63,694 nucleotides of DNA, from NCBI GenBank assembly GCA_033763315.1, contig JANRKS010000038.1, positions 1 through 63,694 on the forward strand, in the 5' to 3' direction. Position 1 is the first letter of the stretch, and the number at the start of each line of letters is the position of its first letter. Positions 1-63,694 of this stretch are shown piece after piece. The position numbers and the translations under genes are program-made. The notes below the pieces were generated by a model. The model did not search any database. It saw nothing but the letters and a program-made list of their open reading frames with translations, and was not told the DNA's origin. Source of the DNA: Deltaproteobacteria bacterium (GTDB lineage: Bacteria > Myxococcota_A > Polyangia > Fen-1088).

Positions 1-957
1 TCAGGAAAATCGAGTTTGGTGAGCCAAGTCCTGGTTGAATTGGTGGCCAAGCATCTGGGCAGCGAGGTCTCGATCGAAGACGAAGGCGTCGATGAGCTTG
101 AGCGCACGGTCATCGTCACGCGCGGTGGCCGCATCAGCCAGGGAATGGAACGAATCAAGCGCTTGGTGCAAGTGGATCAAAGGCCGATTGGCCGCACGCC
201 GCGATCGAATCTGGCAACGTACACGGGGCTCTTCGATGCCGTGCGTGCGTTGTTTGCGGCCACAAAGCAAGCGCGTGCGCGCAACTATGACGCCGGCCGG
301 TTTTCCTTCAACGTCGCCAAAGGGCGGTGTGAGACGTGTGAGGGTGAAGGCTCTGTTATGGTTGAGTTGCTGTTCCTGCCCAGCGTGTATGCGCCTTGCC
401 CCACGTGCGGGGGCGCCCGCTACAACGCCGAGACGCTGCAGATCCACTACCAAGGCCTTCACATCGCGGCCGTTTTGCGCCTGACCGTGGATGAAGCCTT
501 CAAGTTCTTTGCCGGTGCGCCGCAAGTGCAGCGATCGCTACAAGTGTTGCGTGAAGTGGGCCTCGGCTATCTGCGCCTCGGCCAACCTGCCACGGAGCTT
601 TCAGGCGGTGAAGCGCAACGAATCAAGCTGGCCACGGAGCTGCAACGACAACAAAAGGGCAACACGCTTTACGTGCTTGATGAGCCCACAACCGGCTTGC
701 ATCCGGCGGATGTGCAAAAGCTCATGACGCAGCTTCAGGGCCTTGTGGACGCAGGAAACACGGTGATCGCCATCGAACACGACATGACGGTGGCCTGCCA
801 AAGCGATTGGCTGATCGATATGGGCCCGGGTGCCGGTGAAGAAGGCGGGCTGGTGGTGGCGCAAGGCACGCCCGCGGAAGTGGCACACGCCACGGCGAGC
901 GTCACCGCGCCGTTTTTGCGCCGTGCCTTAGGTGATAAATTTAAGGCTGCTTGTTGA
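1..957 (+). CDS. uvrA: UvrA-family excinuclease ABC subunit A (class II-like), C-terminal part; truncated by window start
   Basis: [19 protein letters not shown], zinc finger [17 protein letters not shown] signature [12 protein letters not shown], Walker [12 protein letters not shown]. Confidence 0.93.
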
Positions 958-1804
958 GGTTGATCATTGGTGTGGCGCCGCCAGTGATTTGCGGCAAGTG
1001 GCCATCCCAGCGCATGATCTTGGTGTATTCCACCAAGGCAGGTGTAAGCGACTTTGAGATTTTGTCGTTGGAGTAAGCTTCGGCGTCGGCCTTCAGTTTT
1101 TGCGCCGTGGCTTCGCCTTCGGCTTGTGTGATCTTCTGCGTTGCAATGGCTTGCGTTTTACGCACCTCTTGCTCCGCGCGCTGCGCTTCTTGGCTCATCG
1201 CCACCTTCGCGTTGATCGCTTGGGTGACAGCGTCTGGCACGCGCGTTTCGTTGAGTGTGAACTGCGTGATGTTAAAGCCGTCGCCCATCAAGCGTTTCGT
1301 CAGGATGCCCTGGCCTTCGGCGCGCGCGATTTCACGTTTGTCTGAATAAAGTTGCTGGGCCGTGTATTTGGCAAATGTCTCTTGCAAGGCTTCACGAATG
1401 GTTTGCCGCATGAACGTGACCAAGATGTGATCGAGGTCGCGGCGAAATTTCTTGTAGATGTGCGGCACTTTTGACTCCTCCAGCGTCAGCGACATCGATA
1501 CATCAACGTTGATCGGCAAGCCCTCAGAAGACGTCACGGTGATCGAGTCGTCATGTGGCGAACCCTCCGTGCTGCCCTTTGTGAGCACAACGGTTTGCTG
1601 ATAGGTCGGGTATTTCGCGATGTCGGTGCAGGGCCCTTGCCAGTGATAGCCGATGCCCAAAGGCACATCATCGATGCCTCCGCCGGCGCACTTGTTGATC
1701 CGCACGCCCACGTGCCCAGGATCAACGTTCGTCACGAACACCAACGGGACAATGACCACGATGGCCAAAGCCACACCCACGCCAACGAGAACTTTCGGAT
1801 TCAT
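941..1804 (-). CDS. SPFH/prohibitin (band 7) family membrane protein
   Basis: N-terminal TM, VDPGHVGV, SSEGLPINVDVS, C-terminal coiled coil (AQRAEQE..AEGEA), KIMRWDGHLP. Confidence 0.9.
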   Translation of the reverse strand: MNPKVLVGVGVALAIVVIVPLVFVTNVDPGHVGVRINKCAGGGIDDVPLGIGYHWQGPCTDIAKYPTYQQTVVLTKGSTEGSPHDDSITVTSSEGLPINVDVSMSLTLEESKVPHIYKKFRRDLDHILVTFMRQTIREALQETFAKYTAQQLYSDKREIARAEGQGILTKRLMGDGFNITQFTLNETRVPDAVTQAINAKVAMSQEAQRAEQEVRKTQAIATQKITQAEGEATAQKLKADAEAYSNDKISKSLTPALVEYTKIMRWDGHLPQITGGATPMINLNKQP

Positions 1805-1813
1805 GCCGCTTCC

Positions 1814-2080
1814 TTATCGCACGCTTTGGCGCCAGCAGGCCCGGTGCCACCACGTGTTTGTTTTCTCATCAAAAATATCAAGCTCGGCCTGCACGGGCTT
1901 CTCGCAGATCACGCAAGTTTCCTCCGTGATAGTTTGCAGCTCTTGTTCAGCGTTGGCGGCGCCAAGCTTTTGCCGCCGTCTGCGTTCCCTTTGCGCAGAC
2001 GTCTTGGCAACGTAGCGAGCGAAGGCAAAGGCACTGCCAACAAAAGCTACACCCAACAAAACCAATTCAGCGGGATTCAC
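1814..2080 (-). CDS. small membrane-anchored protein with CxxC...HxxC putative zinc-binding motif
   Basis: GTG start, N-terminal hydrophobic helix, CVICEKP...WWHRAC; ends 9 bp before the SPFH start. Confidence 0.6.
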   Translation of the reverse strand: MNPAELVLLGVAFVGSAFAFARYVAKTSAQRERRRRQKLGAANAEQELQTITEETCVICEKPVQAELDIFDEKTNTWWHRACWRQSVR

Positions 2081-2274
2081 GGGATCTTTGGCACCTTGTG
2101 CGCGTTTGTTGCCAGAATGTACCACAAGCGTAAGCGGGTGGGCTGGCGGTGGCATGCAAAGGCTGCCGGATGCGGCTTGCCTGCCACAAGGAAACGTCGC
2201 GGCGGAAAGAACCGCATAAGGCAACGCGAAACATCGTTGTCTGCTAGATAGCGGTGTCGTTTTGGGAGGGGTTG

Positions 2275-2802
2275 ATGAAGCAGCTTCTTGTTCCAGTTGG
2301 CGCACACGATCATGCCCGGGGGCCCGTGGACGCACACGTGACGATTGTGCAGTACGGGGATTACGATTGCCCCCACACACGTTTATCGAACCGCATTCTT
2401 GTGCAGTTGCTGCCCAACTTGCCTGTTTCGTGTCGTTTCATATATCGGCACTTTCCCTTGCGCCACCTGCACGCGAACGCACAACTGTTCGCGGAACTTG
2501 CTGAAGCCGCCGCCGATCAAGGGAGGTTCTGGCCGTTTCACGATCGCGTGATGAGCCACTCGCGCGCGCCGGATGAGGCTGAGTTGCGAGCGGATTTGCA
2601 TGCGGCGGACCTTGATTTGGATGGGCTGGCAAGAGCGATCACGCTCAAGGTGCGTGCGCGGGTTGAAGACGATCTGCAAGGCGGTAAAGCTGCGGGCGTG
2701 CACAGCACCCCCACATTCTTCTTCAATGGCGTTCTGCATGAGGGGCACTACGACCCTGCCACCGTGCGCGGCTTGATCGACGCGGCAGCCAATCGTTTGT
2801 GA
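2275..2802 (+). CDS. DsbA-like thioredoxin-fold protein (Thioredoxin_4 type) with CxxT instead of CxxC
   Basis: DHARGPVDAHVTIVQYGDYDCPHT, YRHFPL, GVHSTPTFFFNG. Confidence 0.85.
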   Translation: MKQLLVPVGAHDHARGPVDAHVTIVQYGDYDCPHTRLSNRILVQLLPNLPVSCRFIYRHFPLRHLHANAQLFAELAEAAADQGRFWPFHDRVMSHSRAPDEAELRADLHAADLDLDGLARAITLKVRARVEDDLQGGKAAGVHSTPTFFFNGVLHEGHYDPATVRGLIDAAANRL

Positions 2803-4778
2803 CGGAGCTTTACTTCATGAACCACCAAGAGCCCGAGATCGTTGTGAATCACCGTGAACAACTCGCGTACTTGCTCAGCGAGGCCGCCGAGATCGAACAT
2901 GGTTTGATGTGCTGCTACCTTTACGCGTCGTTCAGCCTAAAGCGGCACATTGACGAGGGCGTGACAGCTTTGGAGCTGGAGGCGATCAACCGGTGGCGCA
3001 TCACTTTGAATGAAGTGGCCCGCGAGGAAATGGTGCACCTGGCTTTGGTTAGCAATTTGTGCACGGCGATCGGCATGGCGCCCCACTTGATGCGTCCGAA
3101 TTTGCCGGTGGCCAGCGGCTATCACCCCTCAGGCATTTTTTTATCGTTGTCGCGGCTTGATGAAGCCACCATTGATCACTTTGTTTATATGGAGCGCCCT
3201 GAGGGCGTGCAGCTGCCGGATGGCGAAGGGTATGCAAAGGGTGATTACGAACGCCCGACCTTGCCGGGCCGTTTGATGCCGAACGCGCAGGACTATGCCA
3301 CCGTGGGGCACCTTTACCGGGGCATCTTGGACGGCTGCCGATCGCTTTGCGCAACGTTAGGTGAGCAGAAGTTATTCTGTGGCGATCCGCGCGGGCAGGT
3401 GGATCAAAAGATTTTCGCATTGGACGGTCTATTCGCCATCACGGATCTAGCTTCGGCTGAACGGGCGATTCAACTCATCTTGACCCAAGGCGAAGGCGCC
3501 AGCGTGTCGTCATCGGCGGGCCATTACGCGCGTTTTGTGCAGCTGCAAAGGGAGTATCAGGAATTGCGGAAAGCGCGGCCTGATTTCGATCCCGCGCGTC
3601 CTGTGGCCCGCAACCCGGTGATGCGTAAACCGCCGTCCCCCGAGGATCGCGTTTACATCGATGACGCGGCTGCGGCTCGCGTCCTGGACTTTGCGAACGC
3701 GCTTTACACAATGATCGTGCGATTGCTCGGCCGCGTGTTTGGCACAGTGGAGGAATCAGAGGCGGAGCGCCGCATGCTTGCAGGCCTCACGGTGGATCTC
3801 ATGCACGCCATGACAGTCACTTCCAACGTGCTGACCAAGATGCCAGCTGGCGCCGCTCACCCGGGCGTGCGCGCTGGCATTACGTTTGCCATCTCGCGCT
3901 CGCTTGACACTTTGCCTCAACACGAAGCCGCTCGCCGGCTGTTCTGTGAGCGCGCGCATGAGTTGACAGCGCGGTGTGAGTTGCTGGCAACTGAAGTGTC
4001 TGCCGACTTGGCGCCGGTGGCCGATCGTTTGCGACGGTTGCGCGATCGATTGTCGGCATCGCCGGTGAGCGCACCTGTGCCGCAACAAATCTCCACACAG
4101 ATCTCCTTGCCGATCACGGCAGAGCCCACCGTCAAAGGTGAAGACGGCATCGAACGCGTGACTGGCAAACGGATAACCTTGGCATTCGAGGCCAAACGCT
4201 GCATTCACTCTCGCCATTGTGTGCTCAACGGGCCCGACGTGTTCCTTGCGAATGTGCCAGGGGCGTGGATCCATCCTGACGCCGCGTCGGCAGACACCGT
4301 GGTGGCGATCGCACAAATGTGCCCCTCGGGGGCCATCACGTATGAACGCACAGATGGTGAGCCAAATGAACGTGTTCCGCTCGTGAATGTGGCTCGCGTG
4401 CGCGAAAATGGACCTTATGCTTTCACGGCGGATCTGCAACTTGATGGACGTGAACCCATGATTCGCGCCACCTTGTGCCGCTGCGGCGCTTCGCAGAACA
4501 AACCTTTTTGCGACGGCTCACACAATGGCATCAAGTTCAGCGCCACGGGTGAGCCGGCCACGATATCAACTGAGCCGTTGGCCGAGCGAGGTGGTGCCCT
4601 GGCGGTGAGCCCGCAGCCCAACGGGCCCTTGTTTGTGACGGGCAACCTTGAGATCTGCGCAGGCACAGGTCGCATCCTTCACCGTGTCACCAGCGCGAAG
4701 TTGTGTCGATGTGGTGGCTCGGCCAAAAAGCCGTTCTGTGATGGGACCCATGCGCGCATCGGGTTCGAGGCAGATTAG
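2799..4778 (+). CDS. ferritin-like domain fused to divergent 4Fe-4S (Fer4_19-like) and two CDGSH 2Fe-2S domains
   Basis: AAEIEHGLMCCYLYA and EEMVHL (ferritin-like); CIHSRHC...CPSGA; LCRCGASQNKPFCDGSH and LCRCGGSAKKPFCDGTH; GTGA overlap with the upstream gene. Confidence 0.85.
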   Translation: MTELYFMNHQEPEIVVNHREQLAYLLSEAAEIEHGLMCCYLYASFSLKRHIDEGVTALELEAINRWRITLNEVAREEMVHLALVSNLCTAIGMAPHLMRPNLPVASGYHPSGIFLSLSRLDEATIDHFVYMERPEGVQLPDGEGYAKGDYERPTLPGRLMPNAQDYATVGHLYRGILDGCRSLCATLGEQKLFCGDPRGQVDQKIFALDGLFAITDLASAERAIQLILTQGEGASVSSSAGHYARFVQLQREYQELRKARPDFDPARPVARNPVMRKPPSPEDRVYIDDAAAARVLDFANALYTMIVRLLGRVFGTVEESEAERRMLAGLTVDLMHAMTVTSNVLTKMPAGAAHPGVRAGITFAISRSLDTLPQHEAARRLFCERAHELTARCELLATEVSADLAPVADRLRRLRDRLSASPVSAPVPQQISTQISLPITAEPTVKGEDGIERVTGKRITLAFEAKRCIHSRHCVLNGPDVFLANVPGAWIHPDAASADTVVAIAQMCPSGAITYERTDGEPNERVPLVNVARVRENGPYAFTADLQLDGREPMIRATLCRCGASQNKPFCDGSHNGIKFSATGEPATISTEPLAERGGALAVSPQPNGPLFVTGNLEICAGTGRILHRVTSAKLCRCGGSAKKPFCDGTHARIGFEAD

Positions 4779-4926
4779 CCGTGGTCCCCTAGCGTTGCGC
4801 AGGCGTCGATCGTGACGTGCCGTCGGCGTTTGTCACAGGAGTGGAACGGTTGTGCGTTTACGCCCTTGTTTCGGCCGCGATCAGCGTTGGTACGCGATGT
4901 GAATAGTCACGTTGCGGAGGATCAAA

Positions 4927-5415
4927 ATGCCGAATTCAAACGCAATGGATAAAGACACGAAAGAAGCTGTGGGTACGGGCGCGGGGGCGTTGGCAGGCGC
5001 GGCCGCGGGTGCAGCTTTGGGCACTGCGATCCCCGGGGTGGGCAACGTGGTGGGTGCTGTGATTGGTGGGGCTGTTGGTTTGGCGGGTGGGGCCGTAGCT
5101 GGAAGGGCGATTGCTGATTCCATCGACCCTAAGGTCGAAAATGAATATTGGAGCGAGAACTATGCCTCGCGACCTTACTCGAAAGACACGAGCTACGACG
5201 ATCTGGGGCCCGCTTATCAATATGGCTGGGAAACGCGGGGACAACACCCGGTAAGCAAGCGCTTCGACGATGTTGAATCGGACTTGAGCCGCAACTGGGA
5301 CAACAAGCGAGGCAACTCGCGCTTGAGCTGGGATCGCGCCAAACAAGCCACGCGTGACGCTTGGGATCGCATCGAGCGGAAGTTGCCTGGCGATTTCGAC
5401 GGCGACGGCAAATAA
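4927..5415 (+). CDS. glycine-zipper-containing conserved hypothetical protein
   Basis: GGAGG upstream; GAGALAGAAAGAALG..GAVIGGAVG; PAYQYGWE, LSWDRAKQATRDAW. Confidence 0.75.
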   Translation: MPNSNAMDKDTKEAVGTGAGALAGAAAGAALGTAIPGVGNVVGAVIGGAVGLAGGAVAGRAIADSIDPKVENEYWSENYASRPYSKDTSYDDLGPAYQYGWETRGQHPVSKRFDDVESDLSRNWDNKRGNSRLSWDRAKQATRDAWDRIERKLPGDFDGDGK

Positions 5416-5476
5416 GGCGAGAGCAAAAAACTGTTTGTGGCGGCGGCGTGCAGCGCGCCTACCTGCCCTGAACGCC

Positions 5477-5508
5477 GGGCGGCCCTGTGTTGATTCACGG
5501 GGTCGCCC
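5477..5508. terminator. GC-rich hairpin between convergent genes
   Basis: GGGCGGCCCTGTG-TTGATT-CACGGGGTCGCCC 13-bp stem with two G-U pairs; no clear U tract. Confidence 0.35.
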
Positions 5509-5546
5509 GCTGCACATGCGCTTGCACAGACTAGCGGAACCAACAG

Positions 5547-6842
5547 TCACATCACCGTTGGTGCAGCCTTCATGCGGCGTTGAAGGCGATAAGCCACGAG
5601 GCCCGCCACCAACGTGGCGCCGCTGATCACGCTTTCGAATGGCTTGCGGTAGATGGTGAACGCCACCATCCACGCCACCAACAGCAAAAACACCACTGGC
5701 ACGAAGGGCCAACCAACAACTTTGAGGCCAGGCTGCTTCTGCTTGAGACGGAACAGGCCAAACACAGTGGCTGCGTTGCTGAGGCCTAGTAACACACCGA
5801 TGTATGTCAGCAAGTGTTCATAGGTTGCTGTGGTGGCTAAGGCGACCGACAGCAACAAAATGAGTGTGATGGCGTGCCGTGGCGGTTGCCCAGGCGGCGG
5901 TGCGAGCCATGGCGGCAGATATGCGTCTTGCGCCATGCGACCCACCACGCGCGGGCCTGTGAACGTCAACGCTGAGATGCTGGCAGCCAAGGCCAACGCC
6001 ACAAGTGCCGACACCAGCGTTCCAAGCGCGGGGCCGCCCCACATGATCGCGGCGATTTTGCCCACTTCCAGTTTGCCCGCCATCAATGCGGGATCACCGG
6101 CGCGCACGAACGCCGTGTTGAGCAACAAATAAAGCAAGGTTGTGAAGCCGGTGCCCAGCAGCAGCGCGCGCGGCAATGTTTTCTCGGGGTTTTTCACTTC
6201 GCCGCCGATGTAGACGCCTGCGTTCCAACCCGCGTAGCTAAATGAAACCCACACCAACGACACAGCGAAGTCGGCGATGGGAAACGACACTGGTTGCGCG
6301 GTGAGGGTGGTGCCAAGCGGCACTTGCGCCTGGCACAGGCCAAACACCGCCAGTGAGACGATCAAGATCAGCTCACACACCACAACCCATGCGTGCACGC
6401 GGGAGCCATGACGGTGCGAAACAGCGTGCAACAATGCCGCCGCGCAAAGGATCAATACAGTTGTGATTGTGGGCGGAAAGCCCGCAGGCAAAAACGGCGA
6501 CGCGTATTTGCCGAAGGCGATGGCAGCCGAAGCCAGTGGCGCCGCGAAGCCCGCCGTCAACGACATCCACCCCGCCAGATAGCCAGCGGCGGGGTGAACC
6601 GTGCGCGAGAGAAACACGTACTCGCCGCCGCTTTCGGGAATCGTGCTGGCCAGGGCGCCGTAGCAAAGCGCGCCGCACGCCGCGAGCACGCCACCCGCAA
6701 GCCACGCCAGCAGCACCCACAAGCCTGAACGCAAGTCGGCCAGCAAAAAACCAGTGGTGGTGAACACGCCTGTGCCCACCATGCTGGCCACAACAAGGGC
6801 CGTGGTCGCGAACAACCCTAAGTGGCGGGTAGGGGTAGACAC
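5547..6842 (-). CDS. APC family amino acid permease
   Basis: VVASMVGTGVF, PESGGEYVFL, FSYAGWN, GEVKNPEKTLPRAL; about 12 TM helices; start estimated. Confidence 0.92.
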   Translation of the reverse strand: MSTPTRHLGLFATTALVVASMVGTGVFTTTGFLLADLRSGLWVLLAWLAGGVLAACGALCYGALASTIPESGGEYVFLSRTVHPAAGYLAGWMSLTAGFAAPLASAAIAFGKYASPFLPAGFPPTITTVLILCAAALLHAVSHRHGSRVHAWVVVCELILIVSLAVFGLCQAQVPLGTTLTAQPVSFPIADFAVSLVWVSFSYAGWNAGVYIGGEVKNPEKTLPRALLLGTGFTTLLYLLLNTAFVRAGDPALMAGKLEVGKIAAIMWGGPALGTLVSALVALALAASISALTFTGPRVVGRMAQDAYLPPWLAPPPGQPPRHAITLILLLSVALATTATYEHLLTYIGVLLGLSNAATVFGLFRLKQKQPGLKVVGWPFVPVVFLLLVAWMVAFTIYRKPFESVISGATLVAGLVAYRLQRRMKAAPTVM

Positions 6843-6964
6843 GCCGCCAACGATATCAGCTGCACATCTGATGGGGCGGCGGGGAATTGTTGCGGGCACG
6901 AAAAACGGGCGTCGCGTTATTTTGCTGAGAGGCCCATCTGGGTTATTGTGCTTCTTTCAGGATC

Positions 6965-8884
6965 TTGATGAGCCGCATCACCGATACGTTCCCGGTTGAA
7001 GATCTGAATGAGGCCCTGCGCAGCGCAGGCGTCGGCGTCTGGAGCTGGGACATTGCCACCAATGTGATTCGTTGGTCGGACGTTACCCACCGCATTTATG
7101 ACGTCACGCCCGAACAGTTCACGGGTGAGTATGCATCCTTCGCAGCCCGCATCCATCCCGACGATCGGCAGCGCGTGGAGCAAACCATTGCCGACGCCGT
7201 GAGGGGGTTGCGCCAAGATTACACGATCGAGCATCGTCTGATTCTGCCAGCCAACGACGTGAGGTGGGTTGAAGGGCGGGGGCGCGTGGTGTCCGATCAG
7301 CAAGGGCGTCCCTTGCGAATGATTGGCACCGTTGTTGACATCACCGCACGCAAGGCAAGCGAAGAGGAACTGCGCAAAGGTGAAGAGCGGTTGCGCTTGT
7401 TCACCACGCACGCCACGGATTACGTATACGAAGTGCGCGGGGAGGAGCACGTGCCTCACGTGGTGGCGGGATCGTTTGAGCGCACCACCGGCCTCACAAT
7501 TGCGGACGTGCGCGCGCGCGGTGGTTGGATGCAGGTTGTGCATGCAGAAGACCGAGAGCGGCTGCTTGGTCTGTTGGACGAGATCAGGCGTGGCCGCAGC
7601 CTCTTGAACGAGTACCGCATCATCGATGGCGCAGGCCGCACAAGATGGCTACGCGATCGGATCGTGCCGGTGTTAAGCGAAAACGGCGCCCTCGAAGGCG
7701 TGGTGGGTGGCGTCTCAGACATCACTGAACAGCACGCTCTGCAAGAGCGCTTGGTAGAGGCGCAACGGCTTGAAGCGTTGGGGCGGTTGGCCGCCGGTGT
7801 GGCACACGACTTCAACAATTTGCTCACCGTCTTGATGGCTGAGTCGTCGTTTTTGCAAGAGCCCAACGTGACAGACGAGATCAAGCAAACAAGCCTGCAG
7901 GCGATCAGTCTCACGCTTGAACGCGCCACCAATTTGACCTCGTCGCTGTTGGCGTTTGGTCGCAAGAACGTACGTCCCGTGGCTGTGCTTGATTTTGTGT
8001 CGTTGCTGCACAAATCGCACACGATGTTAAGCCGAGCCGCCGGCGAACGTCTGGATGTCAGTGTGCGCTGTGAAGAGCGCCAACTGCCCGTGGTGGCCGA
8101 GCCAAGCGACGTGCAGCTGGTGCTGCTGCACTTGATCCTGAACGCCCGCGAGGCGATGCCGAGAGGCGGGCGCGTGGTGTTGTCGCTGCAGGCGGTGACG
8201 CTGTCGCTGGAGGATCCCGAACGCCCGTCGTCGTTGCCGCCTGGCACATACGCGCGCCTCGTGGTGCGCGACGAGGGGCCTGGCATTGATCGCGAGGCGC
8301 TTTGCCATATCTTTGAGCCGTATTTTACGACCAAAGGGCACGGTGGCACCGGGCTGGGGTTGCCCACGTCGTTGGGCATCGTGCAGCGCTACGGTGGCTT
8401 GCTGCGGCTCAAAGAGACCTCGGCGCGTGGCAGTCTCTTCGAGGTTCTTTTGCCGGTGTCCGATCAACCATTCGCCAGAGCCGCTGTGCCCCCAAGCCGG
8501 GCCCAATTGGAGGGCACTGAACACATCTTGCTTGTCGAAGACGATGGACCGGTTCGGTCCGTTCTGTCCCGCTTGCTGCAAGACCGCGGCTACCACGTGA
8601 CCGCCGTGGCTTCAACCGAGCAGGCGCTTGCCCTAGGCGATGCATTGGCGAACGTGCAAGTTCTGCTCACCGACGTCCGCTTGCCGGGCCAAAGCGGGCT
8701 TGATTTGGCGGCACACCTGCGGCGGCTTTACCCGCGGCTGCCGGTGCTGGCGATGTCGGGGCACGTGGAGGATCCCGAACAACAGGCGCAACTAACGCAG
8801 GGGCGGTATCCCTTCATTGCCAAGCCGTTTTCCAACCAAGCGCTGTTGCTGCGTTTGCGTGAGGTTTTGGATCGCGGCGTGTAA
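6965..8884 (+). CDS. PAS-PAS hybrid sensor histidine kinase with receiver domain
   Basis: two PAS/PAC domains, AHDFNNLL H-box, FEPYFTTK..GTGLGL, receiver LLVEDD..LTDVRLP..KP. Confidence 0.95.
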   Translation: MMSRITDTFPVEDLNEALRSAGVGVWSWDIATNVIRWSDVTHRIYDVTPEQFTGEYASFAARIHPDDRQRVEQTIADAVRGLRQDYTIEHRLILPANDVRWVEGRGRVVSDQQGRPLRMIGTVVDITARKASEEELRKGEERLRLFTTHATDYVYEVRGEEHVPHVVAGSFERTTGLTIADVRARGGWMQVVHAEDRERLLGLLDEIRRGRSLLNEYRIIDGAGRTRWLRDRIVPVLSENGALEGVVGGVSDITEQHALQERLVEAQRLEALGRLAAGVAHDFNNLLTVLMAESSFLQEPNVTDEIKQTSLQAISLTLERATNLTSSLLAFGRKNVRPVAVLDFVSLLHKSHTMLSRAAGERLDVSVRCEERQLPVVAEPSDVQLVLLHLILNAREAMPRGGRVVLSLQAVTLSLEDPERPSSLPPGTYARLVVRDEGPGIDREALCHIFEPYFTTKGHGGTGLGLPTSLGIVQRYGGLLRLKETSARGSLFEVLLPVSDQPFARAAVPPSRAQLEGTEHILLVEDDGPVRSVLSRLLQDRGYHVTAVASTEQALALGDALANVQVLLTDVRLPGQSGLDLAAHLRRLYPRLPVLAMSGHVEDPEQQAQLTQGRYPFIAKPFSNQALLLRLREVLDRGV

Positions 8885-8931
8885 GTTCGGATTGCAACGC
8901 CCGCATGGTTGCGCCTAAATGCGTGACAGCT

Positions 8932-10113
8932 ATGAATCTGCGGCGTTTGATCTTGATGTGTGGTTTTGCGTTGGGCGTGGCTTGCATGCTTTGCCCAAAT
9001 CCAACGGCGGGCGCCACGGCGTCCGATGCCTACGATTTAGGAGCTGACGCTTTGGCCGTCTCGCGCCTCATCAACTGCACGAAGGAACCCGCCGCGCTTG
9101 CCGTCTCGAAGGGCGTGCATGCAGGGTACTGCGCGCGTCTGTCGGGTGTCTCGGCGCGGTTTTTGAAGCGCTTTTCGCAACGAGAAAAACCGCTGCTCAC
9201 ACAGGTGGTGCCGCAAGATCTGGACCTGCCTGTTGTCTACCCGTTCGGTGGGGGCGATCTGCTGACGGCGCTTGGCACCTATCCGAACGCCAAAGAGATC
9301 ACAACGCTGTCGTTGGAAGTTTCAGGCGATGTACGAGCGGCGTCGCGGGTCAAGCCAGAGGCTTTGGAAGCTGCCTTGATCCAAGCGGGCGACAACCTGC
9401 GCCGCCTGGTGGCCGTGGAACATTCCAAGACCACCAACTTGTCCAGCATGTCGCATTCGCCTCTGCCCGCGGAGATCGTGTTTTCGTTGTATGCGATCTC
9501 GCTGTGGGGATTCGAGACCACCGGTTTTCGGTACTTCGATATTGCGCCCGACGGATCGCTTGACTACTGGAACAAGAGCGACCTTGATAAACGCGAGGCG
9601 GAGGCCAACGCCGCGGCGGCGCGCGGGCACTTGCGATCCACCTTTTTTCCTAACATCGAAGTGCAATTCAAACGCCCGGGTGAAACCACCACGCGTGTGT
9701 TCCGCCACATCGCTGCCGACCTCTCGGACGAGCGCCTCAAAAAGGACAGCCGCGTGCTTCTGCACTTGCGCGCCAAGCAGAAGGTGTTGGCGATGACGAA
9801 GGCCGCCAGCTACCTTTTGTGGTGGGGAACATTCTCGATGATCCGCCAATGTTTGGCAGACACCGCGGTGTTTATGATCTCAGACAGCACAGGGTTTGCA
9901 CCGGGATACGCCAAGGCACAGGGCTTCAGCCAAACCACGTACGGACAGTTTCATGGATCGTTCTTGCACGAAGCGAATGAATACATCGCACAGTCGTTCA
10001 TCGAAATGTGGCGCACGCAACCGCAACGTCCCCTGCCGTTCCGTTATGGGTATCCCGATCGAGATGGCCATGGGCACATGTTGGTGACCAAGCGTGAAAC
10101 AACGAAGCCTTAG
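8932..10113 (+). CDS. secreted conserved hypothetical protein
   Basis: signal-peptide-like N-terminus; motifs VYPFGGGD, TKAASYLL, PFRYGYP; long ORF with genome-typical codon use. Confidence 0.7.
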   Translation: MNLRRLILMCGFALGVACMLCPNPTAGATASDAYDLGADALAVSRLINCTKEPAALAVSKGVHAGYCARLSGVSARFLKRFSQREKPLLTQVVPQDLDLPVVYPFGGGDLLTALGTYPNAKEITTLSLEVSGDVRAASRVKPEALEAALIQAGDNLRRLVAVEHSKTTNLSSMSHSPLPAEIVFSLYAISLWGFETTGFRYFDIAPDGSLDYWNKSDLDKREAEANAAAARGHLRSTFFPNIEVQFKRPGETTTRVFRHIAADLSDERLKKDSRVLLHLRAKQKVLAMTKAASYLLWWGTFSMIRQCLADTAVFMISDSTGFAPGYAKAQGFSQTTYGQFHGSFLHEANEYIAQSFIEMWRTQPQRPLPFRYGYPDRDGHGHMLVTKRETTKP

Positions 10114-10906
10114 GTGGTTGTTTGGTGTGGCGGTGGTGTTGGGCGCGTGGCTTGGCGCGGGCAATTACAGTGAAGCGGCGGCGAAGACGGCTCCGTCAAA
10201 AGAGATGCACCACCGTGTGAACACGAAGCGCGGCCCTGTTTATGTGTACAGGCCTGCGGGCGTCAGCCCAGTGTTTACCGTGGTGTATGTGCACGGGTTT
10301 TACAACAACGTGGATTCGGCGTGGCAGGAGCATGAACTGGCCGCAAAGTTTGCCCGCAGCCAATTGCCGGCCACGTTTGTGGCGCCCGAGGCGCCGGCTT
10401 CGCCGCAGGAGAATGTGGTGTGGCCCGATCTTGAAGAACTGCTCAGCACCGTCCGCGCCGCGAAGCCTAAAGCGTTTTCACGCCGCGGACCCGTTGTGTT
10501 GATGGGCCACAGCGCGGCCTACCGCACGATCGTGTCGTGGCTCAAACACCCGCGCGTAACAGAGATTTTCCTGGTCGATGCGCTTTACGGGTTCGAAGAC
10601 GATTACGCCACGTGGCTCAAACAAAGCGATGACCACCGCATGGTGCTTGTGGTGAAGACCACCGCGGAATGGGCCACGCCTTTTGTGAAACGCTTTCGTT
10701 CGGCCATCAAGCTTGACGAGATCCCTGTCACGCCAACCTCGCGCTTGCGCCACGCGCACCTTGTGCGGATGAACACCGCGTTCGATCACATGGCACTTGT
10801 GAAAGAGCCGCAGCCCCTGGTGAGCCTGCTGCGCCTGAGCCGCTATGCGCCTGCGCTCAATAAGGTCAACGCCGCGAAAGTTTCGTCGGCTACGGGCGAT
10901 AGGTAA
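10094..10906 (+). CDS. secreted alpha/beta-hydrolase-fold protein
   Basis: signal peptide; VYVHGF, nucleophile-elbow-like GHSAA, LVDALY, late His (FDHM). Confidence 0.65.
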   Translation: MKQRSLRWLFGVAVVLGAWLGAGNYSEAAAKTAPSKEMHHRVNTKRGPVYVYRPAGVSPVFTVVYVHGFYNNVDSAWQEHELAAKFARSQLPATFVAPEAPASPQENVVWPDLEELLSTVRAAKPKAFSRRGPVVLMGHSAAYRTIVSWLKHPRVTEIFLVDALYGFEDDYATWLKQSDDHRMVLVVKTTAEWATPFVKRFRSAIKLDEIPVTPTSRLRHAHLVRMNTAFDHMALVKEPQPLVSLLRLSRYAPALNKVNAAKVSSATGDR

Positions 10907-11738
10907 GCGAAGCGATCGCTCCGTACGCGAAGTCTTCAAAGCCGAGTGGAAATTGAGGGCCGGCCGCCAGCGTTAGGTTTGGTGTGAGCGCCAACGTTAC
11001 GGCCGGCGTGAGCACAACGCTGGTGTCGCCCGCGGCGCGTGAGCGGCCACCCACCTCGGTTAAGTTGTCGCGGCCTTGCTCAACGGCTGCAAGCACTCGT
11101 GCCTCGACATAGAGGCCGGCCACCCGTGTGGTTTGCCAAGCGGCCGCCAACGCCACGTCAGCCATGGTGCCGCGTGATTCATCCCACGCCCACGCGATGC
11201 CCGCTTCTGTGAACACGCGCAAACGCTCCTGCACAACATCATACGCAAGCCGCGTCGAGAGCCGAGACACGAACGCATCAGCGCCGAAGCCATGCTCCGC
11301 GCTGCCTGTGGGCACCGAGGTTTCGACCGCGGCGGACCAACCCAACGTTTGCATCGGAACAAACGCGCGCAAGCCCAAGCGTACGTCGGCGAGCCCCGTG
11401 TGTCCGTGGCCAGCGCCGGCGGGGAAATCAGAAATTATCGGCAACAGCGCTTCGGCCGCAAACCGCGGGCCCAAACCCACCATGCCGTAAAGCGCGTTTA
11501 CCAGCACCGTGGCGTCGCCCCCGGTCAACGGGCCATAGAGCGGGTGACCGGTCACCCGAAACAACCGGCTGCTGAGGCCAAAGCGCGTCTGGGGCGTGTG
11601 AATCGAAAGCCCCGCCACGTTGCCGGGCACGTTCAAAGCGACGGGCAGTGCGGCACCACCGTCATGATGAGCGTGTGCGAGAGACACCTTTGCGCAAAGG
11701 ACTGCGGTGGCGAGGACGATGGATCGACGAAGGGTCAC
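10890..11738 (-). CDS. putative outer-membrane beta-barrel / transporter-like protein with His-rich mature N-terminus
   Basis: signal peptide ending AHA-HHDGG, GLADVRLG, VPTGS..GFG, alternating beta strands, terminal aromatic (LTYRP); start estimated. Confidence 0.6.
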   Translation of the reverse strand: MTLRRSIVLATAVLCAKVSLAHAHHDGGAALPVALNVPGNVAGLSIHTPQTRFGLSSRLFRVTGHPLYGPLTGGDATVLVNALYGMVGLGPRFAAEALLPIISDFPAGAGHGHTGLADVRLGLRAFVPMQTLGWSAAVETSVPTGSAEHGFGADAFVSRLSTRLAYDVVQERLRVFTEAGIAWAWDESRGTMADVALAAAWQTTRVAGLYVEARVLAAVEQGRDNLTEVGGRSRAAGDTSVVLTPAVTLALTPNLTLAAGPQFPLGFEDFAYGAIASLTYRP

Positions 11739-11788
11739 CCCCGGCTCGTAGCGTTTCGCGGTAGCGTTGCCAAGGTTATTGAGGTTTC

Positions 11789-11805
11789 TGCGACAATATG
11801 ACGCA
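11789..11805. promoter_or_regulatory. putative RegA/PrrA/RegR-type binding box
   Basis: TGCGAC-AATAT-GACGCA matches GCGRC-N5-GNCGC; in the divergent intergenic region between the OM-barrel gene and the glutamate-synthase-family gene. Confidence 0.45.
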
Positions 11806-11872
11806 TTCACTTCTTGCGTGACTATTTGGGCCGCTGCGCGTCTAACGGTACGATCGCGAAACGTCCAACGTC

Positions 11873-13453
11873 ATGGCTAGAAAAATCTTCTTCGTTTGTG
11901 CGCTGTTGTTGCCCTTGTGTTTGTGGGCGCTGTCGGGTGTGTGGCCTGGGGCACTCTGGGCGTTTGTGGGCGTTGGGCCGCTCATTGGCCTGGGCGTTCA
12001 CGACGTGCTCCAGAAGCGGCACTCGCTGTTGCGCGTGTATCCCGTGGTGGGCCACGGCCGCTACCTCATGGAGGCGTTCCGCCCGGAGATGCAGCAGTAC
12101 TTCGTGGAATCAAACATCGACGGCAAGCCATTTAGCCGCGAACAGCGTTCGGTCATTTATCAACGTGCCAAGGGTGATCTCGACACGATGCCGTTTGGCA
12201 CCCAACGCGAAGTGTATGCAGGTGGATATGAATGGATGAACCATTCGATCTTGCCTAAGCCCTACCTGCACGACGATCCGCGTGTGCTGGTGGGCGGCCC
12301 GGCGTGCACGAAGCCCTACCGCGCGTCACATCTGAACATCTCCGCCATGAGCTTCGGATCATTGAGCCCCAACGCCATCTTGGCGTTGAATATGGCGGCC
12401 AAGCAGGGCGGCTTCGCCCACAACACAGGTGAGGGAGGCATTTCGCCTTACCACCTGCAACCGGGAGGCGATCTGATTTGGCAGGTCGGGACCGGCTACT
12501 TTGGCTGCCGCACGCCCGAGGGTGGCTTTGATCCCGAGCGCTTCGCGGAGAACGCGCAACGCGAGGTTGTGAAGATGATCGAGCTCAAGCTTTCGCAGGG
12601 CGCGAAGCCTGGCCACGGCGGCATCTTGCCTGCCGCAAAGCTGACGCGCGAGATCGCACAGATTCGCGGCGTGCGTATGGGACACGATGTGCTTTCGCCG
12701 CCCGCACACAGCGCGTTTGGTTCACCCATCGGGCTGCTTGAATTCATTGCCAAGCTGCGCGAGCTCAGTGGCGGTAAACCTGTGGGCTTTAAACTTTGCG
12801 TGGGCAAGCCCGCCGACTTTCTAGCCATCTGCAAGGCGATGGTGAAGACCGGCATCATTCCTGATTTCATCACCGTGGACGGCGCTGAAGGCGGCACAGG
12901 CGCCGCGCCCGTTGAATTGTCGAATTCCGTGGGCACACCGTTGCGGCAGGGGCTGACATTTGTTGATAACGCCTTGAGGGGCGTTGGTCTGCGCGACAAA
13001 ATACGCGTGATCGCCGCAGGCAAAGTGGTGACCGGCTTTCACATGTTTCGTCTGATGGCGCTCGGCGCCGATATGTGCAACGCCGCGCGTCCGATGTTGT
13101 TTGCGCTTGGGTGCATTCAAGCACGGCGGTGCAACGACAATACGTGCCCCGTGGGGGTGGCCACGCAAGATCCGTCGCGCGCCGTGGGTCTGGTTCCCGA
13201 GGCGAAGGCGCCCCGCGTGGCCCGGTATCACAAGGCCACAATCAAAGCCTATCTGGAGCTGCTGGGCTGCGCAGGGCTTGAGAGCCCACGCCAAGTGCGC
13301 CGCGATATGATCTTGCGGCAAGTGGATGGCTTTGTGGCGCGCACCTTGGCTGAACTTTACCCGCAGATCGAGGAAGGTTGCCTGCTTTCCGACGCCACGG
13401 TGCCCGCGTCGTTCATCAACGACTGGCAGCGCGCGTCTGCCGAACGCTTTTAG
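11873..13453 (+). CDS. FMN-binding glutamate synthase family protein (stand-alone)
   Basis: NISAMSFGSLS, NTGEGG, ELKLSQGAKPGHGG, DGAEGGTGAAP, 3Fe-4S motif CIQARRCNDNTCP; N-terminal TM. Confidence 0.93.
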   Translation: MARKIFFVCALLLPLCLWALSGVWPGALWAFVGVGPLIGLGVHDVLQKRHSLLRVYPVVGHGRYLMEAFRPEMQQYFVESNIDGKPFSREQRSVIYQRAKGDLDTMPFGTQREVYAGGYEWMNHSILPKPYLHDDPRVLVGGPACTKPYRASHLNISAMSFGSLSPNAILALNMAAKQGGFAHNTGEGGISPYHLQPGGDLIWQVGTGYFGCRTPEGGFDPERFAENAQREVVKMIELKLSQGAKPGHGGILPAAKLTREIAQIRGVRMGHDVLSPPAHSAFGSPIGLLEFIAKLRELSGGKPVGFKLCVGKPADFLAICKAMVKTGIIPDFITVDGAEGGTGAAPVELSNSVGTPLRQGLTFVDNALRGVGLRDKIRVIAAGKVVTGFHMFRLMALGADMCNAARPMLFALGCIQARRCNDNTCPVGVATQDPSRAVGLVPEAKAPRVARYHKATIKAYLELLGCAGLESPRQVRRDMILRQVDGFVARTLAELYPQIEEGCLLSDATVPASFINDWQRASAERF

Positions 13454-13454
13454 C

Positions 13455-13489
13455 GCATCAGCGCCGCGTGACTCACACGGCGCTGGTGC
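13455..13489. terminator. hairpin between convergent genes
   Basis: GCATCAGCGCCG pairs with CGGCGCTGGTGC just after the stop at 13453. Confidence 0.4.
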
Positions 13490-13497
13490 AAAACAGA

Positions 13498-13953
13498 TCA
13501 ACCTTGTTGCAACACGGGTTGCACGGTGCCGCCTGGTGCCAACTTTACAACCTCGCCGGTGATCGTCACTTCGGTCCACAAGAACGGGATCACGAAGAAG
13601 ATAGCCTGCACCACCTGTGTTACGGGCAGCACTTGGGTTTGGTGAAAGCGTACGTTGATGATGCCGTCGCCATTGAGGCGGCGGATCTCAGGCATCAACG
13701 TTTCATTGAAGCCGGTTTGAATGTCAGTGCCCACGATATCCACAAAGCCGAACAACAGGTGGCCTTTACGCGTGACCTGGATCAGACCCAAACTTTGATA
13801 CGGCCCTTGAATGTCACCCGTGGTGACGAACGGCGCATGCAGGTTTGGATCGGTGGGTAAGGTGGCTGTGTTCACGATCGTGCAAGCCGACAGCGAAAGG
13901 CACACAGCGACCGCGGCTGCTTTGAAGAACGAAGAGCGATAAGAGGTTTTCAT
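13498..13953 (-). CDS. lipoprotein, YbjQ/heavy-metal-binding-like fold
   Basis: lipobox LSAC; TTGDIQGPYQSLG, LNGDGIINVRF, ITGEVVK. Confidence 0.65.
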   Translation of the reverse strand: MKTSYRSSFFKAAAVAVCLSLSACTIVNTATLPTDPNLHAPFVTTGDIQGPYQSLGLIQVTRKGHLLFGFVDIVGTDIQTGFNETLMPEIRRLNGDGIINVRFHQTQVLPVTQVVQAIFFVIPFLWTEVTITGEVVKLAPGGTVQPVLQQG

Positions 13954-13973
13954 GGGGTACCTGGTGGAAAGGG

Positions 13974-14477
13974 TTAAAGGAAGCGGATCACTTCGCCTTT
14001 GGCGTGCACAGAGCGCCAACGCGTTTTGACTTCTCGTTTGCCTTGGCTGTTCGTCTTGAGTGAATCAGCCAAATCGCCGGCTCGTTCAGCGGGTGTTTGT
14101 GGGTTCTCATCGAGAAACTCGATGTTGATGACGCCGTTGCCGCCCATCTTGATGGCGGCGTTGACCAAGGCGCCCTTGATGGTTCCGTCAATCTGCGCGT
14201 CGCCCACGTCGAGCACGCCGGCCACCTGGTTGCCAAAACCAGTTGCCTGCACGAATCCCAACGTTTGGTAAGGCCGGGGTGCGGCGCCCGTGGATAGAAA
14301 CACTTGATTGCCTTGCGCCGGTCGCGAAGACAACGGGCCGCTTTGCACAACAGCGGTACATGCGCTGCTGCCACACAGGGCCATGGCAAGGCTTGCCACG
14401 AGGGTTAATTGATTCGCCCCGCAGCGCCTGGTTAGGCGTGGGGCCACGAGGGGCACGGGTGAGGGAGCATGTTTCAT
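13974..14477 (-). CDS. lipoprotein, YbjQ/heavy-metal-binding-like fold
   Basis: lipobox-like SSAC; PRPYQTLG, AAIKMGGNGVINIEF, AKGEVIRF; paralog-like to the neighbour. Confidence 0.65.
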   Translation of the reverse strand: MKHAPSPVPLVAPRLTRRCGANQLTLVASLAMALCGSSACTAVVQSGPLSSRPAQGNQVFLSTGAAPRPYQTLGFVQATGFGNQVAGVLDVGDAQIDGTIKGALVNAAIKMGGNGVINIEFLDENPQTPAERAGDLADSLKTNSQGKREVKTRWRSVHAKGEVIRFL

Positions 14478-14531
14478 GGGGTGGGTCCTTTGCACAAGTG
14501 AACGCACGAGCGGGATCGGGTCACTGAAACT

Positions 14532-15566
14532 TCAAAATTGTGAGGTACGCGCCTCAAGGCCCACCCACGCTCCGGGCTGCCACGTGGCCAACCGCAAAGC
14601 GGCGCCCGTGGCGTCGGGGGGCGAAATGGTGGTTGGGGGAATGGCGTCTAAGCCGACGCCCAAGGTGCCAAACAGCCAAGCGGCCAAACGCAGCTCCGTG
14701 CGTAGTTCCCACCGCAAGGCCGGCAGCACGAGTGACCGCGGCGCCTCGACCGTGGAGGTCGGCGCGCCAGAAACCCAGTCGCCTCCGCCGCCCACGCCCA
14801 CAACGAAGGCGACGTCTTCAGTGCGGGCGATCGTGAAGGCCAGGCCAAACCTCCAGTCCCACACACTGAGCGACCACTCGTTGCTTTCAAGATCTTGCGC
14901 CTCGACAAGCAGCGGCTTCCAGACCGAGGTCCACACCGTTACGTCACCCAGGCGGTTGTTCCACCGCGACGATAGACGCAGCCGCGGCCCCTGCGCTGCG
15001 GCCCCCGTGGCCATCAGCCAGTGTGCCGCGTAGGTCGTTTCAAGCGCCAAGGCGCGCGTTTGGGTTTGCCGCTCTACCGCGCGAGGTGCAGGGGCCGTGG
15101 TGGTGTGCGCCGCGACGATCGGCGGCGGCGGGTGCGGCAACTCGCTTTTGATCTCATCCAGCGTCAGCGCCACTTGTGCACGATCGTCAAGCGCGGCGAA
15201 GGTGGGCGCCAGCAACTGCGCGGCTTGTTCCGCGAGGATCGTGTCGTTGTTTTGTTCGGGAAGCCGTCGCACGAAGAAGCGCTGCGCGTTCGCGTCCCGA
15301 AAGTAGATCTTCACATTCTTGCGATCGCGCAGATCGATCCAAGCCGCAGGGCGCGCCGGCCCGTTGTGCGAGGCTTTCAGAAAATCATCGCTCTTGAGAT
15401 CGCTGCGCGCTTGCCAATGCACCAACAAGGGCTCAGACACCAGCGCTTCGACCAGTTCAGATACCACGTGGCTTGTATCACCGGGGGGCCGCACGCTGAT
15501 CACCTCCACCTCGGCGCTTGTGCCCGGCGCGGTGAGGCACAACAACAAGAAAGAGATTGTCATCAC
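14532..15566 (-). CDS. secreted hypothetical protein, possible C-terminal beta-barrel
   Basis: signal peptide, Pro-rich linker, alternating-strand C-terminus ending in F; overlaps the upstream gene's stop. Confidence 0.65.
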   Translation of the reverse strand: MMTISFLLLCLTAPGTSAEVEVISVRPPGDTSHVVSELVEALVSEPLLVHWQARSDLKSDDFLKASHNGPARPAAWIDLRDRKNVKIYFRDANAQRFFVRRLPEQNNDTILAEQAAQLLAPTFAALDDRAQVALTLDEIKSELPHPPPPIVAAHTTTAPAPRAVERQTQTRALALETTYAAHWLMATGAAAQGPRLRLSSRWNNRLGDVTVWTSVWKPLLVEAQDLESNEWSLSVWDWRFGLAFTIARTEDVAFVVGVGGGGDWVSGAPTSTVEAPRSLVLPALRWELRTELRLAAWLFGTLGVGLDAIPPTTISPPDATGAALRLATWQPGAWVGLEARTSQF

Positions 15567-16348
15567 GGCTTGCTTGCGCGCTCCTTGAGGTAGGGCGATT
15601 GTGGATGAGCGGCGGCCAACGCTTGCCAGGCGGCGGCTGCGTCTTGGCCCAACGACTCAAGGCTTTGCGCGGTGCCAGCCATCGCTTCTTCTTCAAGAGC
15701 GCCACCCGGGTTGTGCCGCAGATACGAGGAGAAGGCGGCCAGGGCCGCAGTGTGATTGCCGAGGCGTCGGTAAAGCCGGCCCGCGGCCAAGCGCGAAACG
15801 TCGGCTTCGGGGCTATCGGGAAATCGAGACAACAATTCTTCGAATTTTTGCGCCGCCAGCGGGTCCCAACCCATCGCTCGTGCGCGTCTCGCCTCTTCGA
15901 ACAGCTGGCCGGCGCCGTTTTCAGCAGCCGCGTCTGTGCTGGGCGCAGGCGTGGCGGCGAGCGCGCGTGGTTTCGTTGTGGCAATCGGGCGTGGCGGTGG
16001 TTCCGGCGGCGGAAGCGGTGGCGAAGGTGGCGCAAGAGCTGGCAAACGCGCCGGAGGCGGCGGGACTGGTTGAGGCGAAGCGGGCCGCTGCCACTGCGAG
16101 CGGAACGCCACGGCCGCCAGCGCACCACCTGACAGCACGCCCACCAAGATCAGCGCCCATGACCAGCGCAGCGTTCTGCTCCCAAGCGCCCTCGGTTGCT
16201 GCCTGGACTTTGTGCGTCCCACCGCACGCGTGATCACATGAGCGTCATCATGCGCGTGCCGCGCCGGATAAGCGCGCGCCACAAGTTGCAGCACGCGCTG
16301 CTCCTCGCTGTCGTGGCCTGGTGGTGGCAAACGTGATGAACGTTTCAT
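15563..16348 (-). CDS. putative anti-sigma factor: TM + Pro-rich linker + TPR (BamD/YbgF-like)
   Basis: ATGA-coupled to the ECF gene; single TM; FEELLSRFPDSPEA, YLRHNPGG, HPQSPY. Confidence 0.75.
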   Translation of the reverse strand: MKRSSRLPPPGHDSEEQRVLQLVARAYPARHAHDDAHVITRAVGRTKSRQQPRALGSRTLRWSWALILVGVLSGGALAAVAFRSQWQRPASPQPVPPPPARLPALAPPSPPLPPPEPPPRPIATTKPRALAATPAPSTDAAAENGAGQLFEEARRARAMGWDPLAAQKFEELLSRFPDSPEADVSRLAAGRLYRRLGNHTAALAAFSSYLRHNPGGALEEEAMAGTAQSLESLGQDAAAAWQALAAAHPQSPYLKERASKP

Positions 16349-16926
16349 GCGTTTGCCAACCAATCTTCAATGCGTTGCTCGCCCACGTTCAGTTTCTTGC
16401 GTAGGCGCGTGAGCGCGAGGCGCAGACGGCTGCGTGCTGTCTCAAGCGGAATTTGCAAAGTGGCCGCAACTTCGGGCAGGGATAGCTCCGCCACCACATG
16501 CATCAGCAGCACTTCGGCTTGCGCGGCGGGCAAGCGCTCCACCAGGCGGCGCACAGCTTGTTCTTGTTGCTTGGTGGATAATGCGTCGCTGGGCAAGGGC
16601 TCTTGGCCCGGCAATTGATCCAACACCGTGGCGTCAGACCACAAACGTTGATACCACGGCCGCTGCTTGCGCCTGTACGCCATGCACGTCAACACAGCCA
16701 CACGGCAAGCAAAGTGGCGGGTGCTGGCCGTGTGACGGAACCGGGGCAGGGCGTTGAGGAACGCCAGCAACGCGTCTTGCAGCAGATCCTCGATGTCCGT
16801 TGACACCATCTTTCGAATCACGTGCAGCATGGAAGGGGCCACACACTCAAGCAGCTGCGTGGTTGCGCGTTGATCGCCAGCGCGCGCCGCCTGGGCCAAC
16901 GCATACCACGGGTCATTCTCGGGCAC
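16345..16926 (-). CDS. ECF RNA polymerase sigma factor
   Basis: AARAGDQRA, DIEDLLQDALL, region 4 LPAAQAEVLLM..EVAATLQIPLETARSRLRLA; start estimated. Confidence 0.9.
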   Translation of the reverse strand: MPENDPWYALAQAARAGDQRATTQLLECVAPSMLHVIRKMVSTDIEDLLQDALLAFLNALPRFRHTASTRHFACRVAVLTCMAYRRKQRPWYQRLWSDATVLDQLPGQEPLPSDALSTKQQEQAVRRLVERLPAAQAEVLLMHVVAELSLPEVAATLQIPLETARSRLRLALTRLRKKLNVGEQRIEDWLANA

Positions 16927-17137
16927 GAACAGGCCCGCGGCGGAAACGCCGTGCGAATCAGATACGTGGGGAGGCAACGTTGACACGATGTGGGGTGAAG
17001 AAGCGCAGCATACACGCCAAATGGACCACGCTTCGACCCGGCGACTGTGAGACTTATTTAACAACCCATCAGACCGTGTCGCGCTTTCACCAAACGGGTT
17101 AGCAAACTCAGGTCCGCTCGCCGATAAACACAGCTCG

Positions 17138-17677
17138 TCAGCGTTTGGGCGGATATTTCTGAATTTTTCGCTGCAACGAACGTCGATGGATGCCGAGGCG
17201 TCGTGCGGCTTCGGACAAATTGTTGTCGCAATCAGCCAACACTCGATTGATGTGCTCCCATTCCACGCGTGCCAAACTGGGTGTGTCTGGAGCGGCGCGT
17301 GTGTTTGGCGCTGGCGGGGCGCTAAGCGCACGCAGGATGTCGTCGGCGTCGGCCGGTTTAGGCAGGTAGGCGGTGGCCCCCAAACGCGTTGCCTCCACGG
17401 CCGTGGCGATGCTGCCATAGCCGGTGAGCACCACGATGCGCGCCTGAGGTTGTTGCTGTGCGAGCGCCTGCACAACGTCGAGACCCGAGCCTTTCGGCAT
17501 GCGTAAGTCGATGACGGCGAAATCAAACGCAGACGTAGCCAGTGACGCAATGGCGGCCTCGGCCGTGGCGGCGGTGTGCACGGTCATGTTTCGCTGACGC
17601 AAGGCCTTCGCCAGGCGGTCACGAAACACATCGTCATCGTCCACCAACAAAAGTCCTGGTGTCTTCGAATCAGTCAT
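17138..17677 (-). CDS. regA: RegA/PrrA/ActR-family response regulator
   Basis: LLLVDDD, VVLTGYGSIATAVEA, SLARVEWEHINRVL..NLSEAARRLGIHRRSLQRK. Confidence 0.93.
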   Translation of the reverse strand: MTDSKTPGLLLVDDDDVFRDRLAKALRQRNMTVHTAATAEAAIASLATSAFDFAVIDLRMPKGSGLDVVQALAQQQPQARIVVLTGYGSIATAVEATRLGATAYLPKPADADDILRALSAPPAPNTRAAPDTPSLARVEWEHINRVLADCDNNLSEAARRLGIHRRSLQRKIQKYPPKR

Positions 17678-18947
17678 TTACGGCCACCGGCAAGCACATC
17701 TTCACTGTGGTGCCTTGTCCCTCGGTGGACGAAAACAACACGTGGCCACCCAAACGTTCGGCCACACTGCGCGCCACAAACACCCCAAGACCCATGCCCT
17801 GGCCCACCGGCTTCGTTGTGAAAAACGGTTGCCCCGTCCGTTCCACCACGTCGGGCGCCATGCCGATGCCTTTGTCGATGATGGCGATGGTTGCAACGTC
17901 ATGTTCGCATTCGGTGTGTACAACCACCGTCATCGCCACGCCAGCCGCGCGGCAGGCGTCCCAACCGTTTTTGATCAAGTTTGTGAGAGCCTGCCGCAAG
18001 GGCGTGCGCGGTGCACGCAGATACACGGCTTGGGCATCGCCGGTCCACACAAATTGAAGAACACCAGATTCTTGCGCGAGACCTTCGGCCACGTCGTTCA
18101 TCACGGACGCCAGCGACCTTGTCTCGAAGGCGTCCGCCATCGTGGCACCCGTGTCTGCAGACATTTGTGCAAGCACTTGGCGGCAGCGATCCACTTGTTG
18201 TCGCACCAGCCGCGCGTCATCCACCAAATCGGCTTCCGCGTGCTCCAAGGCAAGTTCAAGTTCGCGCGCCACCGTGGCGATGGTGGCCAACGGCGTTGCC
18301 AGTTCATGAGCCGCCCCCGCCGCCAGCGTGGCCAAAGCTGATAGCTTCTCGTTGCGCTCATTGTTCTGCCGCACTTGTTGCAGCTCCGCTTCTCGCGCCG
18401 CCAGCGCGCCGCGGATGCGCATCACAAAGAACACGATGAAGCTGGCCGCCACCGTGAACGCCACCCACATGCCCTGCAAATGCAGATTAAAAAGGCCTTC
18501 ACCACCACCATGGATGTGCAACGGATAACTTGGCAGCACAAACAGCAGGGCCGAACCGGCGGCCGCAAGCGACACCAGGCCCCACACCACTTGCGGAGGC
18601 AAGGCGATCGCCGCCAAAGCGATGTACACCAAGTAAAGGAAGCTAAAGGGATTGTGCGGCCCGCCGGACAACAGCAGCAAGGTTGTTAGGATCACCACGT
18701 CGAAAGCCAATCCGCCAGCCAATGGTGCGGGTGTGATCGCGGCACGTCGGTTAAGCCAGGCGTGCATTGCGAGGTTCACGCCCACTTCCAGCGCCACAAC
18801 GGTGGTGAGCCAAAACAGAGGCAAGGTGATATCCAGCGCAAAATGCGCGATGCCGATGGTGGCCACCTGGCCGAGTACGGCGCCCCAGCGCAGGCGGAAC
18901 AGCCACGCAAGGTTTATGCGGTGGGCGCTATCGAAGGCCAATGGCAT
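17670..18947 (-). CDS. regB: RegB/PrrB/ActS-family sensor histidine kinase
   Basis: LRWGAVLGQ, SGGPHNPF, HLQGMWVAF, AAHELATPL, QVDRCR, PFFTTK..GMGLG. Confidence 0.92.
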   Translation of the reverse strand: MPLAFDSAHRINLAWLFRLRWGAVLGQVATIGIAHFALDITLPLFWLTTVVALEVGVNLAMHAWLNRRAAITPAPLAGGLAFDVVILTTLLLLSGGPHNPFSFLYLVYIALAAIALPPQVVWGLVSLAAAGSALLFVLPSYPLHIHGGGEGLFNLHLQGMWVAFTVAASFIVFFVMRIRGALAAREAELQQVRQNNERNEKLSALATLAAGAAHELATPLATIATVARELELALEHAEADLVDDARLVRQQVDRCRQVLAQMSADTGATMADAFETRSLASVMNDVAEGLAQESGVLQFVWTGDAQAVYLRAPRTPLRQALTNLIKNGWDACRAAGVAMTVVVHTECEHDVATIAIIDKGIGMAPDVVERTGQPFFTTKPVGQGMGLGVFVARSVAERLGGHVLFSSTEGQGTTVKMCLPVAVND

Positions 18948-19009
18948 AGGAGGTGGCACAAGTTGCCGCGTGCCGTGCCACGAGGCAAGCGCCATCGCGG
19001 GAAGAGCGT

Positions 19010-19074
19010 AGGGCAAATTGTCGCAGGGCGCGCAAAGAGGCTGCGTTTGAGGGCTTTGCGTGTAACGTGTTACA
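19010..19074. promoter_or_regulatory. RegA-like box (19010-19025) and perfect palindrome TGTAAC-GT-GTTACA (19061-19074)
   Basis: AGGGC-AAATT-GTCGCA in the regB/mbnP divergent region; 6-2-6 palindrome ends 1 bp before the mbnP ATG. Confidence 0.4.
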
Positions 19075-19075
19075 G

Positions 19076-19954
19076 ATGCGTGGATCTCGGTTTTGCTTTG
19101 GCGTGTGCGCAACGTTGGCGCTGGCATGGGGGGCCATCGGCTGTGGCGGTGACGACGAGGCGCCCGTGCAACTTTCTTTTACGGCGCGTGTGGGCGCGGC
19201 GCCGTTCGCGTGTGGCACCGTTTATCCCGGCGTGGGCACAACGGCGGCGAACGTATCGGTAGAAGACTTCCGCATGTTCATCTCGAATGTACGTACGCTT
19301 GATGCGGCAGGAGGTGAGCATCCCGTGAAGCTCGTAGCGGATCAGAAGTGGCAAAGTGAAACTGTGGCTTTGCTGGATTTTGAGAACGCCTCAGGCCCGT
19401 GTGGCGAACTTGGGACGCCCGAGACGAACGCCAGCATTCGCGGCATGAAAGACGGCGCAAAGATCGCAGGCGTGCGTTTTAGCTTGGGTGTTCCTGAGGG
19501 CGAGGCACACCAAAATGTTGGCTTGGCCAAAGCTCCGCTTAACTTGGGTTCAATGTTTTGGGGATGGCAGGCAGGCTATAAGTTTTTGCGCGTTGACTTT
19601 AGCTCCACAGGTGATGATCCCGCGGTGCCGCCCACACAGTGGCTGGTGCACATTGGCAGCACCGGCTGTCAATCAGCGGCGGCCACCGTGGCTCCCACCA
19701 CCGCGTGTGCACGTTCGAATCGCGCGGAGATCACGCTGCTTGGTTGGGATCCATCAAAAATGATCGTGGTTGATCTGGCGGCGCTGTTAAACGCATCGAA
19801 TGTTCTGCTGAACACTGTGGCGACGGCACCCGGATGTATGTCTGACGCCAGCGATCCCGAGTGTCAGCAAGTGCTTGCTGGTTTGGGATTGGACGCAAGC
19901 AGTGGGCAATGCGCTGGTGCGTGCTCTGCACAAAAATTCTTTCGCGTGGAATGA
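19076..19954 (+). CDS. mbnP: MbnP-family copper-binding lipoprotein (MXAN_0976/AZL_007920 type)
   Basis: lipobox AIGC; DFRMFISNV, LLDFEN, WxW motif MFWGWQAGYKF, HIGSTGC, GCMS. Confidence 0.9.
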   Translation: MRGSRFCFGVCATLALAWGAIGCGGDDEAPVQLSFTARVGAAPFACGTVYPGVGTTAANVSVEDFRMFISNVRTLDAAGGEHPVKLVADQKWQSETVALLDFENASGPCGELGTPETNASIRGMKDGAKIAGVRFSLGVPEGEAHQNVGLAKAPLNLGSMFWGWQAGYKFLRVDFSSTGDDPAVPPTQWLVHIGSTGCQSAAATVAPTTACARSNRAEITLLGWDPSKMIVVDLAALLNASNVLLNTVATAPGCMSDASDPECQQVLAGLGLDASSGQCAGACSAQKFFRVE

Positions 19955-19958
19955 AGCG

Positions 19959-21092
19959 ATGAAAGCTGCGAGCCTCACAGTGGCGCTTGTGGTCGGATCT
20001 TGTTGCACGTTACTCGCGTGCGGCGAACACCGGACGTCAACCTTTACGTGGTCACTGCCGCCAGGTTTTCCTGTGCCCGCTGTGCCAGCCGACAATCCCA
20101 TGACGAATGAGAAGGTGCAGTTGGGGCGTCGCTTGTTTTACGATGGCAGATTGTCGGGCAATGAAACGCAGTCGTGCGCTTCGTGTCACAAGCAGGAGCT
20201 GGCATTTAGCGATGGCATGCCCGCCGCCACGGGATCGACAGGCCAGATGACGCCGCGAGGTTCCATGGCTTTGGTGAACGTGGCTTACAACGGCACGCAA
20301 ACCTGGGCGAACCCTGCGCTGTTGTTGCTTGAGCAGCAGATACCCATTCCCATATTTGGTGAGCGGCCAGTCGAGTTAGGCGCCACAGGCAATGAGCCAC
20401 AAATCCTGGCGCGCTACATGGCTGATGTGTCTTATCCCCGGCAGTTTGCGCAGGCGTTTCCCGATGATCCCGCGCCCGTGTCGTTTGCGAACATCACCAA
20501 GGCGCTGGCTGCTTTTCTGCGCACGTTGATCTCGGGCAATTCCGCTTTCGATCGATACACGTACCAGAACGACAAAACGGCCATGTCGGCTTCGGCGTTG
20601 CGCGGCTTAGAGCTGTTCTTCACCGAGCGGCTTGAATGCTTTCATTGCCACGGCGGCTTTAACTTTTCATCGTCCACAACCCAGGCCGATGCAGCGTTTA
20701 CCGAGCGTGCGTTTCACAACAATGGCCTTTACAACATTGGCGGCGCCGGGAGTTATCCGCCGGGCAACCGAGGCGTCTTTGAAATCACCGGCGTGCGCGA
20801 AGACATGGGCAAGTTCCGTGCACCCACGCTGCGCAACATCGCTTTGACGGCTCCTTATATGCACGATGGCAGCTTGGCGACGCTCGATGACGTGCTTGAT
20901 TTTTATGCGGCTGGCGGGCGCGTGATTGAAAGTGGTCCCTTGGCTGGCGATGGCCGGGCCAACCCCTTCAAGAGCCGCTTTGTGCCTGGTTTTGTGCTGA
21001 CAACCGAGGAGCGTGCGGACCTGATGGCGTTCCTGCAAAGCCTCACCGACACTTCGTTTGTGCAAAACCCCTCATTTGCGAAGCCGCTGTGA
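19959..21092 (+). CDS. mbnH: MbnH-family di-heme enzyme (bCcP/MauG superfamily, MXAN_0977 type)
   Basis: two CxxCH (CASCH, CFHCH), LGRRLFYD, FHNNGLYN, FRAPTLRNIALTAPYMHDGS; directly after mbnP. Confidence 0.92.
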   Translation: MKAASLTVALVVGSCCTLLACGEHRTSTFTWSLPPGFPVPAVPADNPMTNEKVQLGRRLFYDGRLSGNETQSCASCHKQELAFSDGMPAATGSTGQMTPRGSMALVNVAYNGTQTWANPALLLLEQQIPIPIFGERPVELGATGNEPQILARYMADVSYPRQFAQAFPDDPAPVSFANITKALAAFLRTLISGNSAFDRYTYQNDKTAMSASALRGLELFFTERLECFHCHGGFNFSSSTTQADAAFTERAFHNNGLYNIGGAGSYPPGNRGVFEITGVREDMGKFRAPTLRNIALTAPYMHDGSLATLDDVLDFYAAGGRVIESGPLAGDGRANPFKSRFVPGFVLTTEERADLMAFLQSLTDTSFVQNPSFAKPL

Positions 21093-21121
21093 TGTTGAGC
21101 CGCTAGGCTGAGGCACCTGCG

Positions 21122-21541
21122 ATGAATGCAAGTTGGATCCTGTCGTTGTGTGGTGGCGCCTTGATTGGCGTCGCTGCTTCGTTGCTGCTGGTGTTTGGCC
21201 GAGAGGTTGCGGGCATCAGCGGCATCTTTGCCGGCGCGATTTCTGCCGAGCCCGTGCAAGGCAAGTGGCGTCCCTGGTTTCTGGGGGGCTTGGTGCTGGG
21301 GGGCACGGTGTTGTGGTTGTTGCGGCCGATGTCGTTCGGGGCTGACGTGCGGTCGTGGCCTTATGTGTTGTTGGCCGGGGCGCTCGTGGGCGTGGGGACG
21401 CGGTTGTCGGGTGGATGCACAAGTGGCCACGGCGTGTGCGGGTTGAGCCGTCTTTCAGGTCGATCGCTCGTGGCCACGATCACGTTCATCACGACCGGGG
21501 TTGTGACGGTGTGGCTGCTCGGGCCCAAGGGGTGGCCATGA
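21122..21541 (+). CDS. YeeE/YedE-family (sulfur transport) membrane protein, half 1
   Basis: GGALIG, AGISGI, GTRLSGGCTSGHGVCG. Confidence 0.9.
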   Translation: MNASWILSLCGGALIGVAASLLLVFGREVAGISGIFAGAISAEPVQGKWRPWFLGGLVLGGTVLWLLRPMSFGADVRSWPYVLLAGALVGVGTRLSGGCTSGHGVCGLSRLSGRSLVATITFITTGVVTVWLLGPKGWP

Positions 21542-21990
21542 GACAGGCCTGGGTGGCGTTGGCGGCCGGATTTGTTTTCGCCTTGGGCCTGGGCCTTGGG
21601 GGCATGACGCAGCCCCTAAAGGTGACTGGGTTTTTGGATGTGTTCGGCCATTGGGATCCCTCGTTGATGTTTGTGATGGCCGGGGCGATCGCGGTGCACA
21701 TGCCCGTTGTTTTGTGGCAGCGGCGTAGGCAAGCGCGCGGCTTGATCGCCGCGCCAGAGGGGGGGTGTGGCCTGCCTGAAGAGGGCGCCAAGCTGTGGGA
21801 TGCGAGGCTCGTGGGTGGAGCCGCGGTGTTTGGTGTGGGGTGGGGGCTTGGCGGCTTTTGCCCTGGCCCCGCCTTCGTGAGCGCTGGCGCCGGGACGCTT
21901 TCAGCCCTGGTTTTCGTGGTGGGTATGGCGGCCGCTATGTGGGCGCAGGCTTGGCTTAGCCGTGGCGCCCGGGCAGGCGGGCCCCGCTAG
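21538..21990 (+). CDS. YeeE/YedE-family membrane protein, half 2
   Basis: GGMTQPLKVTGFLD, WDPSLMFVM, FGVGWGLGGFCPGP; ATGA overlap. Confidence 0.9.
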   Translation: MRQAWVALAAGFVFALGLGLGGMTQPLKVTGFLDVFGHWDPSLMFVMAGAIAVHMPVVLWQRRRQARGLIAAPEGGCGLPEEGAKLWDARLVGGAAVFGVGWGLGGFCPGPAFVSAGAGTLSALVFVVGMAAAMWAQAWLSRGARAGGPR

Positions 21991-22580
21991 CCGCCACGCT
22001 TGGGCACCACCCGCGCAATGTACGTGGCCAAGCTGCAAACCCCCAACCCCGCCGTCACAGACGCCAACCCCCAAGGCGCCGGCCTGCCCAGCAAGATGAC
22101 CATCGCCGTGGCGAACTGAAGCACCGTCGTGGCCTTACCCAGGTTGTTTGCGCGGTAGTTGTAGCGACCCTGTCTACGCAACCTGGGTGCAAGCGCGTAG
22201 ATGGTGATGGAGGCCAACTGCAGCCACTCCCGCAACAGCAACAGGCCAACGAGCCGCGCGGGTGCCCCGAAATGCCACACCAGCCCCCCGAGCACGCAGC
22301 CTATAAAGAGCTTGTCGCACAAAGGGTCCAGCCAATCCCCCCGCGGAAAATCAACCTGGGTCGGTTTTCTGGCCGCCGAAGCCCCTGCGAAATCAACCTG
22401 GGTGCTTTTCCCGGACGGGGTGCTTTTCCCGGACGCGCGGCGGGCCACCCAGCCGTCGAGAATGTCGGTTAATGCGGCGGTGGCTATAAGGACGGTGCCG
22501 ACCGAGGCCGAGCGGGCCAGTAACAAGAACAACATCCCCAAGGGCAGCCGCGACAAAGAGAGCAGATCGGCCCACGGCAT
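21987..22580 (-). CDS. CDP-alcohol phosphatidyltransferase carrying a ~25-aa in-frame insertion
   Basis: ADLLSLSR, TDILDGWVAR...GDWLDPLCDK signature, LLLLREW, GKATTVLQ. Confidence 0.88.
   Translation of the reverse strand: MPWADLLSLSRLPLGMLFLLLARSASVGTVLIATAALTDILDGWVARRASGKSTPSGKSTQVDFAGASAARKPTQVDFPRGDWLDPLCDKLFIGCVLGGLVWHFGAPARLVGLLLLREWLQLASITIYALAPRLRRQGRYNYRANNLGKATTVLQFATAMVILLGRPAPWGLASVTAGLGVCSLATYIARVVPKRGG
22400..22435 (+). repeat. perfect 18-bp tandem duplication GGGTGCTTTTCCCGGACG x2
   Basis: 22400-22417 = 22418-22435; starts inside the GGGT end of the motif copy at 22390; encodes SGKSTP/SGKSTQ. Confidence 0.9.
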
Positions 22581-22637
22581 GCGCCGAGCATACCGCAGGC
22601 CGCTGGTCGGGCACTCGCAGTCAGGTGTTGATGAGAA

Positions 22638-23288
22638 TTAATCGAGTATCGGTGCGCCGCCGCTTAGTTCAGGTGCCGGGCGGTTAGAAATCGGCAAGGG
22701 TGGCGGAAGTGCGGTCCTGCTGGGCAATTCGCTAGACTTGACAGCCGTTTCTTGTACGGGCGATCGGCGCACCTTGCGGTGTATTGACCCGGTCCGGAGC
22801 CCCTCCTGTTTCGGAGCGGATGAGGGGCCTTGAACGGGGGTTATGTCCGATAGAGCGGTCCCGCCGTTGCCGGTCCCAGCCGGGGTGACAGGCCTAGATG
22901 CTGGCAACAAACTGGGTTTAGCAGGCAGGTTCTTGTCCGAAGACGGGGGGTCTGATGATCGCCCGTAAATTGACAGGGCTAACACAATCATCGCCGCCAG
23001 AAGCAGCGGAACCGCTATGAAGGAGTAAAGTCGCCATCTGCGTAGCCGCCTGAAATGAGCGAGCTCCAAATCAAGCGTGGTTTCATTCGAACGAGCGCCA
23101 GCGGAGCGTGAGGCAACATCAGACAAGAGGGCCTTGAGGTCACCCACTTCTTTGGCGAAGGCTTCAAGTTGCGCGGCCATCGTCTCCAAGGCATGCGTTA
23201 CACCCGGCGCAGGCAGCCCGCCCGCCGGAGTCGCCCCCTGCGAAGCGAAGGAGCCACTTCTTCGTCCGGTTCGTCTTTTGCCGCTCAT
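22638..23288 (-). CDS. hypothetical single-TM protein with coiled coil and Pro/Ser-rich tail
   Basis: GAGG RBS before ATG, basic patch followed by a TM helix; no family recognised. Confidence 0.5.
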   Translation of the reverse strand: MSGKRRTGRRSGSFASQGATPAGGLPAPGVTHALETMAAQLEAFAKEVGDLKALLSDVASRSAGARSNETTLDLELAHFRRLRRWRLYSFIAVPLLLAAMIVLALSIYGRSSDPPSSDKNLPAKPSLLPASRPVTPAGTGNGGTALSDITPVQGPSSAPKQEGLRTGSIHRKVRRSPVQETAVKSSELPSRTALPPPLPISNRPAPELSGGAPILD

Positions 23289-23454
23289 AGCCGTTTCCTC
23301 ATTATCGGCCCAGCCGGTTCCAAAGTTGCTTAGAAAATCAACCCGGGTCGTGTGCCTGCAAGGCTCCAACTACCAGCCGTTCCCGAAATCAACCTGGGTG
23401 CTGCAGCGCTGTCGTTTTTGAGCAACTTCGTCGGGGAGTCGTCGATAGGTGGGT

Positions 23455-24363
23455 ATGTCACTCCCGCGACAAATTCTTGCTGGTCGAACCTATATGATCA
23501 CTCGGCGCTGCCTGCAGCGGATGTTCCTGTTGCGTCCTGACGACGAGACCACAAATGCGTTCATCTATTGTCTCGCCATCGCTTCGAAACGGTCTGGCAT
23601 CGCTGTTCATGGCTTCCTCGCGAGTAGCAACCACTACCATGCAGTGATCACCGACGTGCTTGGGCTCTTGCCGGAGTTCCTTGAATATTTTCACCGTTTG
23701 CTCGCAAAGCACCAGAACGCCTTGCATGGGCGTTGTGAAAATATGTGGAGCTGCGAGAAAACCTCGGTCGTTTGGCTGGTATCACCCGACGACATCATTG
23801 AAAAGCTGGTTTACACGCTTGCCAATCCGGTCAAGGACCAGCTCGTTGAACAGGCTCATCACTGGCCCGGGGCGACCTCTTATCACGCCACCTTGCACGG
23901 CAAAGTTCTCACAGCCTCGCGGCCGCGCAGGTTCTTTCGGACAAATGGCAAGTTGCCTCCGTTCGCGGCTCTTGCTTGTGTTCCGCCACAGGTTTGGCAG
24001 GGAGAGGCTCAGCCTCAGTTTGTCGAAACTTTGAAAGAGAGGATTCGTGACGTGGAGCTGGCCGCGGCAAAAGAGCGGCAGCGTTTGGGCAGCAAAGTTA
24101 TTGGACGTAAAGCAATTCTTTCGCAGTCGCCCACAGATTCACCATCAAGTCCACGCACCCGAAACAAATTGCGGCCAGTGCTGGCAGCCAAGAACGTGCA
24201 ACACAGAAACGCAGCCCTGGCAGAGTTGCGGCGCTTTCGCAACGCTTACCTCGTTGCCCGCGAAGCCTGGCGTTCGGACAAGACCCAGGAGTTTCCAATA
24301 GGCACGTGGTGGATCGCGAGATACGCCGGCGCTCGCTGCGCACCGGGCGGCCCGTCGGTATGA
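23455..24363 (+). mobile_element. rayT: HUH/Y1 transposase, REP-associated tyrosine transposase (RAYT / TnpA-REP)-like
   Basis: N-terminal PRQ..GRTYMITRRC, HUH motif SNHYH, catalytic Tyr in YTLANPVK, HHWPG; about 300 aa with C-terminal extension; no tnpB. Confidence 0.85.
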
Positions 24364-24366
24364 TGC

Positions 24367-27300
24367 CTATTTCAGACGTTCAAGCTGTTTCTCAACAGCT
24401 GGACGGTCGGGGGCATCGGTGGGTGCAAGCGTCAGGTATTTCGTCAGCGCCTCGGCGGCGTTCTTCCTGGAACCGGCTTGCAGTTCCGCAAAACCCAACT
24501 GAAAAAACACATCTGCGGCCCAAGGCTTGTCTTCCGGCACGTCAGCCGAAGCGCGCCGCAAGTACTCAAGCGCCTGCTTGCTTTGGCTGCGATCCATGAG
24601 CAGGCGTCCGAGCTTATAAAGCGCTTCGGTATGCTTGGGCTGCAGCCTGACCACGTTCCGCCAAGCGTCCGCGGCTTTATCACTTTCGCCCAAGGTGTCG
24701 TGGGCATTTCCCATCAGCAGGTAGGCTTCGAAAAGCTCTGGATCGATGCCAACGGCGGCCGTGAAATCACTGATGGCCTTATCAGGTTTTGCCCGCTTTA
24801 ATAGGACGCGACCGTGTTCAAGGTGCGCCTCTGCCAAAGCGAACGCTTCACGAAACGCGACCATGGCGTCGTCCTCCTTGCCCGCCTGGTTCAACACCTT
24901 GCCGAATGCCAACTGCACTTCGGGTGTGTTCTCATAACTTGTGGCCCGACGATATTCGCCAATGGCCTTGCCTAGCTCGCCCTGCTTTTCACGTAGTTGA
25001 CCCAATCCGAAAAGCGCCCCCGGCGTCTGCGGTGCATCCTCCACCACCTTCTCCAAGTGTTTGGCAGCCTTCTCGAGGTTGCCCATCTGCAGGGCGAGAC
25101 GACCGATGGCGACTTGAACTTCTGGCCCAGCTTTGCCCGAAGCCAAGGCGGCTTCGTACTGGGACATCGCTTCGTCTTTTTCGCCTAGTTGTAGAGACAG
25201 TGCAGCCAGGCGCTCGCGCAGACCGTCGGTGTTGGGGCTTTGCACCAACAACTCATCTAGCTCGAGTTTGGCTTCACCCACGCGTCCTTGCGCTTCCAAT
25301 GACGAAGCCAGTCCTAGGCGAGCCGCCGTGAGCGCTGGATCAGAGCTCAAAACCTTGCGGAAAACTTGTTCGGCTCGATCCGGTTGTTTGGCAACAATGA
25401 GCGCTTGGCCCCACGCAATTTGAAGCACGGAAGAAGGAGCCCCTGCGTTTTCGGCGGCCTTGAGAATTTTCAACGAGTCGGCGGCACGGTTCGTTCGCTG
25501 CAACAATGCAGCGAGACGCAAAGAGGCAGGTACGAACGCAGGGGTCAACTTTAAGGCTTGAGCGTATTGTTCCTCCGCCGCCCGCAGATCGGGATTGACG
25601 GCTTCCTCCGCCGCCCAGGCTTTGAAGAAGGGGCCGCGGGGATCCCGCGGGGCCATGGGCAAAGCCTTCTCGATGAGAGGAAGGCCTTCCGAAGCACGGT
25701 GCGTGGCAATCTGGGCGCCACCCAACGCGAACAACCCGTCAAGCTTCTTGGTTGCTTCTATGGCCACGCTCTGCGCGCGCGCGAGTGCCTCGTTGAATCG
25801 CCCTTCCGCGAGGAGTGTCTCCGAAAGGGCAATGCTTGCGTCGACGTTGCCAGGATCAGCTGCCAACGCTTGTGCATAGGCCTTGTTCGGGATGGCCGTT
25901 TTGCCTAGAGCCGCAGCCGTCCGGCCCTTAAGAACGTGGACCGCCGCGATCTCCGCGCCCGAAGCGTCCGTGGCGTTCAAGACGGCCAGCCGTTCAAGTT
26001 TCTCCAGCAGAATGGTTGGCTTTAAGTCCTGCGTGCGCAATGCACCGAGCGCCGCAGCGACGTGCTGTGGATTGGCCGCCGCCACCTTCGTGAATGCAGC
26101 ATTGGCCTTCTGCGTTTGGCCCGCGGCCTCGTAAGCGCGTGCCAACATGTATTGAGGCAATAAGCGCCCAGGTTGCTGCGAGACCGCGATTTCGAAGGTG
26201 CTGGCGGCTGACGCAGGGCTTCCGGAAGCCATCTGTTTGAAACCGATGATCAGCCGCGCGCCAACGCTATCTTCAATGCCGGCAAGCAACGGCTCTGCCC
26301 TTTGGGGTTTGCCTTGCGCGACCTCAAGCAAAGCGCGTGCTCTTCTTTCAACCTGGGTTGGTTCCGGAGTCTGCAAGATTTGGGATAGCGCTTGCTCGGC
26401 CTCTAACATCGCGCTTTTGGGAGCGCCGCGAGCAATCCGAGCGAGCAAGAGGAGCTCAGCAGCTTGTGCCCTCAACTCGTCGCCCTTCGATTCAATTGCT
26501 GCCTGTTGCAACAAGGCGGCAGCAGCCTGCTTGTATGAGGGAAACGAATCGCGTTCTAGCTGAGCGGCGAAGGGGGCCAGGGTTGTATCGGGCGATGCGC
26601 CTCGCTTAAGCATCGGCAAAATGAAGAATATGGCTGCGGCTGTGACCAAAGCCAGTGCGGCCCCTATGCCGCCCAGCAGCCGCAAGTTGATGGGACGGCG
26701 GCGTTTGGTTTGCTCCGGTCCGCCTTCGGCGCGATGGGGACTGAGCTCGGGAATCGCGTCTTCGAGGACGCCCATTGCATTCACTTCGATGGCGGGCAAT
26801 GCCGAGGAGGGCACCACCGTTGTGCTCGGAGACGATGGATTTTGGGCGTGAGCTCCTTCAATGTCCAAGCGAAAGCCGAGCCCGCCATCGATGGTCTGCT
26901 CACCCGGCTGAACGGGCACGCTTAGATCCGGAAGCCCCCTTGTGTGAGCGGAAGGCGAGGTGTCGGACATATCGCTCAACAGGTCCAGATCCAACCCGGG
27001 TGCACCCGCCGCCGCCTTCGGGACCCCGCCAATCCCCAATATCGTCGCCCCACCATTGGCCGTCGTTGGGGGCAGATCCATGTCGGGCGAAAGATCGAGG
27101 TCGAGGCCATCAAGAGCCGGCGCGGGGCGACCTTGTGCCGACGCTCCCAGGTTGAGTGGAGTCAGCGGACTTGCGCTCGTGGGCTCCGGCGTCCGCTCCC
27201 TGTCTTGAGAGGCACCCAGGTTGATTCTGGCGAGGGCGATGGGAGTGGCCGGAATGCGTGAATCCACCCGCTGGACAGCGCTGCGCGGCACAGGCAGGTT

Positions 27301-27909
27301 CGGTTGCGGGATTGCCTCTCGCGGTGCCGGCAAGTTGGGTAACGGCACTGCCTCCCTAGCCGCGGGGAGATTACCCAGGTTGATTTTCCCGGCCGGTTGA
27401 GGCACCGCTTCGCGCGCGGCCGGCAGATTGGGAGCCGGAATCGCCTCCCGCGGCGCCGGCAGATTTGGCTGAGCAACGGCTTCCCGGGGGGCTGGCAGAT
27501 CTTGAACGCGTGGGGGAGGCAACGGCGGCGGAGCGCCTTTGGACGCTGGAAGGTTGGGCATAGGGATCGCCTCCCGTGGCGCCGGAAAATCAACCTGGGT
27601 CAGTGGCTGCCCTCCCAGGTCAAATCCAGGTTGAGGGGGGGCGAGGCCCAGCGAGGGAGAAGGTATGGCCTCCCGAGGCGCTGGCAAGTTACTCATGCTG
27701 CGGGGGCGCCCGGGAAGCTCGGGGTCTTCACGGCTCTCAACCACCAAAGCGGCGGCGCCGCCCGCCAGCACTTGCGACGGCAGCGGTTGTGGTCGGCCTT
27801 TGGCCGAGAAGCTGTGTCCGCAAGTGGCACACCGATGGTGCTCTCCGGACCCCGGCGCTGCGGCAGGCTGTGCTCGACCGCATTTTGGACAGAAGACTTG
27901 AGCTGACAC
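24367..27909 (-). CDS. large zinc-ribbon / Pro-rich repeat / TM / multi-TPR protein
   Basis: N-terminal CPKC..CATC, NLPAPREAIP repeats, TM LLGGIGAALALVTAAAIFFILP, long TPR array. Confidence 0.88.
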   Translation of the reverse strand: MSAQVFCPKCGRAQPAAAPGSGEHHRCATCGHSFSAKGRPQPLPSQVLAGGAAALVVESREDPELPGRPRSMSNLPAPREAIPSPSLGLAPPQPGFDLGGQPLTQVDFPAPREAIPMPNLPASKGAPPPLPPPRVQDLPAPREAVAQPNLPAPREAIPAPNLPAAREAVPQPAGKINLGNLPAAREAVPLPNLPAPREAIPQPNLPVPRSAVQRVDSRIPATPIALARINLGASQDRERTPEPTSASPLTPLNLGASAQGRPAPALDGLDLDLSPDMDLPPTTANGGATILGIGGVPKAAAGAPGLDLDLLSDMSDTSPSAHTRGLPDLSVPVQPGEQTIDGGLGFRLDIEGAHAQNPSSPSTTVVPSSALPAIEVNAMGVLEDAIPELSPHRAEGGPEQTKRRRPINLRLLGGIGAALALVTAAAIFFILPMLKRGASPDTTLAPFAAQLERDSFPSYKQAAAALLQQAAIESKGDELRAQAAELLLLARIARGAPKSAMLEAEQALSQILQTPEPTQVERRARALLEVAQGKPQRAEPLLAGIEDSVGARLIIGFKQMASGSPASAASTFEIAVSQQPGRLLPQYMLARAYEAAGQTQKANAAFTKVAAANPQHVAAALGALRTQDLKPTILLEKLERLAVLNATDASGAEIAAVHVLKGRTAAALGKTAIPNKAYAQALAADPGNVDASIALSETLLAEGRFNEALARAQSVAIEATKKLDGLFALGGAQIATHRASEGLPLIEKALPMAPRDPRGPFFKAWAAEEAVNPDLRAAEEQYAQALKLTPAFVPASLRLAALLQRTNRAADSLKILKAAENAGAPSSVLQIAWGQALIVAKQPDRAEQVFRKVLSSDPALTAARLGLASSLEAQGRVGEAKLELDELLVQSPNTDGLRERLAALSLQLGEKDEAMSQYEAALASGKAGPEVQVAIGRLALQMGNLEKAAKHLEKVVEDAPQTPGALFGLGQLREKQGELGKAIGEYRRATSYENTPEVQLAFGKVLNQAGKEDDAMVAFREAFALAEAHLEHGRVLLKRAKPDKAISDFTAAVGIDPELFEAYLLMGNAHDTLGESDKAADAWRNVVRLQPKHTEALYKLGRLLMDRSQSKQALEYLRRASADVPEDKPWAADVFFQLGFAELQAGSRKNAAEALTKYLTLAPTDAPDRPAVEKQLERLK
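27285..27690 (-). repeat. coding repeat of about 12 aa / 36 bp, (N/D)LPA(P/A)REA(I/V)PxP
   Basis: about 8 imperfect units visible in the translation. Confidence 0.85.
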
Positions 27910-28227
27910 CGAAAAGACGTCCCGGGTTGAGTTTCCTCGTCGCCGCTAATGCAGGATCCTGGAGCGGCCCTTCGAAAAGTTCGGCGCTTTAGGTGGCTTC
28001 TTTAGCCCGCCGCATCCCTTTTCTCGCGTAGCGGCAAATTTTGAACGCCTCCGCCGGAAGCCGAAAGATCAACCTGGGTGCGCAGCTAAGAAAATCAACC
28101 CGGGTTCGGGTCCCCACGCAAGGTCGACCCTCCCTCCACCCCGGCTGCTGTGCCCAGCCACCTGGAAATCAACCTGGGTTCGGGTAGAGGACTTGGAAGG
28201 GCAGGCTGTGCCTGTTAAAAACGCGGG

Positions 28228-29178
28228 GTGATTCGCCACGACCATTCGCTTGCTGAGATTGAAGCCCTCTACAACCAGTCGCTGCCCCGGCTGATCCGCC
28301 AGGCGCAGGCGATTCATGAGCAGCACCACAGCCCCGACGAGGTGCAGCTGTGTACGCTTCTTTCGGTCAAGACGGGCGGCTGCCAAGAGGATTGCTCCTA
28401 CTGCCCACAATCGTCGAAGTACGAAACAGCGGTCGACCCGCAACGCATGCTCAGAGTCGACGAGGTCCTCGATTCAGCCCGCAAAGCCAAAGAGGCGGGC
28501 GCCACCCGCTTCTGCATGGGCGCCGCCTGGCGCGAGGTCAAAGAGGGCCCCGCCTTCGACTCTGTGCTCAACATGGTCCGCGGTGTCAAGGAACTGGGCA
28601 TGGAAGCCTGCGTGACCCTCGGCATGCTCACCGAAGACCAGGCCGCCCGCCTCGCGGACGCCGGCCTTACCGCCTACAACCACAACCTCGATACCTCCCG
28701 CGAGTTCTACGGCAAGATCATCAGCACCCGCACCTACGAGGATCGCCTCACCACGATCCGCAACGTTCGTAAAGCGGGCGTCACCGTGTGCTGCGGCGGC
28801 ATCATCGGCATGGGCGAATCCGTGCGCGACCGCTGCGCCATGCTGATGACCCTCGCAAACCTCGACCCGCAGCCCGAAAGCGTGCCGGTGAACATGCTGG
28901 TACCCGTCGAAGGCACGCCGCTGCAGAACCTGCCTGAGACCGATCCGCTGGAACTTGTGCGTACCATCGCCACAGCGCGCATCCTAATGCCTAAGGCCAA
29001 GGTTCGTCTTTCCGCGGGCCGCACGAAGCTGTCACGCGAGGCGCAGTTGCTGTGCTTCCTCGCGGGCGCGAATTCTGTGTTCTACGGCGAAAAACTGCTC
29101 ACGACCGGCAATCCGGATGTGCAAGAGGATCAAGCGCTCTTGCGTGACGCCGGCATGCGCCCCGCCGCTTTAGGCTAA
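28228..29178 (+). CDS. bioB: biotin synthase
   Basis: radical [42 protein letters not shown]. Confidence 0.97.
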
Positions 29179-29759
29179 GGCGCTTTTAATTCTTGCCCCG
29201 CAGCTAGACGACGAATGTTGTCGCGGTGGCGCGCCACGATCACGCCCGCCGACAGCGCGCCGTAGACGAAGTACGACGCGTGGGGCGTGCCGAACAAAAA
29301 CAAAAACGCGATGAAGGACACCGCGCCGGCCAGCGATCCCACCGAAGAGATGCGGAACGCCACGTAGCACAGCAAGTACACGCCAAACGCCGCCAACGCT
29401 GGCAAAGGCGCCAAGGCCAAGGAGGCCCCCAACGCGGTGGCCACCCCTTTGCCCCCGCGTCCCTTCAAGAACACGCTAAACACGTGCCCCAGCACCGCAG
29501 CCAACGCAACGCCCGCCACAACCCACGGCCCCACCTTCATCCCGCGCGCCGCCATCACAGGAGCCGCGCCTTTCGCCGCATCAACGACAAGCACGAACAC
29601 CGCCCAGCCCTTGCCAAGCGCGCGCCCCACGTTGCTGGCGCCAACGTTGCCGCTGCCGATCTTTCGCAAATCAACGCCTTTGGCCCGCGCGCACAAAACG
29701 CCGGTGGGGAACGAGCCCATCAAGAAGGCAAACAGAACCAGTGCGATCGCCAGCGTCAT
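29175..29759 (-). CDS. plsY: glycerol-3-phosphate acyltransferase PlsY
   Basis: [38 protein letters not shown]. Confidence 0.95.
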
Positions 29760-29884
29760 TGAATTGATCCCGCCCGCAGCATGGCGGCCGTGCTGCTGGA
29801 AGGCAAGTCCGCCACCCAGCCCGGTGCTACAGAAATTGCGCAGGGTTCCGAATCCTTTGGGCAAGGATCCAACAGAGGCATGGC

Positions 29885-30631
29885 ATGACTTGGCGTTCGT
29901 TCACGTTGATTTGCTGCGCATCGACCATCGTGGTGGCATGCAGCACAGGCGGCCCGCCGTGGACCTATTCGGGCGAGCAAGGCCCAACCAAGTGGGGCCG
30001 CATAGATCCAAGCTACGCGGCTTGTGAAACGGGCAAGAGCCAATCGCCCGTGAACATTGTGGAAGTGTTGCCGCGCGACCTGCCTAACCTTGCCTTTCGC
30101 TACGGTAACGCCCCGTTGCACCTCAACAACAACGGACGCACGGTGGAGCAAGTGTTTGATGCGGGACACAGCGTGGGCCTGGGCAACATGCAGTACCAGC
30201 TGCAATCGTTGCAACTGCACAACCCAAGCGAGCACCGCGCGGCAGGCAAAGCGTTCCCGATGGAACTTCAGTTGCTGCACAAAAGCGCGCAAGGCCACTT
30301 GTTGATCATCGCGGTGATGATCAAAGAAGGCCACGCTTCTGCAGCGGTCAACGCTCTTATGAACCACGTCCCCGCGGAGGCCGGCGATATGTACGTCAGC
30401 GACCAAGCGATCTCACTGATGCAGCTCCTGCCACAGCAAAGAACGTACATGCGTTACAGCGGTTCGCTCACGTCGCCCCCGTGTTGGGAGAATGTGATGT
30501 GGGTTGTGCTCACCGAGCCGATCGAAGCGTCGAAGGAGCAGATCGCCGCGTTCGCACGCGTGCTGCCGAACAACGTGCGTCCACTTGCACCGTTGGGGCG
30601 TCGCACGGTGTTTATGGACGCCACGCCTTAG
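29885..30631 (+). CDS. alpha-class carbonic anhydrase homolog (lipoprotein), Zn ligands degenerate
   Basis: WTYSGEQGP..WG, QSPVNI, PSEH, YSGSLTSPPC, NNVRP; lipobox VVAC. Confidence 0.85.
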   Translation: MTWRSFTLICCASTIVVACSTGGPPWTYSGEQGPTKWGRIDPSYAACETGKSQSPVNIVEVLPRDLPNLAFRYGNAPLHLNNNGRTVEQVFDAGHSVGLGNMQYQLQSLQLHNPSEHRAAGKAFPMELQLLHKSAQGHLLIIAVMIKEGHASAAVNALMNHVPAEAGDMYVSDQAISLMQLLPQQRTYMRYSGSLTSPPCWENVMWVVLTEPIEASKEQIAAFARVLPNNVRPLAPLGRRTVFMDATP

Positions 30632-30634
30632 CGC

Positions 30635-31153
30635 TTACCTGCGCAGCAGCAAGATCGCCGCCACGATCACAACCGCCGCCACACCCACGACAATCCACGT
30701 GCGGTTCAAGGACCCCGCGGGCGCCGGCTCCGCCTCTGTTGCAGAGGCCGGTGCCGCCACGGGCCGATCCTCCATCATCACCACGCGCATCCCTCGTTCG
30801 GTGAACAGCGCCTGCATCGCATCCACAAGCCCTGCGTATTCCTTAGCATCAATCAGGCTCGCGTTGCCGAACCGCGCGTTCAAGATGCCCTGCGTACGAC
30901 CGTACGTGTTGATCTCCGCTTTTTTCTCAACGGTGTTCACGTGGCCTATCACGATCGTGGCGCCGCCTTCTTTGGCCACAAGTTTGATGTGTTGAAGCGC
31001 CTGCTTGCCGCCCTCAGTGGACTCGCCTTCGGGGGCCGACAGTTCCGCCACATGCCCGGTGCTCAGCTTGTGCTTGTTGCCCACCAAGAACTTGAAATAA
31101 TCGGCCAATCCCACCGCTTGCGCGGCGATCATGGTTCGCTGCATTTGTGCCAT
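30635..31153 (-). CDS. hypothetical protein with C-terminal membrane anchor
   Basis: GAAGG upstream, STEGGKQALQHIKL motif, C-terminal TM followed by RR. Confidence 0.65.
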   Translation of the reverse strand: MAQMQRTMIAAQAVGLADYFKFLVGNKHKLSTGHVAELSAPEGESTEGGKQALQHIKLVAKEGGATIVIGHVNTVEKKAEINTYGRTQGILNARFGNASLIDAKEYAGLVDAMQALFTERGMRVVMMEDRPVAAPASATEAEPAPAGSLNRTWIVVGVAAVVIVAAILLLRR

Positions 31154-31269
31154 CGCTGCTTCGCCCTTCTTTGGTATGGGCAGCGACACTCTGTCGCGTT
31201 TTCTTGAGCGCGTGGCGCAAAAGCGTAAACGGATGAAGGCGTTTCGCCTACACAAACGGACTACGTGCC

Positions 31270-32124
31270 CTAGGGCTGCAGCACCCGCACGGCGGCATCT
31301 CGGCATTCGGCGGGCGTTAAGCCAAAACGTTTGCGAAACAAGCGGTAAAAGTGGCTCACGTTCACAAACCCCACCTCATGCGCCACAGCCACGATCGGCA
31401 GCGACGTGCGCGTGAGCGTTTGGTGCGCCTGTTCTATCCTCACTTGATTCACTAGCTCGGTGGGCGTGGCGCCAAGCCAACGTTTGCACTCACGGCTTAC
31501 ATGCGCGGGACTTTTGCCTGCGTGTTCCACCATAAACGCCACGCCTTCGGGTAAGGCGTCGGGCCTTGCCGCCAATGCGGTCAGCGCCTTGCGCAACCAC
31601 GCGGGCGCGAGCGTGCCCGTCCCGATAGGCGTTTGCGTTTGCAACAGATACAGCAAGTTCAACAAAAAGCGATCAAGCGCGCGGCTGCTGCGTTGGCCAA
31701 GCCGCAACTCACCACACAGCTGCTTAAGCTGTGCCAGAGCGCCAGCGCTCAGTTGATAAGAGCGTGCGGTCAATGGCTTGGAGAAAGGATCAGGCTCATC
31801 GCCTTTGTAACGCTGCCAAAACGCTGACCAGTGCTCTTGGCCAAACGCCACGTTTACGATGCTGTAGCCCTTCGGATGGCTGGTCTCGAAGCCATGCACG
31901 TCCCCCGGGGCCACCAGCATCAAGGTTCCGGGAACCAGGGGTTGCGCTTCATTGGGCAGCAGATGTGCGCCCCGGCCCCCTTCAATCCAGAAAATCTCAG
32001 GGAAATCGTGCGTATGCAGCGGCGGCGTGTGGCCGGGCAGCATCAGGCGGCATGACACGTGGCACGCCTGCGGGGGCCGCACAAAGTCGTGCGCCCTCAA
32101 ACGCTTGACATCAACGGAGGACAC
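31270..32124 (-). CDS. AraC-family transcriptional regulator with cupin sensor domain
   Basis: LHTHDFPEIFW..DVHGF; C-terminal VGFVNVSHFYRLFRKRFGLTP. Confidence 0.92.
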   Translation of the reverse strand: MSSVDVKRLRAHDFVRPPQACHVSCRLMLPGHTPPLHTHDFPEIFWIEGGRGAHLLPNEAQPLVPGTLMLVAPGDVHGFETSHPKGYSIVNVAFGQEHWSAFWQRYKGDEPDPFSKPLTARSYQLSAGALAQLKQLCGELRLGQRSSRALDRFLLNLLYLLQTQTPIGTGTLAPAWLRKALTALAARPDALPEGVAFMVEHAGKSPAHVSRECKRWLGATPTELVNQVRIEQAHQTLTRTSLPIVAVAHEVGFVNVSHFYRLFRKRFGLTPAECRDAAVRVLQP

Positions 32125-32178
32125 AGACCGCCAGGTACCGACAAGACTTGAAGCACATAATGGTGCAAATTATCGCTC

Positions 32179-33021
32179 ATGCTACAAAGCAACGCCAGTC
32201 ACGAAGCGAAGGCCGCATCAAATCAGGACAAGCGGCTGGATGCCCAAGCTTGCTTGGACTTCAAGCGACAAGGATACCTGGTGTGCCCGGCGCCCGTGCT
32301 GCCCACGCCTGACTTTGCGCGCCTGCGAAGCACGCTTGAAGGATTGCTCACGGCGTTGCCCGAAGGTAAGCGGCCCGAAGACATGGACGTGCCACACATC
32401 GTGCATCCGGAGCTGTTCGAATTTCTGTTTCACAAGGATGTGTTGGATCTGGTTGAACCGCTGCTTGGCCCCAACATCGCGCTGTTCTCAAGCCACGCGA
32501 TCTGCAAACCGGCGCTCGACGGCAAACGTGTGCCTTGGCATCAGGATTCCTTTTACTGGAAGCATCTGCTGACGCCGGTTGACGTCGTTACGGTGTGGCT
32601 GGCGATTGACCCTTCTGATGAGGGCAACGGAGCTATGCGCGTGATTCCTGGCACCCACGGGGATGCCACGGTGCCCTACGACGACGTTGATCTGCACATC
32701 AACACCTTTCCGAAGGAGATCGGGCGCGCTTTTATAAACGAAGCGACATCAGTGACCCTCGCCCTGCAACCGAACCACGCCAGCCTGCACGCCGCAGGGC
32801 TGTTTCACGGCAGCGCGGCCAACACAAGTCCGCGAAGGCGCTTCGGCTATACGATGCGGTACATGAGCACGGCCGTAAAATACAACAGCGACGTTGGCAC
32901 GTACCATCAGATCTATCTGGCGCGTGGCCGCGATCTCGCTGGAAACACGTACGGCGATCCGATGAAGCCACGACCCGATCTTGTTGCCGCTCGTGCGGGG
33001 CGTATTCGAAAGGGGCACTAA
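32179..33021 (+). CDS. phytanoyl-CoA dioxygenase (PhyH) family Fe/2OG dioxygenase
   Basis: PWHQD, TVWLAID..NGAMRVIPGTH, LFHGSAANTS.RR. Confidence 0.92.
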   Translation: MLQSNASHEAKAASNQDKRLDAQACLDFKRQGYLVCPAPVLPTPDFARLRSTLEGLLTALPEGKRPEDMDVPHIVHPELFEFLFHKDVLDLVEPLLGPNIALFSSHAICKPALDGKRVPWHQDSFYWKHLLTPVDVVTVWLAIDPSDEGNGAMRVIPGTHGDATVPYDDVDLHINTFPKEIGRAFINEATSVTLALQPNHASLHAAGLFHGSAANTSPRRRFGYTMRYMSTAVKYNSDVGTYHQIYLARGRDLAGNTYGDPMKPRPDLVAARAGRIRKGH

Positions 33022-34085
33022 AGCTGTGGTGCCAACAGCACTTTGATGGCGCCGTCCGCGCGCTCCCGAAACACGTGGTATCCGTGCGCGGCTTCCGACA
33101 GTGGCAGCACGTGCGTGATGATCTCGCGAGGTCGAAACTGGTGCAGCAGCAGTTTGGGCAGCAACTTCTCCATATGCGCACGGGCGTGGCAGCGGCCCAT
33201 CGTGATCGTGAGGTTCAAATTATAACCTTCACTGATGGGCAAGGGATAAACGGGCTGCGTGTGAAAGCCCGCGATCGAAATGGTGGCGCCAGGCCGCACC
33301 AAACGTAGCGCCAGATCCAAAGCGGGCGCGGCGCCCACCGCTTCAAGCGCAACGTCTGCGCCACGCCCTTGCGTCAGCTCGTCGCACATCGCACGCGCCT
33401 GCGCGGGCTCACACGCCACGGCGCCTAAGGTCACGGCTTTGTCTCTGCGCACGCCATCAAGATCGATTGCCACCACGTGCGCCGCGCCCAACGCCTTGGC
33501 CGTTTGCACACACAACAGCCCCACCGGACCGAGCCCCACAACCGCCACAACGTCGCCCACCTTGATTCGTCCCGCTTGCGCGGCTCCGTACGCCGTAGAG
33601 AGAATGTCGCCCAAGAACAAAGCGTCTTGGTCTTCAAAGGTTTGCCCATCCGCAAACGCGGCCGGCAACTTCATCAGCGTGCTATCGGCCAGAGGCACGC
33701 GCACAAACTCGGCCTGGCCGCCTTGCAGTCCACGCCCGCCTTCCGTGACAAAGCCAAAGCCAAGGCTGCGTTCGCATCGCCCCGTGAGGCCCTGTTCACA
33801 GTAAAAGCACACGCCGCAATTGACGGTGAACGGCGCCACCACCCGATCGCCAACGCTGAACTTTTGTACGGCTGGACCTGCGGCATGCACGGTGCCCACA
33901 ATTTCGTGCCCCATGATGGTGCCGGGGCGGCAGCCCTTGTCGCGCCCATCCACGATGTGAAGGTCCGACCCACAAATGCCGGCCAAGCTGACCTGCAAAA
34001 CCACGTCGGTGGGCTCTTGCACGCGGGGCACCGCGCAGCTGGTGACCTGGACATTCCCCTGCGATCCAAGCGCCACGGCTTTCAT
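33018..34085 (-). CDS. Zn-dependent alcohol dehydrogenase (MDR family)
   Basis: GICGSDLH, GHEIVG, CGVCFYC..C, GLGPVG. Confidence 0.93.
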   Translation of the reverse strand: MKAVALGSQGNVQVTSCAVPRVQEPTDVVLQVSLAGICGSDLHIVDGRDKGCRPGTIMGHEIVGTVHAAGPAVQKFSVGDRVVAPFTVNCGVCFYCEQGLTGRCERSLGFGFVTEGGRGLQGGQAEFVRVPLADSTLMKLPAAFADGQTFEDQDALFLGDILSTAYGAAQAGRIKVGDVVAVVGLGPVGLLCVQTAKALGAAHVVAIDLDGVRRDKAVTLGAVACEPAQARAMCDELTQGRGADVALEAVGAAPALDLALRLVRPGATISIAGFHTQPVYPLPISEGYNLNLTITMGRCHARAHMEKLLPKLLLHQFRPREIITHVLPLSEAAHGYHVFRERADGAIKVLLAPQL

Positions 34086-34151
34086 GCCCCTGGTCTCGCA
34101 AAGAACCGCCGCAGAAGCAAGCCGCCATGCAAACTGCTATAGCACTGCCGC

Positions 34152-34997
34152 ATGCAGGCCGCGCCGTTTGCCTCCCCTGACTTTCTGCTCGAACGCTACG
34201 ACGTATTCTTTCTTGATGCCTACGGCGTGCTCGTGAATTCGAATGGCGCTTTGCCGGGCGCGGCCGCCTTCCTCAAGCAAATCATCGACCGCGGCAAATC
34301 GTATTGGTTGTTGTCAAACGATGCCTCTCGCGGCCTCGACACCACGTGGCGCCGGTACACGGGCTTTGGCTTGCCGCTTGACCGCGAGCGCATCATCACT
34401 TCGGGTTCGTTGCTGCCGAAGTACTTCGCGCAAGAGGGGTTGGCCGGCACGCGCTGCATGGTGCTGGGCACTGAGGATTCGCAGGCGTATGTCGAAGCGG
34501 CGGGTGGCGTCGTGGTGCCTTGCACGGATCACACCGCACAAATCTGCGTGCTAGCGGACGATTACGGGTATCCGTTCTTAGAGACGATGAACGAAGTCAT
34601 CACCGTGCTGTTGGCGCGGCTTGAACGAGGCTTGCAAACGCGGTTGTTGCTGCCCAATCCTGATCTCGTGTTCCCTCGCGATGGTGGCTTTGGCATCACA
34701 GCGGGTGCCTTGGCGGCGGCGGTGGAAGCTGTGCTGACGCTGCGTGATCCCACCGGCGCGCAAAAGTTCGTTCACCTGGGCAAACCACAAGCGCCTCTAT
34801 TCGAAGAGGGCCTGCTGCGTGTGCCACATGTGCCACGCGAGCGTGTGGTGATGCTGGGCGATCAACTGGCCACCGACATTTTGGGCGCAAGAAGCGTGGG
34901 CCTTGATTGCGCGTTGCTTTTGACCGGCGTGTCGCGTGTGCACGAAGTGGCGTCTGCACCTGCAAAGCCAACCTACCTCATGCGCGGCTTAACCTAA
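34152..34997 (+). CDS. HAD-superfamily subfamily IIA hydrolase
   Basis: FLDAYGVL, LSND, PNPD, GKP, GDQLATDILGA. Confidence 0.9.
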   Translation: MQAAPFASPDFLLERYDVFFLDAYGVLVNSNGALPGAAAFLKQIIDRGKSYWLLSNDASRGLDTTWRRYTGFGLPLDRERIITSGSLLPKYFAQEGLAGTRCMVLGTEDSQAYVEAAGGVVVPCTDHTAQICVLADDYGYPFLETMNEVITVLLARLERGLQTRLLLPNPDLVFPRDGGFGITAGALAAAVEAVLTLRDPTGAQKFVHLGKPQAPLFEEGLLRVPHVPRERVVMLGDQLATDILGARSVGLDCALLLTGVSRVHEVASAPAKPTYLMRGLT

Positions 34998-35008
34998 GGC
35001 ACCCTTTC

Positions 35009-37675
35009 GTGCGCGCGCTGGCTTGCCTTTTGCTGACGTTGTTGCTGGCCGCCGGTTGCCAACGGAAGGCGAAGCCAGTGTCAGCGGCGCTGCCAGAGGT
35101 GGCGTCGGCTGGGTGCATAGAGGCTTTGGGAAGTGTTTGCGTGCTGGATGAACAGCGCACGCTGAGATTCTGGGTGCCAACCGTCGTTGACGGTTTGCGA
35201 GCGACAACGGACGTTGGCTCGCCCTCGTTGAAGACCTTGCCCATCCAAGGCGGTACCTTCATTGCGGTGCAAGTTCCTGCGAAAGCTTCATCGTTGACGC
35301 TCTCGTCAAACGATGTGCCATTCGAGCGCCTGACTTTGCAATCGTGGAAGGAGAACCCAGTTCTCGCTTCGGCGCGTGTTGCGGCCAAGACTGATCTGCG
35401 CGCAGCACAGGTGCAGTTAGAGCAGGCGTTGCCTGGGGCCGATCCAGTCCTCGCGGCTCGCATCAAATCTTTGCTAGGACGAATTCACATGCAGGCTGGC
35501 CGCTACGATGACGCGATGGCGTTGCTGCAGGCGTCGGAGGAGGCCTTCGTTGCATCTGGTCTACGTTTCGCCGCCAGCGAGGACAAGATCGCAATGAGCT
35601 TTATCGCTTCAACACGGCGAAGTGATGCCAAAGGGGCCATGCAGCTTCTGCTTGCAGCAAACGCCTTGGGTGAACGAGGTCGGGCGCTGTCAGCCGAGAT
35701 AGATTATCAACGTGGCCTCGTCGAGAGCATGGTGGGAAATGTTCGTGGAGCGCTGGGATTTGTTAAAGAGGCGCTTCGATGGGCGCAGCGCCTGCAGATC
35801 ACAAACGTCGAAGTCGCCGCGCAGCAGTGGTTGGCCATGACGCTATCGTCTTTGGGCCGCACCAACGAAGCGCTCGCGATTCAATTGCAGCTTGTTGATC
35901 GCTTGCCAACAAACCCGTGCTTGCGCGCACCCGTCTTGGCAACGGCGGCGTGGTTGTCGTTGCTGCAAAAGCCTATCGATGCAACGCAAACGGAAACGAG
36001 GCTTCAAAATGCGCGCCAAGAGCTGCAAGCGTGCCCCGATCCCTTCCGTGCTCGAAACCAGACCCTTAATGAGATCAGCTTTTCATTGTCGCAGCGCAAA
36101 TATGGGGAGGCTGAACAGGAGCTGCGTCCGCTGCGCGCGAGCAGTGAGGGACGAACGGCCGCCTTGTCGGTGCTTGAGCTTGAGCTTGAGGGCCGGCTGG
36201 CATTGGCCCAACATCAAGCAACGGCTGCTCTGCACGCGTTTGACCGCGCCGAAACTTTGGCCAACGCGGCTGGCCTAGGCGATGAAGCTTTGCGAATGCG
36301 TGTATGGCGAGCCGAAGCGTTGGCGGAGACCGGGCAGACCCATGCAGCGATTCGTTCACTGGAAGAAGCGGAACATATGCTGGACCAACGTCTGCAGCTG
36401 GTGCCGGTCGGGGAAGGGCGCATCCGGTTTCTCCAGATGCGCGACCAAGGTGTTCGAGCCTTGGTAAACCTTCACCTGCGTGCGGGGGATGTAAAGGACG
36501 CCTTCGCTGCAGCCAGGCGGGGGCGCAGTCGCGCGTTGCGAGGTGTCGCCCTGGGCGAACAGCTTGCTGGCCTTACGGGACAGGCACGTTCCAAGTGGAT
36601 TTCGAATATTGCGGAGTACCAGAAACTTAGAGCCAATGCGGAGGATCTCTCCGAGACGTGGTCACTGTCGGAGGCAGAGCTGCATGCCCAGGCCGACCTC
36701 AAATTCGAGCGTGACAAGCGCGCGCAGGAGGCCTTGGATAAGGCCTACGCAGATCTGGTCGGCAGCCTGAAAAGCGAAGCGGCATTGCCGGACCTCAACT
36801 TGGCGCCAGGCGATCTTGCGCTGCTGTTCATCAAGGAGCCCGAGACCGATGGCAACAAGGTCGCGTGGAGAGGGTTTGCGGCGACTTCAACCGATGTCAA
36901 AACGTCTTTGCTGTCCGCGCCTTCCGTGGGGTTTCGCGACCATCCCTGGCTATTGCCGTTTGCAGACGCCATCGAACGCGCGACGCGCATTAGGATCCTG
37001 TTCACCGACGCGGGAACGGAAGAAATTCACAAAGCCGCGTTCAAACAAAGGCCATTGCAAAACCATGCGCCCGTTGTTTATAGCCTGGACATCACCTCAG
37101 CCGCCCCTGCGTCAGGCCGCCCGCTGGTCGTGGCCGATCCATCTGACGACCTTCCGAGCTCACGCGTCGAGGGCCAAGATGTGGCCGAAAAGTTAAAGGT
37201 TTCTATGAGCGACAACATGCTTCTGGGCGCAGCAAGCACCAGACGGGCCGTGATGACCGCGTTGCCCACAGCGGGATGGTTCCATTATGCGGGCCACTCG
37301 GTTTTTGCCGGCGAAGAGGGACTGGAATCGGGTTTGCCTTTAGCCCAGCGACAGCGCTTGTTGGCCGCCGACGTTCTGGCGTTGCCGGCCGTTCCGCGGG
37401 TGGTTGTGCTTTCCTCCTGCGAGGCTGGGCGTAGCTCAGGTGACTCAAACACGGCGGGATTGGGCCTGGCGCAAGCGTTTGTGGTGGCGGGCGCCAAAGT
37501 GGTGATCGCGCCGACGCGCGCTGTTTCCGACGAGGTTTCTCGCGATTTCATGCGCCTGTTCTACAAACATGTGTCGTCCGGCTTACCTCCGGAACGAGCG
37601 CTGCAAACCACGCTCTCGGAAGCAAACGCGCAACAAGAAAACGACTGGTCAACATTTCGGGCGCTTGTGCCGTAA
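35009..37675 (+). CDS. TPR-CHAT (caspase-like) domain protein with predicted lipoprotein signal
   Basis: lipobox LAAGC; helical repeats; CHAT dyad HYAGH / LSSCE, GLAQAFVVAGA; start estimated. Confidence 0.85.
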   Translation: MRALACLLLTLLLAAGCQRKAKPVSAALPEVASAGCIEALGSVCVLDEQRTLRFWVPTVVDGLRATTDVGSPSLKTLPIQGGTFIAVQVPAKASSLTLSSNDVPFERLTLQSWKENPVLASARVAAKTDLRAAQVQLEQALPGADPVLAARIKSLLGRIHMQAGRYDDAMALLQASEEAFVASGLRFAASEDKIAMSFIASTRRSDAKGAMQLLLAANALGERGRALSAEIDYQRGLVESMVGNVRGALGFVKEALRWAQRLQITNVEVAAQQWLAMTLSSLGRTNEALAIQLQLVDRLPTNPCLRAPVLATAAWLSLLQKPIDATQTETRLQNARQELQACPDPFRARNQTLNEISFSLSQRKYGEAEQELRPLRASSEGRTAALSVLELELEGRLALAQHQATAALHAFDRAETLANAAGLGDEALRMRVWRAEALAETGQTHAAIRSLEEAEHMLDQRLQLVPVGEGRIRFLQMRDQGVRALVNLHLRAGDVKDAFAAARRGRSRALRGVALGEQLAGLTGQARSKWISNIAEYQKLRANAEDLSETWSLSEAELHAQADLKFERDKRAQEALDKAYADLVGSLKSEAALPDLNLAPGDLALLFIKEPETDGNKVAWRGFAATSTDVKTSLLSAPSVGFRDHPWLLPFADAIERATRIRILFTDAGTEEIHKAAFKQRPLQNHAPVVYSLDITSAAPASGRPLVVADPSDDLPSSRVEGQDVAEKLKVSMSDNMLLGAASTRRAVMTALPTAGWFHYAGHSVFAGEEGLESGLPLAQRQRLLAADVLALPAVPRVVVLSSCEAGRSSGDSNTAGLGLAQAFVVAGAKVVIAPTRAVSDEVSRDFMRLFYKHVSSGLPPERALQTTLSEANAQQENDWSTFRALVP

Positions 37676-37703
37676 GATGCGCGCGTTCGACAAAAGGGTG
37701 AAT

Positions 37704-39539
37704 ATGAAAAAACGTTCTCGATCGTTGTTGTGGTCTGGTTTGTTGTTGGTGCCGGTGGCATTGGCCACGGCCTGTACGTGCAGCACAATGCAACGCACCT
37801 GCTTTGCGGGCTCGCAAGCGCAGGCGTTGGCTTACGCGCGCGACGCGGTCACGGTGCAAAAGCCTTCACCCGAAGCCTGTCGGCAAGTGCTGCAAGGCAA
37901 GGGTGGCCGCTGGGAGGGCCACGTCACCGTCGCCACAAGCAAGGAAGTTTACTGCCGCTACACCTGGGTGGGCGACCGTGGCGTTCCGGCCGATCTGCAA
38001 GCGCTGGCGCCGCTGCGCCAATTTGAGATCGACGTTCCCGTCATCTCTGCCGCAGCCTTGGGCTCGCCCGAGGCTGACTTTGCCAAGCTTTATAAACAGC
38101 AAGCGGGCCGTGTGAGTTTCACAACGGATGTGAAGCCAGCCCCGCGCGCTCCTGTATGGGTTGCGGTGATCGACTCTGCGGCACACGCATGGACAGATGC
38201 CGCTCCTGATCGTTTCGGCCACGGCCGTGCGGTGGGCGCCGTTGTGAATGATCTCGCGTGCGGCGATCTCGATAGCAAAGATTGCGGCCTGCACATCGAG
38301 AACACCTTGGCGATGCCCCAGGTGGACAAGGATGTTCTCGATTACACGGATGGCGGCTTTTTCGGCTCGCGCATGCAATTGGCTGATGCCATCGAAGCCA
38401 CCGTTGCTGCGTGGGATAAAGAGCGGGCGCAAACACAAGCGAAGCTGATCATCAACCTGAGCCTGGGGTGGGACCAATCACTGCACGCACGCTATCCGGC
38501 GCCAGCGGCCGCGCAGGCTGTGAAGATCGCCTTGCAACGTGCGGCTTGTCGTGGCGCCCTTATCTTCGCTGCGGCAGGCAACCGCAACCCTGTTTCACAA
38601 AACGGCGCGCTCTACCCTGCGTTGTGGGAACAAGACGCTGCGCCAAACATTAACGAGTGCCGCCGCTTGGGCGTGCCGGTTGATCGCAAGACGCAGGATG
38701 ATCCCAAACAGGCGGCGGCCAAACGCGAGCTTTATGCGCCCTTGCTTTACGCCGTGGGTGGCGTGGACCAAACCGATACGCCGTTGATCTCAACAAGGGT
38801 GGGTGGCCAAGCACGCCTCACCGCGTACGGCATGGCCGTGATCACGGATGACGTACGCCCCAACGTGGCGTTCACGGGGTCGTCGATGGCCACGGCTGTG
38901 GCTTCAGGTGTGGCGGCCGCCGCTTGGTCTTTCGCGCCCACGTTGTCGCCGGCAGAATTGGTGGCGAAGCTTTACGACGCGGGGCAGGTGATCGATCCAC
39001 TTTTGGCGGTGCCTTCGTTCTGTTTGGGCGGCGTGGCTTGCCACACCTTGCCTGTGCGTAGGCTTTCTGTGTGTGCGGCTTTGGGTGCGATTGGCGTGTC
39101 ATCATCGTGCGTGGTTCCGGGACCCAGCGGCGAAGCACCAGCGCCAGGAACTGTGCCACCCGCGCTGCCAGCCTGCTCGGGCACAGATTGCGCCCCCACC
39201 GCCAGCAACCCCAGCGACATCGAACCATGGGTGAATCCACAACCAGGCGATCCCATTTGCCCCAGCTGCATGATCAACAAAGCACAGCTAAAGTTGACGG
39301 GAACGTTGAGCGCAGCGGCAGCGAGCAATTCAAACTACGTATGGCTCACGCGTTACTCAAGCGTGTATATCGTGGCGGAGCAGGGGGCCACGAGGCCTGT
39401 CGGCAGCACGGCAGTTGATGTTGGGCTGACGTCGCCGGAGATCCCTGGCTATCCAACGACGCAGGGGGATCTGAGTTTGTGGCTGTATCTTGGCGCGACG
39501 TGGGTTCCGCTCGGCTCGCAACAGGTCCCAGTGCAATAG
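37704..39539 (+). CDS. secreted S8 subtilisin-like serine peptidase, Cys-rich
   Basis: VAVIDS, GHGRAV, INLSLG, AAAGN, GSSMATAVASG catalytic motifs; N-terminal signal. Confidence 0.85.
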   Translation: MKKRSRSLLWSGLLLVPVALATACTCSTMQRTCFAGSQAQALAYARDAVTVQKPSPEACRQVLQGKGGRWEGHVTVATSKEVYCRYTWVGDRGVPADLQALAPLRQFEIDVPVISAAALGSPEADFAKLYKQQAGRVSFTTDVKPAPRAPVWVAVIDSAAHAWTDAAPDRFGHGRAVGAVVNDLACGDLDSKDCGLHIENTLAMPQVDKDVLDYTDGGFFGSRMQLADAIEATVAAWDKERAQTQAKLIINLSLGWDQSLHARYPAPAAAQAVKIALQRAACRGALIFAAAGNRNPVSQNGALYPALWEQDAAPNINECRRLGVPVDRKTQDDPKQAAAKRELYAPLLYAVGGVDQTDTPLISTRVGGQARLTAYGMAVITDDVRPNVAFTGSSMATAVASGVAAAAWSFAPTLSPAELVAKLYDAGQVIDPLLAVPSFCLGGVACHTLPVRRLSVCAALGAIGVSSSCVVPGPSGEAPAPGTVPPALPACSGTDCAPTASNPSDIEPWVNPQPGDPICPSCMINKAQLKLTGTLSAAAASNSNYVWLTRYSSVYIVAEQGATRPVGSTAVDVGLTSPEIPGYPTTQGDLSLWLYLGATWVPLGSQQVPVQ

Positions 39540-39546
39540 GGCGCCA

Positions 39547-40050
39547 ATGACGTCCAGCGCTTCATCGTTGGCATGGATACCTTTCGCATTGGCTGCGATG
39601 GTAGGGTGTGCCGAGGATGAAGCGTACAACCAGGGTTTCGACTCAGGGGCCGCTGACGTTAGGCTAGCGTCAAGGGACGCGCAGCTGGCCTCCGACATCC
39701 TAAGTGATGCCGCTCCGACTAAAGACTCAGCCCCCTGGGACTCAGTGCCAGACTCGCGAGACGAATGGAGCCGACTACGTAGTGCGTGTGATGAGGCGTG
39801 TCACGTTTCAACCCAAGTGGTCTGCCCAAATACGGAATCAGAGGCGGGTTGCAATCGATCGTGTGTGAAAGGCGGTGAGCGATGCACCGAGGAGGTCATC
39901 GCCCTGTTGCTCTGCTTAGCCGCCGCGGGAACTGCGGCACTTGAGTGCCAGCCAGTCGCTCAATCGCCAACCTTGAAGCAAGACCAGTGTGTGATTCCGA
40001 TGCAGACCCTGATCCACTGTCAGACGCAGAATCTTGCCAGCGAGTTGTAA
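39547..40050 (+). CDS. Cys-rich lipoprotein
   Basis: lipobox MVGC; multiple CxxxC pairs. Confidence 0.65.
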   Translation: MTSSASSLAWIPFALAAMVGCAEDEAYNQGFDSGAADVRLASRDAQLASDILSDAAPTKDSAPWDSVPDSRDEWSRLRSACDEACHVSTQVVCPNTESEAGCNRSCVKGGERCTEEVIALLLCLAAAGTAALECQPVAQSPTLKQDQCVIPMQTLIHCQTQNLASEL

Positions 40051-40083
40051 GAAATCTGACTCCGTCACTCTGTCTCTCCCCCT

Positions 40084-40638
40084 TCACCGCGTCTGCACCA
40101 CCACCAACCTCAACACCTTCGTGCCGTCATTCGTCGAGATGTGACGCTGCCCCGCCTTTAAGTAAAACGCGTCGCCCTTGCGCGCTTGGTAGGTGCCGCG
40201 GCCGAAGGCTTCGATGGTTAACGTGCCTTCGATGACGTAGCCGCACAGATCCACGGGGTGTTGCTCTTCTTCGCGCACCTTTGAGCCAGGTTGGTACTCC
40301 TCGTACGTCAACACCAAGTTCGCGTCGCGGTGGGCGGGGAAGGCGTACCAAAATGTGCGATCTTTGCCCTCAAGGGCGCGCATGCTTTTGCGGGGGAACA
40401 CCAGCGGCAATTCCGCGTCGCCGGCCAGGCCACCAAAGAAAGTGACCACGTCTGTGCCCAGGGCCTCCAAAACCTTGATCAGCGACTGAATGGTGGGCGA
40501 GGCCGTGCCTGCCTCCAGCTTCGACAAAAAGCTGGGCGCGATGCCCGCCCGCGTCGCGGCCTCACGGAGCGACAATTTCTTTTCTTCCCTGAGCGTGCGC
40601 AAGCGGGCGGCAATGCGGGGCGTGTCGGTGGTGCGCAT
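40084..40638 (-). CDS. XRE-family HTH regulator with cupin domain
   Basis: LRTLREEKKLSLREAA..SFLSKLEAG..PT; C-terminal cupin. Confidence 0.92.
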   Translation of the reverse strand: MRTTDTPRIAARLRTLREEKKLSLREAATRAGIAPSFLSKLEAGTASPTIQSLIKVLEALGTDVVTFFGGLAGDAELPLVFPRKSMRALEGKDRTFWYAFPAHRDANLVLTYEEYQPGSKVREEEQHPVDLCGYVIEGTLTIEAFGRGTYQARKGDAFYLKAGQRHISTNDGTKVLRLVVVQTR

Positions 40639-40713
40639 GCAGCCTTTATAAGCCGCTTGGGGCCGGTTGGCGACGCCCGTGCCGCGGTTGGTCGCATGCA
40701 AATTCACCTTGTT

Positions 40714-40723
40714 CTCTATAGAG
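40714..40723. promoter_or_regulatory. palindrome CTCTATAGAG, possible operator or overlapping -10 elements
   Basis: perfect 10-bp palindrome between the divergent XRE regulator and the EamA operon. Confidence 0.3.
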
Positions 40724-40743
40724 GTCACTCGTACACTCACTCC

Positions 40744-41643
40744 GTGTTCGCGCTCGCCCCTGTTTTCGTCGCCCGATCCGCGTCCTCGCACGCGTGGTTG
40801 TGGCCGGCCGTGGCCACCACGGTGTTGTGGGGCGTGTGGGGGGCATTCGCGGATGCACCCGAGGCCGCGGGCTTCCCCGCCACGCTGGGGTTCGTCGCGT
40901 GGGTGATCGCGTTGCTGCCCGTGGCGGCCGCCGCGTGGCGCACGCACCCCGGGCCCCTACCGCGGTCGGCTCGTGCCATCGTTCTTGGCTTTGCGGGTGG
41001 GTTGCCCGCTGGCCTTGGCAATTTGCTGCTGTTTTTTGCCCTGCGCACCGGGCCCGCCTCACTGGTGTTCCCGCTGGTTTCGCTTTACCCCATCATCACG
41101 GTGTTGCTTGGCGCGCTGGTGTTGCGTGAACGCGTGCCGCGCGCGGGTTGGCTGGGCATTGGCCTTTGCACGATCGCGCTGCCTTTGCTTGTTGTGCAAA
41201 CGGGCGGCGGCGATGCGACCGGCACGGCCTGGATCGCCTACGCGATCATCGTGTGCTTGTTGTGGGGGGTGCAGGCATTTTTGTGGAAGCTGGCTGAGCC
41301 CCTGCTTTTGCCCCAAGCGCTGACTGTGTATTTGGCGGCCGCGAACCTGCTGCTGATTCCGTTCGCCGTTTTGATCACCACGTCGTGGCAGCACATCAAT
41401 TGGGGCTGGGGTGGCTTGGGCCTTGCCATGTTGGTGCAAGCGCTCAACGCCATCGGTGTGTTGACGTTCGCGCACGCTTTGGCGCGCGGGCCCAGTGTGG
41501 TTGTGGTGCCGTTGACGGCGCTGGCGCCCTTGATCACGGTGGTGCTCAGCCTGCTTGTGCAAGGCTCGTTGCCATCTTTGCCCAAGGCCGCCGGCATCGC
41601 GTTGGCCACGTGCGCGGGTTTCATTTTGGCGAGCAAAACATGA
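40744..41643 (+). CDS. DMT/EamA family transporter
   Basis: two EamA repeats (LWGVWG..GPASLVFPLVSLYP..LRERV; LWGVQ..GPSVVVVPL); start estimated. Confidence 0.88.
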   Translation: MFALAPVFVARSASSHAWLWPAVATTVLWGVWGAFADAPEAAGFPATLGFVAWVIALLPVAAAAWRTHPGPLPRSARAIVLGFAGGLPAGLGNLLLFFALRTGPASLVFPLVSLYPIITVLLGALVLRERVPRAGWLGIGLCTIALPLLVVQTGGGDATGTAWIAYAIIVCLLWGVQAFLWKLAEPLLLPQALTVYLAAANLLLIPFAVLITTSWQHINWGWGGLGLAMLVQALNAIGVLTFAHALARGPSVVVVPLTALAPLITVVLSLLVQGSLPSLPKAAGIALATCAGFILASKT

Positions 41644-42392
41644 AACGAACGGTTGTGGTTTCCGGGGCTTCATCGGGCATTGGAGCGGCGTGCGCGCAAC
41701 GCTTTGCACGCGAAGGTTACAATGTGTTGCTCACCGCTTTGGATGAGCCTGGATTGGCGGCCGTGGCTGGCACATTGCCAGAAGGCAATCACCACTACAT
41801 CGCGGGTGATTGGCTCGATCCGCAGACGCCGGCGCGTGTGGCCTCGGTCATTGAAGATCGTTGGGAACGTGTGGATGCGGTCGTCAGTTGTGCCGGTGCC
41901 TTTGTGAGCACCGATCTGCAGGCCGACGAATATGAAGCCTGGTCGCGCGCGTTTCGTTTGGTGTTTGAGGGCGCCTGGCGTCTGACACGCGCGGTGATGC
42001 CACTGCTACGCGACCACGGGCGCATCGTTCACGTATCATCCATTCACGGCGGACGCGCCGAACGGAATGCCAGTGGTTATGCTGTTGGCAAAGCGGCCAT
42101 GGATCAGTTGTGTCGCGGCCTGGCCGTCGAGCTGGCCCCGCGGGGCATCCTGGTGAATGCCATCGCGCCTGGTTTTGTGCGCACGCCCATGTCGGTGCGT
42201 AACGATGGTGTCGACGAACTGCGAACCGATTGGTTCAAAAGCAACTACGTGCAAGGGCATCATTTGCCTCTACGTCGCGCTGCAGAGCCGCACGAGATCG
42301 CGGGTGTGGCGCACTTTCTCTGTGGGCCCGATGCCTCTTACATCACTGGTCAAATAATCACGGTCGATGGTGGATTAACGATCACGTTTTGA
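41640..42392 (+). CDS. SDR family oxidoreductase
   Basis: SGASSGIG, YAVGK, VNAIAPG, ITVDGG. Confidence 0.93.
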   Translation: MKRTVVVSGASSGIGAACAQRFAREGYNVLLTALDEPGLAAVAGTLPEGNHHYIAGDWLDPQTPARVASVIEDRWERVDAVVSCAGAFVSTDLQADEYEAWSRAFRLVFEGAWRLTRAVMPLLRDHGRIVHVSSIHGGRAERNASGYAVGKAAMDQLCRGLAVELAPRGILVNAIAPGFVRTPMSVRNDGVDELRTDWFKSNYVQGHHLPLRRAAEPHEIAGVAHFLCGPDASYITGQIITVDGGLTITF

Positions 42393-42402
42393 AAGAACGA
42401 AC

Positions 42403-43575
42403 ATGAAGATAGAAGCTGTAGATTTCTTTTATGTCTCTATGCCCGTCGTCGACGACATCGGAGATGGCAGCCAAGACGCCTGCCTCGTCCGTGTACGTGC
42501 GGGCGGCTTCGAAGGGTGGGGCGAATGTGAAGCCGCGCCGCTGCCCACAATCGCGGCGTTCATTTGCCCCATGTCACACAGCGCGTGTAAGCCAGTGGCC
42601 GCGTCAGTGGTGGGGCAAAACGTCGAAAGCCCGGCCGACATTCGTCGCATCAACGAACTGGTGCGGCTGCAAAGTTTCGATCTCCTGCAAGCGGACCACA
42701 CGCTTTCCGGCATCGACATTGCCCTGTGGGATTTGCTGGGCCGCCAACGGCAAGCGCCCGTATGGTCGTTGCTCGGCTTCACCAAGCCCACGCCCAAAGT
42801 CCCTTATGCGTCGGTGTTGTTTGGTGACTCACCTCAACAGACGCTGGCCAAAGGTCGCAGCGCGGTTGCCCAGGGCTTTCGTGCGGTCAAGTTTGGTTGG
42901 GGGCCTTATGGACACAAGCGCGTGGAGGACGACGCCGCGCAAGTGTTTGCCGCACGCGAAGGCATCGGCAGCGAAGCGCTGCTCTTGGTGGACGCCGGCA
43001 CCGCCTTTGGGGAAGACATTGAGGCCGCGGCGCTGCGTTTACCGGCCCTTGAACAAGCGCGAGCCACGTGGCTTGAAGAGCCTTTCGTCGCAAATGCTTT
43101 TGACGCTTATGGTGCGTTGGCCAAGCGCTGCAAGTTTGTGCGGCTGGCGGGCGGTGAAGGCAGCCACAACGCTCACATGGCGCAGAACCTTCTTCACCAC
43201 GGCGGCGTCGGCTTCGTTCAGATCGATACAGGCCGCATTGGCGGCATCACCACCGCGTTCGATGTGGCGAACATGGCCAAGGCGGCACACGTGCAATACG
43301 TGAATCACACGTTCACAACGCCGCTCGCTTTGTCGGCCAGCTTGCAGCCCTTTGCGGGAATGAAGGATGAGTTGTGTGAAGTGCCGGTTGAAGCCTCGCC
43401 GTTGGCCAGCACCCTGTGCACCACGGGTCTTAATCGGGACGCGCAGGGGCACCTGCTCGCACCCAACGCACCCGGGTTGGGCTTGCAGATCAACCTCGAC
43501 ACTGTGAAGCGATACCTCTTGGACGTGCAGATCAAAGTCGGCGGCAGGGTGCTCTACGAAACGCCGGCTTTGTGA
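42403..43575 (+). CDS. mandelate racemase/muconate lactonizing (enolase superfamily) enzyme, probable sugar-acid dehydratase
   Basis: GWGE, IDIALWDL, LLVDA, WLEEP, AGGE, QIDTGRIGG, VNH. Confidence 0.9.
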   Translation: MKIEAVDFFYVSMPVVDDIGDGSQDACLVRVRAGGFEGWGECEAAPLPTIAAFICPMSHSACKPVAASVVGQNVESPADIRRINELVRLQSFDLLQADHTLSGIDIALWDLLGRQRQAPVWSLLGFTKPTPKVPYASVLFGDSPQQTLAKGRSAVAQGFRAVKFGWGPYGHKRVEDDAAQVFAAREGIGSEALLLVDAGTAFGEDIEAAALRLPALEQARATWLEEPFVANAFDAYGALAKRCKFVRLAGGEGSHNAHMAQNLLHHGGVGFVQIDTGRIGGITTAFDVANMAKAAHVQYVNHTFTTPLALSASLQPFAGMKDELCEVPVEASPLASTLCTTGLNRDAQGHLLAPNAPGLGLQINLDTVKRYLLDVQIKVGGRVLYETPAL

Positions 43576-43611
43576 CGGCTGCGGCAAGGCGTTTGCGGTA
43601 AGCTGGCGCCT

Positions 43612-44772
43612 ATGCCAGCGCTGTTTGGTCGTCTTCGCGGCTTGGGTCTTTGCGGCATCCTGCTGTGCGGCTGCTTCGTCGCCTGCCAGTCATCAACGTC
43701 TACGGCCCCTGCAGATGACGATGCTGCCGTCGGTGGCAACCCAGCGGGCGCGGGCGGCGCCTCTGCGGGCGCTGGTGGCATGGCCAACGGCGGTGCGGCC
43801 GGCGCGGGCGTGGCAGGCGCCGGTGGCGCACACAGCGGTGGCACGAACACGGGCGGTGCAGTCACAGGAGGCGCCGGTACGGGTGGAGCCCCTACGCCCG
43901 CCAACGCCGTGGTCATCGACACGCACACCCATTTTTGGGATCCCACGCGCCCCATCCCCGCCGGCCGCACGCAACCCATTCCCTGGCCCGGCCCCGGCGA
44001 CACGGCGCTTTACCGCAAGATCTTGCCGCCCGAATACGCGACCAAACGCGCCGGAACCGGCATCACGGGCACCGTGGTTGTGGAAGCCAGCGGTTGGTTG
44101 GAGGACAACCAGTTCCTGCTCGATCTCGCAAAATCGTCTCCCGAGATCTTGGGCGTTGTTGGCAGCTTTGGTGAAGTGCTCGGCACCAACAAGTTCGATC
44201 AAGCGCTGGCGCGGTTTAAACAAGATCCGTTGTTTCGGGGCATTCGCATTGGCGGCGGCGATGTGTCCGGGGCGTTGTCTTCGCCCTCACGTTTAATGCA
44301 GCTCTCGGCGTTGGCGAACGCCGATCTTACGGTTGATACGTTGAACGTCACGATCGCTGACGTGATCAAGTTGGCCGTGGCCGTGCCGAAATTGCGAATC
44401 GTTGTGGATCATATGGCGGGCGTGCAGGCCCTGGATCCGAGCGGCGTTTGGAAGCAAGACATCGCCGCGTTGGCGGGAAGCGCCGTGGCCAAGCGCGTGT
44501 ATCTGAAGCTTTCAGGCCTCGTGGAAAGCGCCGGCATGTCCGCACCGATCGATCCTTCGCGCTACGCGGCTGCGCTCGATCACGTGTGGGAAAAGCTGGG
44601 GGAAGATCAACTGCTCTATTCCACCAATTGGCCGGTCAGCGAAGTGAACGCGCCGCTTGCCACGGTGGCAAACATCGTGAATGCGTTTTTAGCCACGAAG
44701 CCCGCCACGGCGCGCGCCAAAGTCTTCGCAACAAACGCGATGGCCGCGTATAAGTGCGCTGCCCAGCGCTGA
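43612..44772 (+). CDS. amidohydrolase_2 family (sugar lactonase-like) with lipoprotein signal and Gly-rich linker
   Basis: FVAC lipobox, G/A-rich linker, IDTHTHFW, VVDHM, LKLSG, STNWPVS. Confidence 0.88.
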   Translation: MPALFGRLRGLGLCGILLCGCFVACQSSTSTAPADDDAAVGGNPAGAGGASAGAGGMANGGAAGAGVAGAGGAHSGGTNTGGAVTGGAGTGGAPTPANAVVIDTHTHFWDPTRPIPAGRTQPIPWPGPGDTALYRKILPPEYATKRAGTGITGTVVVEASGWLEDNQFLLDLAKSSPEILGVVGSFGEVLGTNKFDQALARFKQDPLFRGIRIGGGDVSGALSSPSRLMQLSALANADLTVDTLNVTIADVIKLAVAVPKLRIVVDHMAGVQALDPSGVWKQDIAALAGSAVAKRVYLKLSGLVESAGMSAPIDPSRYAAALDHVWEKLGEDQLLYSTNWPVSEVNAPLATVANIVNAFLATKPATARAKVFATNAMAAYKCAAQR

Positions 44773-44961
44773 TGTTTCCTGTTACGAATTCGACTCACGC
44801 GGTGTATGGCCTTGCGTGCGCGCTTTTCATGCTTGCCTCACCCAAGGGGTTGATTACGTCGAGTTTACATTTCATGAACGCTCCTGATACCAACCCGATC
44901 GTGAACATGTAACGTGTATGCCCGAACTCCCGAAATGGACCGCGCGGCACACTGAAAGCAG

Positions 44962-46227
44962 ATGAAACCTGCTTCCGCTTCGCGCGTGTTGTGGCTGTCC
45001 ACGGCCGCGTTCACCTTGTTGTTCGCTGTGTGGCTGATGCTGGGCGTGTTGGCCGTGCCCATCAAGGCGGAATTTGCCCTCACGAAGCCGCAGTTCGCGT
45101 GGTTGGCTGCCATTGCCGTGCTGTCTGGGTCGCTGCTGCGTTTGCCGTTGGGCATGCTCACCGATCGGGTCGGTGGCCGCAAAATGATGACGGCGATCTT
45201 GCTGCTGACGTCACTGCCGTGCTTCTTGCTATCGCGCGCGCATTCATACGGCGCGCTGATGCTCTATGCGCTGCTGTTCGGTGTGGCTGGCAACGCATTC
45301 TCCATCGGCATCGCATGGAACGCGGCGTGGTTCTCGCGCGAAAAGCAGGGCTTCGCTTTAGGCACGTTCGGCGCTGGCAATGTGGGGGCTTCGGTGACGA
45401 AGCTCATTGGCCCCACCCTGATTGCCATCGTGCCCGCCGCCGGCATTGGCTTTGTGCCCGGTGGCTGGCGGTTCGTGCCCGTGATGTACACCGTGGCGCT
45501 GTGGATCATGGCGGCGCTCGTGTGGTTCACGTCGCCCAAGCAAGATCAAACGCCCGGCGCCGGCCGCTCACTGTCGGCGATGGTGCAGCCGCTCAAGCAA
45601 ACGCGCGTGTGGCGTTTTGGCTTGTACTACGTGGTGGTGTTTGGTGCCTACGTCGCGCTGTCGCTGTGGCTGCCCAACTATTACACCACGGTATACAGCC
45701 TGAAGCTCAGCCACGCCGCCTTGTTGACCGCACTGTTCATCTTCCCCGCCAGCTTGTTGCGCCCGCTCGGTGGTTGGCTTTCAGATCGCTTTGGCGCACG
45801 GCCTGTGACCTATGGCGTGTTCATCGCCATGGCCTTGGTGTGCCTGCCGATGTCTTTGCCGCGCTCCATCGTCAACGTGGGTCCTGCAGCGTTTGCGTTA
45901 CTCACAATCGCTTTAGGTGTGGGCATGGGCATCGGCAAAGCGTCGGTCTACAAATACATTCCCGAGTATTTCCCGCGCGACGTGGGCGCGGTGGGCGGCC
46001 TCGTGGGCACCCTCGGTGCGTTGGGCGGCTTCGTGCTGCCGCTGGCCTTCGGCTATTTGGATCAACTCACGCACGCGCCGCAAAGCTGCTTCGTGGTGAT
46101 GTTGGCGTTGGTGCTTGTGAGCTTCGCTTGGCTGCACATCGTCGTACGGGGGCTGCGGTCCCCCGAAGCCGCTTTAGTCCTGCCAGGTGACCGCTTGCCG
46201 CAGCACCTGAACGCCGTTGGGCGGTGA
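44962..46227 (+). CDS. narK: NarK/NasA nitrate-nitrite MFS transporter
   Basis: LLRLPLGMLTDRVGGR, GTFGAGNVG, YYVVVFGAYV, RPLGGWLSDRFG, GIGKASVYK. Confidence 0.9.
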   Translation: MKPASASRVLWLSTAAFTLLFAVWLMLGVLAVPIKAEFALTKPQFAWLAAIAVLSGSLLRLPLGMLTDRVGGRKMMTAILLLTSLPCFLLSRAHSYGALMLYALLFGVAGNAFSIGIAWNAAWFSREKQGFALGTFGAGNVGASVTKLIGPTLIAIVPAAGIGFVPGGWRFVPVMYTVALWIMAALVWFTSPKQDQTPGAGRSLSAMVQPLKQTRVWRFGLYYVVVFGAYVALSLWLPNYYTTVYSLKLSHAALLTALFIFPASLLRPLGGWLSDRFGARPVTYGVFIAMALVCLPMSLPRSIVNVGPAAFALLTIALGVGMGIGKASVYKYIPEYFPRDVGAVGGLVGTLGALGGFVLPLAFGYLDQLTHAPQSCFVVMLALVLVSFAWLHIVVRGLRSPEAALVLPGDRLPQHLNAVGR

Positions 46228-46890
46228 CGCCACATCCGCAACTTTGAATTGTGCCATCGCGTGTTCCGCACCTACGAAAGCCACCAGTTCATCGCCGCTG
46301 CCGGTTGGCCACGTGGGCACGAAGGTTCCGCGCGCACGCACGGCACCTGAGGCCGCGACTTCGGGACTCACCGTCCACGGCATAAGTTCACCGTTGTGCA
46401 ACCAATAGAGCTTCGCTTGCACACGCACGCCAACCGTGACAGCCGGGCGCAGCACCACCTCAATGGTTGCGCCGGGTTTCACCAACAGCGCGCTTGCCGG
46501 CGCCTCGCCGCGCAGCTGCGACACGCCGTGGGCTTGCATTACGTAACTTGGCAACGTCACGCCTTGCGGTGCTGACCACAGCAAAAATGCCGCTGCGGCG
46601 AAGGCGGGTAGCGCCAAGCTTGGCACCAACCATTTCCACACAGCTGGCCACCACGCCGCTTTACGGGGCGCGACCTTGGCGGGTGCATTCATGCCAAGGC
46701 CCTTCATCGCGGCTTCATAGGCGCGGTCTTTGCCCGCAACGTTTGCCAAAGCGGCTCTGTAGTTCTCGGGCAAACCGGCCTGCGCCTGCGCCTCGCTTGC
46801 CGTGCTGCTGATCGCCGTGCCCGCGGCCTGTTGTGCGCGTGCGTGCGCGCCCAACGTTTTGAGTAAATGTTCGGCGCTGTCTGCCTTCAT
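46174..46890 (-). CDS. putative anti-sigma factor (TM + periplasmic beta domain)
   Basis: ATGA-coupled downstream of the ECF sigma; single TM; LPSYVM..LRG motif. Confidence 0.65.
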   Translation of the reverse strand: MKADSAEHLLKTLGAHARAQQAAGTAISSTASEAQAQAGLPENYRAALANVAGKDRAYEAAMKGLGMNAPAKVAPRKAAWWPAVWKWLVPSLALPAFAAAAFLLWSAPQGVTLPSYVMQAHGVSQLRGEAPASALLVKPGATIEVVLRPAVTVGVRVQAKLYWLHNGELMPWTVSPEVAASGAVRARGTFVPTWPTGSGDELVAFVGAEHAMAQFKVADVASPPNGVQVLRQAVTWQD

Positions 46891-47534
46891 GACGAGCGCT
46901 CCAACGAAATGCCACCGGGCAAGTTGCCTGTATCCGGCAAGATTTCTTTGACCAACTTCACAACTTGCTTGCGCAAGCGGCTGCGCCAAAAATAAACGGA
47001 GTCGGCTGACATATGCGTTAACTCCACAACTTCGCTCATGTCGCGCTCTTCGACGAAGAGCAACTGGAACATGTGCTGTGCCAAGGGGCTGGCGCTTTCG
47101 CGAAAGCGATCCAACAAGATGGAAAGCAGATCGCGCGACAACATGGCGGGCTCAACGTCCACGGGAACCTCGTTGGCCGCTTCACTGTCCATCACGTCTT
47201 CCCACGCCGCTTCGCCGCCCGGTGGTTTGCCCGTGCGCAAATATGACAACACGAACCGCTCCGTGAGCAGTCCCACGAAGTTGGGCAGTGACAACCCACG
47301 CGCCTCGTCCCACGCCCGCAGCTTGCGTCCATCCTCTTCGAATAGATGGGCGAACACATCCTGGCTGAGATCCTCGAGCTCTCGTGGATCGGGCGTGCGG
47401 CCTTTGCGCCACAGCACGCGCGCCACCCGGGCTTGCACCACGGGCGCAAGCACATCGACCAACGTTCGAGCGGCGCTGGGATCGCGCCCCAACGTTCGCC
47501 GGAGCAAATCCTCCATTGGAACTGGTCGCGACAT
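46887..47534 (-). CDS. ECF sigma factor
   Basis: LEDLSQDVFAHLF, LRAWD, region 4 SADSVYFWRSRLRK. Confidence 0.85.
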   Translation of the reverse strand: MSRPVPMEDLLRRTLGRDPSAARTLVDVLAPVVQARVARVLWRKGRTPDPRELEDLSQDVFAHLFEEDGRKLRAWDEARGLSLPNFVGLLTERFVLSYLRTGKPPGGEAAWEDVMDSEAANEVPVDVEPAMLSRDLLSILLDRFRESASPLAQHMFQLLFVEERDMSEVVELTHMSADSVYFWRSRLRKQVVKLVKEILPDTGNLPGGISLERSS

Positions 47535-47784
47535 GGGTGGCAGTTGGACCTGCCGCAGGGCTAACACGCCCCCTAAACGGTGTCCATGCCGCGATTGGGT
47601 TTGCCAACCGCGAGCGGCGTGCCGCGGGTTTTTCCCCGTCATTCACCAAGTTGTAGGCCCTCACGGTTGGGCTTACGCGCCGAAGTCGCCCGATCTGAGA
47701 TCGTCTCAGATTTTTTCCTGCACCCACGAAGTCCTCCTCGCAACGCAAGGCTGCCCACCCGCAGCCCGTATCACGGAGGCTCGC

Positions 47785-48417
47785 ATGTCCTTATCTACAA
47801 CTGCCATTTCAGACAAAATTCCCCGACCATTTTCACCACGCCTGCTGGTTGACTTAACGCACCGGCTGCCCGCTTCCTGGGACCCGTTTCCTGAAACCAC
47901 CCCGCAGGCCCGCCTGGCACAATTGGCGAAGGATCACCTGACGTACCTGCAAGAGCGCGCGTATCGTCTCACGCGCAACCAGGCGGACGCGGCTGACTTG
48001 GTGCAGGATACGTTCGAGCGCGCGCTCAAGTTCGTGGGCCCCCGCGTGTCTCCTCAACGCGCGCGCAATTGGCTGTTGGTTGTGATGCACAACCTGTTTG
48101 TGGATCGCTACCGCGCCAACCGCAGCACTCACTTTGTTCACTGCCAGGAGTTGTTGATGCAACTGCCCGCGCCCGAGCCGGAGGCGCCCGATCCCCGCGA
48201 TTGTGTGACCATTGATGATGTTCACAAGGCGCTCACAGGCGTGCCGCCGGTGCTTCGCCGCGTGTTCGAATTGCGAGAGATCGAGGGGCAGTCCTACGCT
48301 GAGATCGCTGCAACCCTCAACATTCCTCTTGTCACGGTGGGCACCCGGCTCTTGCGGGCGCGCCGCCACATTCGCGCGTCTTTGGCCGCGGTCGCGCCGA
48401 TGGCCGCCGCGGCCTAA
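47785..48417 (+). CDS. ECF sigma factor
   Basis: GGAGG RBS; AYRLTRNQADAADLVQDTF, SYAEIAATLNIPLVTVGTRLLRAR. Confidence 0.92.
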   Translation: MSLSTTAISDKIPRPFSPRLLVDLTHRLPASWDPFPETTPQARLAQLAKDHLTYLQERAYRLTRNQADAADLVQDTFERALKFVGPRVSPQRARNWLLVVMHNLFVDRYRANRSTHFVHCQELLMQLPAPEPEAPDPRDCVTIDDVHKALTGVPPVLRRVFELREIEGQSYAEIAATLNIPLVTVGTRLLRARRHIRASLAAVAPMAAAA

Positions 48418-48430
48418 GCGCGAAGCCGCC

Positions 48431-48456
48431 TTGTAGCGCTATAGAATCGACTATAG
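48431..48456. promoter_or_regulatory. putative operator of the GntR-LacI regulator (TAGCGCTATAGAAT)
   Basis: 13/14 match to the reverse complement of the 49571-49590 palindrome; directly upstream of the regulator. Confidence 0.45.
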
Positions 48457-48464
48457 TTGCGGCG

Positions 48465-49532
48465 GTGGCCCTTCCCCACAAGCGAGAAAAAATAGCGGAA
48501 ACGGTGCGAGGCTGGCTGGCCTCGGGCCGGTATGCGCCTGGTGATAGGTTTCCTTCAGATCAGGAGCTGGCGCGCAAGTTCAAGGTCACGCACGTCACTG
48601 TGCGCAGCGCACTCAAGGCTTTGGTGGACGAGGGCGTGCTTGAGCGGCGCATCGGTTGGGGCACCGTGGTGCGCGATCCCTCGCAGGCGCCAGCGGTTGT
48701 GAACGACGCGTTGGCCAATGCCGTGGGCGTGGCGTTTCCCGACAGCACCTATTCGTTCTTCAATGAGCTTTTGCGCGCGATCGAAGACACGCTGCATGCC
48801 ACGCGGCGTCCGTTGGTTTTGGGGCACACGTGGGAACGTGCCGCGCGTGAAGAAGCCGTCGTTCGTGGTTGGTGCGAACAGGGCCTCACACGCTTAATTG
48901 TTGCGCCCACGGGCGGTGACGAAGCCTTTTATCAAGCGCTTTTGCAAGCCGGCGTGCGGTTGGTGTTCGTAGACCGCGAGTCAACAACTTTGGATGTGCC
49001 GTCCATCACCAGCAACGATCAACAAGGCGCGCGCGACATCACGTTGCATCTGCTGGCCAACGGCGCGCGTCGGATCTGCCACCTGGCGGGCCCACAAAGT
49101 GCATCGACCGCGCGGGCACGTGTGCAGGGGTATCTGCAAGCGTGCGACGAAGCCGGCGTCAAGCAGGCCAAGCGCACGATCATCCCCGCGGGTTTTTTTC
49201 TTGATGACGGTTACCGCGCGATGAAAGCGCTGCTGAACAAAGCCGCCGAACCACCTGACGCTGTGTTTGCCGCGAACGATCCCGTGGCCGTGGGTGCGTT
49301 GCGTGCTTTGGCCGAACAAGGTTTGGAAGTGCCGCGGGATGTGCGCGTGGCAGGTTACGGCGACACCGATCTGGGCCGCAATTTTGCTCTGAGCAGCGTG
49401 CGGCAATTCCCCGAACGCATGGGCGCCGAAGCCGTGCGCCTGCTGTTGTCATCCGAGCCGCTGACCCGGTCCCAATCGTTGCGCCTGGATGTGCAATTGA
49501 TGCCGCGGGCTTCCACCGGCGTGGCGTCGTAA
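48465..49532 (+). CDS. GntR-HTH / LacI-type sugar-binding regulator (AraR-like)
   Basis: FPSDQELARKFKVTHVTVRSAL; PBP-like domain PDAVFAANDPVAVG, VPRDVRVAGYGD. Confidence 0.92.
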   Translation: MALPHKREKIAETVRGWLASGRYAPGDRFPSDQELARKFKVTHVTVRSALKALVDEGVLERRIGWGTVVRDPSQAPAVVNDALANAVGVAFPDSTYSFFNELLRAIEDTLHATRRPLVLGHTWERAAREEAVVRGWCEQGLTRLIVAPTGGDEAFYQALLQAGVRLVFVDRESTTLDVPSITSNDQQGARDITLHLLANGARRICHLAGPQSASTARARVQGYLQACDEAGVKQAKRTIIPAGFFLDDGYRAMKALLNKAAEPPDAVFAANDPVAVGALRALAEQGLEVPRDVRVAGYGDTDLGRNFALSSVRQFPERMGAEAVRLLLSSEPLTRSQSLRLDVQLMPRASTGVAS

Positions 49533-49570
49533 AACAACCGGCGTCCGCATTTACGTGGGCATTGCACATG

Positions 49571-49590
49571 ATTCTATAGTGCTATAGTAT
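49571..49590. promoter_or_regulatory. imperfect palindrome ATTCTATAGTGCTATAGTAT, putative operator
   Basis: 16/20 self-complementary, immediately before the sugar operon. Confidence 0.5.
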
Positions 49591-49597
49591 GTGCTCA

Positions 49598-50824
49598 ATG
49601 GAACAAACCGCCGTGAACGCGCTGCTTTTGGGCGGGCCCATGTACGAGGCGCTTTACGACCACGCCCTGCCGCGGTTTGAGCGCGCCACGGGGATCCGCG
49701 TCAACGTGCTGGCCCGCCTGCCGCACCCCGAGCTTAATGCCGAAGTGGCGCGCCTGTTTGCCTCCGAAGATCACGGCATCGATCTGTTTTCCACGCACAC
49801 CAAATACGCGCCTTCGCAAGCGGAACACTTGCTGCCGCTTGATCCGCAAGCGTTCGATGCGCCTGCGTTGCTGCCCGCCGTGCGCGCGCTCGCAACGATG
49901 CGCGGAAAGTTGATGCAGGTGCCGCGTTTTTTGGATCTGCAACTCCTTTACGTGCGTGAATCGTTTTTCTCGAACGCCGCCGCCCAAGCGCATCACGCGC
50001 GCAGTTTTGGGCAAGTGTTGTCACCGCCGCGCACGTGGTCAGATCTCATCAATGTGGCCAGCACGTTGACCCAAGGTGATCTGTATGGCTTTGTGTTCCC
50101 GGGCCGCGACTCAGGTTTGTTTGGCACGTTTTACGAGATGCTCGTTGCCGCCGGCGGCGACTTATTTTCGCCAGACCTAGAGCCGGTGTTCAGCAGCCCG
50201 GCGGGTTGGTGGGCCGCGGACGCATTGGCCGAGCTTCACACGCGGCGGCGCTGCACACCACACGCTTTGCCTCAATGGCACTACGACGAAATCTCGGCGT
50301 GTTTTCGCCGTGGCCAAGCCGCTATGGTGGCTGATTGGCCCGGCAGTGACGGGCTTTACCGCGACGCCAACACCTGCGTGGCGCGCGATGACGTGCAGCT
50401 GCATCCGTTGCCAACGGGCTTTGCCGACAAACGCGCCGCTTATGGAGGATGTCATTCGTTTGCGATCGCGCGCACCGCACGAAACGCTGCCGGCGCCCGG
50501 CGCTTGCTGCAATATCTAACCAGCCACGAAAGCCGGCTTTTTGAAGCAAGTCACGGCGCTGTGCCCGTAACAACGGCCAGCATGGCGCATGTGCGCGCCG
50601 AAGCCGTCGCCTCGCCACGCCAGGAACGTCGCTGGCGGCTGTTGAATGACCAAATCGAATCGGCGCTGATCATTCCGCCTCGCTTTGCGGCATACCCACG
50701 TTGTGAAACGATCTTGTGGCAGGCCCTGCAACGTGTGATGTTGGGTGAAGTTTCGGCACGGGCCGGCTTGGACAAAGCGGCCCACGACATGCGTGCGATC
50801 GTGAAAGGCCAGACGGCACTATGA
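49598..50824 (+). CDS. family-1 sugar-binding protein (ABC type), no evident signal peptide
   Basis: FERATGIRV, PPRTWSDL, FRRGQAAM, GGCHSFAI. Confidence 0.8.
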   Translation: MEQTAVNALLLGGPMYEALYDHALPRFERATGIRVNVLARLPHPELNAEVARLFASEDHGIDLFSTHTKYAPSQAEHLLPLDPQAFDAPALLPAVRALATMRGKLMQVPRFLDLQLLYVRESFFSNAAAQAHHARSFGQVLSPPRTWSDLINVASTLTQGDLYGFVFPGRDSGLFGTFYEMLVAAGGDLFSPDLEPVFSSPAGWWAADALAELHTRRRCTPHALPQWHYDEISACFRRGQAAMVADWPGSDGLYRDANTCVARDDVQLHPLPTGFADKRAAYGGCHSFAIARTARNAAGARRLLQYLTSHESRLFEASHGAVPVTTASMAHVRAEAVASPRQERRWRLLNDQIESALIIPPRFAAYPRCETILWQALQRVMLGEVSARAGLDKAAHDMRAIVKGQTAL

Positions 50825-51603
50825 CGTTGTCCACAGAAAAACCAGTGGCGGTGATCACGGGCGCGGCCAAGGGCATTGGTTTGGCCACGGCACAAATGTT
50901 CTTCGCCCAAGGCTACCGGGTGGCTTCACTGGATGCCGATGAAGCGGCTTTACGTGAGGCGCATCTTTCGGTGAGTCCCGGTGACGCCTACGAAGATTGG
51001 TGGCCGTTGCCTGCCGATGTCTCGTCGTCTGTGGCAATCGACGGTGTGGTGGCGGCGATCAAGCACAAGTGGGGCCGCATCGATGTGTTGGTGAACAACG
51101 CTGGGATTGCCTTCGCCGCTTCGTTGCATGAGCACAGCAACGCCGATTGGAACCACGTATTCGCCGTCAACGTGAACAGCGCGTTTTTCATGGCTCGGGC
51201 CACACTGCCGCTTTTGCAAACGAAAGGTGGTGCGATCGTGAACGTGTCATCCATGACAGCGCTCGTGGGCCAACCGCGTGGCGTGGCGTATACGGCGTCG
51301 AAGGGCGCTCTGTTGGCGATGACGAAGGCGTTGGCGCTAGAGCTGGCGCCGCATAACATTCGCGTCAACTGTGTGTGCCCGGCGGGCGTTGATACGCCTC
51401 TTATGCAATCGTGGGCAGCGTCACAGGCCAACCCACAAGCGGTGCTACAAGCGCAGGCCCAGATGCATGTGCTCGGGCGCATGGCCACACCACAAGAGAT
51501 TGCCAGTGCCATCTTTTTTTTGGCCACGCCCAATGCGTCGTTCATCACGGGTGTTATTTTGCCTGTCGAAGGTGGCGCCACTTTAGGATACCGGCGCACG
51601 TAG
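50821..51603 (+). CDS. SDR family oxidoreductase
   Basis: TGAAKGIG, NNAG, YTASK, VNCVCPAG. Confidence 0.93.
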   Translation: MTLSTEKPVAVITGAAKGIGLATAQMFFAQGYRVASLDADEAALREAHLSVSPGDAYEDWWPLPADVSSSVAIDGVVAAIKHKWGRIDVLVNNAGIAFAASLHEHSNADWNHVFAVNVNSAFFMARATLPLLQTKGGAIVNVSSMTALVGQPRGVAYTASKGALLAMTKALALELAPHNIRVNCVCPAGVDTPLMQSWAASQANPQAVLQAQAQMHVLGRMATPQEIASAIFFLATPNASFITGVILPVEGGATLGYRRT

Positions 51604-51618
51604 ACATAAGGCATTGAC

Positions 51619-52383
51619 ATGAACATTCGCTTCGACGGAAAAGTTGTACTCATCACAGGTGCCGGCTCGGGCATCGGTCAAGCCACGGCGTTGGCTTTTG
51701 GCACAGCGGGTGCGCACGTGGTGGTGGCCGATCGGCGGATCGAAGCGGCTGCACGCACGGTGGCGTTGATCGAAGCCGCGGGCGGCCATGGCACCGCGAT
51801 GGCCTGTGATGTGACCAGCGCCAACGACTGTGCCGCCGCCGTGGCGAAGGCATTGGAGGTGACCGGTCACTTGGACGTTCTGGTGAACAACGCGGGCATT
51901 GGTCATTCAGGCTCTGTGCTTGCCACCGAAGAAAGCACGTGGGACGCCGTGATGAGCGTGAACGTCAAAGGCACCTTCTTGATGTCGAAGGCCGCGTTGC
52001 CCACGATGATCAAGCAGCGCGCGGGATCCATTGTGAACACAGCGTCGATTGCGGGCCTCAAGGGCTTGCCTGAACGCGCCGTATACTGCACGTCGAAGTT
52101 TGCGGTGGTGGGTTTAACGCGCGCCATGGCGCTTGATCACGTGGGCCAAGGCGTGCGGATCAACTGCGTGTGCCCGGGCACCACGGAAACGCCTTGGATC
52201 GCGGAGCGCTTGGATGAAGCGCAAGATCCGAAAGCCGCGCGTGCGGCGTTGGTGGCGCGGCAACCCATGGGGCGCTTGGGCTTGCCCGAGGAGATGGCCG
52301 CCGCGATCTTGTTCTTGGCGTCCGATGCAAGCCGCTTCACCACGGGCTCAGCGCTGGCGGTGGATGGAGGCTTCTTGGCGTGA
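51619..52383 (+). CDS. SDR oxidoreductase (2-keto-3-deoxy-L-fuconate dehydrogenase-like)
   Basis: TGAGSGIG, NNAG, GLPERAVYCTSK, CPGTTETP, ARQPMGRLG. Confidence 0.85.
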   Translation: MNIRFDGKVVLITGAGSGIGQATALAFGTAGAHVVVADRRIEAAARTVALIEAAGGHGTAMACDVTSANDCAAAVAKALEVTGHLDVLVNNAGIGHSGSVLATEESTWDAVMSVNVKGTFLMSKAALPTMIKQRAGSIVNTASIAGLKGLPERAVYCTSKFAVVGLTRAMALDHVGQGVRINCVCPGTTETPWIAERLDEAQDPKAARAALVARQPMGRLGLPEEMAAAILFLASDASRFTTGSALAVDGGFLA

Positions 52384-53375
52384 GCCACGCCGTCGGCCGC
52401 CGTGCGTTTGTGTGGGGCACGGGCGCGCTGGCGTCGCTTGCGGCGTGTCGACCACGATCGCCAGCCAACACGTGGCGCATCGCTGTGGTACCCAAGGGCA
52501 GCACGCATGAGTTTTGGAAAGCGGTGCACGCTGGCGCCAACGCCGCCGCCACAGAGCTCAACGCCGCGGACGTGAGCAAACGCGTGGAGGTGTTGTGGAA
52601 GGGCCCGCTGCGTGAAGACGATCGCGAGCAACAAGTGCAAGTGGTGGAGGCGTTTTGCGCGCAAGGCATTGATGCCTTGGTGTTGGCACCGCTAGACGCA
52701 AACGCATTGGCGCGTCCCGTGGAGGAAGCCGCGCGCCTCGGCATTCCCACCGTGGTGATTGATTCGGCGCTTCACCACGCACCGTTCGTCAGTTTCGTGG
52801 CCACCGATGGCGTGGCGGGTGGAGGCTTGGCGGCCGATTGTTTGGCGCGCGCGCTGCCCGCGGGAGGCAACGTAATCATGCTGCGCTACCAGCAAGGCTC
52901 AGCAAGCACGGAGGCGCGTGAACAAGGGTTCCTGCAGCGCGTGTTGCAAACCCCGTCGCTGCAGTTGATTTCATCGGATCAACACGCTGGCAGTTCGCGG
53001 GACACAGCCAAACGGGCGGCGGAAAACTTACTCAATCGTTTTGGCGACAAAGTGGCCGGTGTGTTTGGTCCGTGCGAACCCGTCACGATGGGTTTCCTGT
53101 TGGCGCTGGCCGATGCGGGGCTGCAGGGCAAAGTGAAACTTGTGGGCTTCGACATCACGCCGGGCTTGGTTACGGCGCTGAAGAATGAAACGCTGACCGG
53201 CGTTGTTGTGCAAAGCCCGTTCGAGATTGGCAGGCAAGGGGTGTTGGCGGCGGTTCATCACCTGCAAGGCAAACCCGTGCCCTCGCGCATTCCCACCGCT
53301 GTTACATTGATCACGCCACAAAACGTGGGCACCCCTGCGGTCGCACCATTTTTGCCACAAACCCATCCCGCGTAA
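52380..53375 (+). CDS. RbsB-type monosaccharide ABC substrate-binding lipoprotein
   Basis: twin-Arg GRRAF + LAAC; IAVVPKGSTHEFW, VVIDS, VGFD. Confidence 0.92.
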   Translation: MSHAVGRRAFVWGTGALASLAACRPRSPANTWRIAVVPKGSTHEFWKAVHAGANAAATELNAADVSKRVEVLWKGPLREDDREQQVQVVEAFCAQGIDALVLAPLDANALARPVEEAARLGIPTVVIDSALHHAPFVSFVATDGVAGGGLAADCLARALPAGGNVIMLRYQQGSASTEAREQGFLQRVLQTPSLQLISSDQHAGSSRDTAKRAAENLLNRFGDKVAGVFGPCEPVTMGFLLALADAGLQGKVKLVGFDITPGLVTALKNETLTGVVVQSPFEIGRQGVLAAVHHLQGKPVPSRIPTAVTLITPQNVGTPAVAPFLPQTHPA

Positions 53376-53382
53376 GTGATTC

Positions 53383-54882
53383 ATGCTGGCCGTGCGCGAT
53401 CTGCAAAAGTCGTTTGGTGCCACGCGCGCGTTGGCGGGCGTCACGCTGAACGTGCAAGCGGGGCAGGTGTTGGCGTTGTTGGGTGAAAACGGCGCAGGCA
53501 AAAGCACCCTGATGAATGTGGTGGCGGCGGGACTGGCGCCTGACGCCGGCCAGGTGTTGATGAACGGCAACGTTGTGCATTTTGCGTCGCCGTCCGAGGC
53601 ACGCCAGGGCGGCGTGGCGCTAATTCACCAAGAGTTGCTGTTGTGCCCGCATCTTTCGGTACAAGAGAACCTCTTGTTGGGTCTTGAATCGCGTCGGCTT
53701 GGCGTTTTGAACGCCGCGCAAAACCGCGCACGTGCTGTGGAGCTATTGAGTCGCTTTCCTCACCTGCACATCAGGCCTGAGCAGAAGGTGAGCGATCTAT
53801 CCGTGGCGGCACGTCAGGTCATCGAGATCGCGCGCGCCTTGGCGGCCAACGCGCAAGTGTTGTTGATGGATGAGCCCACGAGCAGCCTTGGCGTCGAAGA
53901 CAGCCAGCGCCTGCACACGTTGGTCAAAGAGCTCTCCGCGCAAGGCAAAGCCATCATCTACATCAGTCACTTTTTGGAAGACGTGCGCCAGGTGGCGTCG
54001 CATTACACCGTGTTGCGCGATGGCGCGAGCGTGGCGCATGGCGCACTTGCGGATGCGACTGACGCGCAACTTGTGGCGCACATGGTGGGCCGCGACGTCA
54101 CGCAGTTATTCCCCACGCGTTCGGCCATGCCGGGCGACGTGTTGCTTTCGTGTGAAAACTTGGCCACCAAACAAGGCCTGGCCTCAGCATCGTTGCAGGT
54201 GCGTGCCGGCGAGATCGTCGGCCTGGCCGGGCTCATGGGGGCGGGCCGCACTGAACTTATCCGTGCTTTGGCGGGGCTCGACCCTGTGGTGCAAGGGAAC
54301 GTTGGCGGCCCCAACGCGCAGACACTGACGCACGCAGGTGTGGCGGCGCGCATGGCGGCGGGCTTCGGATTTCTCAGCGAAGATCGCAAAGGCGAAGGTT
54401 TGGCTTTGAACCTTTCCATCGCCGACAACACCACGCTGCCTTCGTTGCCGCGGCTGGCGCGGCGTGGGTGGCTGTCGTTGACAAAGCAATGGGATGCCAC
54501 AGCGATGCAAATGCAAAGCTTTGGCGTCAAAGCGCGATCGCCGGCGCAACCTGTGGGGCAGCTATCGGGTGGCAACCAACAAAAAGTGGCGCTGGCGCGC
54601 TTGGCGCAGCAAAACGCAAAAGTGTGGTTGCTTGATGAACCCACGCGTGGCGTGGACATTGGCAGCAAAGCGCAGCTTTACGACATGATTGCCCGCGCGG
54701 CCGATGCAGGGGCCGCCGTCTTGCTTACGAGCTCTTACATTCCGGAACTGCTGGGCCTATGCGATCGCATAGGTGTGATGAGCAAGGGGCGCTTGGTGTT
54801 GATGCGCGACGCGCGTGAGCTTGACGCGCACGAGATCTTGCACGCCGCTTTGGGTGCGCCAGCGAAAGAGAATCTGACATGA
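53383..54882 (+). CDS. RbsA-type monosaccharide ABC ATPase (two NBDs)
   Basis: GENGAGKST, DEPTSSL, EDRKGEG, LSGGNQQK, DEPTRGVD. Confidence 0.95.
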   Translation: MLAVRDLQKSFGATRALAGVTLNVQAGQVLALLGENGAGKSTLMNVVAAGLAPDAGQVLMNGNVVHFASPSEARQGGVALIHQELLLCPHLSVQENLLLGLESRRLGVLNAAQNRARAVELLSRFPHLHIRPEQKVSDLSVAARQVIEIARALAANAQVLLMDEPTSSLGVEDSQRLHTLVKELSAQGKAIIYISHFLEDVRQVASHYTVLRDGASVAHGALADATDAQLVAHMVGRDVTQLFPTRSAMPGDVLLSCENLATKQGLASASLQVRAGEIVGLAGLMGAGRTELIRALAGLDPVVQGNVGGPNAQTLTHAGVAARMAAGFGFLSEDRKGEGLALNLSIADNTTLPSLPRLARRGWLSLTKQWDATAMQMQSFGVKARSPAQPVGQLSGGNQQKVALARLAQQNAKVWLLDEPTRGVDIGSKAQLYDMIARAADAGAAVLLTSSYIPELLGLCDRIGVMSKGRLVLMRDARELDAHEILHAALGAPAKENLT

Positions 54883-55862
54883 CTGTGGCCACGGCTTCCG
54901 CTCTTCCTCAAAATGTTGCCTGGCGCGCGTGGGCCAAACGTTTAGGTCCCGTGATCGCTTTGCTGGTGGTCGTCTTTGCCTTTGCGTTCGCTACGGGTGC
55001 GCCCGATCGATACCTCTCCGTTCACAACCTGCGCGTGGTGCTGGCACAAACGGTGACCGTGGGCGTGGCGGCGTTGGGCATGACGATGATCGTGATCACG
55101 GGGGGCATCGATCTATCTGTTGGCTCTGTGATCGCTCTGGCGGGCGTGACGGCCGCGCGGGTGCTGCACGCGGGCGCCTCGCCGCTGTTGGCCGTTGTGG
55201 CGGCGCTGGGGATGGGCGCGTTCGTAGGCCTCCTGAACGCGGCCGCCATTACGCGCCTCAAGGTGATTCCGTTTGTGGCCACGTTGGGATCACTTGGCGC
55301 CGCGCGAGGTATGGCCAAGTGGTTTGCCAATGAACAAACAGTGGAGATCCCTCCCACGTGGTTAAACGAATTGGCTGTCACTGTGCCGCGGCAAGCGGCG
55401 TGGCTTGTGGCCCCAGGCGTCTGGATCGCGGCGGTGCTTTCGATTTGTGTGTTCTTGTTGTTGGGCCGCACAGTGTTCGGCCGCCACCTTTACGCTGTGG
55501 GCTCGAATGAGGCGGCGGCCAAGGCCTGTGGTTTGTCGCCCAACCGGATCAAGTTGTTGGTCTACAGCCTGGCCGGCGCGTTCTTCGGCTTGGCGGGCCT
55601 GCTGCAGATGTCGCGCTTGCGCCAAGGCGATCCCACCGTGGCTTCGGGCGTGGAATTGGACGTCATCGCTGCCGTGGTGATCGGCGGCGCCAGTTTGTCG
55701 GGCGGCCAAGGCGGCGTCGCGGGCTCGTTGGTGGGCGCCCTGCTGATGGCCTTCCTACGCAACGGCAGCCAACAGATGGGTTGGCCCACCTACGTTCAAG
55801 AGACGATGATCGGCGTCATCATTGTGTTTGCCGTGGCCCTCGATCGGGTGCGGCGGCGCTAG
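54879..55862 (+). CDS. RbsC-type monosaccharide ABC permease
   Basis: GGIDLSVGS, PFVATLG, FGRHLYAVGSNE, ELDVIAAVVIGGASL. Confidence 0.95.
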   Translation: MTVATASALPQNVAWRAWAKRLGPVIALLVVVFAFAFATGAPDRYLSVHNLRVVLAQTVTVGVAALGMTMIVITGGIDLSVGSVIALAGVTAARVLHAGASPLLAVVAALGMGAFVGLLNAAAITRLKVIPFVATLGSLGAARGMAKWFANEQTVEIPPTWLNELAVTVPRQAAWLVAPGVWIAAVLSICVFLLLGRTVFGRHLYAVGSNEAAAKACGLSPNRIKLLVYSLAGAFFGLAGLLQMSRLRQGDPTVASGVELDVIAAVVIGGASLSGGQGGVAGSLVGALLMAFLRNGSQQMGWPTYVQETMIGVIIVFAVALDRVRRR

Positions 55863-55947
55863 AGTCACAAATAAAGACGCCCACTTTGATTGGGCAATTA
55901 TCGAGTTACATTGATCGGCCATTTCTTATCGAGCAACGAGGTATCAA

Positions 55948-56313
55948 ATGACAACGCGTGTATTCCAATACCCCAAGTGCAGCACTTGCCGTAAGGCCTT
56001 GAAGTGGCTTGATGAGCATGGCGTAGCTTATGCGGCCACTGACTTGGTGGCGAAGCCGCCGAGTGCGGCAACGCTCAAAGACTTGCACAAGCGCTCACAG
56101 AAGCCGCTCGCCAAGTTCTTCAACACGTCTGGCGAAAGCTACCGTGGCGGCAACTTCAAAGAGAAGCTCAAGACGATGACAGACGCTGAAGCGCTCGCAG
56201 CGCTGGCGGCCGACGGCAAACTGATCAAGCGCCCGATCATCGATGATGGCACGCATGTGTTGGTGGGCTTCGATGAAGCTGAGTACGCGGCTACGTTTAA
56301 GAAGCGAAAGTAG
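55948..56313 (+). CDS. ArsC/Spx/MgsR family protein
   Basis: YPKCSTCRKA, FFNTSG..YR, LIKRP, VGFDE. Confidence 0.92.
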   Translation: MTTRVFQYPKCSTCRKALKWLDEHGVAYAATDLVAKPPSAATLKDLHKRSQKPLAKFFNTSGESYRGGNFKEKLKTMTDAEALAALAADGKLIKRPIIDDGTHVLVGFDEAEYAATFKKRK

Positions 56314-56350
56314 CAGCGGCTGATCCATTTGCCGTGAAAAGGGACCCAAA

Positions 56351-56899
56351 CTAAAATCCCGTGAAGGTCAGGCTTACGCCCCCCGTATCCCATCGCTCGT
56401 GCGCAAACAATCCCATGGTCGCGGAGGCCTCAAGTCCAACAGCTCCGTGCGGAAACCGGAAACCCTCAAAGCCGAGGCCCACTGTTGAACCAAAGCCGGG
56501 GCCCACTGAAAAAGGTGATTCTTCGTCCTCGGGATCTGATTCGGTGACCCACGAAGGGCCGAGCCCACCGTACATGTAAAAGCGGCCTCCGAAGAAACGC
56601 TGAACGCCTGCCATGGGTGTCGTTTGAACGAAGGTCACACCCTCGCGGTTGGTGCCGCCGGCTTCGATACCCACGAACACCATCCAGTTGACCGCCACGC
56701 CGGCCGCTAGGCGCAGACGCAACAGCCATGCGCCCTGGCCGTCGCGGCCTATGTTGTCGTTCAGAGCCAGCCAACCGCCACCAAAGCTAACGGCGATGCT
56801 TGCGTCCCGCTCTACGGCTCTGGGGGGCGCAGGTGGCATGGGCTGAGCTTGTTGATCTGTGGCCAACGAGGAAGCCAGAAGGAGCGCTTGTGTGAGCAT
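56351..56899 (-). CDS. small outer-membrane beta-barrel-like protein
   Basis: signal peptide, Gly/aromatic alternating strands, terminal F. Confidence 0.55.
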   Translation of the reverse strand: MLTQALLLASSLATDQQAQPMPPAPPRAVERDASIAVSFGGGWLALNDNIGRDGQGAWLLRLRLAAGVAVNWMVFVGIEAGGTNREGVTFVQTTPMAGVQRFFGGRFYMYGGLGPSWVTESDPEDEESPFSVGPGFGSTVGLGFEGFRFPHGAVGLEASATMGLFAHERWDTGGVSLTFTGF

Positions 56900-57052
56900 G
56901 AAATGAGACTACGAGGTTCGTTGCTCGCCGTGGGTCAGCTGACAAAAACGCGCTTACTCTTAGACAAGGTGCATGGCTGCAAGGCGGGTGAACGACGCGG
57001 GCAACTTTGCCTTGAGGCTGCGGCGTTTAACCACGGCGCGCATGCTCACATC

Positions 57053-58168
57053 ATGAAGACACGCGCAAGCAACACATCCTGGCCGCTGTTGGCTGCATTC
57101 GCGTTGGCTGGCTGTGCAACAACGGTTCCTCCGGGTCGAATCATAGGCGCCACCTATCCAAGGCATGAAGTTCAAGTGTTTTCGATGGGCGAAGGCTCTT
57201 TGCCGGAAGGCAAACGAAACATTTCCTACTTGCATTTACGACTCGCCGTGAAGAACGCGAGCCATAAGCAGTCCCTTACAATTGATCCGCGAAAGCAGTG
57301 GATATCGCTACCAGCTGGCACTGAAGTGCGCCCGGACTTCGCAGAGAGCGACCGCCAAACAGGGCTCCTCACCGTATCGCCGAAACGATCAGGCGCGATG
57401 GATCTATTTTACGATCTGCCGAACGATACCGACGAGTTTGAGTTTCATTGGACCGTCGCACAAGGCACCGATGAAGCCGTGGATCACACGATCAAGTTCA
57501 CCGTTCTGCAAAAAGCCGACGCGCCACCCGGTGCAGGCATCTGGGTGCCCACGGGACAGCCCGACGATCAATATTACGTTTCAACACTTCGCCCGTGGGC
57601 TGAACCAACGCACGATTGGTACTGGTGGCGGGACTCGGACTTTTACGCATGGATGCACCGGCCCCCGCTGCAGCAAGGCGACGAGACCATCGACACGCCC
57701 TCCTCTGACATCACCGTCCAGTCCGGATACGACGAGTGGTACTGGATGAACCCAAGCGCTTCTGTGCCGCCCGCATACGGAACTTCGGGCTTCTCCGACG
57801 CAGCTCCTTCTCCGCAAAGCCGCGGTGGTTGGCGACACGTTGTTCGCCGGCCGCGACGCGCGGTTCACAGGGCAGAACCATCGCGCGCGGACGAGCCCTA
57901 TCGAGCACCAGCTTCACACGCAGAGGAGCCCTATCGCGCGGAGCCCTCACGATCCGACTCTGAAACCAGAGCAAGTCATTCGCAAAGAGAGCAACGCTCC
58001 GAGGAAACCGAAAGCGCCACTTATCGTGCGCCACCGTCGCGAAGCGCCCATGAAGATCACCGCACTGCCGAGACCCGCCCGTCGCCCCGGAGTGCACCAT
58101 CGCCTTCAAGCCGCGAAAACCAAAGCGAAGCGTCTTCGGTGGGACGCAGTTGGCGCCGCCACCGTTGA
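57053..58168 (+). CDS. hypothetical lipoprotein with Trp-rich segment and low-complexity tail
   Basis: lipobox LAGC; WYWW/WYW motifs; tail repeats AEPSR / EPYRA. Confidence 0.65.
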   Translation: MKTRASNTSWPLLAAFALAGCATTVPPGRIIGATYPRHEVQVFSMGEGSLPEGKRNISYLHLRLAVKNASHKQSLTIDPRKQWISLPAGTEVRPDFAESDRQTGLLTVSPKRSGAMDLFYDLPNDTDEFEFHWTVAQGTDEAVDHTIKFTVLQKADAPPGAGIWVPTGQPDDQYYVSTLRPWAEPTHDWYWWRDSDFYAWMHRPPLQQGDETIDTPSSDITVQSGYDEWYWMNPSASVPPAYGTSGFSDAAPSPQSRGGWRHVVRRPRRAVHRAEPSRADEPYRAPASHAEEPYRAEPSRSDSETRASHSQREQRSEETESATYRAPPSRSAHEDHRTAETRPSPRSAPSPSSRENQSEASSVGRSWRRHR

Positions 58169-58195
58169 TTGGTGCGCCTAGAACACGGAGGTCAG

Positions 58196-58237
58196 AAAAA
58201 ATCAGCTGGTGACGCAAGCGTTTGCAGCCACCAGCTG
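58196..58237 (-). terminator. intrinsic terminator downstream of the small peptide gene
   Basis: minus strand CAGCTGGTGGCTGCAA-ACGC-TTGCGTCACCAGCTG-A-TTTTTT. Confidence 0.75.
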
Positions 58238-58246
58238 CGCGTTGCC

Positions 58247-58330
58247 TCAGATCAGGCCACGGTTGTGATTGAGGGCGATTCGCCCCGCTTTAAGGCCACT
58301 CGTAACTTTGATAGCTCCGACTTTTTTCAT
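58247..58330 (-). CDS. 27-aa small peptide MKKVGAIKVTSGLKAGRIALNHNRGLI (not in the ORF track)
   Basis: AAAGGAG 6 nt before the ATG; own terminator 9 nt after the stop; otherwise empty 470-bp intergenic region. Confidence 0.7.
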   Translation of the reverse strand: MKKVGAIKVTSGLKAGRIALNHNRGLI

Positions 58331-58636
58331 CCATTGCTCCTTTGCTGCGAAGATTGCCAAACGTGAGGAGCATCTGATACCTGCTGGGGAACTTCAACAA
58401 CTTCCGAAGATGCGATGTGCCAGGGTGAGTCACGTCGTGCGTTAGACACAACCCTGCCGGGCACGTTGGAAACAAAACGAAAAGTGGCGGCGATCGTGTT
58501 TGGCGATGCGGCTCGCAATCTTTAGAAGCTCAGGATGTCACCTTTGCTCTTCAAGCCTGCTGCAGCCGCGATCTTCTTTTTTGAATATGCTCGCGGCGCC
58601 GCTTGATGAATCTTTGTACCTAGCGGAACATGCGGC

Positions 58637-59425
58637 GTGAGAAACTCATCCACCACCGGGCTAGGATTGGGCCTGTGGCTGCTTGCCGCACCGTTCGTTC
58701 CGGGCTGCAGGCCAGAGCGTCCGGCCACACCGCCAGCCGCTGTTGCCAAATCCCCGCGGACGGTGGCGGCTGATCCTGTGGCGCCCTCGGTCGAAACGGT
58801 GGGCACTGATGAATGGAAGCGAAAGCTTTCGGTTGCCGCGTTTGCAGGCGAGACGCTCGCTTCTTGCTCCACCGTATCCGTTTCGCTTGATAAACAAAAC
58901 GCGGGTAACTACGACGCCGATAGCTTTGTAGGCGGTTTTCTTGCCGCCATGGCGGGCGACCATGTGACGGCGATGAAAGGCCGTGAGGCGTCGCTGCAAG
59001 AGACCGACGGCAGCGTGCTTGATGGCATCAGCCGCTTCGTCTCGATGAAAGAAGACGAGCTGCGCGAGGCCACGCGCGACAAGAAGAACGTGGCTGGCAT
59101 CGCCGAAGCACGCAAAATGCTCAAGACGTTTCTGTCCACCAGGTGGCCCACGCAGGACGTGGAAGTGGCAATCAAAAAAGGGACATTGGCCACAGTGCCA
59201 GATTGCGCGTTTCCCGATAGGACCGCGCTTGGCTCCTGCTCCATTCGACGCGGCCGCGAGGGCTTAAGGGTGTTCATCGTCGCAAACCATTACGCTGCAG
59301 GCGACGTAATCGATTCAGATCGAGCCTTGAAGATGTGCCTGCGGTTCGGCGGCGCTTGGCAAGGCGTGGCCAAACGCCCCGGCAAGCGCGAAGCATTGCC
59401 CCCACAGGCGGCCGCCGTGCCCTAA
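58637..59425 (+). CDS. hypothetical lipoprotein, Cys-containing
   Basis: lipobox-like VPGC; CAFPDRTALGSC, MCLRFGGAW. Confidence 0.6.
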   Translation: MRNSSTTGLGLGLWLLAAPFVPGCRPERPATPPAAVAKSPRTVAADPVAPSVETVGTDEWKRKLSVAAFAGETLASCSTVSVSLDKQNAGNYDADSFVGGFLAAMAGDHVTAMKGREASLQETDGSVLDGISRFVSMKEDELREATRDKKNVAGIAEARKMLKTFLSTRWPTQDVEVAIKKGTLATVPDCAFPDRTALGSCSIRRGREGLRVFIVANHYAAGDVIDSDRALKMCLRFGGAWQGVAKRPGKREALPPQAAAVP

Positions 59426-59524
59426 TCGCGGTCGAAGTTTTCGTAGGAATCACATTGGCCAGAAACTTGCACAGGTGGTCTGCTTTGCCCGCAGCGGCGG
59501 TGAAGTTGTTGATGCGTGTGACCG

Positions 59525-60172
59525 CTATCGCTTTGCTTTGCCGTACGTTTTGAACTTCTCTAAGACCCGCGCCATTTCATCATCGGGCAGCAACACCGGC
59601 TTGCCCATCTGCAACACGCGCACGTATTGCTCCGCCAAGTCTTCCACGGTGACCGTCAACGCCAGCGCCGCGGCAAGGTTGCTGCCCATCGCCACAATGC
59701 CGTGGTTGCCTATCAAGCAAGCCTTGCGATCTTGCAGCGCCACCAAGATCGAATCTGAAAGTTCTTGTGTGCCGAACGTGGCGTAGGTGGCGCAGCGAAG
59801 GTCATTGCCGCCCGCCGCCGCCACCATGTAGTGGAACGCGGGAATGCCTTGGTTCATGCACGCCAGCGCGGTGGAGAACGGCGGGTGTGCGTGCACAATC
59901 GCCTGCGCGTCGGGGCGCGCCCTATATATGTCGCGGTGAAATCGCCACTCGCTTGACGGGCGAGGAAACGTGTCTTCATCGGGCGTTTCATCCAGCCCCA
60001 CACTCACGATGCTTTCGGGGGTCAGCGCTTCATACGGAACGCCCGACGGCGTGATGAGGTAGCCTTCTGGAACGCGGGCGCTGACGTTCCCGCTGGTGCC
60101 TCGTGATAGGCCCTTGGGTGCAAGGTCTAGCGAGACGTTTACGATTTGTTGGCGAAGGTGCGCGTGGTTCAT
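59525..60172 (-). CDS. class II aldolase/adducin family (L-fuculose-phosphate aldolase-like)
   Basis: GTSGNVS, ITPSG, PSSEWRFH, VHAH, YATFGT, NHG. Confidence 0.9.
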   Translation of the reverse strand: MNHAHLRQQIVNVSLDLAPKGLSRGTSGNVSARVPEGYLITPSGVPYEALTPESIVSVGLDETPDEDTFPRPSSEWRFHRDIYRARPDAQAIVHAHPPFSTALACMNQGIPAFHYMVAAAGGNDLRCATYATFGTQELSDSILVALQDRKACLIGNHGIVAMGSNLAAALALTVTVEDLAEQYVRVLQMGKPVLLPDDEMARVLEKFKTYGKAKR

Positions 60173-60200
60173 GGGCATTTCAACGTCGGTGATATTGCCG

Positions 60201-61115
60201 TTAGGGGATCTTGTGCCCTTGCGCCGCTTCCCAAAGCGCGTACCAGTCACGACGATCCATTTTTAAGTCGCTGGCCGCCACAAGTTCACGCAGTCGATCT
60301 TCCTTGTTCGTTCCGATGACCGGCACGCAGCCGGAGGGGTGGGCCATCACCCATGCATGCGCCACGGTTGAAACAGACGCGCCACCATAGGTCTCGCGCA
60401 AGGACTGGCACAAGGCGCGCACGCGCACCGCGGCCGGATCGTCGCTGTTGAGCAGCCTTCCACCGCCGAGGGGTGACCACGCCATGGGATGAATGCGCAG
60501 TTGCTGGCACTGATCCAACGTGCCGTCATACATCGCTCCCATCGCCAACAGGTTCAGTTCCACTTGGTTCGTGACCAAGGGCTGCGAAAGGCACGATTGC
60601 AGAAGGTCGAATTGCGACACCGTATAGTTCGAGACGCCTGCATACCTCACTTTGCCGGCTGAGATGACCTGCTCGAGGCCCTGGGCGGTGTCTTGCGCGG
60701 CGGTGAACCAATCCGGGCGATGCACGAGCAACACATCCAGTGCGTCGACGCCCAGGAGCCGAAGCGACTTTTCCGTGCTCTTCACCACGCGCTCGGCCGA
60801 GGCATCATAGAACGCCACTTTGCGATCAGGGTGGCGAGGGTGAGGCACATAGATTCCGAACTTCGTGATGATCTGCAACTTCTGCTTGAGGTGCGGCGCC
60901 AACGCCAAGGCTTGGCCAATCCGCTCCTCCACGTCGTAACCACCGTAGATCTCGGCTGTGTCAAGCGTGGTGATGCCAAGGTCTACGCACAGCTCCAGTC
61001 GGCGTGCGATGGCCTGCGGCGTTGCCAAGGCAGGATCAGCAAGCAGGCGCCACGTGCCGTAAACCAGCCGGGACACCACAGGACCGTTGGGCGAGAGATT
61101 GAGGGGCTTCAACAT
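60201..61115 (-). CDS. aldo/keto reductase (YdhF-like)
   Basis: LVYGTWRL, DTAEIYG, LLVHRPD, GVSNY, NQVE, AWSPLGGG. Confidence 0.92.
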   Translation of the reverse strand: MLKPLNLSPNGPVVSRLVYGTWRLLADPALATPQAIARRLELCVDLGITTLDTAEIYGGYDVEERIGQALALAPHLKQKLQIITKFGIYVPHPRHPDRKVAFYDASAERVVKSTEKSLRLLGVDALDVLLVHRPDWFTAAQDTAQGLEQVISAGKVRYAGVSNYTVSQFDLLQSCLSQPLVTNQVELNLLAMGAMYDGTLDQCQQLRIHPMAWSPLGGGRLLNSDDPAAVRVRALCQSLRETYGGASVSTVAHAWVMAHPSGCVPVIGTNKEDRLRELVAASDLKMDRRDWYALWEAAQGHKIP

Positions 61116-61247
61116 GGGAGCTTTTTATCCGTTTGCAGCGCCGCCGTGAACTCAAGAGTTTCCTCCTGCGCGCGTCGGCGGGTAAGACAGGCACGCCAAG
61201 TGCATACCATGTATGTATGACGTCGATTTTACAAAGGGTGGGGCGAA

Positions 61248-61772
61248 ATGAGTTCGGATCGTAACGCTCGTACCCTGATCGCCTCTGGGGTGATGCTGGG
61301 CCTGGGCCTGGGCGGGTTCTTCGACGCGATCGTGTTCCGCCTGCTGCTGCAGTGGCACAGCGTGGTTTATAACAAGGTGCCGCCTGTCACCCTGTTTGGT
61401 CTGAGATACAACATGGTTTGGGACGGGCTGTTCTTGGCCGTCACATGGTTAGTCATGGCGGCCGGACTGATCTTGCTGTGGCACTCAGTCAAGCGTGCCC
61501 AAAAGCTGTGCCCTACGTCCGTCTTAACCGGTGCCTTCGCGACCGGTTGGGGCCTTTTCAATGTGATCGAGGGGCTGGTTAACCACCACCTATTGCAACT
61601 GCATCACCTCCATCCGGGACCGAACGAGCAGGCCTGGGACATCGGCTTCGTCGTGGTCGGAGCGGCGGCCGCTGCGGTGGGATCCTTGGTTGTGCTTGGC
61701 GGTCGGGCCAAGCCCCTTGAAAGCCTCATTTGTGCATCAACCGAATTGAAAAACCCAGCGAGGCAACACTAA
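61248..61772 (+). CDS. DUF2243-like membrane protein
   Basis: GLGLGGFFDAIV..LLQWH, WDGLF, GWGLFNVIEGLVNHHLL.LHH. Confidence 0.8.
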   Translation: MSSDRNARTLIASGVMLGLGLGGFFDAIVFRLLLQWHSVVYNKVPPVTLFGLRYNMVWDGLFLAVTWLVMAAGLILLWHSVKRAQKLCPTSVLTGAFATGWGLFNVIEGLVNHHLLQLHHLHPGPNEQAWDIGFVVVGAAAAAVGSLVVLGGRAKPLESLICASTELKNPARQH

Positions 61773-62251
61773 TGGACGCCATAGATTTTCTTGTGAAGCA
61801 CCACCGGCAGCTTGAGCAACAGTTGACGACTTTAAAGCGCAGCGAAACGGTGGATCAGAACGCGTTCGACGCGTTGGCCGATTCACTCGCCGCGCACATC
61901 ACGGTGGAAGAGGAGATCTTCTACCCGGCTGTGAAGGCACGCCGCACGGAAGAGATCCTGCTTGAATCGCTTGAAGAGCATCTGTCGCTCAAACGCGTGC
62001 TCGCGGACCTTCTGGATCTTGGAGCCAAGGATCAAAAGTTTAGTCCGAAGCTGCATGTCTTGGCCGAGCAAGCGGAACACCACCACGAAGAAGAAGAGGA
62101 ACACCTTTTTCCGAAGGTGAGAAAGGTATTGGATGATGCGCATCGTGAAACGCTGGGTGCCGAGATGAGCGCCCGGATGACCGCGTTGATGCAAGCGTCG
62201 CCGCGCGATCGTGTGCGATCGCAAACGGCAGAGTCGGCCGCGCTCGCCTGA
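61772..62251 (+). CDS. hemerythrin/HHE cation-binding domain protein
   Basis: HHRQL, HITVEEEIFYP, EEH, HHHEEEEEHLFP; TAATG coupling. Confidence 0.9.
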   Translation: MDAIDFLVKHHRQLEQQLTTLKRSETVDQNAFDALADSLAAHITVEEEIFYPAVKARRTEEILLESLEEHLSLKRVLADLLDLGAKDQKFSPKLHVLAEQAEHHHEEEEEHLFPKVRKVLDDAHRETLGAEMSARMTALMQASPRDRVRSQTAESAALA

Positions 62252-62306
62252 GCGCGATATGGATCGTCGTTTGCAATGAATTCGCAGACAAATCGCGGAG
62301 GAATCA

Positions 62307-63002
62307 ATGCCTAAGAAGACAAAGAGCAACAAGTCAGAACCAGCAGCCATCAAGATGTTGAAAGATCAGCACCGCGAGGTTGAAGAGCTTTTTGAAGAGT
62401 TCGAAGGAGCGGCTCAGAACGAAGACAGTGAAAAGGCGCGTGAGCTGGCAGGCGTGATTTGCGAGAAGCTCACGCTGCACGCAACCATTGAAGAAGAGAT
62501 CTTTTATCCAGCGGCACAGAGCGAAGAAACGGCCGATCAGTTGGAAGAAGCTGCCATTGAACACATCAGTGCGAAGCGTCTTATTGCTGATGTGGCCGAG
62601 GCGACGTCTGACAAGAAGCTGAAAGCTTTGATGTCGGTGCTCAAGGAGCAGATCGAGCACCACGTGGAAGAGGAAGAGGAGGAGCTGTTTCCCAAGGCGC
62701 AAGAAGCGTTGTCCGAAGATGAGATGGGGCCACTGGCCACCCACATGGAGGAACGCCTCGAAGAGCTCAAAGAACGCGGCTTGGGCAAGCTTGATATTCA
62801 AAGTGCTGCCGAGGCAGGCGACGAGGACGAAGAAGACGACGAAGACGCCGATGAGGAAGACGACGAGTTGGACGACGCGGACGATGAGGAAGAAGACGAC
62901 GAGGAATCCGCTGAACTCGATGAGGAAGAAGACGAGGCCGAGGCGCCGAAGCGCATGCCGGCGATCGCCAAGAAGACCGCTGGCCGTCGCAAGGCAAGCT
63001 AA
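62307..63002 (+). CDS. hemerythrin/HHE domain protein with long acidic C-terminal tail
   Basis: DQHREV, HATIEEEIFYP, HHVEEEEEELFP; D/E-rich tract; GGAGG RBS. Confidence 0.9.
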   Translation: MPKKTKSNKSEPAAIKMLKDQHREVEELFEEFEGAAQNEDSEKARELAGVICEKLTLHATIEEEIFYPAAQSEETADQLEEAAIEHISAKRLIADVAEATSDKKLKALMSVLKEQIEHHVEEEEEELFPKAQEALSEDEMGPLATHMEERLEELKERGLGKLDIQSAAEAGDEDEEDDEDADEEDDELDDADDEEEDDEESAELDEEEDEAEAPKRMPAIAKKTAGRRKAS

Positions 63003-63028
63003 ACGCACAGGCCAAGGTGGCCGCAGCT

Positions 63029-63694
63029 TCAGCTGTTGAGGTTGCGGTCGGCGTGGCTTTCGTCTTGTGTGAAGAAGGCGTGCACGTCTTGGATGTCTTC
63101 GGTGCGCGGGCACTCAGCGGGCAAACTGCTGAGCAAGCTTGCGCCATAGGATTTGCGTGTGATGCGGCCGTCTAGAATGGCCACGACGCCTCGATCAAAA
63201 CTGGTGCGTATCAAACGGCCGAAGCCTTGGCGTAACGCAAGGGCGGCCCGCGGAACTTGATACGCCCCGAAGGGATCGCCCTCTTGCTCGCGAATGCGTT
63301 CAATGCGTGCCGCTGTCAGTGGATCGTCGGGCACCGCAAACGGAAGCCTATCCATCACCACCAGCGACAAGGCTTGCCCTGGAACATCTACGCCTTCCCA
63401 GAAGCCCTGCGTGGCCAAGAGCACCGAGCCCACGTTGCTTTTGAGCGATTCAAGCAACACGTGGCGGGGCCGCTCGCCTTGCACCAACAACGGGAATTTG
63501 CCGCTCTTGCGAAACAGCGCCTCGGCCGTTTTCAAACTGCGAAAGCTTGTGAACAACAGCAACGCGCGCCCCCGAGAGGCCTCGCACAACTCGAACGCCC
63601 GCTCCGCCGCTGCCTCGGCGTAACTTGCGTGCATGGGATCGGGCAAGTCCGCGGGCAAGTACACCAGCGCTTGCTTGTGATAACGAAAGGGTGA
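63029..63694 (-). CDS. DinG/YoaA-family ATP-dependent DNA helicase, C-terminal part; truncated by window end
   Basis: LLLFTSF, FWEGVDVPG, RLPF, QGFGRLIRT..DRGVVAILDGR. Confidence 0.92.
   Translation of the reverse strand, partial: SPFRYHKQALVYLPADLPDPMHASYAEAAAERAFELCEASRGRALLLFTSFRSLKTAEALFRKSGKFPLLVQGERPRHVLLESLKSNVGSVLLATQGFWEGVDVPGQALSLVVMDRLPFAVPDDPLTAARIERIREQEGDPFGAYQVPRAALALRQGFGRLIRTSFDRGVVAILDGRITRKSYGASLLSSLPAECPRTEDIQDVHAFFTQDESHADRNLNS

What the first reader, a model, noticed from the sequence alone, without database searches (positions are those of the whole stretch)
22348..28179. RAYT-type HUH transposase at the centre of a local cloud of one 14-bp motif, with no classical REP hairpins
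Seen: AAATCAACC(T/C)GGGT occurs as 6 exact and 4 one-mismatch copies, plus degenerate cores, between 22348 and 28179. I found no full copy in the other ~58 kb. Copies lie on both sides of the Y1 transposase, in both orientations, in intergenic DNA (2 just upstream of the transposase, 3 before bioB) and inside coding genes, where they read as TQVDF or (K/R)INLG. The core ACC(C/T)GGGT is a dyad too short to form a hairpin. Known: characterised RAYT/TnpA-REP enzymes are flanked by 20-40-bp palindromic REPs with a tetranucleotide foot, mostly intergenic, and IS200/IS605 ends are hairpins. Neither pattern is present here. Inference: this may be an undescribed single-copy HUH system that recognises a short motif and propagates it locally in cis, making small insertions and duplications in neighbouring genes (a local diversifier), or that uses the motif as a recombination or cassette site.
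Basis: partly seen in the sequence, partly recalled or inferred. Interest (0 to 1): 0.92.

Follow-up and report, generated by a model that had tools for sequence, protein, structure and literature searches.

The report
RAYT-like nuclease with local short repeats
A myxobacterial relative of the REP-associated tyrosine transposases sits in a tight local cluster of its own 14-base repeat, which lacks the usual hairpin and has entered neighbouring genes in frame, so it looks like an unusual variant of a known kind of mobile DNA.

Summary
The 14-mer has 10 copies (0-1 mismatch) at 22348-28179 and none elsewhere in the window. Genome-wide there are 10 exact AAATCAACCYGGGT copies in 7.63 Mb, 8 of them here.

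The 302-aa gene encodes a Y1 HUH protein. Its best structural match is E. coli TnpA-REP. It carries an extra C-terminal domain seen only in Myxococcota.

The pattern recurs. Both paralogs in this genome have their own related local word. So do many homologs in other Polyangia genomes, where copies usually form inverted arrays flanking the gene.

A same-genus syntenic locus lacks the copies. There the pgsA-like gene is 21 codons shorter and the TPR-bioB spacer about 170 bp shorter. A closely related strain differs by two tandem duplications at motif copies and by a 123-nt segment holding two copies.

Best reading: a REPtron/TIRtron-like system whose short, hairpin-less cognate repeat spreads mainly near the gene. 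The kind is known; the variant is new. Catalysis, the cleavage site and any diversifying role are inferred only. The window locus lacks the canonical inverted flanks.

The parts
23455..24363 (+). Y1 HUH (RAYT-like) gene, 302 aa. An alternative GTG start lies at 23449. HUH motif SNHYH; catalytic Tyr in YTLANP; extra C-terminal domain of about 150 aa.
   Evidence: ORF. NCBIfam REP_Tyr_transpos E 6.3e-8, 32.6 bits against a cut-off of 80. No Pfam family at E<=0.01. Invariant N59 H60 H62 Y120. AF2 pLDDT 94.3. Foldseek best match 4ER8 TnpA-REP, E 6.4e-7.
22348..22361 (+). Motif copy, exact, inside the pgsA-like gene; read as TQVDF on the gene strand.
22390..22403 (+). Motif copy, exact, inside the pgsA-like gene. 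An 18-nt tandem duplication begins at its position 11.
22344..22427 (-). Loop segment of the pgsA-like gene: 84 nt here against 21 nt in the same-genus ortholog (+63 nt, 21 codons). It holds both motif copies and sits between the AR and G of the CDP-alcohol phosphatidyltransferase motif.
22400..22435 (+). Tandem duplication, 2 x 18 nt, with unambiguous boundaries. The related strain in run X1 has a single unit.
   Evidence: D6; table 4
23335..23348 (+). Motif copy (C at position 10), 120 bp upstream of the HUH start.
23386..23399 (+). Motif copy, exact, 69 bp upstream of the HUH start. Strain X1 has an extra 15-nt tandem unit starting inside it.
27214..27227 (-). Motif copy (1 mismatch) in the TPR gene, read as RINLG. 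The ortholog has RLNLG, so the 3' part is native.
27373..27386 (-). Motif copy, exact, in the TPR gene, read as KINLG. It replaces a partly similar native stretch (net -6 nt against the ortholog).
27587..27600 (+). Motif copy, exact, in the TPR gene, read as TQVDF. Net +9 nt against the ortholog. It forms a perfect 17-nt inverted pair with the 27373 copy, 194 nt apart.
   Evidence: (I9)
28066..28079 (+). Motif copy (1 mismatch) in the TPR-bioB spacer.
28092..28105 (+). Motif copy (C at position 10) in the TPR-bioB spacer.
28166..28179 (+). Motif copy, exact, 49 bp before the bioB start. It is retained in strain X1.
28040..28162 (.). 123-nt segment holding the 28066 and 28092 copies. In the related strain X1 it is replaced by 11 other letters.
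   Evidence: tables 5, 5c
21987..22580 (-). Host gene: CDP-alcohol phosphatidyltransferase (pgsA-like).
24367..27909 (-). Host gene: 1180-aa TPR protein with a repetitive N-terminal part. Its stop lies 4 bp after the HUH stop.
28228..29178 (+). bioB (radical SAM + BATS), downstream of the three spacer copies.

Best explanation
The gene at 23455-24363 encodes a RAYT-like Y1 HUH single-strand DNA nuclease/ligase of a roughly 300-aa clade found in Myxococcota (Polyangia). The 14-mer is its cognate DNA repeat. It plays the role of a REP or TIR but is short and has no hairpin.

Inferred mechanism. The enzyme nicks single-stranded DNA in or beside the motif, possibly near CCT^GGG. It then either primes short local re-synthesis, giving tandem duplications and arrays, or transfers short motif-bearing pieces to nearby single-stranded DNA. 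Copies accumulate mostly within a few kb of the gene and survive only where tolerated: spacers, protein loops and low-complexity regions.

Shown:
- locality of the motif;
- recurrence of the gene-plus-local-word association in paralogs and homologs;
- absence of the copies from an orthologous locus;
- strain-level indels at motif copies.

Inferred:
- that this protein acts on the motif;
- the cleavage position;
- cis preference as the cause of locality.
For: 1. Locality. 8 of 10 exact genome copies lie in 6 kb. In a genome-wide scan, 21 loci hold an 11-mer with at least 5 copies in 10 kb that make up at least 40% of its genome count. Only 5 of these are scattered over more than 3 kb. The two strongest are this locus (9 of 17) and the C5 paralog (9 of 13).

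2. Paralogs. The C5 paralog (60% identity) has CAACCTGGGA, 14 of 15 contig copies within C5:183263-207969. The C8 paralog (42%) has 9 copies of CAACCCCGGTG in the 1.4 kb upstream of the gene.

3. Homologs.
- In the first 16 loci from 4 genomes, most show their own TCAACC..GG-type word, up to 43 copies in 18.6 kb.
- In 40 further loci, a Markov-corrected top 11-mer reaches -log10p>=8 in 27 of 40, against 5 of 22 controls (Fisher 8e-4).
- By my reading, an AACC-N1-3-GG word is the top word in 14 of 40 against 1 of 22 (Fisher 0.006).

4. Architecture. In 10 of those 14 loci, copies lie 50-550 bp upstream in one orientation and about 200-420 bp downstream in the other. In G027, five copies share 84-96% identity over a 1.2-1.3 kb unit flanked by such arrays. 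G024 has at least 9 MITE-like doublets.

5. Genomes without the gene. G001 (same genus) has 14 scattered singletons of the 11-mer and no cluster.

6. Ortholog test. Syntenic G002 lacks the copies. pgsA is 21 codons longer here and the TPR-bioB spacer is about 320 bp against about 150 bp.

7. Strain X1 (92-97% identical, HUH present). Of 4 structural differences of 15 nt or more, 3 touch motif copies. Both tandem duplications are compatible with a start after position 10.

8. Protein. Invariant HUH and Tyr. The fold is nearest TnpA-REP.

9. Published TnpA-REP biochemistry includes ssDNA cleavage and models of ssDNA-circle transfer and nick-primed local amplification (passages of PMC3333891).
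Against: - No biochemistry exists for this clade.
- The motif has no hairpin, which all characterised Y1 enzymes use.
- The window locus does not show the canonical inverted flanks. Both upstream copies are in the '+' sense and there is no downstream flank.
- Naive top-k-mer counts do not separate HUH loci from controls (p=0.43, p=0.81). Only the composition-corrected statistic does.
- 13 of 40 new loci show no strong word.
- Protein distance and motif distance are uncorrelated (Mantel r=0.046; 552 of 2000 permutations reach it). Only near-identical gene copies share a motif.
- In G024 only 26 of 89 copies lie within 20 kb of a detected gene copy, so locality is not general.
- Two of the three TPR copies overlap native NLG-coding sequence that is present in the ortholog.
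- The 123-nt indel is not bounded exactly by motif copies.
- G002 is not the ancestor, so the direction of each change (gain or loss) is inferred.
Confidence: 0.6

Rival explanations
1. The motif is a preferred target or landing site. Arrays arise by another process such as slippage, and HUH elements home to them, so the association reflects insertion preference rather than propagation by the enzyme.
For: IS elements that target REPs are known (abstract of PMC8450116 in the listing). Arrays flank the multi-copy units in G027. Motif clusters exist in G024 far from any detected gene copy.
Against: - Each paralog has its own variant next to it.
- Arrays sit at similar distances and in inverted sense on the two sides of the gene. 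A single interrupted direct array would not give this.
- G001, without the gene, has no cluster.
- The syntenic G002 locus has neither the motif nor this gene.
Confidence: 0.12
2. The HUH protein, or another local factor, is a domesticated DNA-binding protein. The copies are binding sites kept by selection, for example for local regulation or chromosome organisation, and are not mobile.
For: Copies sit upstream of the HUH gene and of bioB in the sense of those genes. The core is a near-palindrome, as dimer binding sites often are. The gene is kept at the same place in strain X1.
Against: - Copies lie inside coding sequence in both orientations and coincide with insertions.
- Tandem duplications begin inside copies.
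- Near-identical multi-copy gene units and MITE-like doublets occur in relatives.
- The catalytic residues are invariant.
- No HTH family is detected in the C-terminal domain.
Confidence: 0.12
3. The copies are scars of repeated nearby insertion and imprecise excision of the whole gene unit (local hopping of an IS). They are not independently spreading mini-repeats.
For: The family behaves as an IS in some genomes: 36 matches with many fragments in G019, and 84-96% identical 1.2-1.3 kb units in G027. Gene position differs between G000 and G002.
Against: - Copies share only the 14-16 nt. No other end sequence of a unit accompanies them.
- The pairs in pgsA and upstream of bioB are direct, not inverted.
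- Excision of characterised Y1 elements is seamless (established knowledge of IS608, recalled).
Confidence: 0.08
4. Chance, composition or protein-level repetition (NLG/INLG peptides) produces the cluster.
For: AACCTGGG encodes NLG, which is native and repeated in the TPR protein and present in pgsA orthologs.
Against: - 0 of 100 shuffles reach 10 matches.
- Copies occur in both orientations and in non-coding DNA.
- Local density is about 1000 times the genome background.
- The same association recurs at paralogs and homologs.
Confidence: 0.02

Closest known systems
E. coli TnpA-REP / REPtron with REP-BIME (Nunvar 2010; Ton-Hoang 2012, PMC3333891; structure 4ER8)
   Same: - Y1 HUH fold with the Y---NP tyrosine motif; best structural match.
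[quoted passage not shown]
- The unit itself seems not to move in this genome.
- The published models of ssDNA-circle transfer and nick-primed local amplification fit the tandem duplications seen here.
   Different: - The repeat is 14 nt with no stem-loop and no GTAG foot.
- About 10 copies concentrated in 6 kb, rather than hundreds genome-wide.
- The protein is 302 aa with an extra Myxococcota-only C-terminal domain.
- Copies occur in frame inside genes.
TIRYT / TIRtrons (Di Nocera 2013, PMC3733652); subclass 2.1 of TnpA-Y1 (Quentin 2018, PMC6006769)
   Same: RAYT-like genes flanked by non-hairpin inverted repeats. Some of these form moderately abundant families arranged in dimers or clusters (passages). 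Relatives of this gene show exactly such inverted flanks.
   Different: - No GGGGWSAS motif in the repeat.
- No Bac_DnaA_C, HTH_23 or HTH_28 tail.
- The flanks are arrays of a short unit rather than one long TIR.
- The window locus lacks the inverted arrangement.
- Strong locality and coding insertions were not reported in the passages I read. Their supplementary alignments could not be seen.
REPIN-RAYT systems of Pseudomonas (Bertels and Rainey 2011, 2017; PMC5581495)
   Same: Several diverged RAYT paralogs per genome, each with its own repeat family. Inverted doublets act as the likely mobile form; compare the G024 doublets.
   Different: - REPINs are hairpin doublets dispersed genome-wide, with flanking 16-mers at 57-140 occurrences per replicon for groups 2 and 3.
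- Here there are 10 exact copies, local, with no hairpin.
- In some relatives the gene is multi-copy and IS-like.
IS200/IS605 (IS608, ISDra2)
   Same: Y1 HUH catalytic core. Strand-specific ssDNA chemistry is expected. The G027 unit has short palindromes at its conserved left boundary.
   Different: - Those TnpA proteins are about 150 aa with a Y---Q motif (table).
- Their ends are subterminal hairpins.
- No hairpin ends were seen at the window locus.
- I did not search for a tnpB partner.

Membership tests
Y1 HUH endonuclease superfamily (TnpA-Y1) | HUH metal-binding motif | tested here: met
   SNHYH; N59, H60 and H62 are invariant in 11 and in 52 aligned homologs.
Y1 HUH endonuclease superfamily (TnpA-Y1) | Single catalytic tyrosine on a C-terminal helix of the core | tested here: met
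   Y120 is invariant. It lies in helix 111-122 of the model.
Y1 HUH endonuclease superfamily (TnpA-Y1) | Fold similarity to solved Y1 transposases | tested here: met
   Foldseek: 4ER8 E 6.4e-7; ISDra2 and IS608 chains E 1e-4 to 1e-3. A profile against PDB sequences is only weak, E 0.016-0.025.
Y1 HUH endonuclease superfamily (TnpA-Y1) | Curated family model passes its cut-off (Pfam Y1_Tnp; NCBIfam REP_Tyr_transpos) | tested here: not met
   No Pfam family at E<=0.01. NCBIfam gives 32.6 bits against a cut-off of 80.
RAYT / TnpA-REP (class 2 of Quentin 2018) | Y---NP tyrosine motif | tested here: met
   YTLANP. N124 and P125 are conserved in at least 90% of sequences. The signature is taken from the table.
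RAYT / TnpA-REP (REPtron) | Gene flanked by palindromic REP hairpins with a conserved foot | tested here: not met
   ssDNA folds z >= -0.28. The repeat is 14 nt with unrelated flanks.
RAYT / TnpA-REP (REPtron) | Flanking repeat highly abundant across the genome | tested here: not met
   10 exact copies in 7.63 Mb, 8 of them local. RAYT groups 2 and 3 have 57-140 occurrences.
RAYT / TnpA-REP (REPtron) | Low copy number with diverged paralogs; the gene does not transpose as a unit | tested here: inconclusive
   In G000 there are three paralogs at 100/60/42% identity, and the gene is at the same site in strain X1. In G027, however, units are 84-96% identical, and G019 has many fragments.
TIRYT / TIRtron (subclass 2.1) | Gene flanked by non-hairpin inverted repeats | tested here: inconclusive
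   Met in relatives: 10 of 14 loci, and the G027 units. Not met at the window locus, where both upstream copies have the same sense and no downstream copy lies within 2.8 kb.
TIRYT / TIRtron (subclass 2.1) | C-terminal HTH tail (Bac_DnaA_C, HTH_23 or HTH_28) | tested here: not met
   No Pfam family at E<=0.01. Only unnamed Myxococcota clusters match the C-terminal part.
TIRYT / TIRtron (subclass 2.1) | GGGGWSAS motif in the TIR (majority of described cases) | tested here: not met
   The 14-mer and its flanks do not contain it.
IS200/IS605 insertion sequences | Short TnpA (about 150 aa, Y---Q), subterminal hairpins, near-identical multiple copies | tested here: not met
   The protein is 302 aa with Y---NP. 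No hairpins. No near-identical copy in G000.
Any of the above | ssDNA binding, cleavage and strand transfer on the cognate repeat | not testable with these tools
   Needs purified protein and oligonucleotides.

The most novel reading that the evidence does not exclude
The transposable unit is essentially the enzyme's bare recognition site of about 15 nt, with no hairpin and no cargo. A cis-acting Y1 HUH enzyme writes it into single-stranded DNA within a few kb of its own gene. Targets include loops and linkers of housekeeping proteins, giving heritable in-frame insertions and tandem duplications. This would be a local, enzyme-driven indel generator, and the smallest mobile repeat so far tied to a dedicated enzyme.
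Probability: 0.2. Interest if true: 0.8.

Novelty: new variant of a known kind. Interest (0 to 1): 0.6.

Why it matters
How RAYT-type enzymes spread their repeats is still unsettled, and all biochemistry so far rests on hairpin REPs. This clade offers three things:
- a repeat without a hairpin;
- a steep fall-off of copies with distance from the gene;
- fresh indels between close strains that begin inside the repeat.

Together these make three questions directly testable: cis action, the cleavage position, and nick-primed local amplification. The locus also shows that such repeats can sit in frame inside essential-type enzymes. Here that is the catalytic loop of a CDP-alcohol phosphatidyltransferase; in a relative it is MurB and a PGK tail. 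This matters for annotation and for understanding loop-length variation in Myxococcota proteins.

Tried and rejected
- Chance or composition: rejected.
- Longer hidden repeat unit: rejected. The flanks of the 10 copies are unrelated, and the spacers between neighbouring copies look unrelated by eye.
- Hairpins: none.
- Known RNA families: 0 matches in L001 and three G024 doublet loci at E<=0.1.
- G024 165-bp doublet core: absent from G000, and not homologous to the flanks of the G024 gene units.
- Naive top-k-mer tests: no separation of HUH loci from controls. GC-rich coding words dominate, so I replaced these with a Markov-corrected statistic.
- Co-variation of protein and motif: not found beyond near-identical copies.
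- GC3-based gene calling: unreliable at 60% GC, so dropped.
- GC content of the gene is 0.56-0.59 against 0.606 for the genome: not informative.
- Runs X2 and X3 held only short pieces and added nothing.
- Subclass assignment in the Quentin 2018 scheme could not be made.
- Literature searches found no paper on this Myxococcota clade or on hairpin-less local repeats of a RAYT. That covers only the held library.


Full report
OBSERVATION

The 14-mer is real and local. With up to one mismatch, AAATCAACCYGGGT occurs 10 times in the window, all between 22348 and 28179. Dinucleotide shuffles expect 0.02. The window is a whole contig (C38) of a 7.63-Mb, 40-contig, 60.6% GC assembly. Genome-wide there are 10 exact copies. 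Eight are here, one is on C33, and one is on C5, 2.2 kb from a paralog of the HUH gene. Shorter cores show the same contrast, roughly 1000 per Mb locally against about 1 per Mb elsewhere.

Positions 3-14 are invariant apart from C/T at position 10, and the flanks share nothing. Single-strand folds of the motif regions are no better than shuffles, with z from -0.28 to +1.17. The genome has two diverged paralogs: C5:198946-199836 at 60% identity and C8:189088-189993 at 42%.

THE GENE

The 302-aa product has no Pfam family at E<=0.01. It matches NCBIfam REP_Tyr_transpos below cut-off (E 6.3e-8, 32.6 bits against 80). SNHYH and the tyrosine in YTLANP are invariant across homologs.

An AlphaFold model built on 52 sequences has pLDDT 94.3. 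Its best PDB match is the E. coli REP-associated tyrosine transposase 4ER8 (E 6.4e-7), followed by the ISDra2 and IS608 transposases. Residues of about 150-302 form an extra domain that matches only unnamed Myxococcota clusters.

Sources name homologs 'putative transposase' or 'REP element-mobilizing transposase RayT', or list them as hypothetical proteins of Polyangia. Most sit on contigs of 1-4 kb. Two related named loci are Kofleriaceae and 'Deltaproteobacteria' MAGs.

THE ASSOCIATION RECURS

De novo word counts around the two paralogs found their own local words. Near the C5 copy it is CAACCTGGGA, with 14 of 15 contig occurrences within C5:183263-207969. In the 1.4 kb upstream of the C8 copy it is CAACCCCGGTG, 9 copies.

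A genome-wide scan looked for any 11-mer with at least 5 copies in 10 kb making up at least 40% of its genome count. It returned 21 loci. Only five are scattered over more than 3 kb. The two strongest are the window (9 of 17) and the C5 paralog (9 of 13).

The family is patchy in relatives: 21 of 41 genomes have a match at E<=1e-5. It is multi-copy in some, with 36 matches in G019, 21 in G027 and 7 in G024. In 16 loci from four genomes most show a related word. Examples are 43 copies of a TCAACCTGG-type word in 18.6 kb of G013, and 10-21 copies of a CATCAACCCGGGT-type word at three G027 loci.

For an independent set I fetched 40 further loci from 24 genomes. I compared them with 22 control stretches: 20 fetched as controls, mostly about 60 kb from a gene copy on the same contig, plus two pgsA loci.
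- Naive top-word counts did not separate the two sets (p=0.43, p=0.81), because GC-rich coding words dominate.
- With an order-3 Markov expectation, the top 11-mer reaches -log10p>=8 in 27 of 40 loci against 5 of 22 controls (Fisher 8e-4; Mann-Whitney 0.006).
- By my reading of that output, the top word is of the AACC-N1-3-GG type in 14 of 40 against 1 of 22 (Fisher 0.006).

ARCHITECTURE IN RELATIVES

In 10 of those 14 loci the copies lie 50-550 bp upstream of the gene in one orientation and about 200-420 bp downstream in the opposite one. In G027, five gene copies share 84-96% nucleotide identity over a 1.2-1.3-kb unit (gene, about 130 bp upstream, about 270 bp downstream). Each is bordered by such inverted arrays, and the array spacers differ from copy to copy.

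G024 also carries at least nine dispersed doublets: one to three copies in each orientation around a conserved core of about 165 bp. In G024, 26 of 89 copies of the 11-mer lie within 20 kb of the six gene matches, so locality is not universal.

In G013 the clusters lie in spacers and in tolerant parts of core genes: within MurB, in the linker of a DUF7657/DUF7654 protein, and at the tail of PGK. The surroundings are therefore ordinary chromosome, not an island.

ORTHOLOG AND STRAIN COMPARISONS

G001 (same genus) has no family member at E<=1e-5. It has only 14 scattered singletons of the 11-mer, similar to the 16 singletons of G000 outside the two clouds.

G002 (same genus) has the syntenic block pgsA - unknown gene - TPR - bioB, with no HUH gene between the unknown gene and TPR and none of the 14-mer copies. 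It carries a different paralog (42%) beyond bioB, with a weak word of its own at 5 copies.

Relative to G001, G002 and G005, the pgsA-like protein of G000 has 21 extra residues holding both TQVDF copies. They sit between the AR and the G of the CDP-alcohol phosphatidyltransferase motif. The TPR-bioB spacer is about 320 bp here against about 150 bp in G002.

In the TPR gene:
- the 27587 copy goes with a net +9 nt;
- the 27373 copy replaces a partly similar native stretch (net -6 nt);
- the 27214 copy differs from the native CGCCTGAACCTGGG by four changes in six bases, including a rare AGA codon. Its 3' half is native NLG-coding sequence.

Contigs of run X1 cover 21907-28400 at 92-97% identity, with the HUH gene in place. 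X1 shows four structural differences of 15 nt or more:
- It has one unit, not two, of the 18-nt repeat at 22400. This repeat starts at motif position 11, and its boundaries are unambiguous.
- It has an extra 15-nt tandem unit inside the 23386 copy. This is compatible with the same start.
- It lacks 28040-28162, with its two copies, and has 11 other letters there.
- It has one more native 36-nt TPR repeat unit.
Three of the four touch motif copies, which cover about 2% of the stretch.

INTERPRETATION

The simplest account is a REPtron/TIRtron-like system. A RAYT-type Y1 enzyme has a cognate repeat that it nicks and rejoins on single-stranded DNA.

Published work on E. coli TnpA-REP shows ssDNA cleavage, for example at TGCC|TGAT. 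It proposes both ssDNA-circle excision and integration and nick-primed local amplification of BIMEs (passages of PMC3333891). Di Nocera et al. described RAYT-like genes flanked by non-hairpin inverted repeats (TIRYT/TIRtrons), some forming repeat families in dimers or clusters, and REPs inside genes (abstract and passages of PMC3733652). Quentin et al. classify such proteins; the class 2 signature is Y---NP (section 15 of PMC6006769).

The present clade fits the kind but differs in several ways:
- the repeat is a bare 14-mer without a stem;
- copies are concentrated near the gene;
- copies are found in frame inside genes;
- the protein has a private C-terminal domain rather than the HTH tail of subclass 2.1.

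The cut near CCT^GGG is an inference from two duplications and one 10-nt insertion. Cis action is inferred from the distribution only.

AGAINST THIS READING
- The window locus itself lacks the inverted flanks. Both upstream copies have the same sense, and the TPR stop follows the HUH stop by 4 bp.
- 13 of 40 new loci show no strong word.
- Motif distance does not track protein distance (Mantel r=0.046; 552 of 2000 permutations reach it). Only near-identical copies share a motif.
- The 123-nt indel is not bounded by copies.
- No enzyme of this clade has been assayed.

RIVALS

The rivals keep modest weight: target-site homing, binding sites of a domesticated protein, and scars of local hopping. 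Chance is excluded.

VERDICT

This is a new variant of a known kind, of real interest to people working on RAYTs and HUH enzymes. The diversifier and cassette ideas remain unsupported.

Noticed in passing
G000 C5:183263-207969 (L002 holds C5:197446-201336): The paralog of the HUH gene (60% identity, C5:198946-199836) has its own cloud of CAACCTGGGA, 14 of 15 contig copies, in both orientations. One exact copy of the window's 14-mer lies at C5:202080.
   Followed up: partly
G000 C8:187647-189013 (L003): The second paralog (42%) is preceded by 9 copies of CAACCCCGGTG. Three lie in one orientation further upstream and six in the other next to the gene. The contig ends 1.1 kb after the gene.
   Followed up: partly
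L039-L047 (G024, nine sites): MITE-like doublets: one to three motif copies in each orientation around a conserved core of about 165 bp with an internal palindrome. There is no Rfam match, and the core is absent from G000.
   Followed up: partly
L029-L033 (G027): Gene units of 1.2-1.3 kb at 84-96% identity. The conserved left boundary carries short palindromes (GCCGG-N4-CCGGC type). Array spacers are uniform within an array but differ between copies.
   Followed up: partly
window 27290-27689: The N-terminal part of the TPR protein is built of degenerate 36-nt units (NLPAPREAIP type). Strain X1 has one more unit at 27448-27483.
   Followed up: partly
window 22344-22427: The pgsA-like enzyme has about 33 residues, not 8, between the AR and G of its catalytic motif. 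Whether it is still active is unknown.
   Followed up: no
G000 C19:134672-138319; C24:202141-206987; C40:283147-291790: Three other scattered local 11-mer clusters (5-6 copies, 43-50% of the genome count) that are not next to a detected HUH gene.
   Followed up: no
L058 (G002:C171) 1593-6762: The syntenic locus of the same genus carries a different HUH paralog at the contig end, and 5 copies of ACCAAGGGTA spread over 5 kb.
   Followed up: partly
L038 (G013:C358) 2375, 2741, 7126-7261, 14257-14539: Motif copies inside MurB, in the linker of a DUF7657/DUF7654 protein, and at the C-terminal tail of PGK. The MurB_C match spans 138 residues for a 99-position model.
   Followed up: partly

Follow-up and report, generated by a model that had tools for sequence, protein, structure and literature searches.

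The window analysed here, a 63.7-kb stretch of DNA from an uncultured myxobacterium, carries a gene for a lipid-synthesis enzyme that hosts two copies of a short motif, AAATCAACCTGGGT, in one of its loops. This gene encodes a CDP-alcohol phosphatidyltransferase family protein. Beyond it lie orf243, a RAYT-like Y1/HUH transposase-like gene that is divergent from orf243, a gene for a zinc-ribbon/TPR protein and bioB (start: 28228). The genes and the features of the loop are as follows:

21987..22580, minus strand: CDP-alcohol phosphatidyltransferase family gene, 197 aa (open reading frame and PF01066 match)
22341..22439, minus strand: segment coding for residues 48-80, which are the 33-aa AR-to-G spacer or TM2-TM3 loop (extracted from the signature match)
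22346..22361, plus strand: motif copy 1, GAAAATCAACCTGGGT, with the exact 14-mer at 22348-22361, reading TQVDFP on the gene strand and adjoining the conserved RGDWLDP
22388..22403, plus strand: motif copy 2, CGAAATCAACCTGGGT, with the exact 14-mer at 22390-22403, reading TQVDFA on the gene strand
22400..22435: perfect 18-bp tandem duplication, two units of GGGTGCTTTTCCCGGACG, coding for SGKSTP-SGKSTQ (Tandem Repeats Finder)
23449..24363, plus strand: RAYT-like Y1/HUH transposase-like gene, 304 aa, likely start 23455 (MSLPRQ), identified by fold and catalytic residues
24367..27909, minus strand: zinc-ribbon/TPR protein gene, 1180 aa, with motif copies in its disordered N-terminal part (profile match and motif scan)

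The enzyme and its extended loop

Judged by profile and signature, the 197-aa protein is a member of the CDP-alcohol phosphatidyltransferase family. It matches PF01066 (CDP-OH_P_transf) with 58.9 bits (cut-off: 22), the insert splitting the match into two stretches, and the signature D-x2-D-G-x2-A-R ... G-x3-D-x3-D was also recovered by regular expression. All eight signature residues (D39, D42, G43, A46, R47, G81, D85 and D89) are present and are invariant across a 26-sequence alignment. The protein scores far below the cut-offs of two equivalog models, PgsA TIGR00560 (49.1 bits versus 109.1) and ClsA NF053678 (50.3 bits versus 240). Its AF2 model (pLDDT 79.8) has seven helices and a multi-helix membrane fold like that of solved members; the best PDB match is Staphylococcus aureus PgsA (7drk_A, E-value: 7.8e-4, TM 0.60/0.63), followed by PIP synthases. 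Because the catalytic residues are intact, the reading frame is full-length and the protein is conserved in three lineages, we presume a working enzyme and argue that it should be predicted to be functional.

The classical CDP-alcohol phosphatidyltransferase pattern has an AR-to-G spacer of about 8 residues. In the window enzyme this spacer, RASGKSTPSGKSTQVDFAGASAARKPTQVDFPR, is 33 aa in length. S. aureus PgsA (7DRJ/7DRK), of the PgsA / CMP-forming cardiolipin synthase type, has the same fold and signature residues but reads AR-x8-G (7DRJ), in contrast to AR-x33-G here. The two loop copies of the motif are both exact and lie 42 bp apart from start to start. According to Tandem Repeats Finder, positions 22400-22435 have a period of 18, 2.0 copies and 100% matches; this array starts with the GGGT of motif copy 2, and its boundaries are unambiguous because the outside bases (T before, C after) do not extend the 18-bp unit. 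The initial annotation had described this arrangement (the 33-aa spacer, the two copies 42 bp apart, the 18-bp duplication at GGGT and the intact catalytic Asp residues), and open reading frame analysis, motif scan and Tandem Repeats Finder confirmed all of it. The resemblance of the two 42-bp units exceeds the motif itself, covering 28 nt at 79%, with both units reading K-[SP]-TQVDF. No inverted-repeat pair framing the loop insert was found in the repeat search.

To place this length among relatives, spacers were surveyed in the best 120 of 146 homologs plus the window protein, and 111 of these 121 proteins gave a signature match. The shortest spacer has 7 aa and the longest 45 aa, and the commonest length is 12 aa (50 proteins), so that the x(7-12) previously given as the family norm does not cover the range of this subfamily. 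A long loop is not exceptional by itself, since 45-aa spacers occur in two relatives without the motif. As the short-spacer pattern does not hold for the whole subfamily, the departure seen here is a family variant and no ground for exclusion. Spacers of 32-33 aa were found, among the 111 matched proteins, only in the window and in three orthologs (P0001, P0002 and P0003). The range of lengths marks the loop as a free-length region, and the lesson for the enzyme is that the linker between TM2 and TM3 tolerates such change in this subfamily.

In the AF2 model, the loop lies between helices 25-52 and 84-104, residues 53-83 have no secondary structure and pLDDT is below 50 over residues 54-75. 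As modelled, the AR-to-G insert is a disordered TM2-TM3 linker. Solved members of the CDP-alcohol phosphatidyltransferase family carry the signature on the cytoplasmic side. Given these structures and the six Lys/Arg residues in the 33-aa loop, the TM2-TM3 loop probably faces the cytoplasm, which agrees with the cytoplasmic loop proposed in the initial annotation.

The motif as a clustered DNA word

A scan of the window for AAATCAACCTGGGT with up to 2 mismatches gave 11 matches where 0.31 would be expected, a count that none of 100 shuffles reached. All of these matches are confined to 22137-28179 (6.3 kb), with none in the remaining 57.4 kb. Among 10-, 12- and 14-mers, those of the motif are the most frequent in the window. 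Ten good copies (the 11 matches minus that at 22137) share the consensus GR-AAATCAACCTGGGT, 14-16 nt in length: two in the CDP-alcohol phosphatidyltransferase loop, two in the divergent spacer upstream of the RAYT-like gene, three in the TPR gene and three between the TPR gene and bioB. Copies and look-alikes outside the loop, all from the motif scan, are the following:

22137-22150, minus strand: partial look-alike, 2 mismatches, coding for RANNLGK; explained by the conserved family block RANxLGK
22175-22188, plus strand: partial look-alike, 3 mismatches, coding for APRLRR, not counted as a copy
23335..23399, plus strand: two copies in the spacer that separates orf243 from the divergent RAYT-like gene, at 23335-23348 (1 mismatch) and 23386-23399 (exact)
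27145-27158, minus strand: weaker copy in the TPR gene, PLNLG
27214-27227, minus strand: copy in the TPR gene, RINLG
27373-27386, minus strand: copy in the TPR gene, KINLG
27587-27600, plus strand: copy in the TPR gene, TQVDFP
27920-27933, minus strand: weak copy between the TPR gene and bioB
27920..28179, plus strand: intergenic copies between the TPR gene and bioB, at 28066-28079, 28092-28105 and 28166-28179

Both partial look-alikes at 22137..22188 are probably due to chance or to drift towards the motif. Within the 63.7 kb, copies occur on both strands and about half of them are intragenic. The intragenic copies fall in disordered coding stretches and use stop-free frames only, with one orientation (plus) coding for TQVDF and the opposite one for INLG. 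Outside the loop, the copies are irregularly spaced (51, 26, 74 and 159 bp).

The codons ACC CAG GTT GAT are used in each of the three TQVD-coding copies of the window (P = 0.012 given the peptide and the codon use of the window). In 7 of the 8 TQVDF loop copies (two each in the window protein, P0001, P0002 and P0003), the residue after F is S or P, which follows from the 5' flank GR of the consensus, read as YCN on the other strand. Since the two orientations code for different peptides, copies occur between genes and the codons are fixed, a motif that acts purely at the peptide level is excluded, and sequence comparison shows the motif to be a DNA-level entity.

Known Y1 transposases and RAYTs recognise hairpins. 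When the 10 copies were folded as single-stranded DNA, z-scores ranged from -1.55 to +2.08, none of the 10 was below -2 and no structure was shared; the consensus also contains no GTAG head. Peel-and-paste transposition by hairpin recognition is therefore not supported, and a classical REP/REPIN identity of the motif was rejected on the same grounds. A MITE or RPE-type intragenic element, which would have a unit of at least 50 bp, terminal inverted repeats and a target-site duplication, was likewise rejected, as the unit is 14-16 nt in length with no inverted repeats and no target duplication. Searches for known RNA families and tRNAs found none within the window, and no description of these letters as a bacterial repeat was found by title or abstract in the literature. 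To our knowledge, the motif does not seem to fit IHF, DnaA-box, sigma-54 or BirA-operator sites.

The RAYT-like gene and inheritance of the motif

The 304-aa protein encoded beside the motif copies resembles RAYTs in fold and catalytic residues. The NCBIfam model REP_Tyr_transpos (NF047646) matches it with an E-value of 6.3e-8 and 32.6 bits, below the cut-off of 80; the Pfam search and PDB sequence searches with this protein gave no match. Residues N61, H62, H64, Y122 and N126 (N61-H62-x-H64 and Y122-x3-N126) are invariant across 31 homologs. The best PDB fold for its AF2 model (pLDDT 87.7) is 4er8_A, the Escherichia coli RAYT on a REP hairpin (E-value: 1.9e-6, TM 0.65), and the next are the TnpA proteins of IS608 and ISDra2. 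This match covers the N-terminal half only, leaving about 150 extra C-terminal residues. The family is large, with 1554 proteins found by a word-indexed search and 6061 representative clusters at E-values up to 0.001 by an exhaustive search; of the matches that carry names, most belong to Polyangia or other Myxococcota, and their JGI labels are RayT or putative transposase. A tblastn search of plasmids with the protein gave only two Skermanella matches (28%). The gene has a GC content of 55-58% compared to 58-67% nearby, without a clear island signal. No myxobacterial RAYT repeat was described among the matches listed for literature on RAYT and Myxococc.

Two motif copies lie within 120 nt upstream of the RAYT-like gene, and there is none directly downstream of it. 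Flanks of homologous genes were read from over-extended N-termini of at least 20 aa, which translate their own 5' flank (9 among the 120 listed homologs of the RAYT-like protein and 7 among the wider representatives). Exact motif peptides occur in 2 of these 16 extensions, specifically in 2 of the 9 listed homologs and 0 of the 7 wider representatives; a rough estimate puts the chance expectation at about 0.02 exact 4-mers for the roughly 640 residues. The extension of P0165 (51% identical) reads GPRLIQT and RTQVDFGA, while that of P0178 (50%, from a Polyangia MAG) reads AEINLGE and two (K/E)VDSE. Two DVDSP in the extension of P0215 are only loosely similar. These comparisons show the motif to be linked, at the level of sequence, to the RAYT-like gene family; the link is seen in at least two other genomes and may hold for only part of the family. 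In the wider representative set, the extension of P0377 contains one loose STW, which was not counted.

The three closest orthologs of the CDP-alcohol phosphatidyltransferase are 99% (P0001), 76-81% (P0002, depending on the alignment) and 74% (P0003) identical to the window protein, and each has two TQVDF. The loops of P0002 and P0003 are 32 aa in length with both motif peptides. In the 26-sequence alignment, P0004 (64%) and all more distant proteins lack the insert. As both copies are common to orthologs that are 74-81% identical, they are old, and the protein alignments show that they predate the split of these lineages. The distance between TQVDF starts is 14 aa in the window, 19 aa in P0002 (where TQVDFSR occurs twice) and 15 aa in P0003. 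Across the three pairs, identity in the non-motif part of the loop is 8/28, 10/24 and 7/26 (27-42%), whereas 10/10 motif residues are identical in each pair. The motif-coded residues were thus kept while the rest of the loop changed, with the motif DNA of the orthologs being deduced from their peptides. The 18-bp duplication has a different distribution: P0001, from a second assembly, carries it with one substitution (SGKSTS-SGKSTQ), and it is absent from P0002 and P0003. On this alignment, it is a separate and recent event found only in the lineage of the window and its 99% relative.

In P0241, a TPR ortholog (77% over the N-terminal 420 aa), TQVDFPA, GKINLGNLPA and RINLGA occur at the window positions, and the weak fourth copy (PLNLG) corresponds to PLDLG. 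P0003, P0241 (77%) and P0122, an ortholog of the RAYT-like protein (78%), come from one source with the same longest contig of 18432 bp, a coincidence from which we infer that all three lie on one contig with the gene order of the window. The enzyme with the 32-aa loop in P0003 therefore appears to share its contig with orthologs of both the RAYT-like gene and the TPR gene.

The nearest relative with readable DNA, a Polyangia MAG (L001), has a CDP-alcohol phosphatidyltransferase that is 52% identical and a syntenic neighbourhood that includes bioB, the TPR protein (62%), orf243 and CCP. Its locus has no RAYT-like gene, no motif and a spacer of 12 aa. A close ortholog with the same long loop in a genome without the transposase, which the initial annotation had named as evidence against its proposal, was not found: P0003 apparently has a RAYT-like ortholog, and L001 lacks the gene, the motif and the long loop. 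The loop segment is 63 nt longer in the window than in L001, and the spacer between the TPR gene and bioB includes roughly 150-200 nt, with three copies, that have no counterpart there. Homology of orf243 with L001 begins at residue 28, from which its start is probably near 23291, and L001 homology resumes directly beside the motif copy at 23335. Within the TPR gene, the window has 9 additional nt at the TQVDF site, ARINLG corresponds to ARLNLG (CTGAACCTGGGC against ATCAACCTGGGT) and PLNLG to PLDLG. In the window, AGA, a rare codon that makes up 2.3% of those for Arg, helps to complete the motif. Since the motif-free L001 already codes for ARLNLG and PLDLG, drift in place is as possible as insertion at these sites. 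The word ATCAACCTGGG was found in 0 of eight related loci; a looser scan of related loci that allowed indels gave matches at the background rate, and a match with 3 edits in the TPR-orf243 spacer of L001 was not significant.

Origin and role of the motif copies

A probable explanation for these observations, and the one that we favour without regarding it as secure, is that the motif is an old DNA site of the RAYT-like protein that has been kept in a tolerant loop of the enzyme, where a separate 18-bp duplication arose later. The word would be a candidate site that is bound or nicked by the RAYT-like protein, and it may be maintained as such either by selection or by repeated re-homogenisation. 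The enzyme would stay active because the site sits in a loop of little importance. The copies could have originated by transposase-made insertion, by drift in place towards the motif or by one gain followed by tandem duplication (the last of which would account for two copies just as well and is allowed by the 28-nt, 79% similarity of the 42-bp units), and the 18-bp duplication would be a later, ordinary event of the slippage type.

The initial annotation had proposed that motif-linked insertion events occurred repeatedly and that selection filtered them for frame, with the breakpoint of the duplication possibly marking a nick site. That the extra length is built around a transposase-linked motif stands. 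The nick site is not supported, and neither is repeated recent insertion, given that the two copies arose before lineages that are now 74-81% identical diverged and have been conserved since. In its full form, the proposal is that the transposase inserted motif units repeatedly and fairly recently, that in-frame products were selected and that the breakpoint CCT|GGGT is the nick site. The clustering of the motif around the RAYT-like gene, the motif-bearing intergenic DNA that is extra relative to L001, the longer TQVDF site of the TPR gene and a duplication that starts exactly inside the motif, with no microhomology at either end, would all fit. Besides the age of the loop copies, however, the motif has no hairpin of the kind used by Y1 enzymes, the spacing of copies elsewhere is irregular, and the link between breakpoint and nick is one observation, as there is a single duplication. 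Furthermore, we know of no unit mobilised by Y1 enzymes that is as short as 14-16 nt. We consider this proposal unlikely. An account in which the transposase-like gene is uninvolved, with a single gain of the motif (by insertion or drift) followed by slippage duplications that gave the second copy and the SGKST repeat, strikes us as improbable too. It draws on the likeness of the 42-bp units beyond the motif (with K-[SP]-TQVDF in both), on the repeated TQVDFSR of P0002 and on the perfect 18-bp duplication, which shows that slippage-type events do happen at this loop. Against this, the extended similarity is short and partly reflects the flanks of the motif itself, the stretch between the copies varies from ortholog to ortholog in both length and sequence, and conservation of the motif letters alone is left unexplained.

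TPR domains bind short peptides, and TQVDF might accordingly be a peptide-level short linear motif, for example a ligand of the neighbouring TPR protein, with the DNA identity as a by-product. TQVDF is indeed exact in 8 of 8 loop copies of the four CDP-alcohol phosphatidyltransferases and in two TPR orthologs. This is nevertheless a very unlikely reading, as an identical 14-mer occurs in intergenic DNA, the opposite orientation codes for INLG, the same codons are used in all copies despite a P of 0.012, and the motif is found upstream of homologous RAYT-like genes in other genomes. Least credible of all is an assembly artefact or chance resemblance in a repeat-rich, low-complexity loop. Assemblers can produce short tandem repeats, but the independent assembly P0001 (a 14283-bp contig) has the same 33-aa loop with one substitution, the 32-aa loops of P0002 and P0003 have both motif peptides, and no shuffle out of 100 attained the observed motif count.

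The favoured reading, an old site kept for the RAYT-like protein, can be carried further into a speculation that we think doubtful though worth stating: that this large family of RAYT-like proteins of about 300 aa and a non-palindromic 16-nt site were domesticated as a unit. The sites would form local arrays around the gene, in intergenic DNA and in disordered parts of neighbouring proteins such as the catalytic-signature loop of the lipid enzyme, and selection would have kept them there for a long time. If so, the array may serve the host at this locus rather than selfish spread, for example in chromosome structuring, in local regulation or in repair or replication primed by nicking, and this would be a RAYT system without hairpins that constrains protein sequence.

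What the locus illustrates is a short DNA site that constraint has preserved within coding DNA, between the halves of a catalytic signature, for which the protein pays with 20 extra and apparently harmless residues. If the site is a substrate of the RAYT-like protein, the two would form an unusual repeat/RAYT pair that is hairpin-free and local, with positions kept across about 25% protein divergence. Such a pair would widen the recognition range of HUH Y1 enzymes and offer a compact locus for testing what domesticated RAYTs do.

Among known systems, the Rickettsia palindromic elements (RPEs) and intragenic MITEs resemble the window motif in that, as described in a review (PMC10969869), in-frame repeats occur in unrelated metabolic genes without destroying them. 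RPEs are, however, palindromic and about 150 bp in length in the same account, whereas the unit here is 14-16 nt with neither inverted repeats nor target duplication. Uptake sequences (USS/DUS) in coding regions, as presented by Findlay and Redfield (2009; PMC2817400), are read as tolerated peptides and lie preferentially in poorly conserved parts of proteins, like the word in the window. They are genome-wide, with hundreds to thousands of copies that serve DNA uptake, whereas the window motif has no copies in the 57 kb outside its cluster and has a transposase-like gene as its partner.

The closest known kind is the REP/RAYT pair. REP/REPIN sequences are imperfect palindromes that form a hairpin and have a GTAG or CGTC head, whereas the window motif is non-palindromic, hairpin-free and without GTAG. 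They are also dispersed over the genome in high copy number and mostly extragenic, while the window motif lies within 6 kb of the 63.7 kb seen and is about half intragenic, with several copies inside genes that are conserved at orthologous places. The protein itself differs from RAYTs in being 304 aa long, with about 150 aa added as a C-terminal half, and in its score below the NCBIfam RAYT cut-off. It is like the E. coli TnpA-REP (4ER8) of the REP/REPIN and RAYT system (Bertels et al. 2017; PMC5581495) in its Y1/HUH fold and in the over-represented 14-16-mer upstream of its gene. Domesticated RAYTs, as described by Bertels et al., are inherited together with their neighbours, and the RAYT-like gene of the window has apparently been co-inherited as well, its ortholog being 78% identical compared to 74-77% for those of the neighbouring genes.

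Motif copies and a possible edge of the RAYT-like DNA

When window 23270-23470 was aligned with positions 5840-6030 of L001 (the syntenic region of a Polyangia relative without the RAYT-like gene), homology was found to pick up again immediately beside the motif copy at 23335, upstream of orf243, the gene on the other side of the divergent spacer. The shared stretch upstream of orf243 reads TTTTCYWAGCAACTT...GGCTGGGCCGATAAT, and the TTTTC tail of the 23335 copy overlaps TTTTCC of L001. Given where homology restarts and the overlap of the motif tail with L001, the motif may mark one edge of the DNA bearing the RAYT-like gene, in what is a single case.

Both copies at 28092 and 28166 (window 28092-28185) have an extra TCGGGT after the motif (AACCYGGGTTCGGGT), with which they are able to form a 5-bp mini-hairpin; this further TCGGGT is absent from every other motif copy.

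Partial resemblance to the motif was also observed in the CDP-alcohol phosphatidyltransferase (CDP-OH) gene:

CDP-OH gene, 22137-22188: two look-alikes that match the motif in part, one coding for NNLG (within RANNLGK) and the other for PRL (within APRLRR)

These residues are identical in the window and the long-loop orthologs P0002 and P0003, and remoter relatives have Y/V/R and S/A/P at the look-alike positions. Either drift towards the motif or chance may explain the look-alikes.

Gene content of the neighbourhood

L001 6746-9952: VIT-domain gene, 1068 aa, between orf243 and the CDP-OH gene
Window 21122-21990: YeeE/DUF6691 sulphur-transport pair, where L001 has other genes
Window 24367-27909, minus strand: TPR protein gene, 1180 aa
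Window 29175-29864, minus strand: PlsY-type glycerol-3-phosphate acyltransferase gene

In L001, an M23 peptidase gene follows the CDP-OH gene; at the corresponding places in the window (22580-22638 and beyond the CDP-OH gene), neither this gene nor the VIT-domain gene is present. Between the window and L001, rearrangement of this neighbourhood reaches beyond the RAYT-like gene. The PlsY-type and CDP-OH genes are 7 kb apart, which places two genes of phospholipid synthesis near the motif cluster.

The TPR protein has a zinc-ribbon-like N-terminus (CxxC...CxxC), a long disordered region of LPAPREA(I/V)P repeats, a single stretch predicted to be membrane-like, and numerous TPR repeats. By comparison with the orthologs P0241 and L001, the window's stored gene call (P0242, 993 aa) begins approximately 187 residues too late.

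The RAYT-like protein and its family

In the RAYT-like protein (window 23449-24363, plus strand), the C-terminal half (residues about 150-304) is well conserved across the family and was confidently modelled as long helices and short strands. No PDB match was found for these residues, which may have a role in DNA binding.

Based on locus tags, three family members (P0136, P0142 and P0160) come from one Polyangia MAG and two (P0167 and P0178) from another; all five share about 50-54% identity with the window's protein. Some genomes therefore have several copies of the family, as diverged paralogs, in contrast to the single-copy picture of classical RAYTs.
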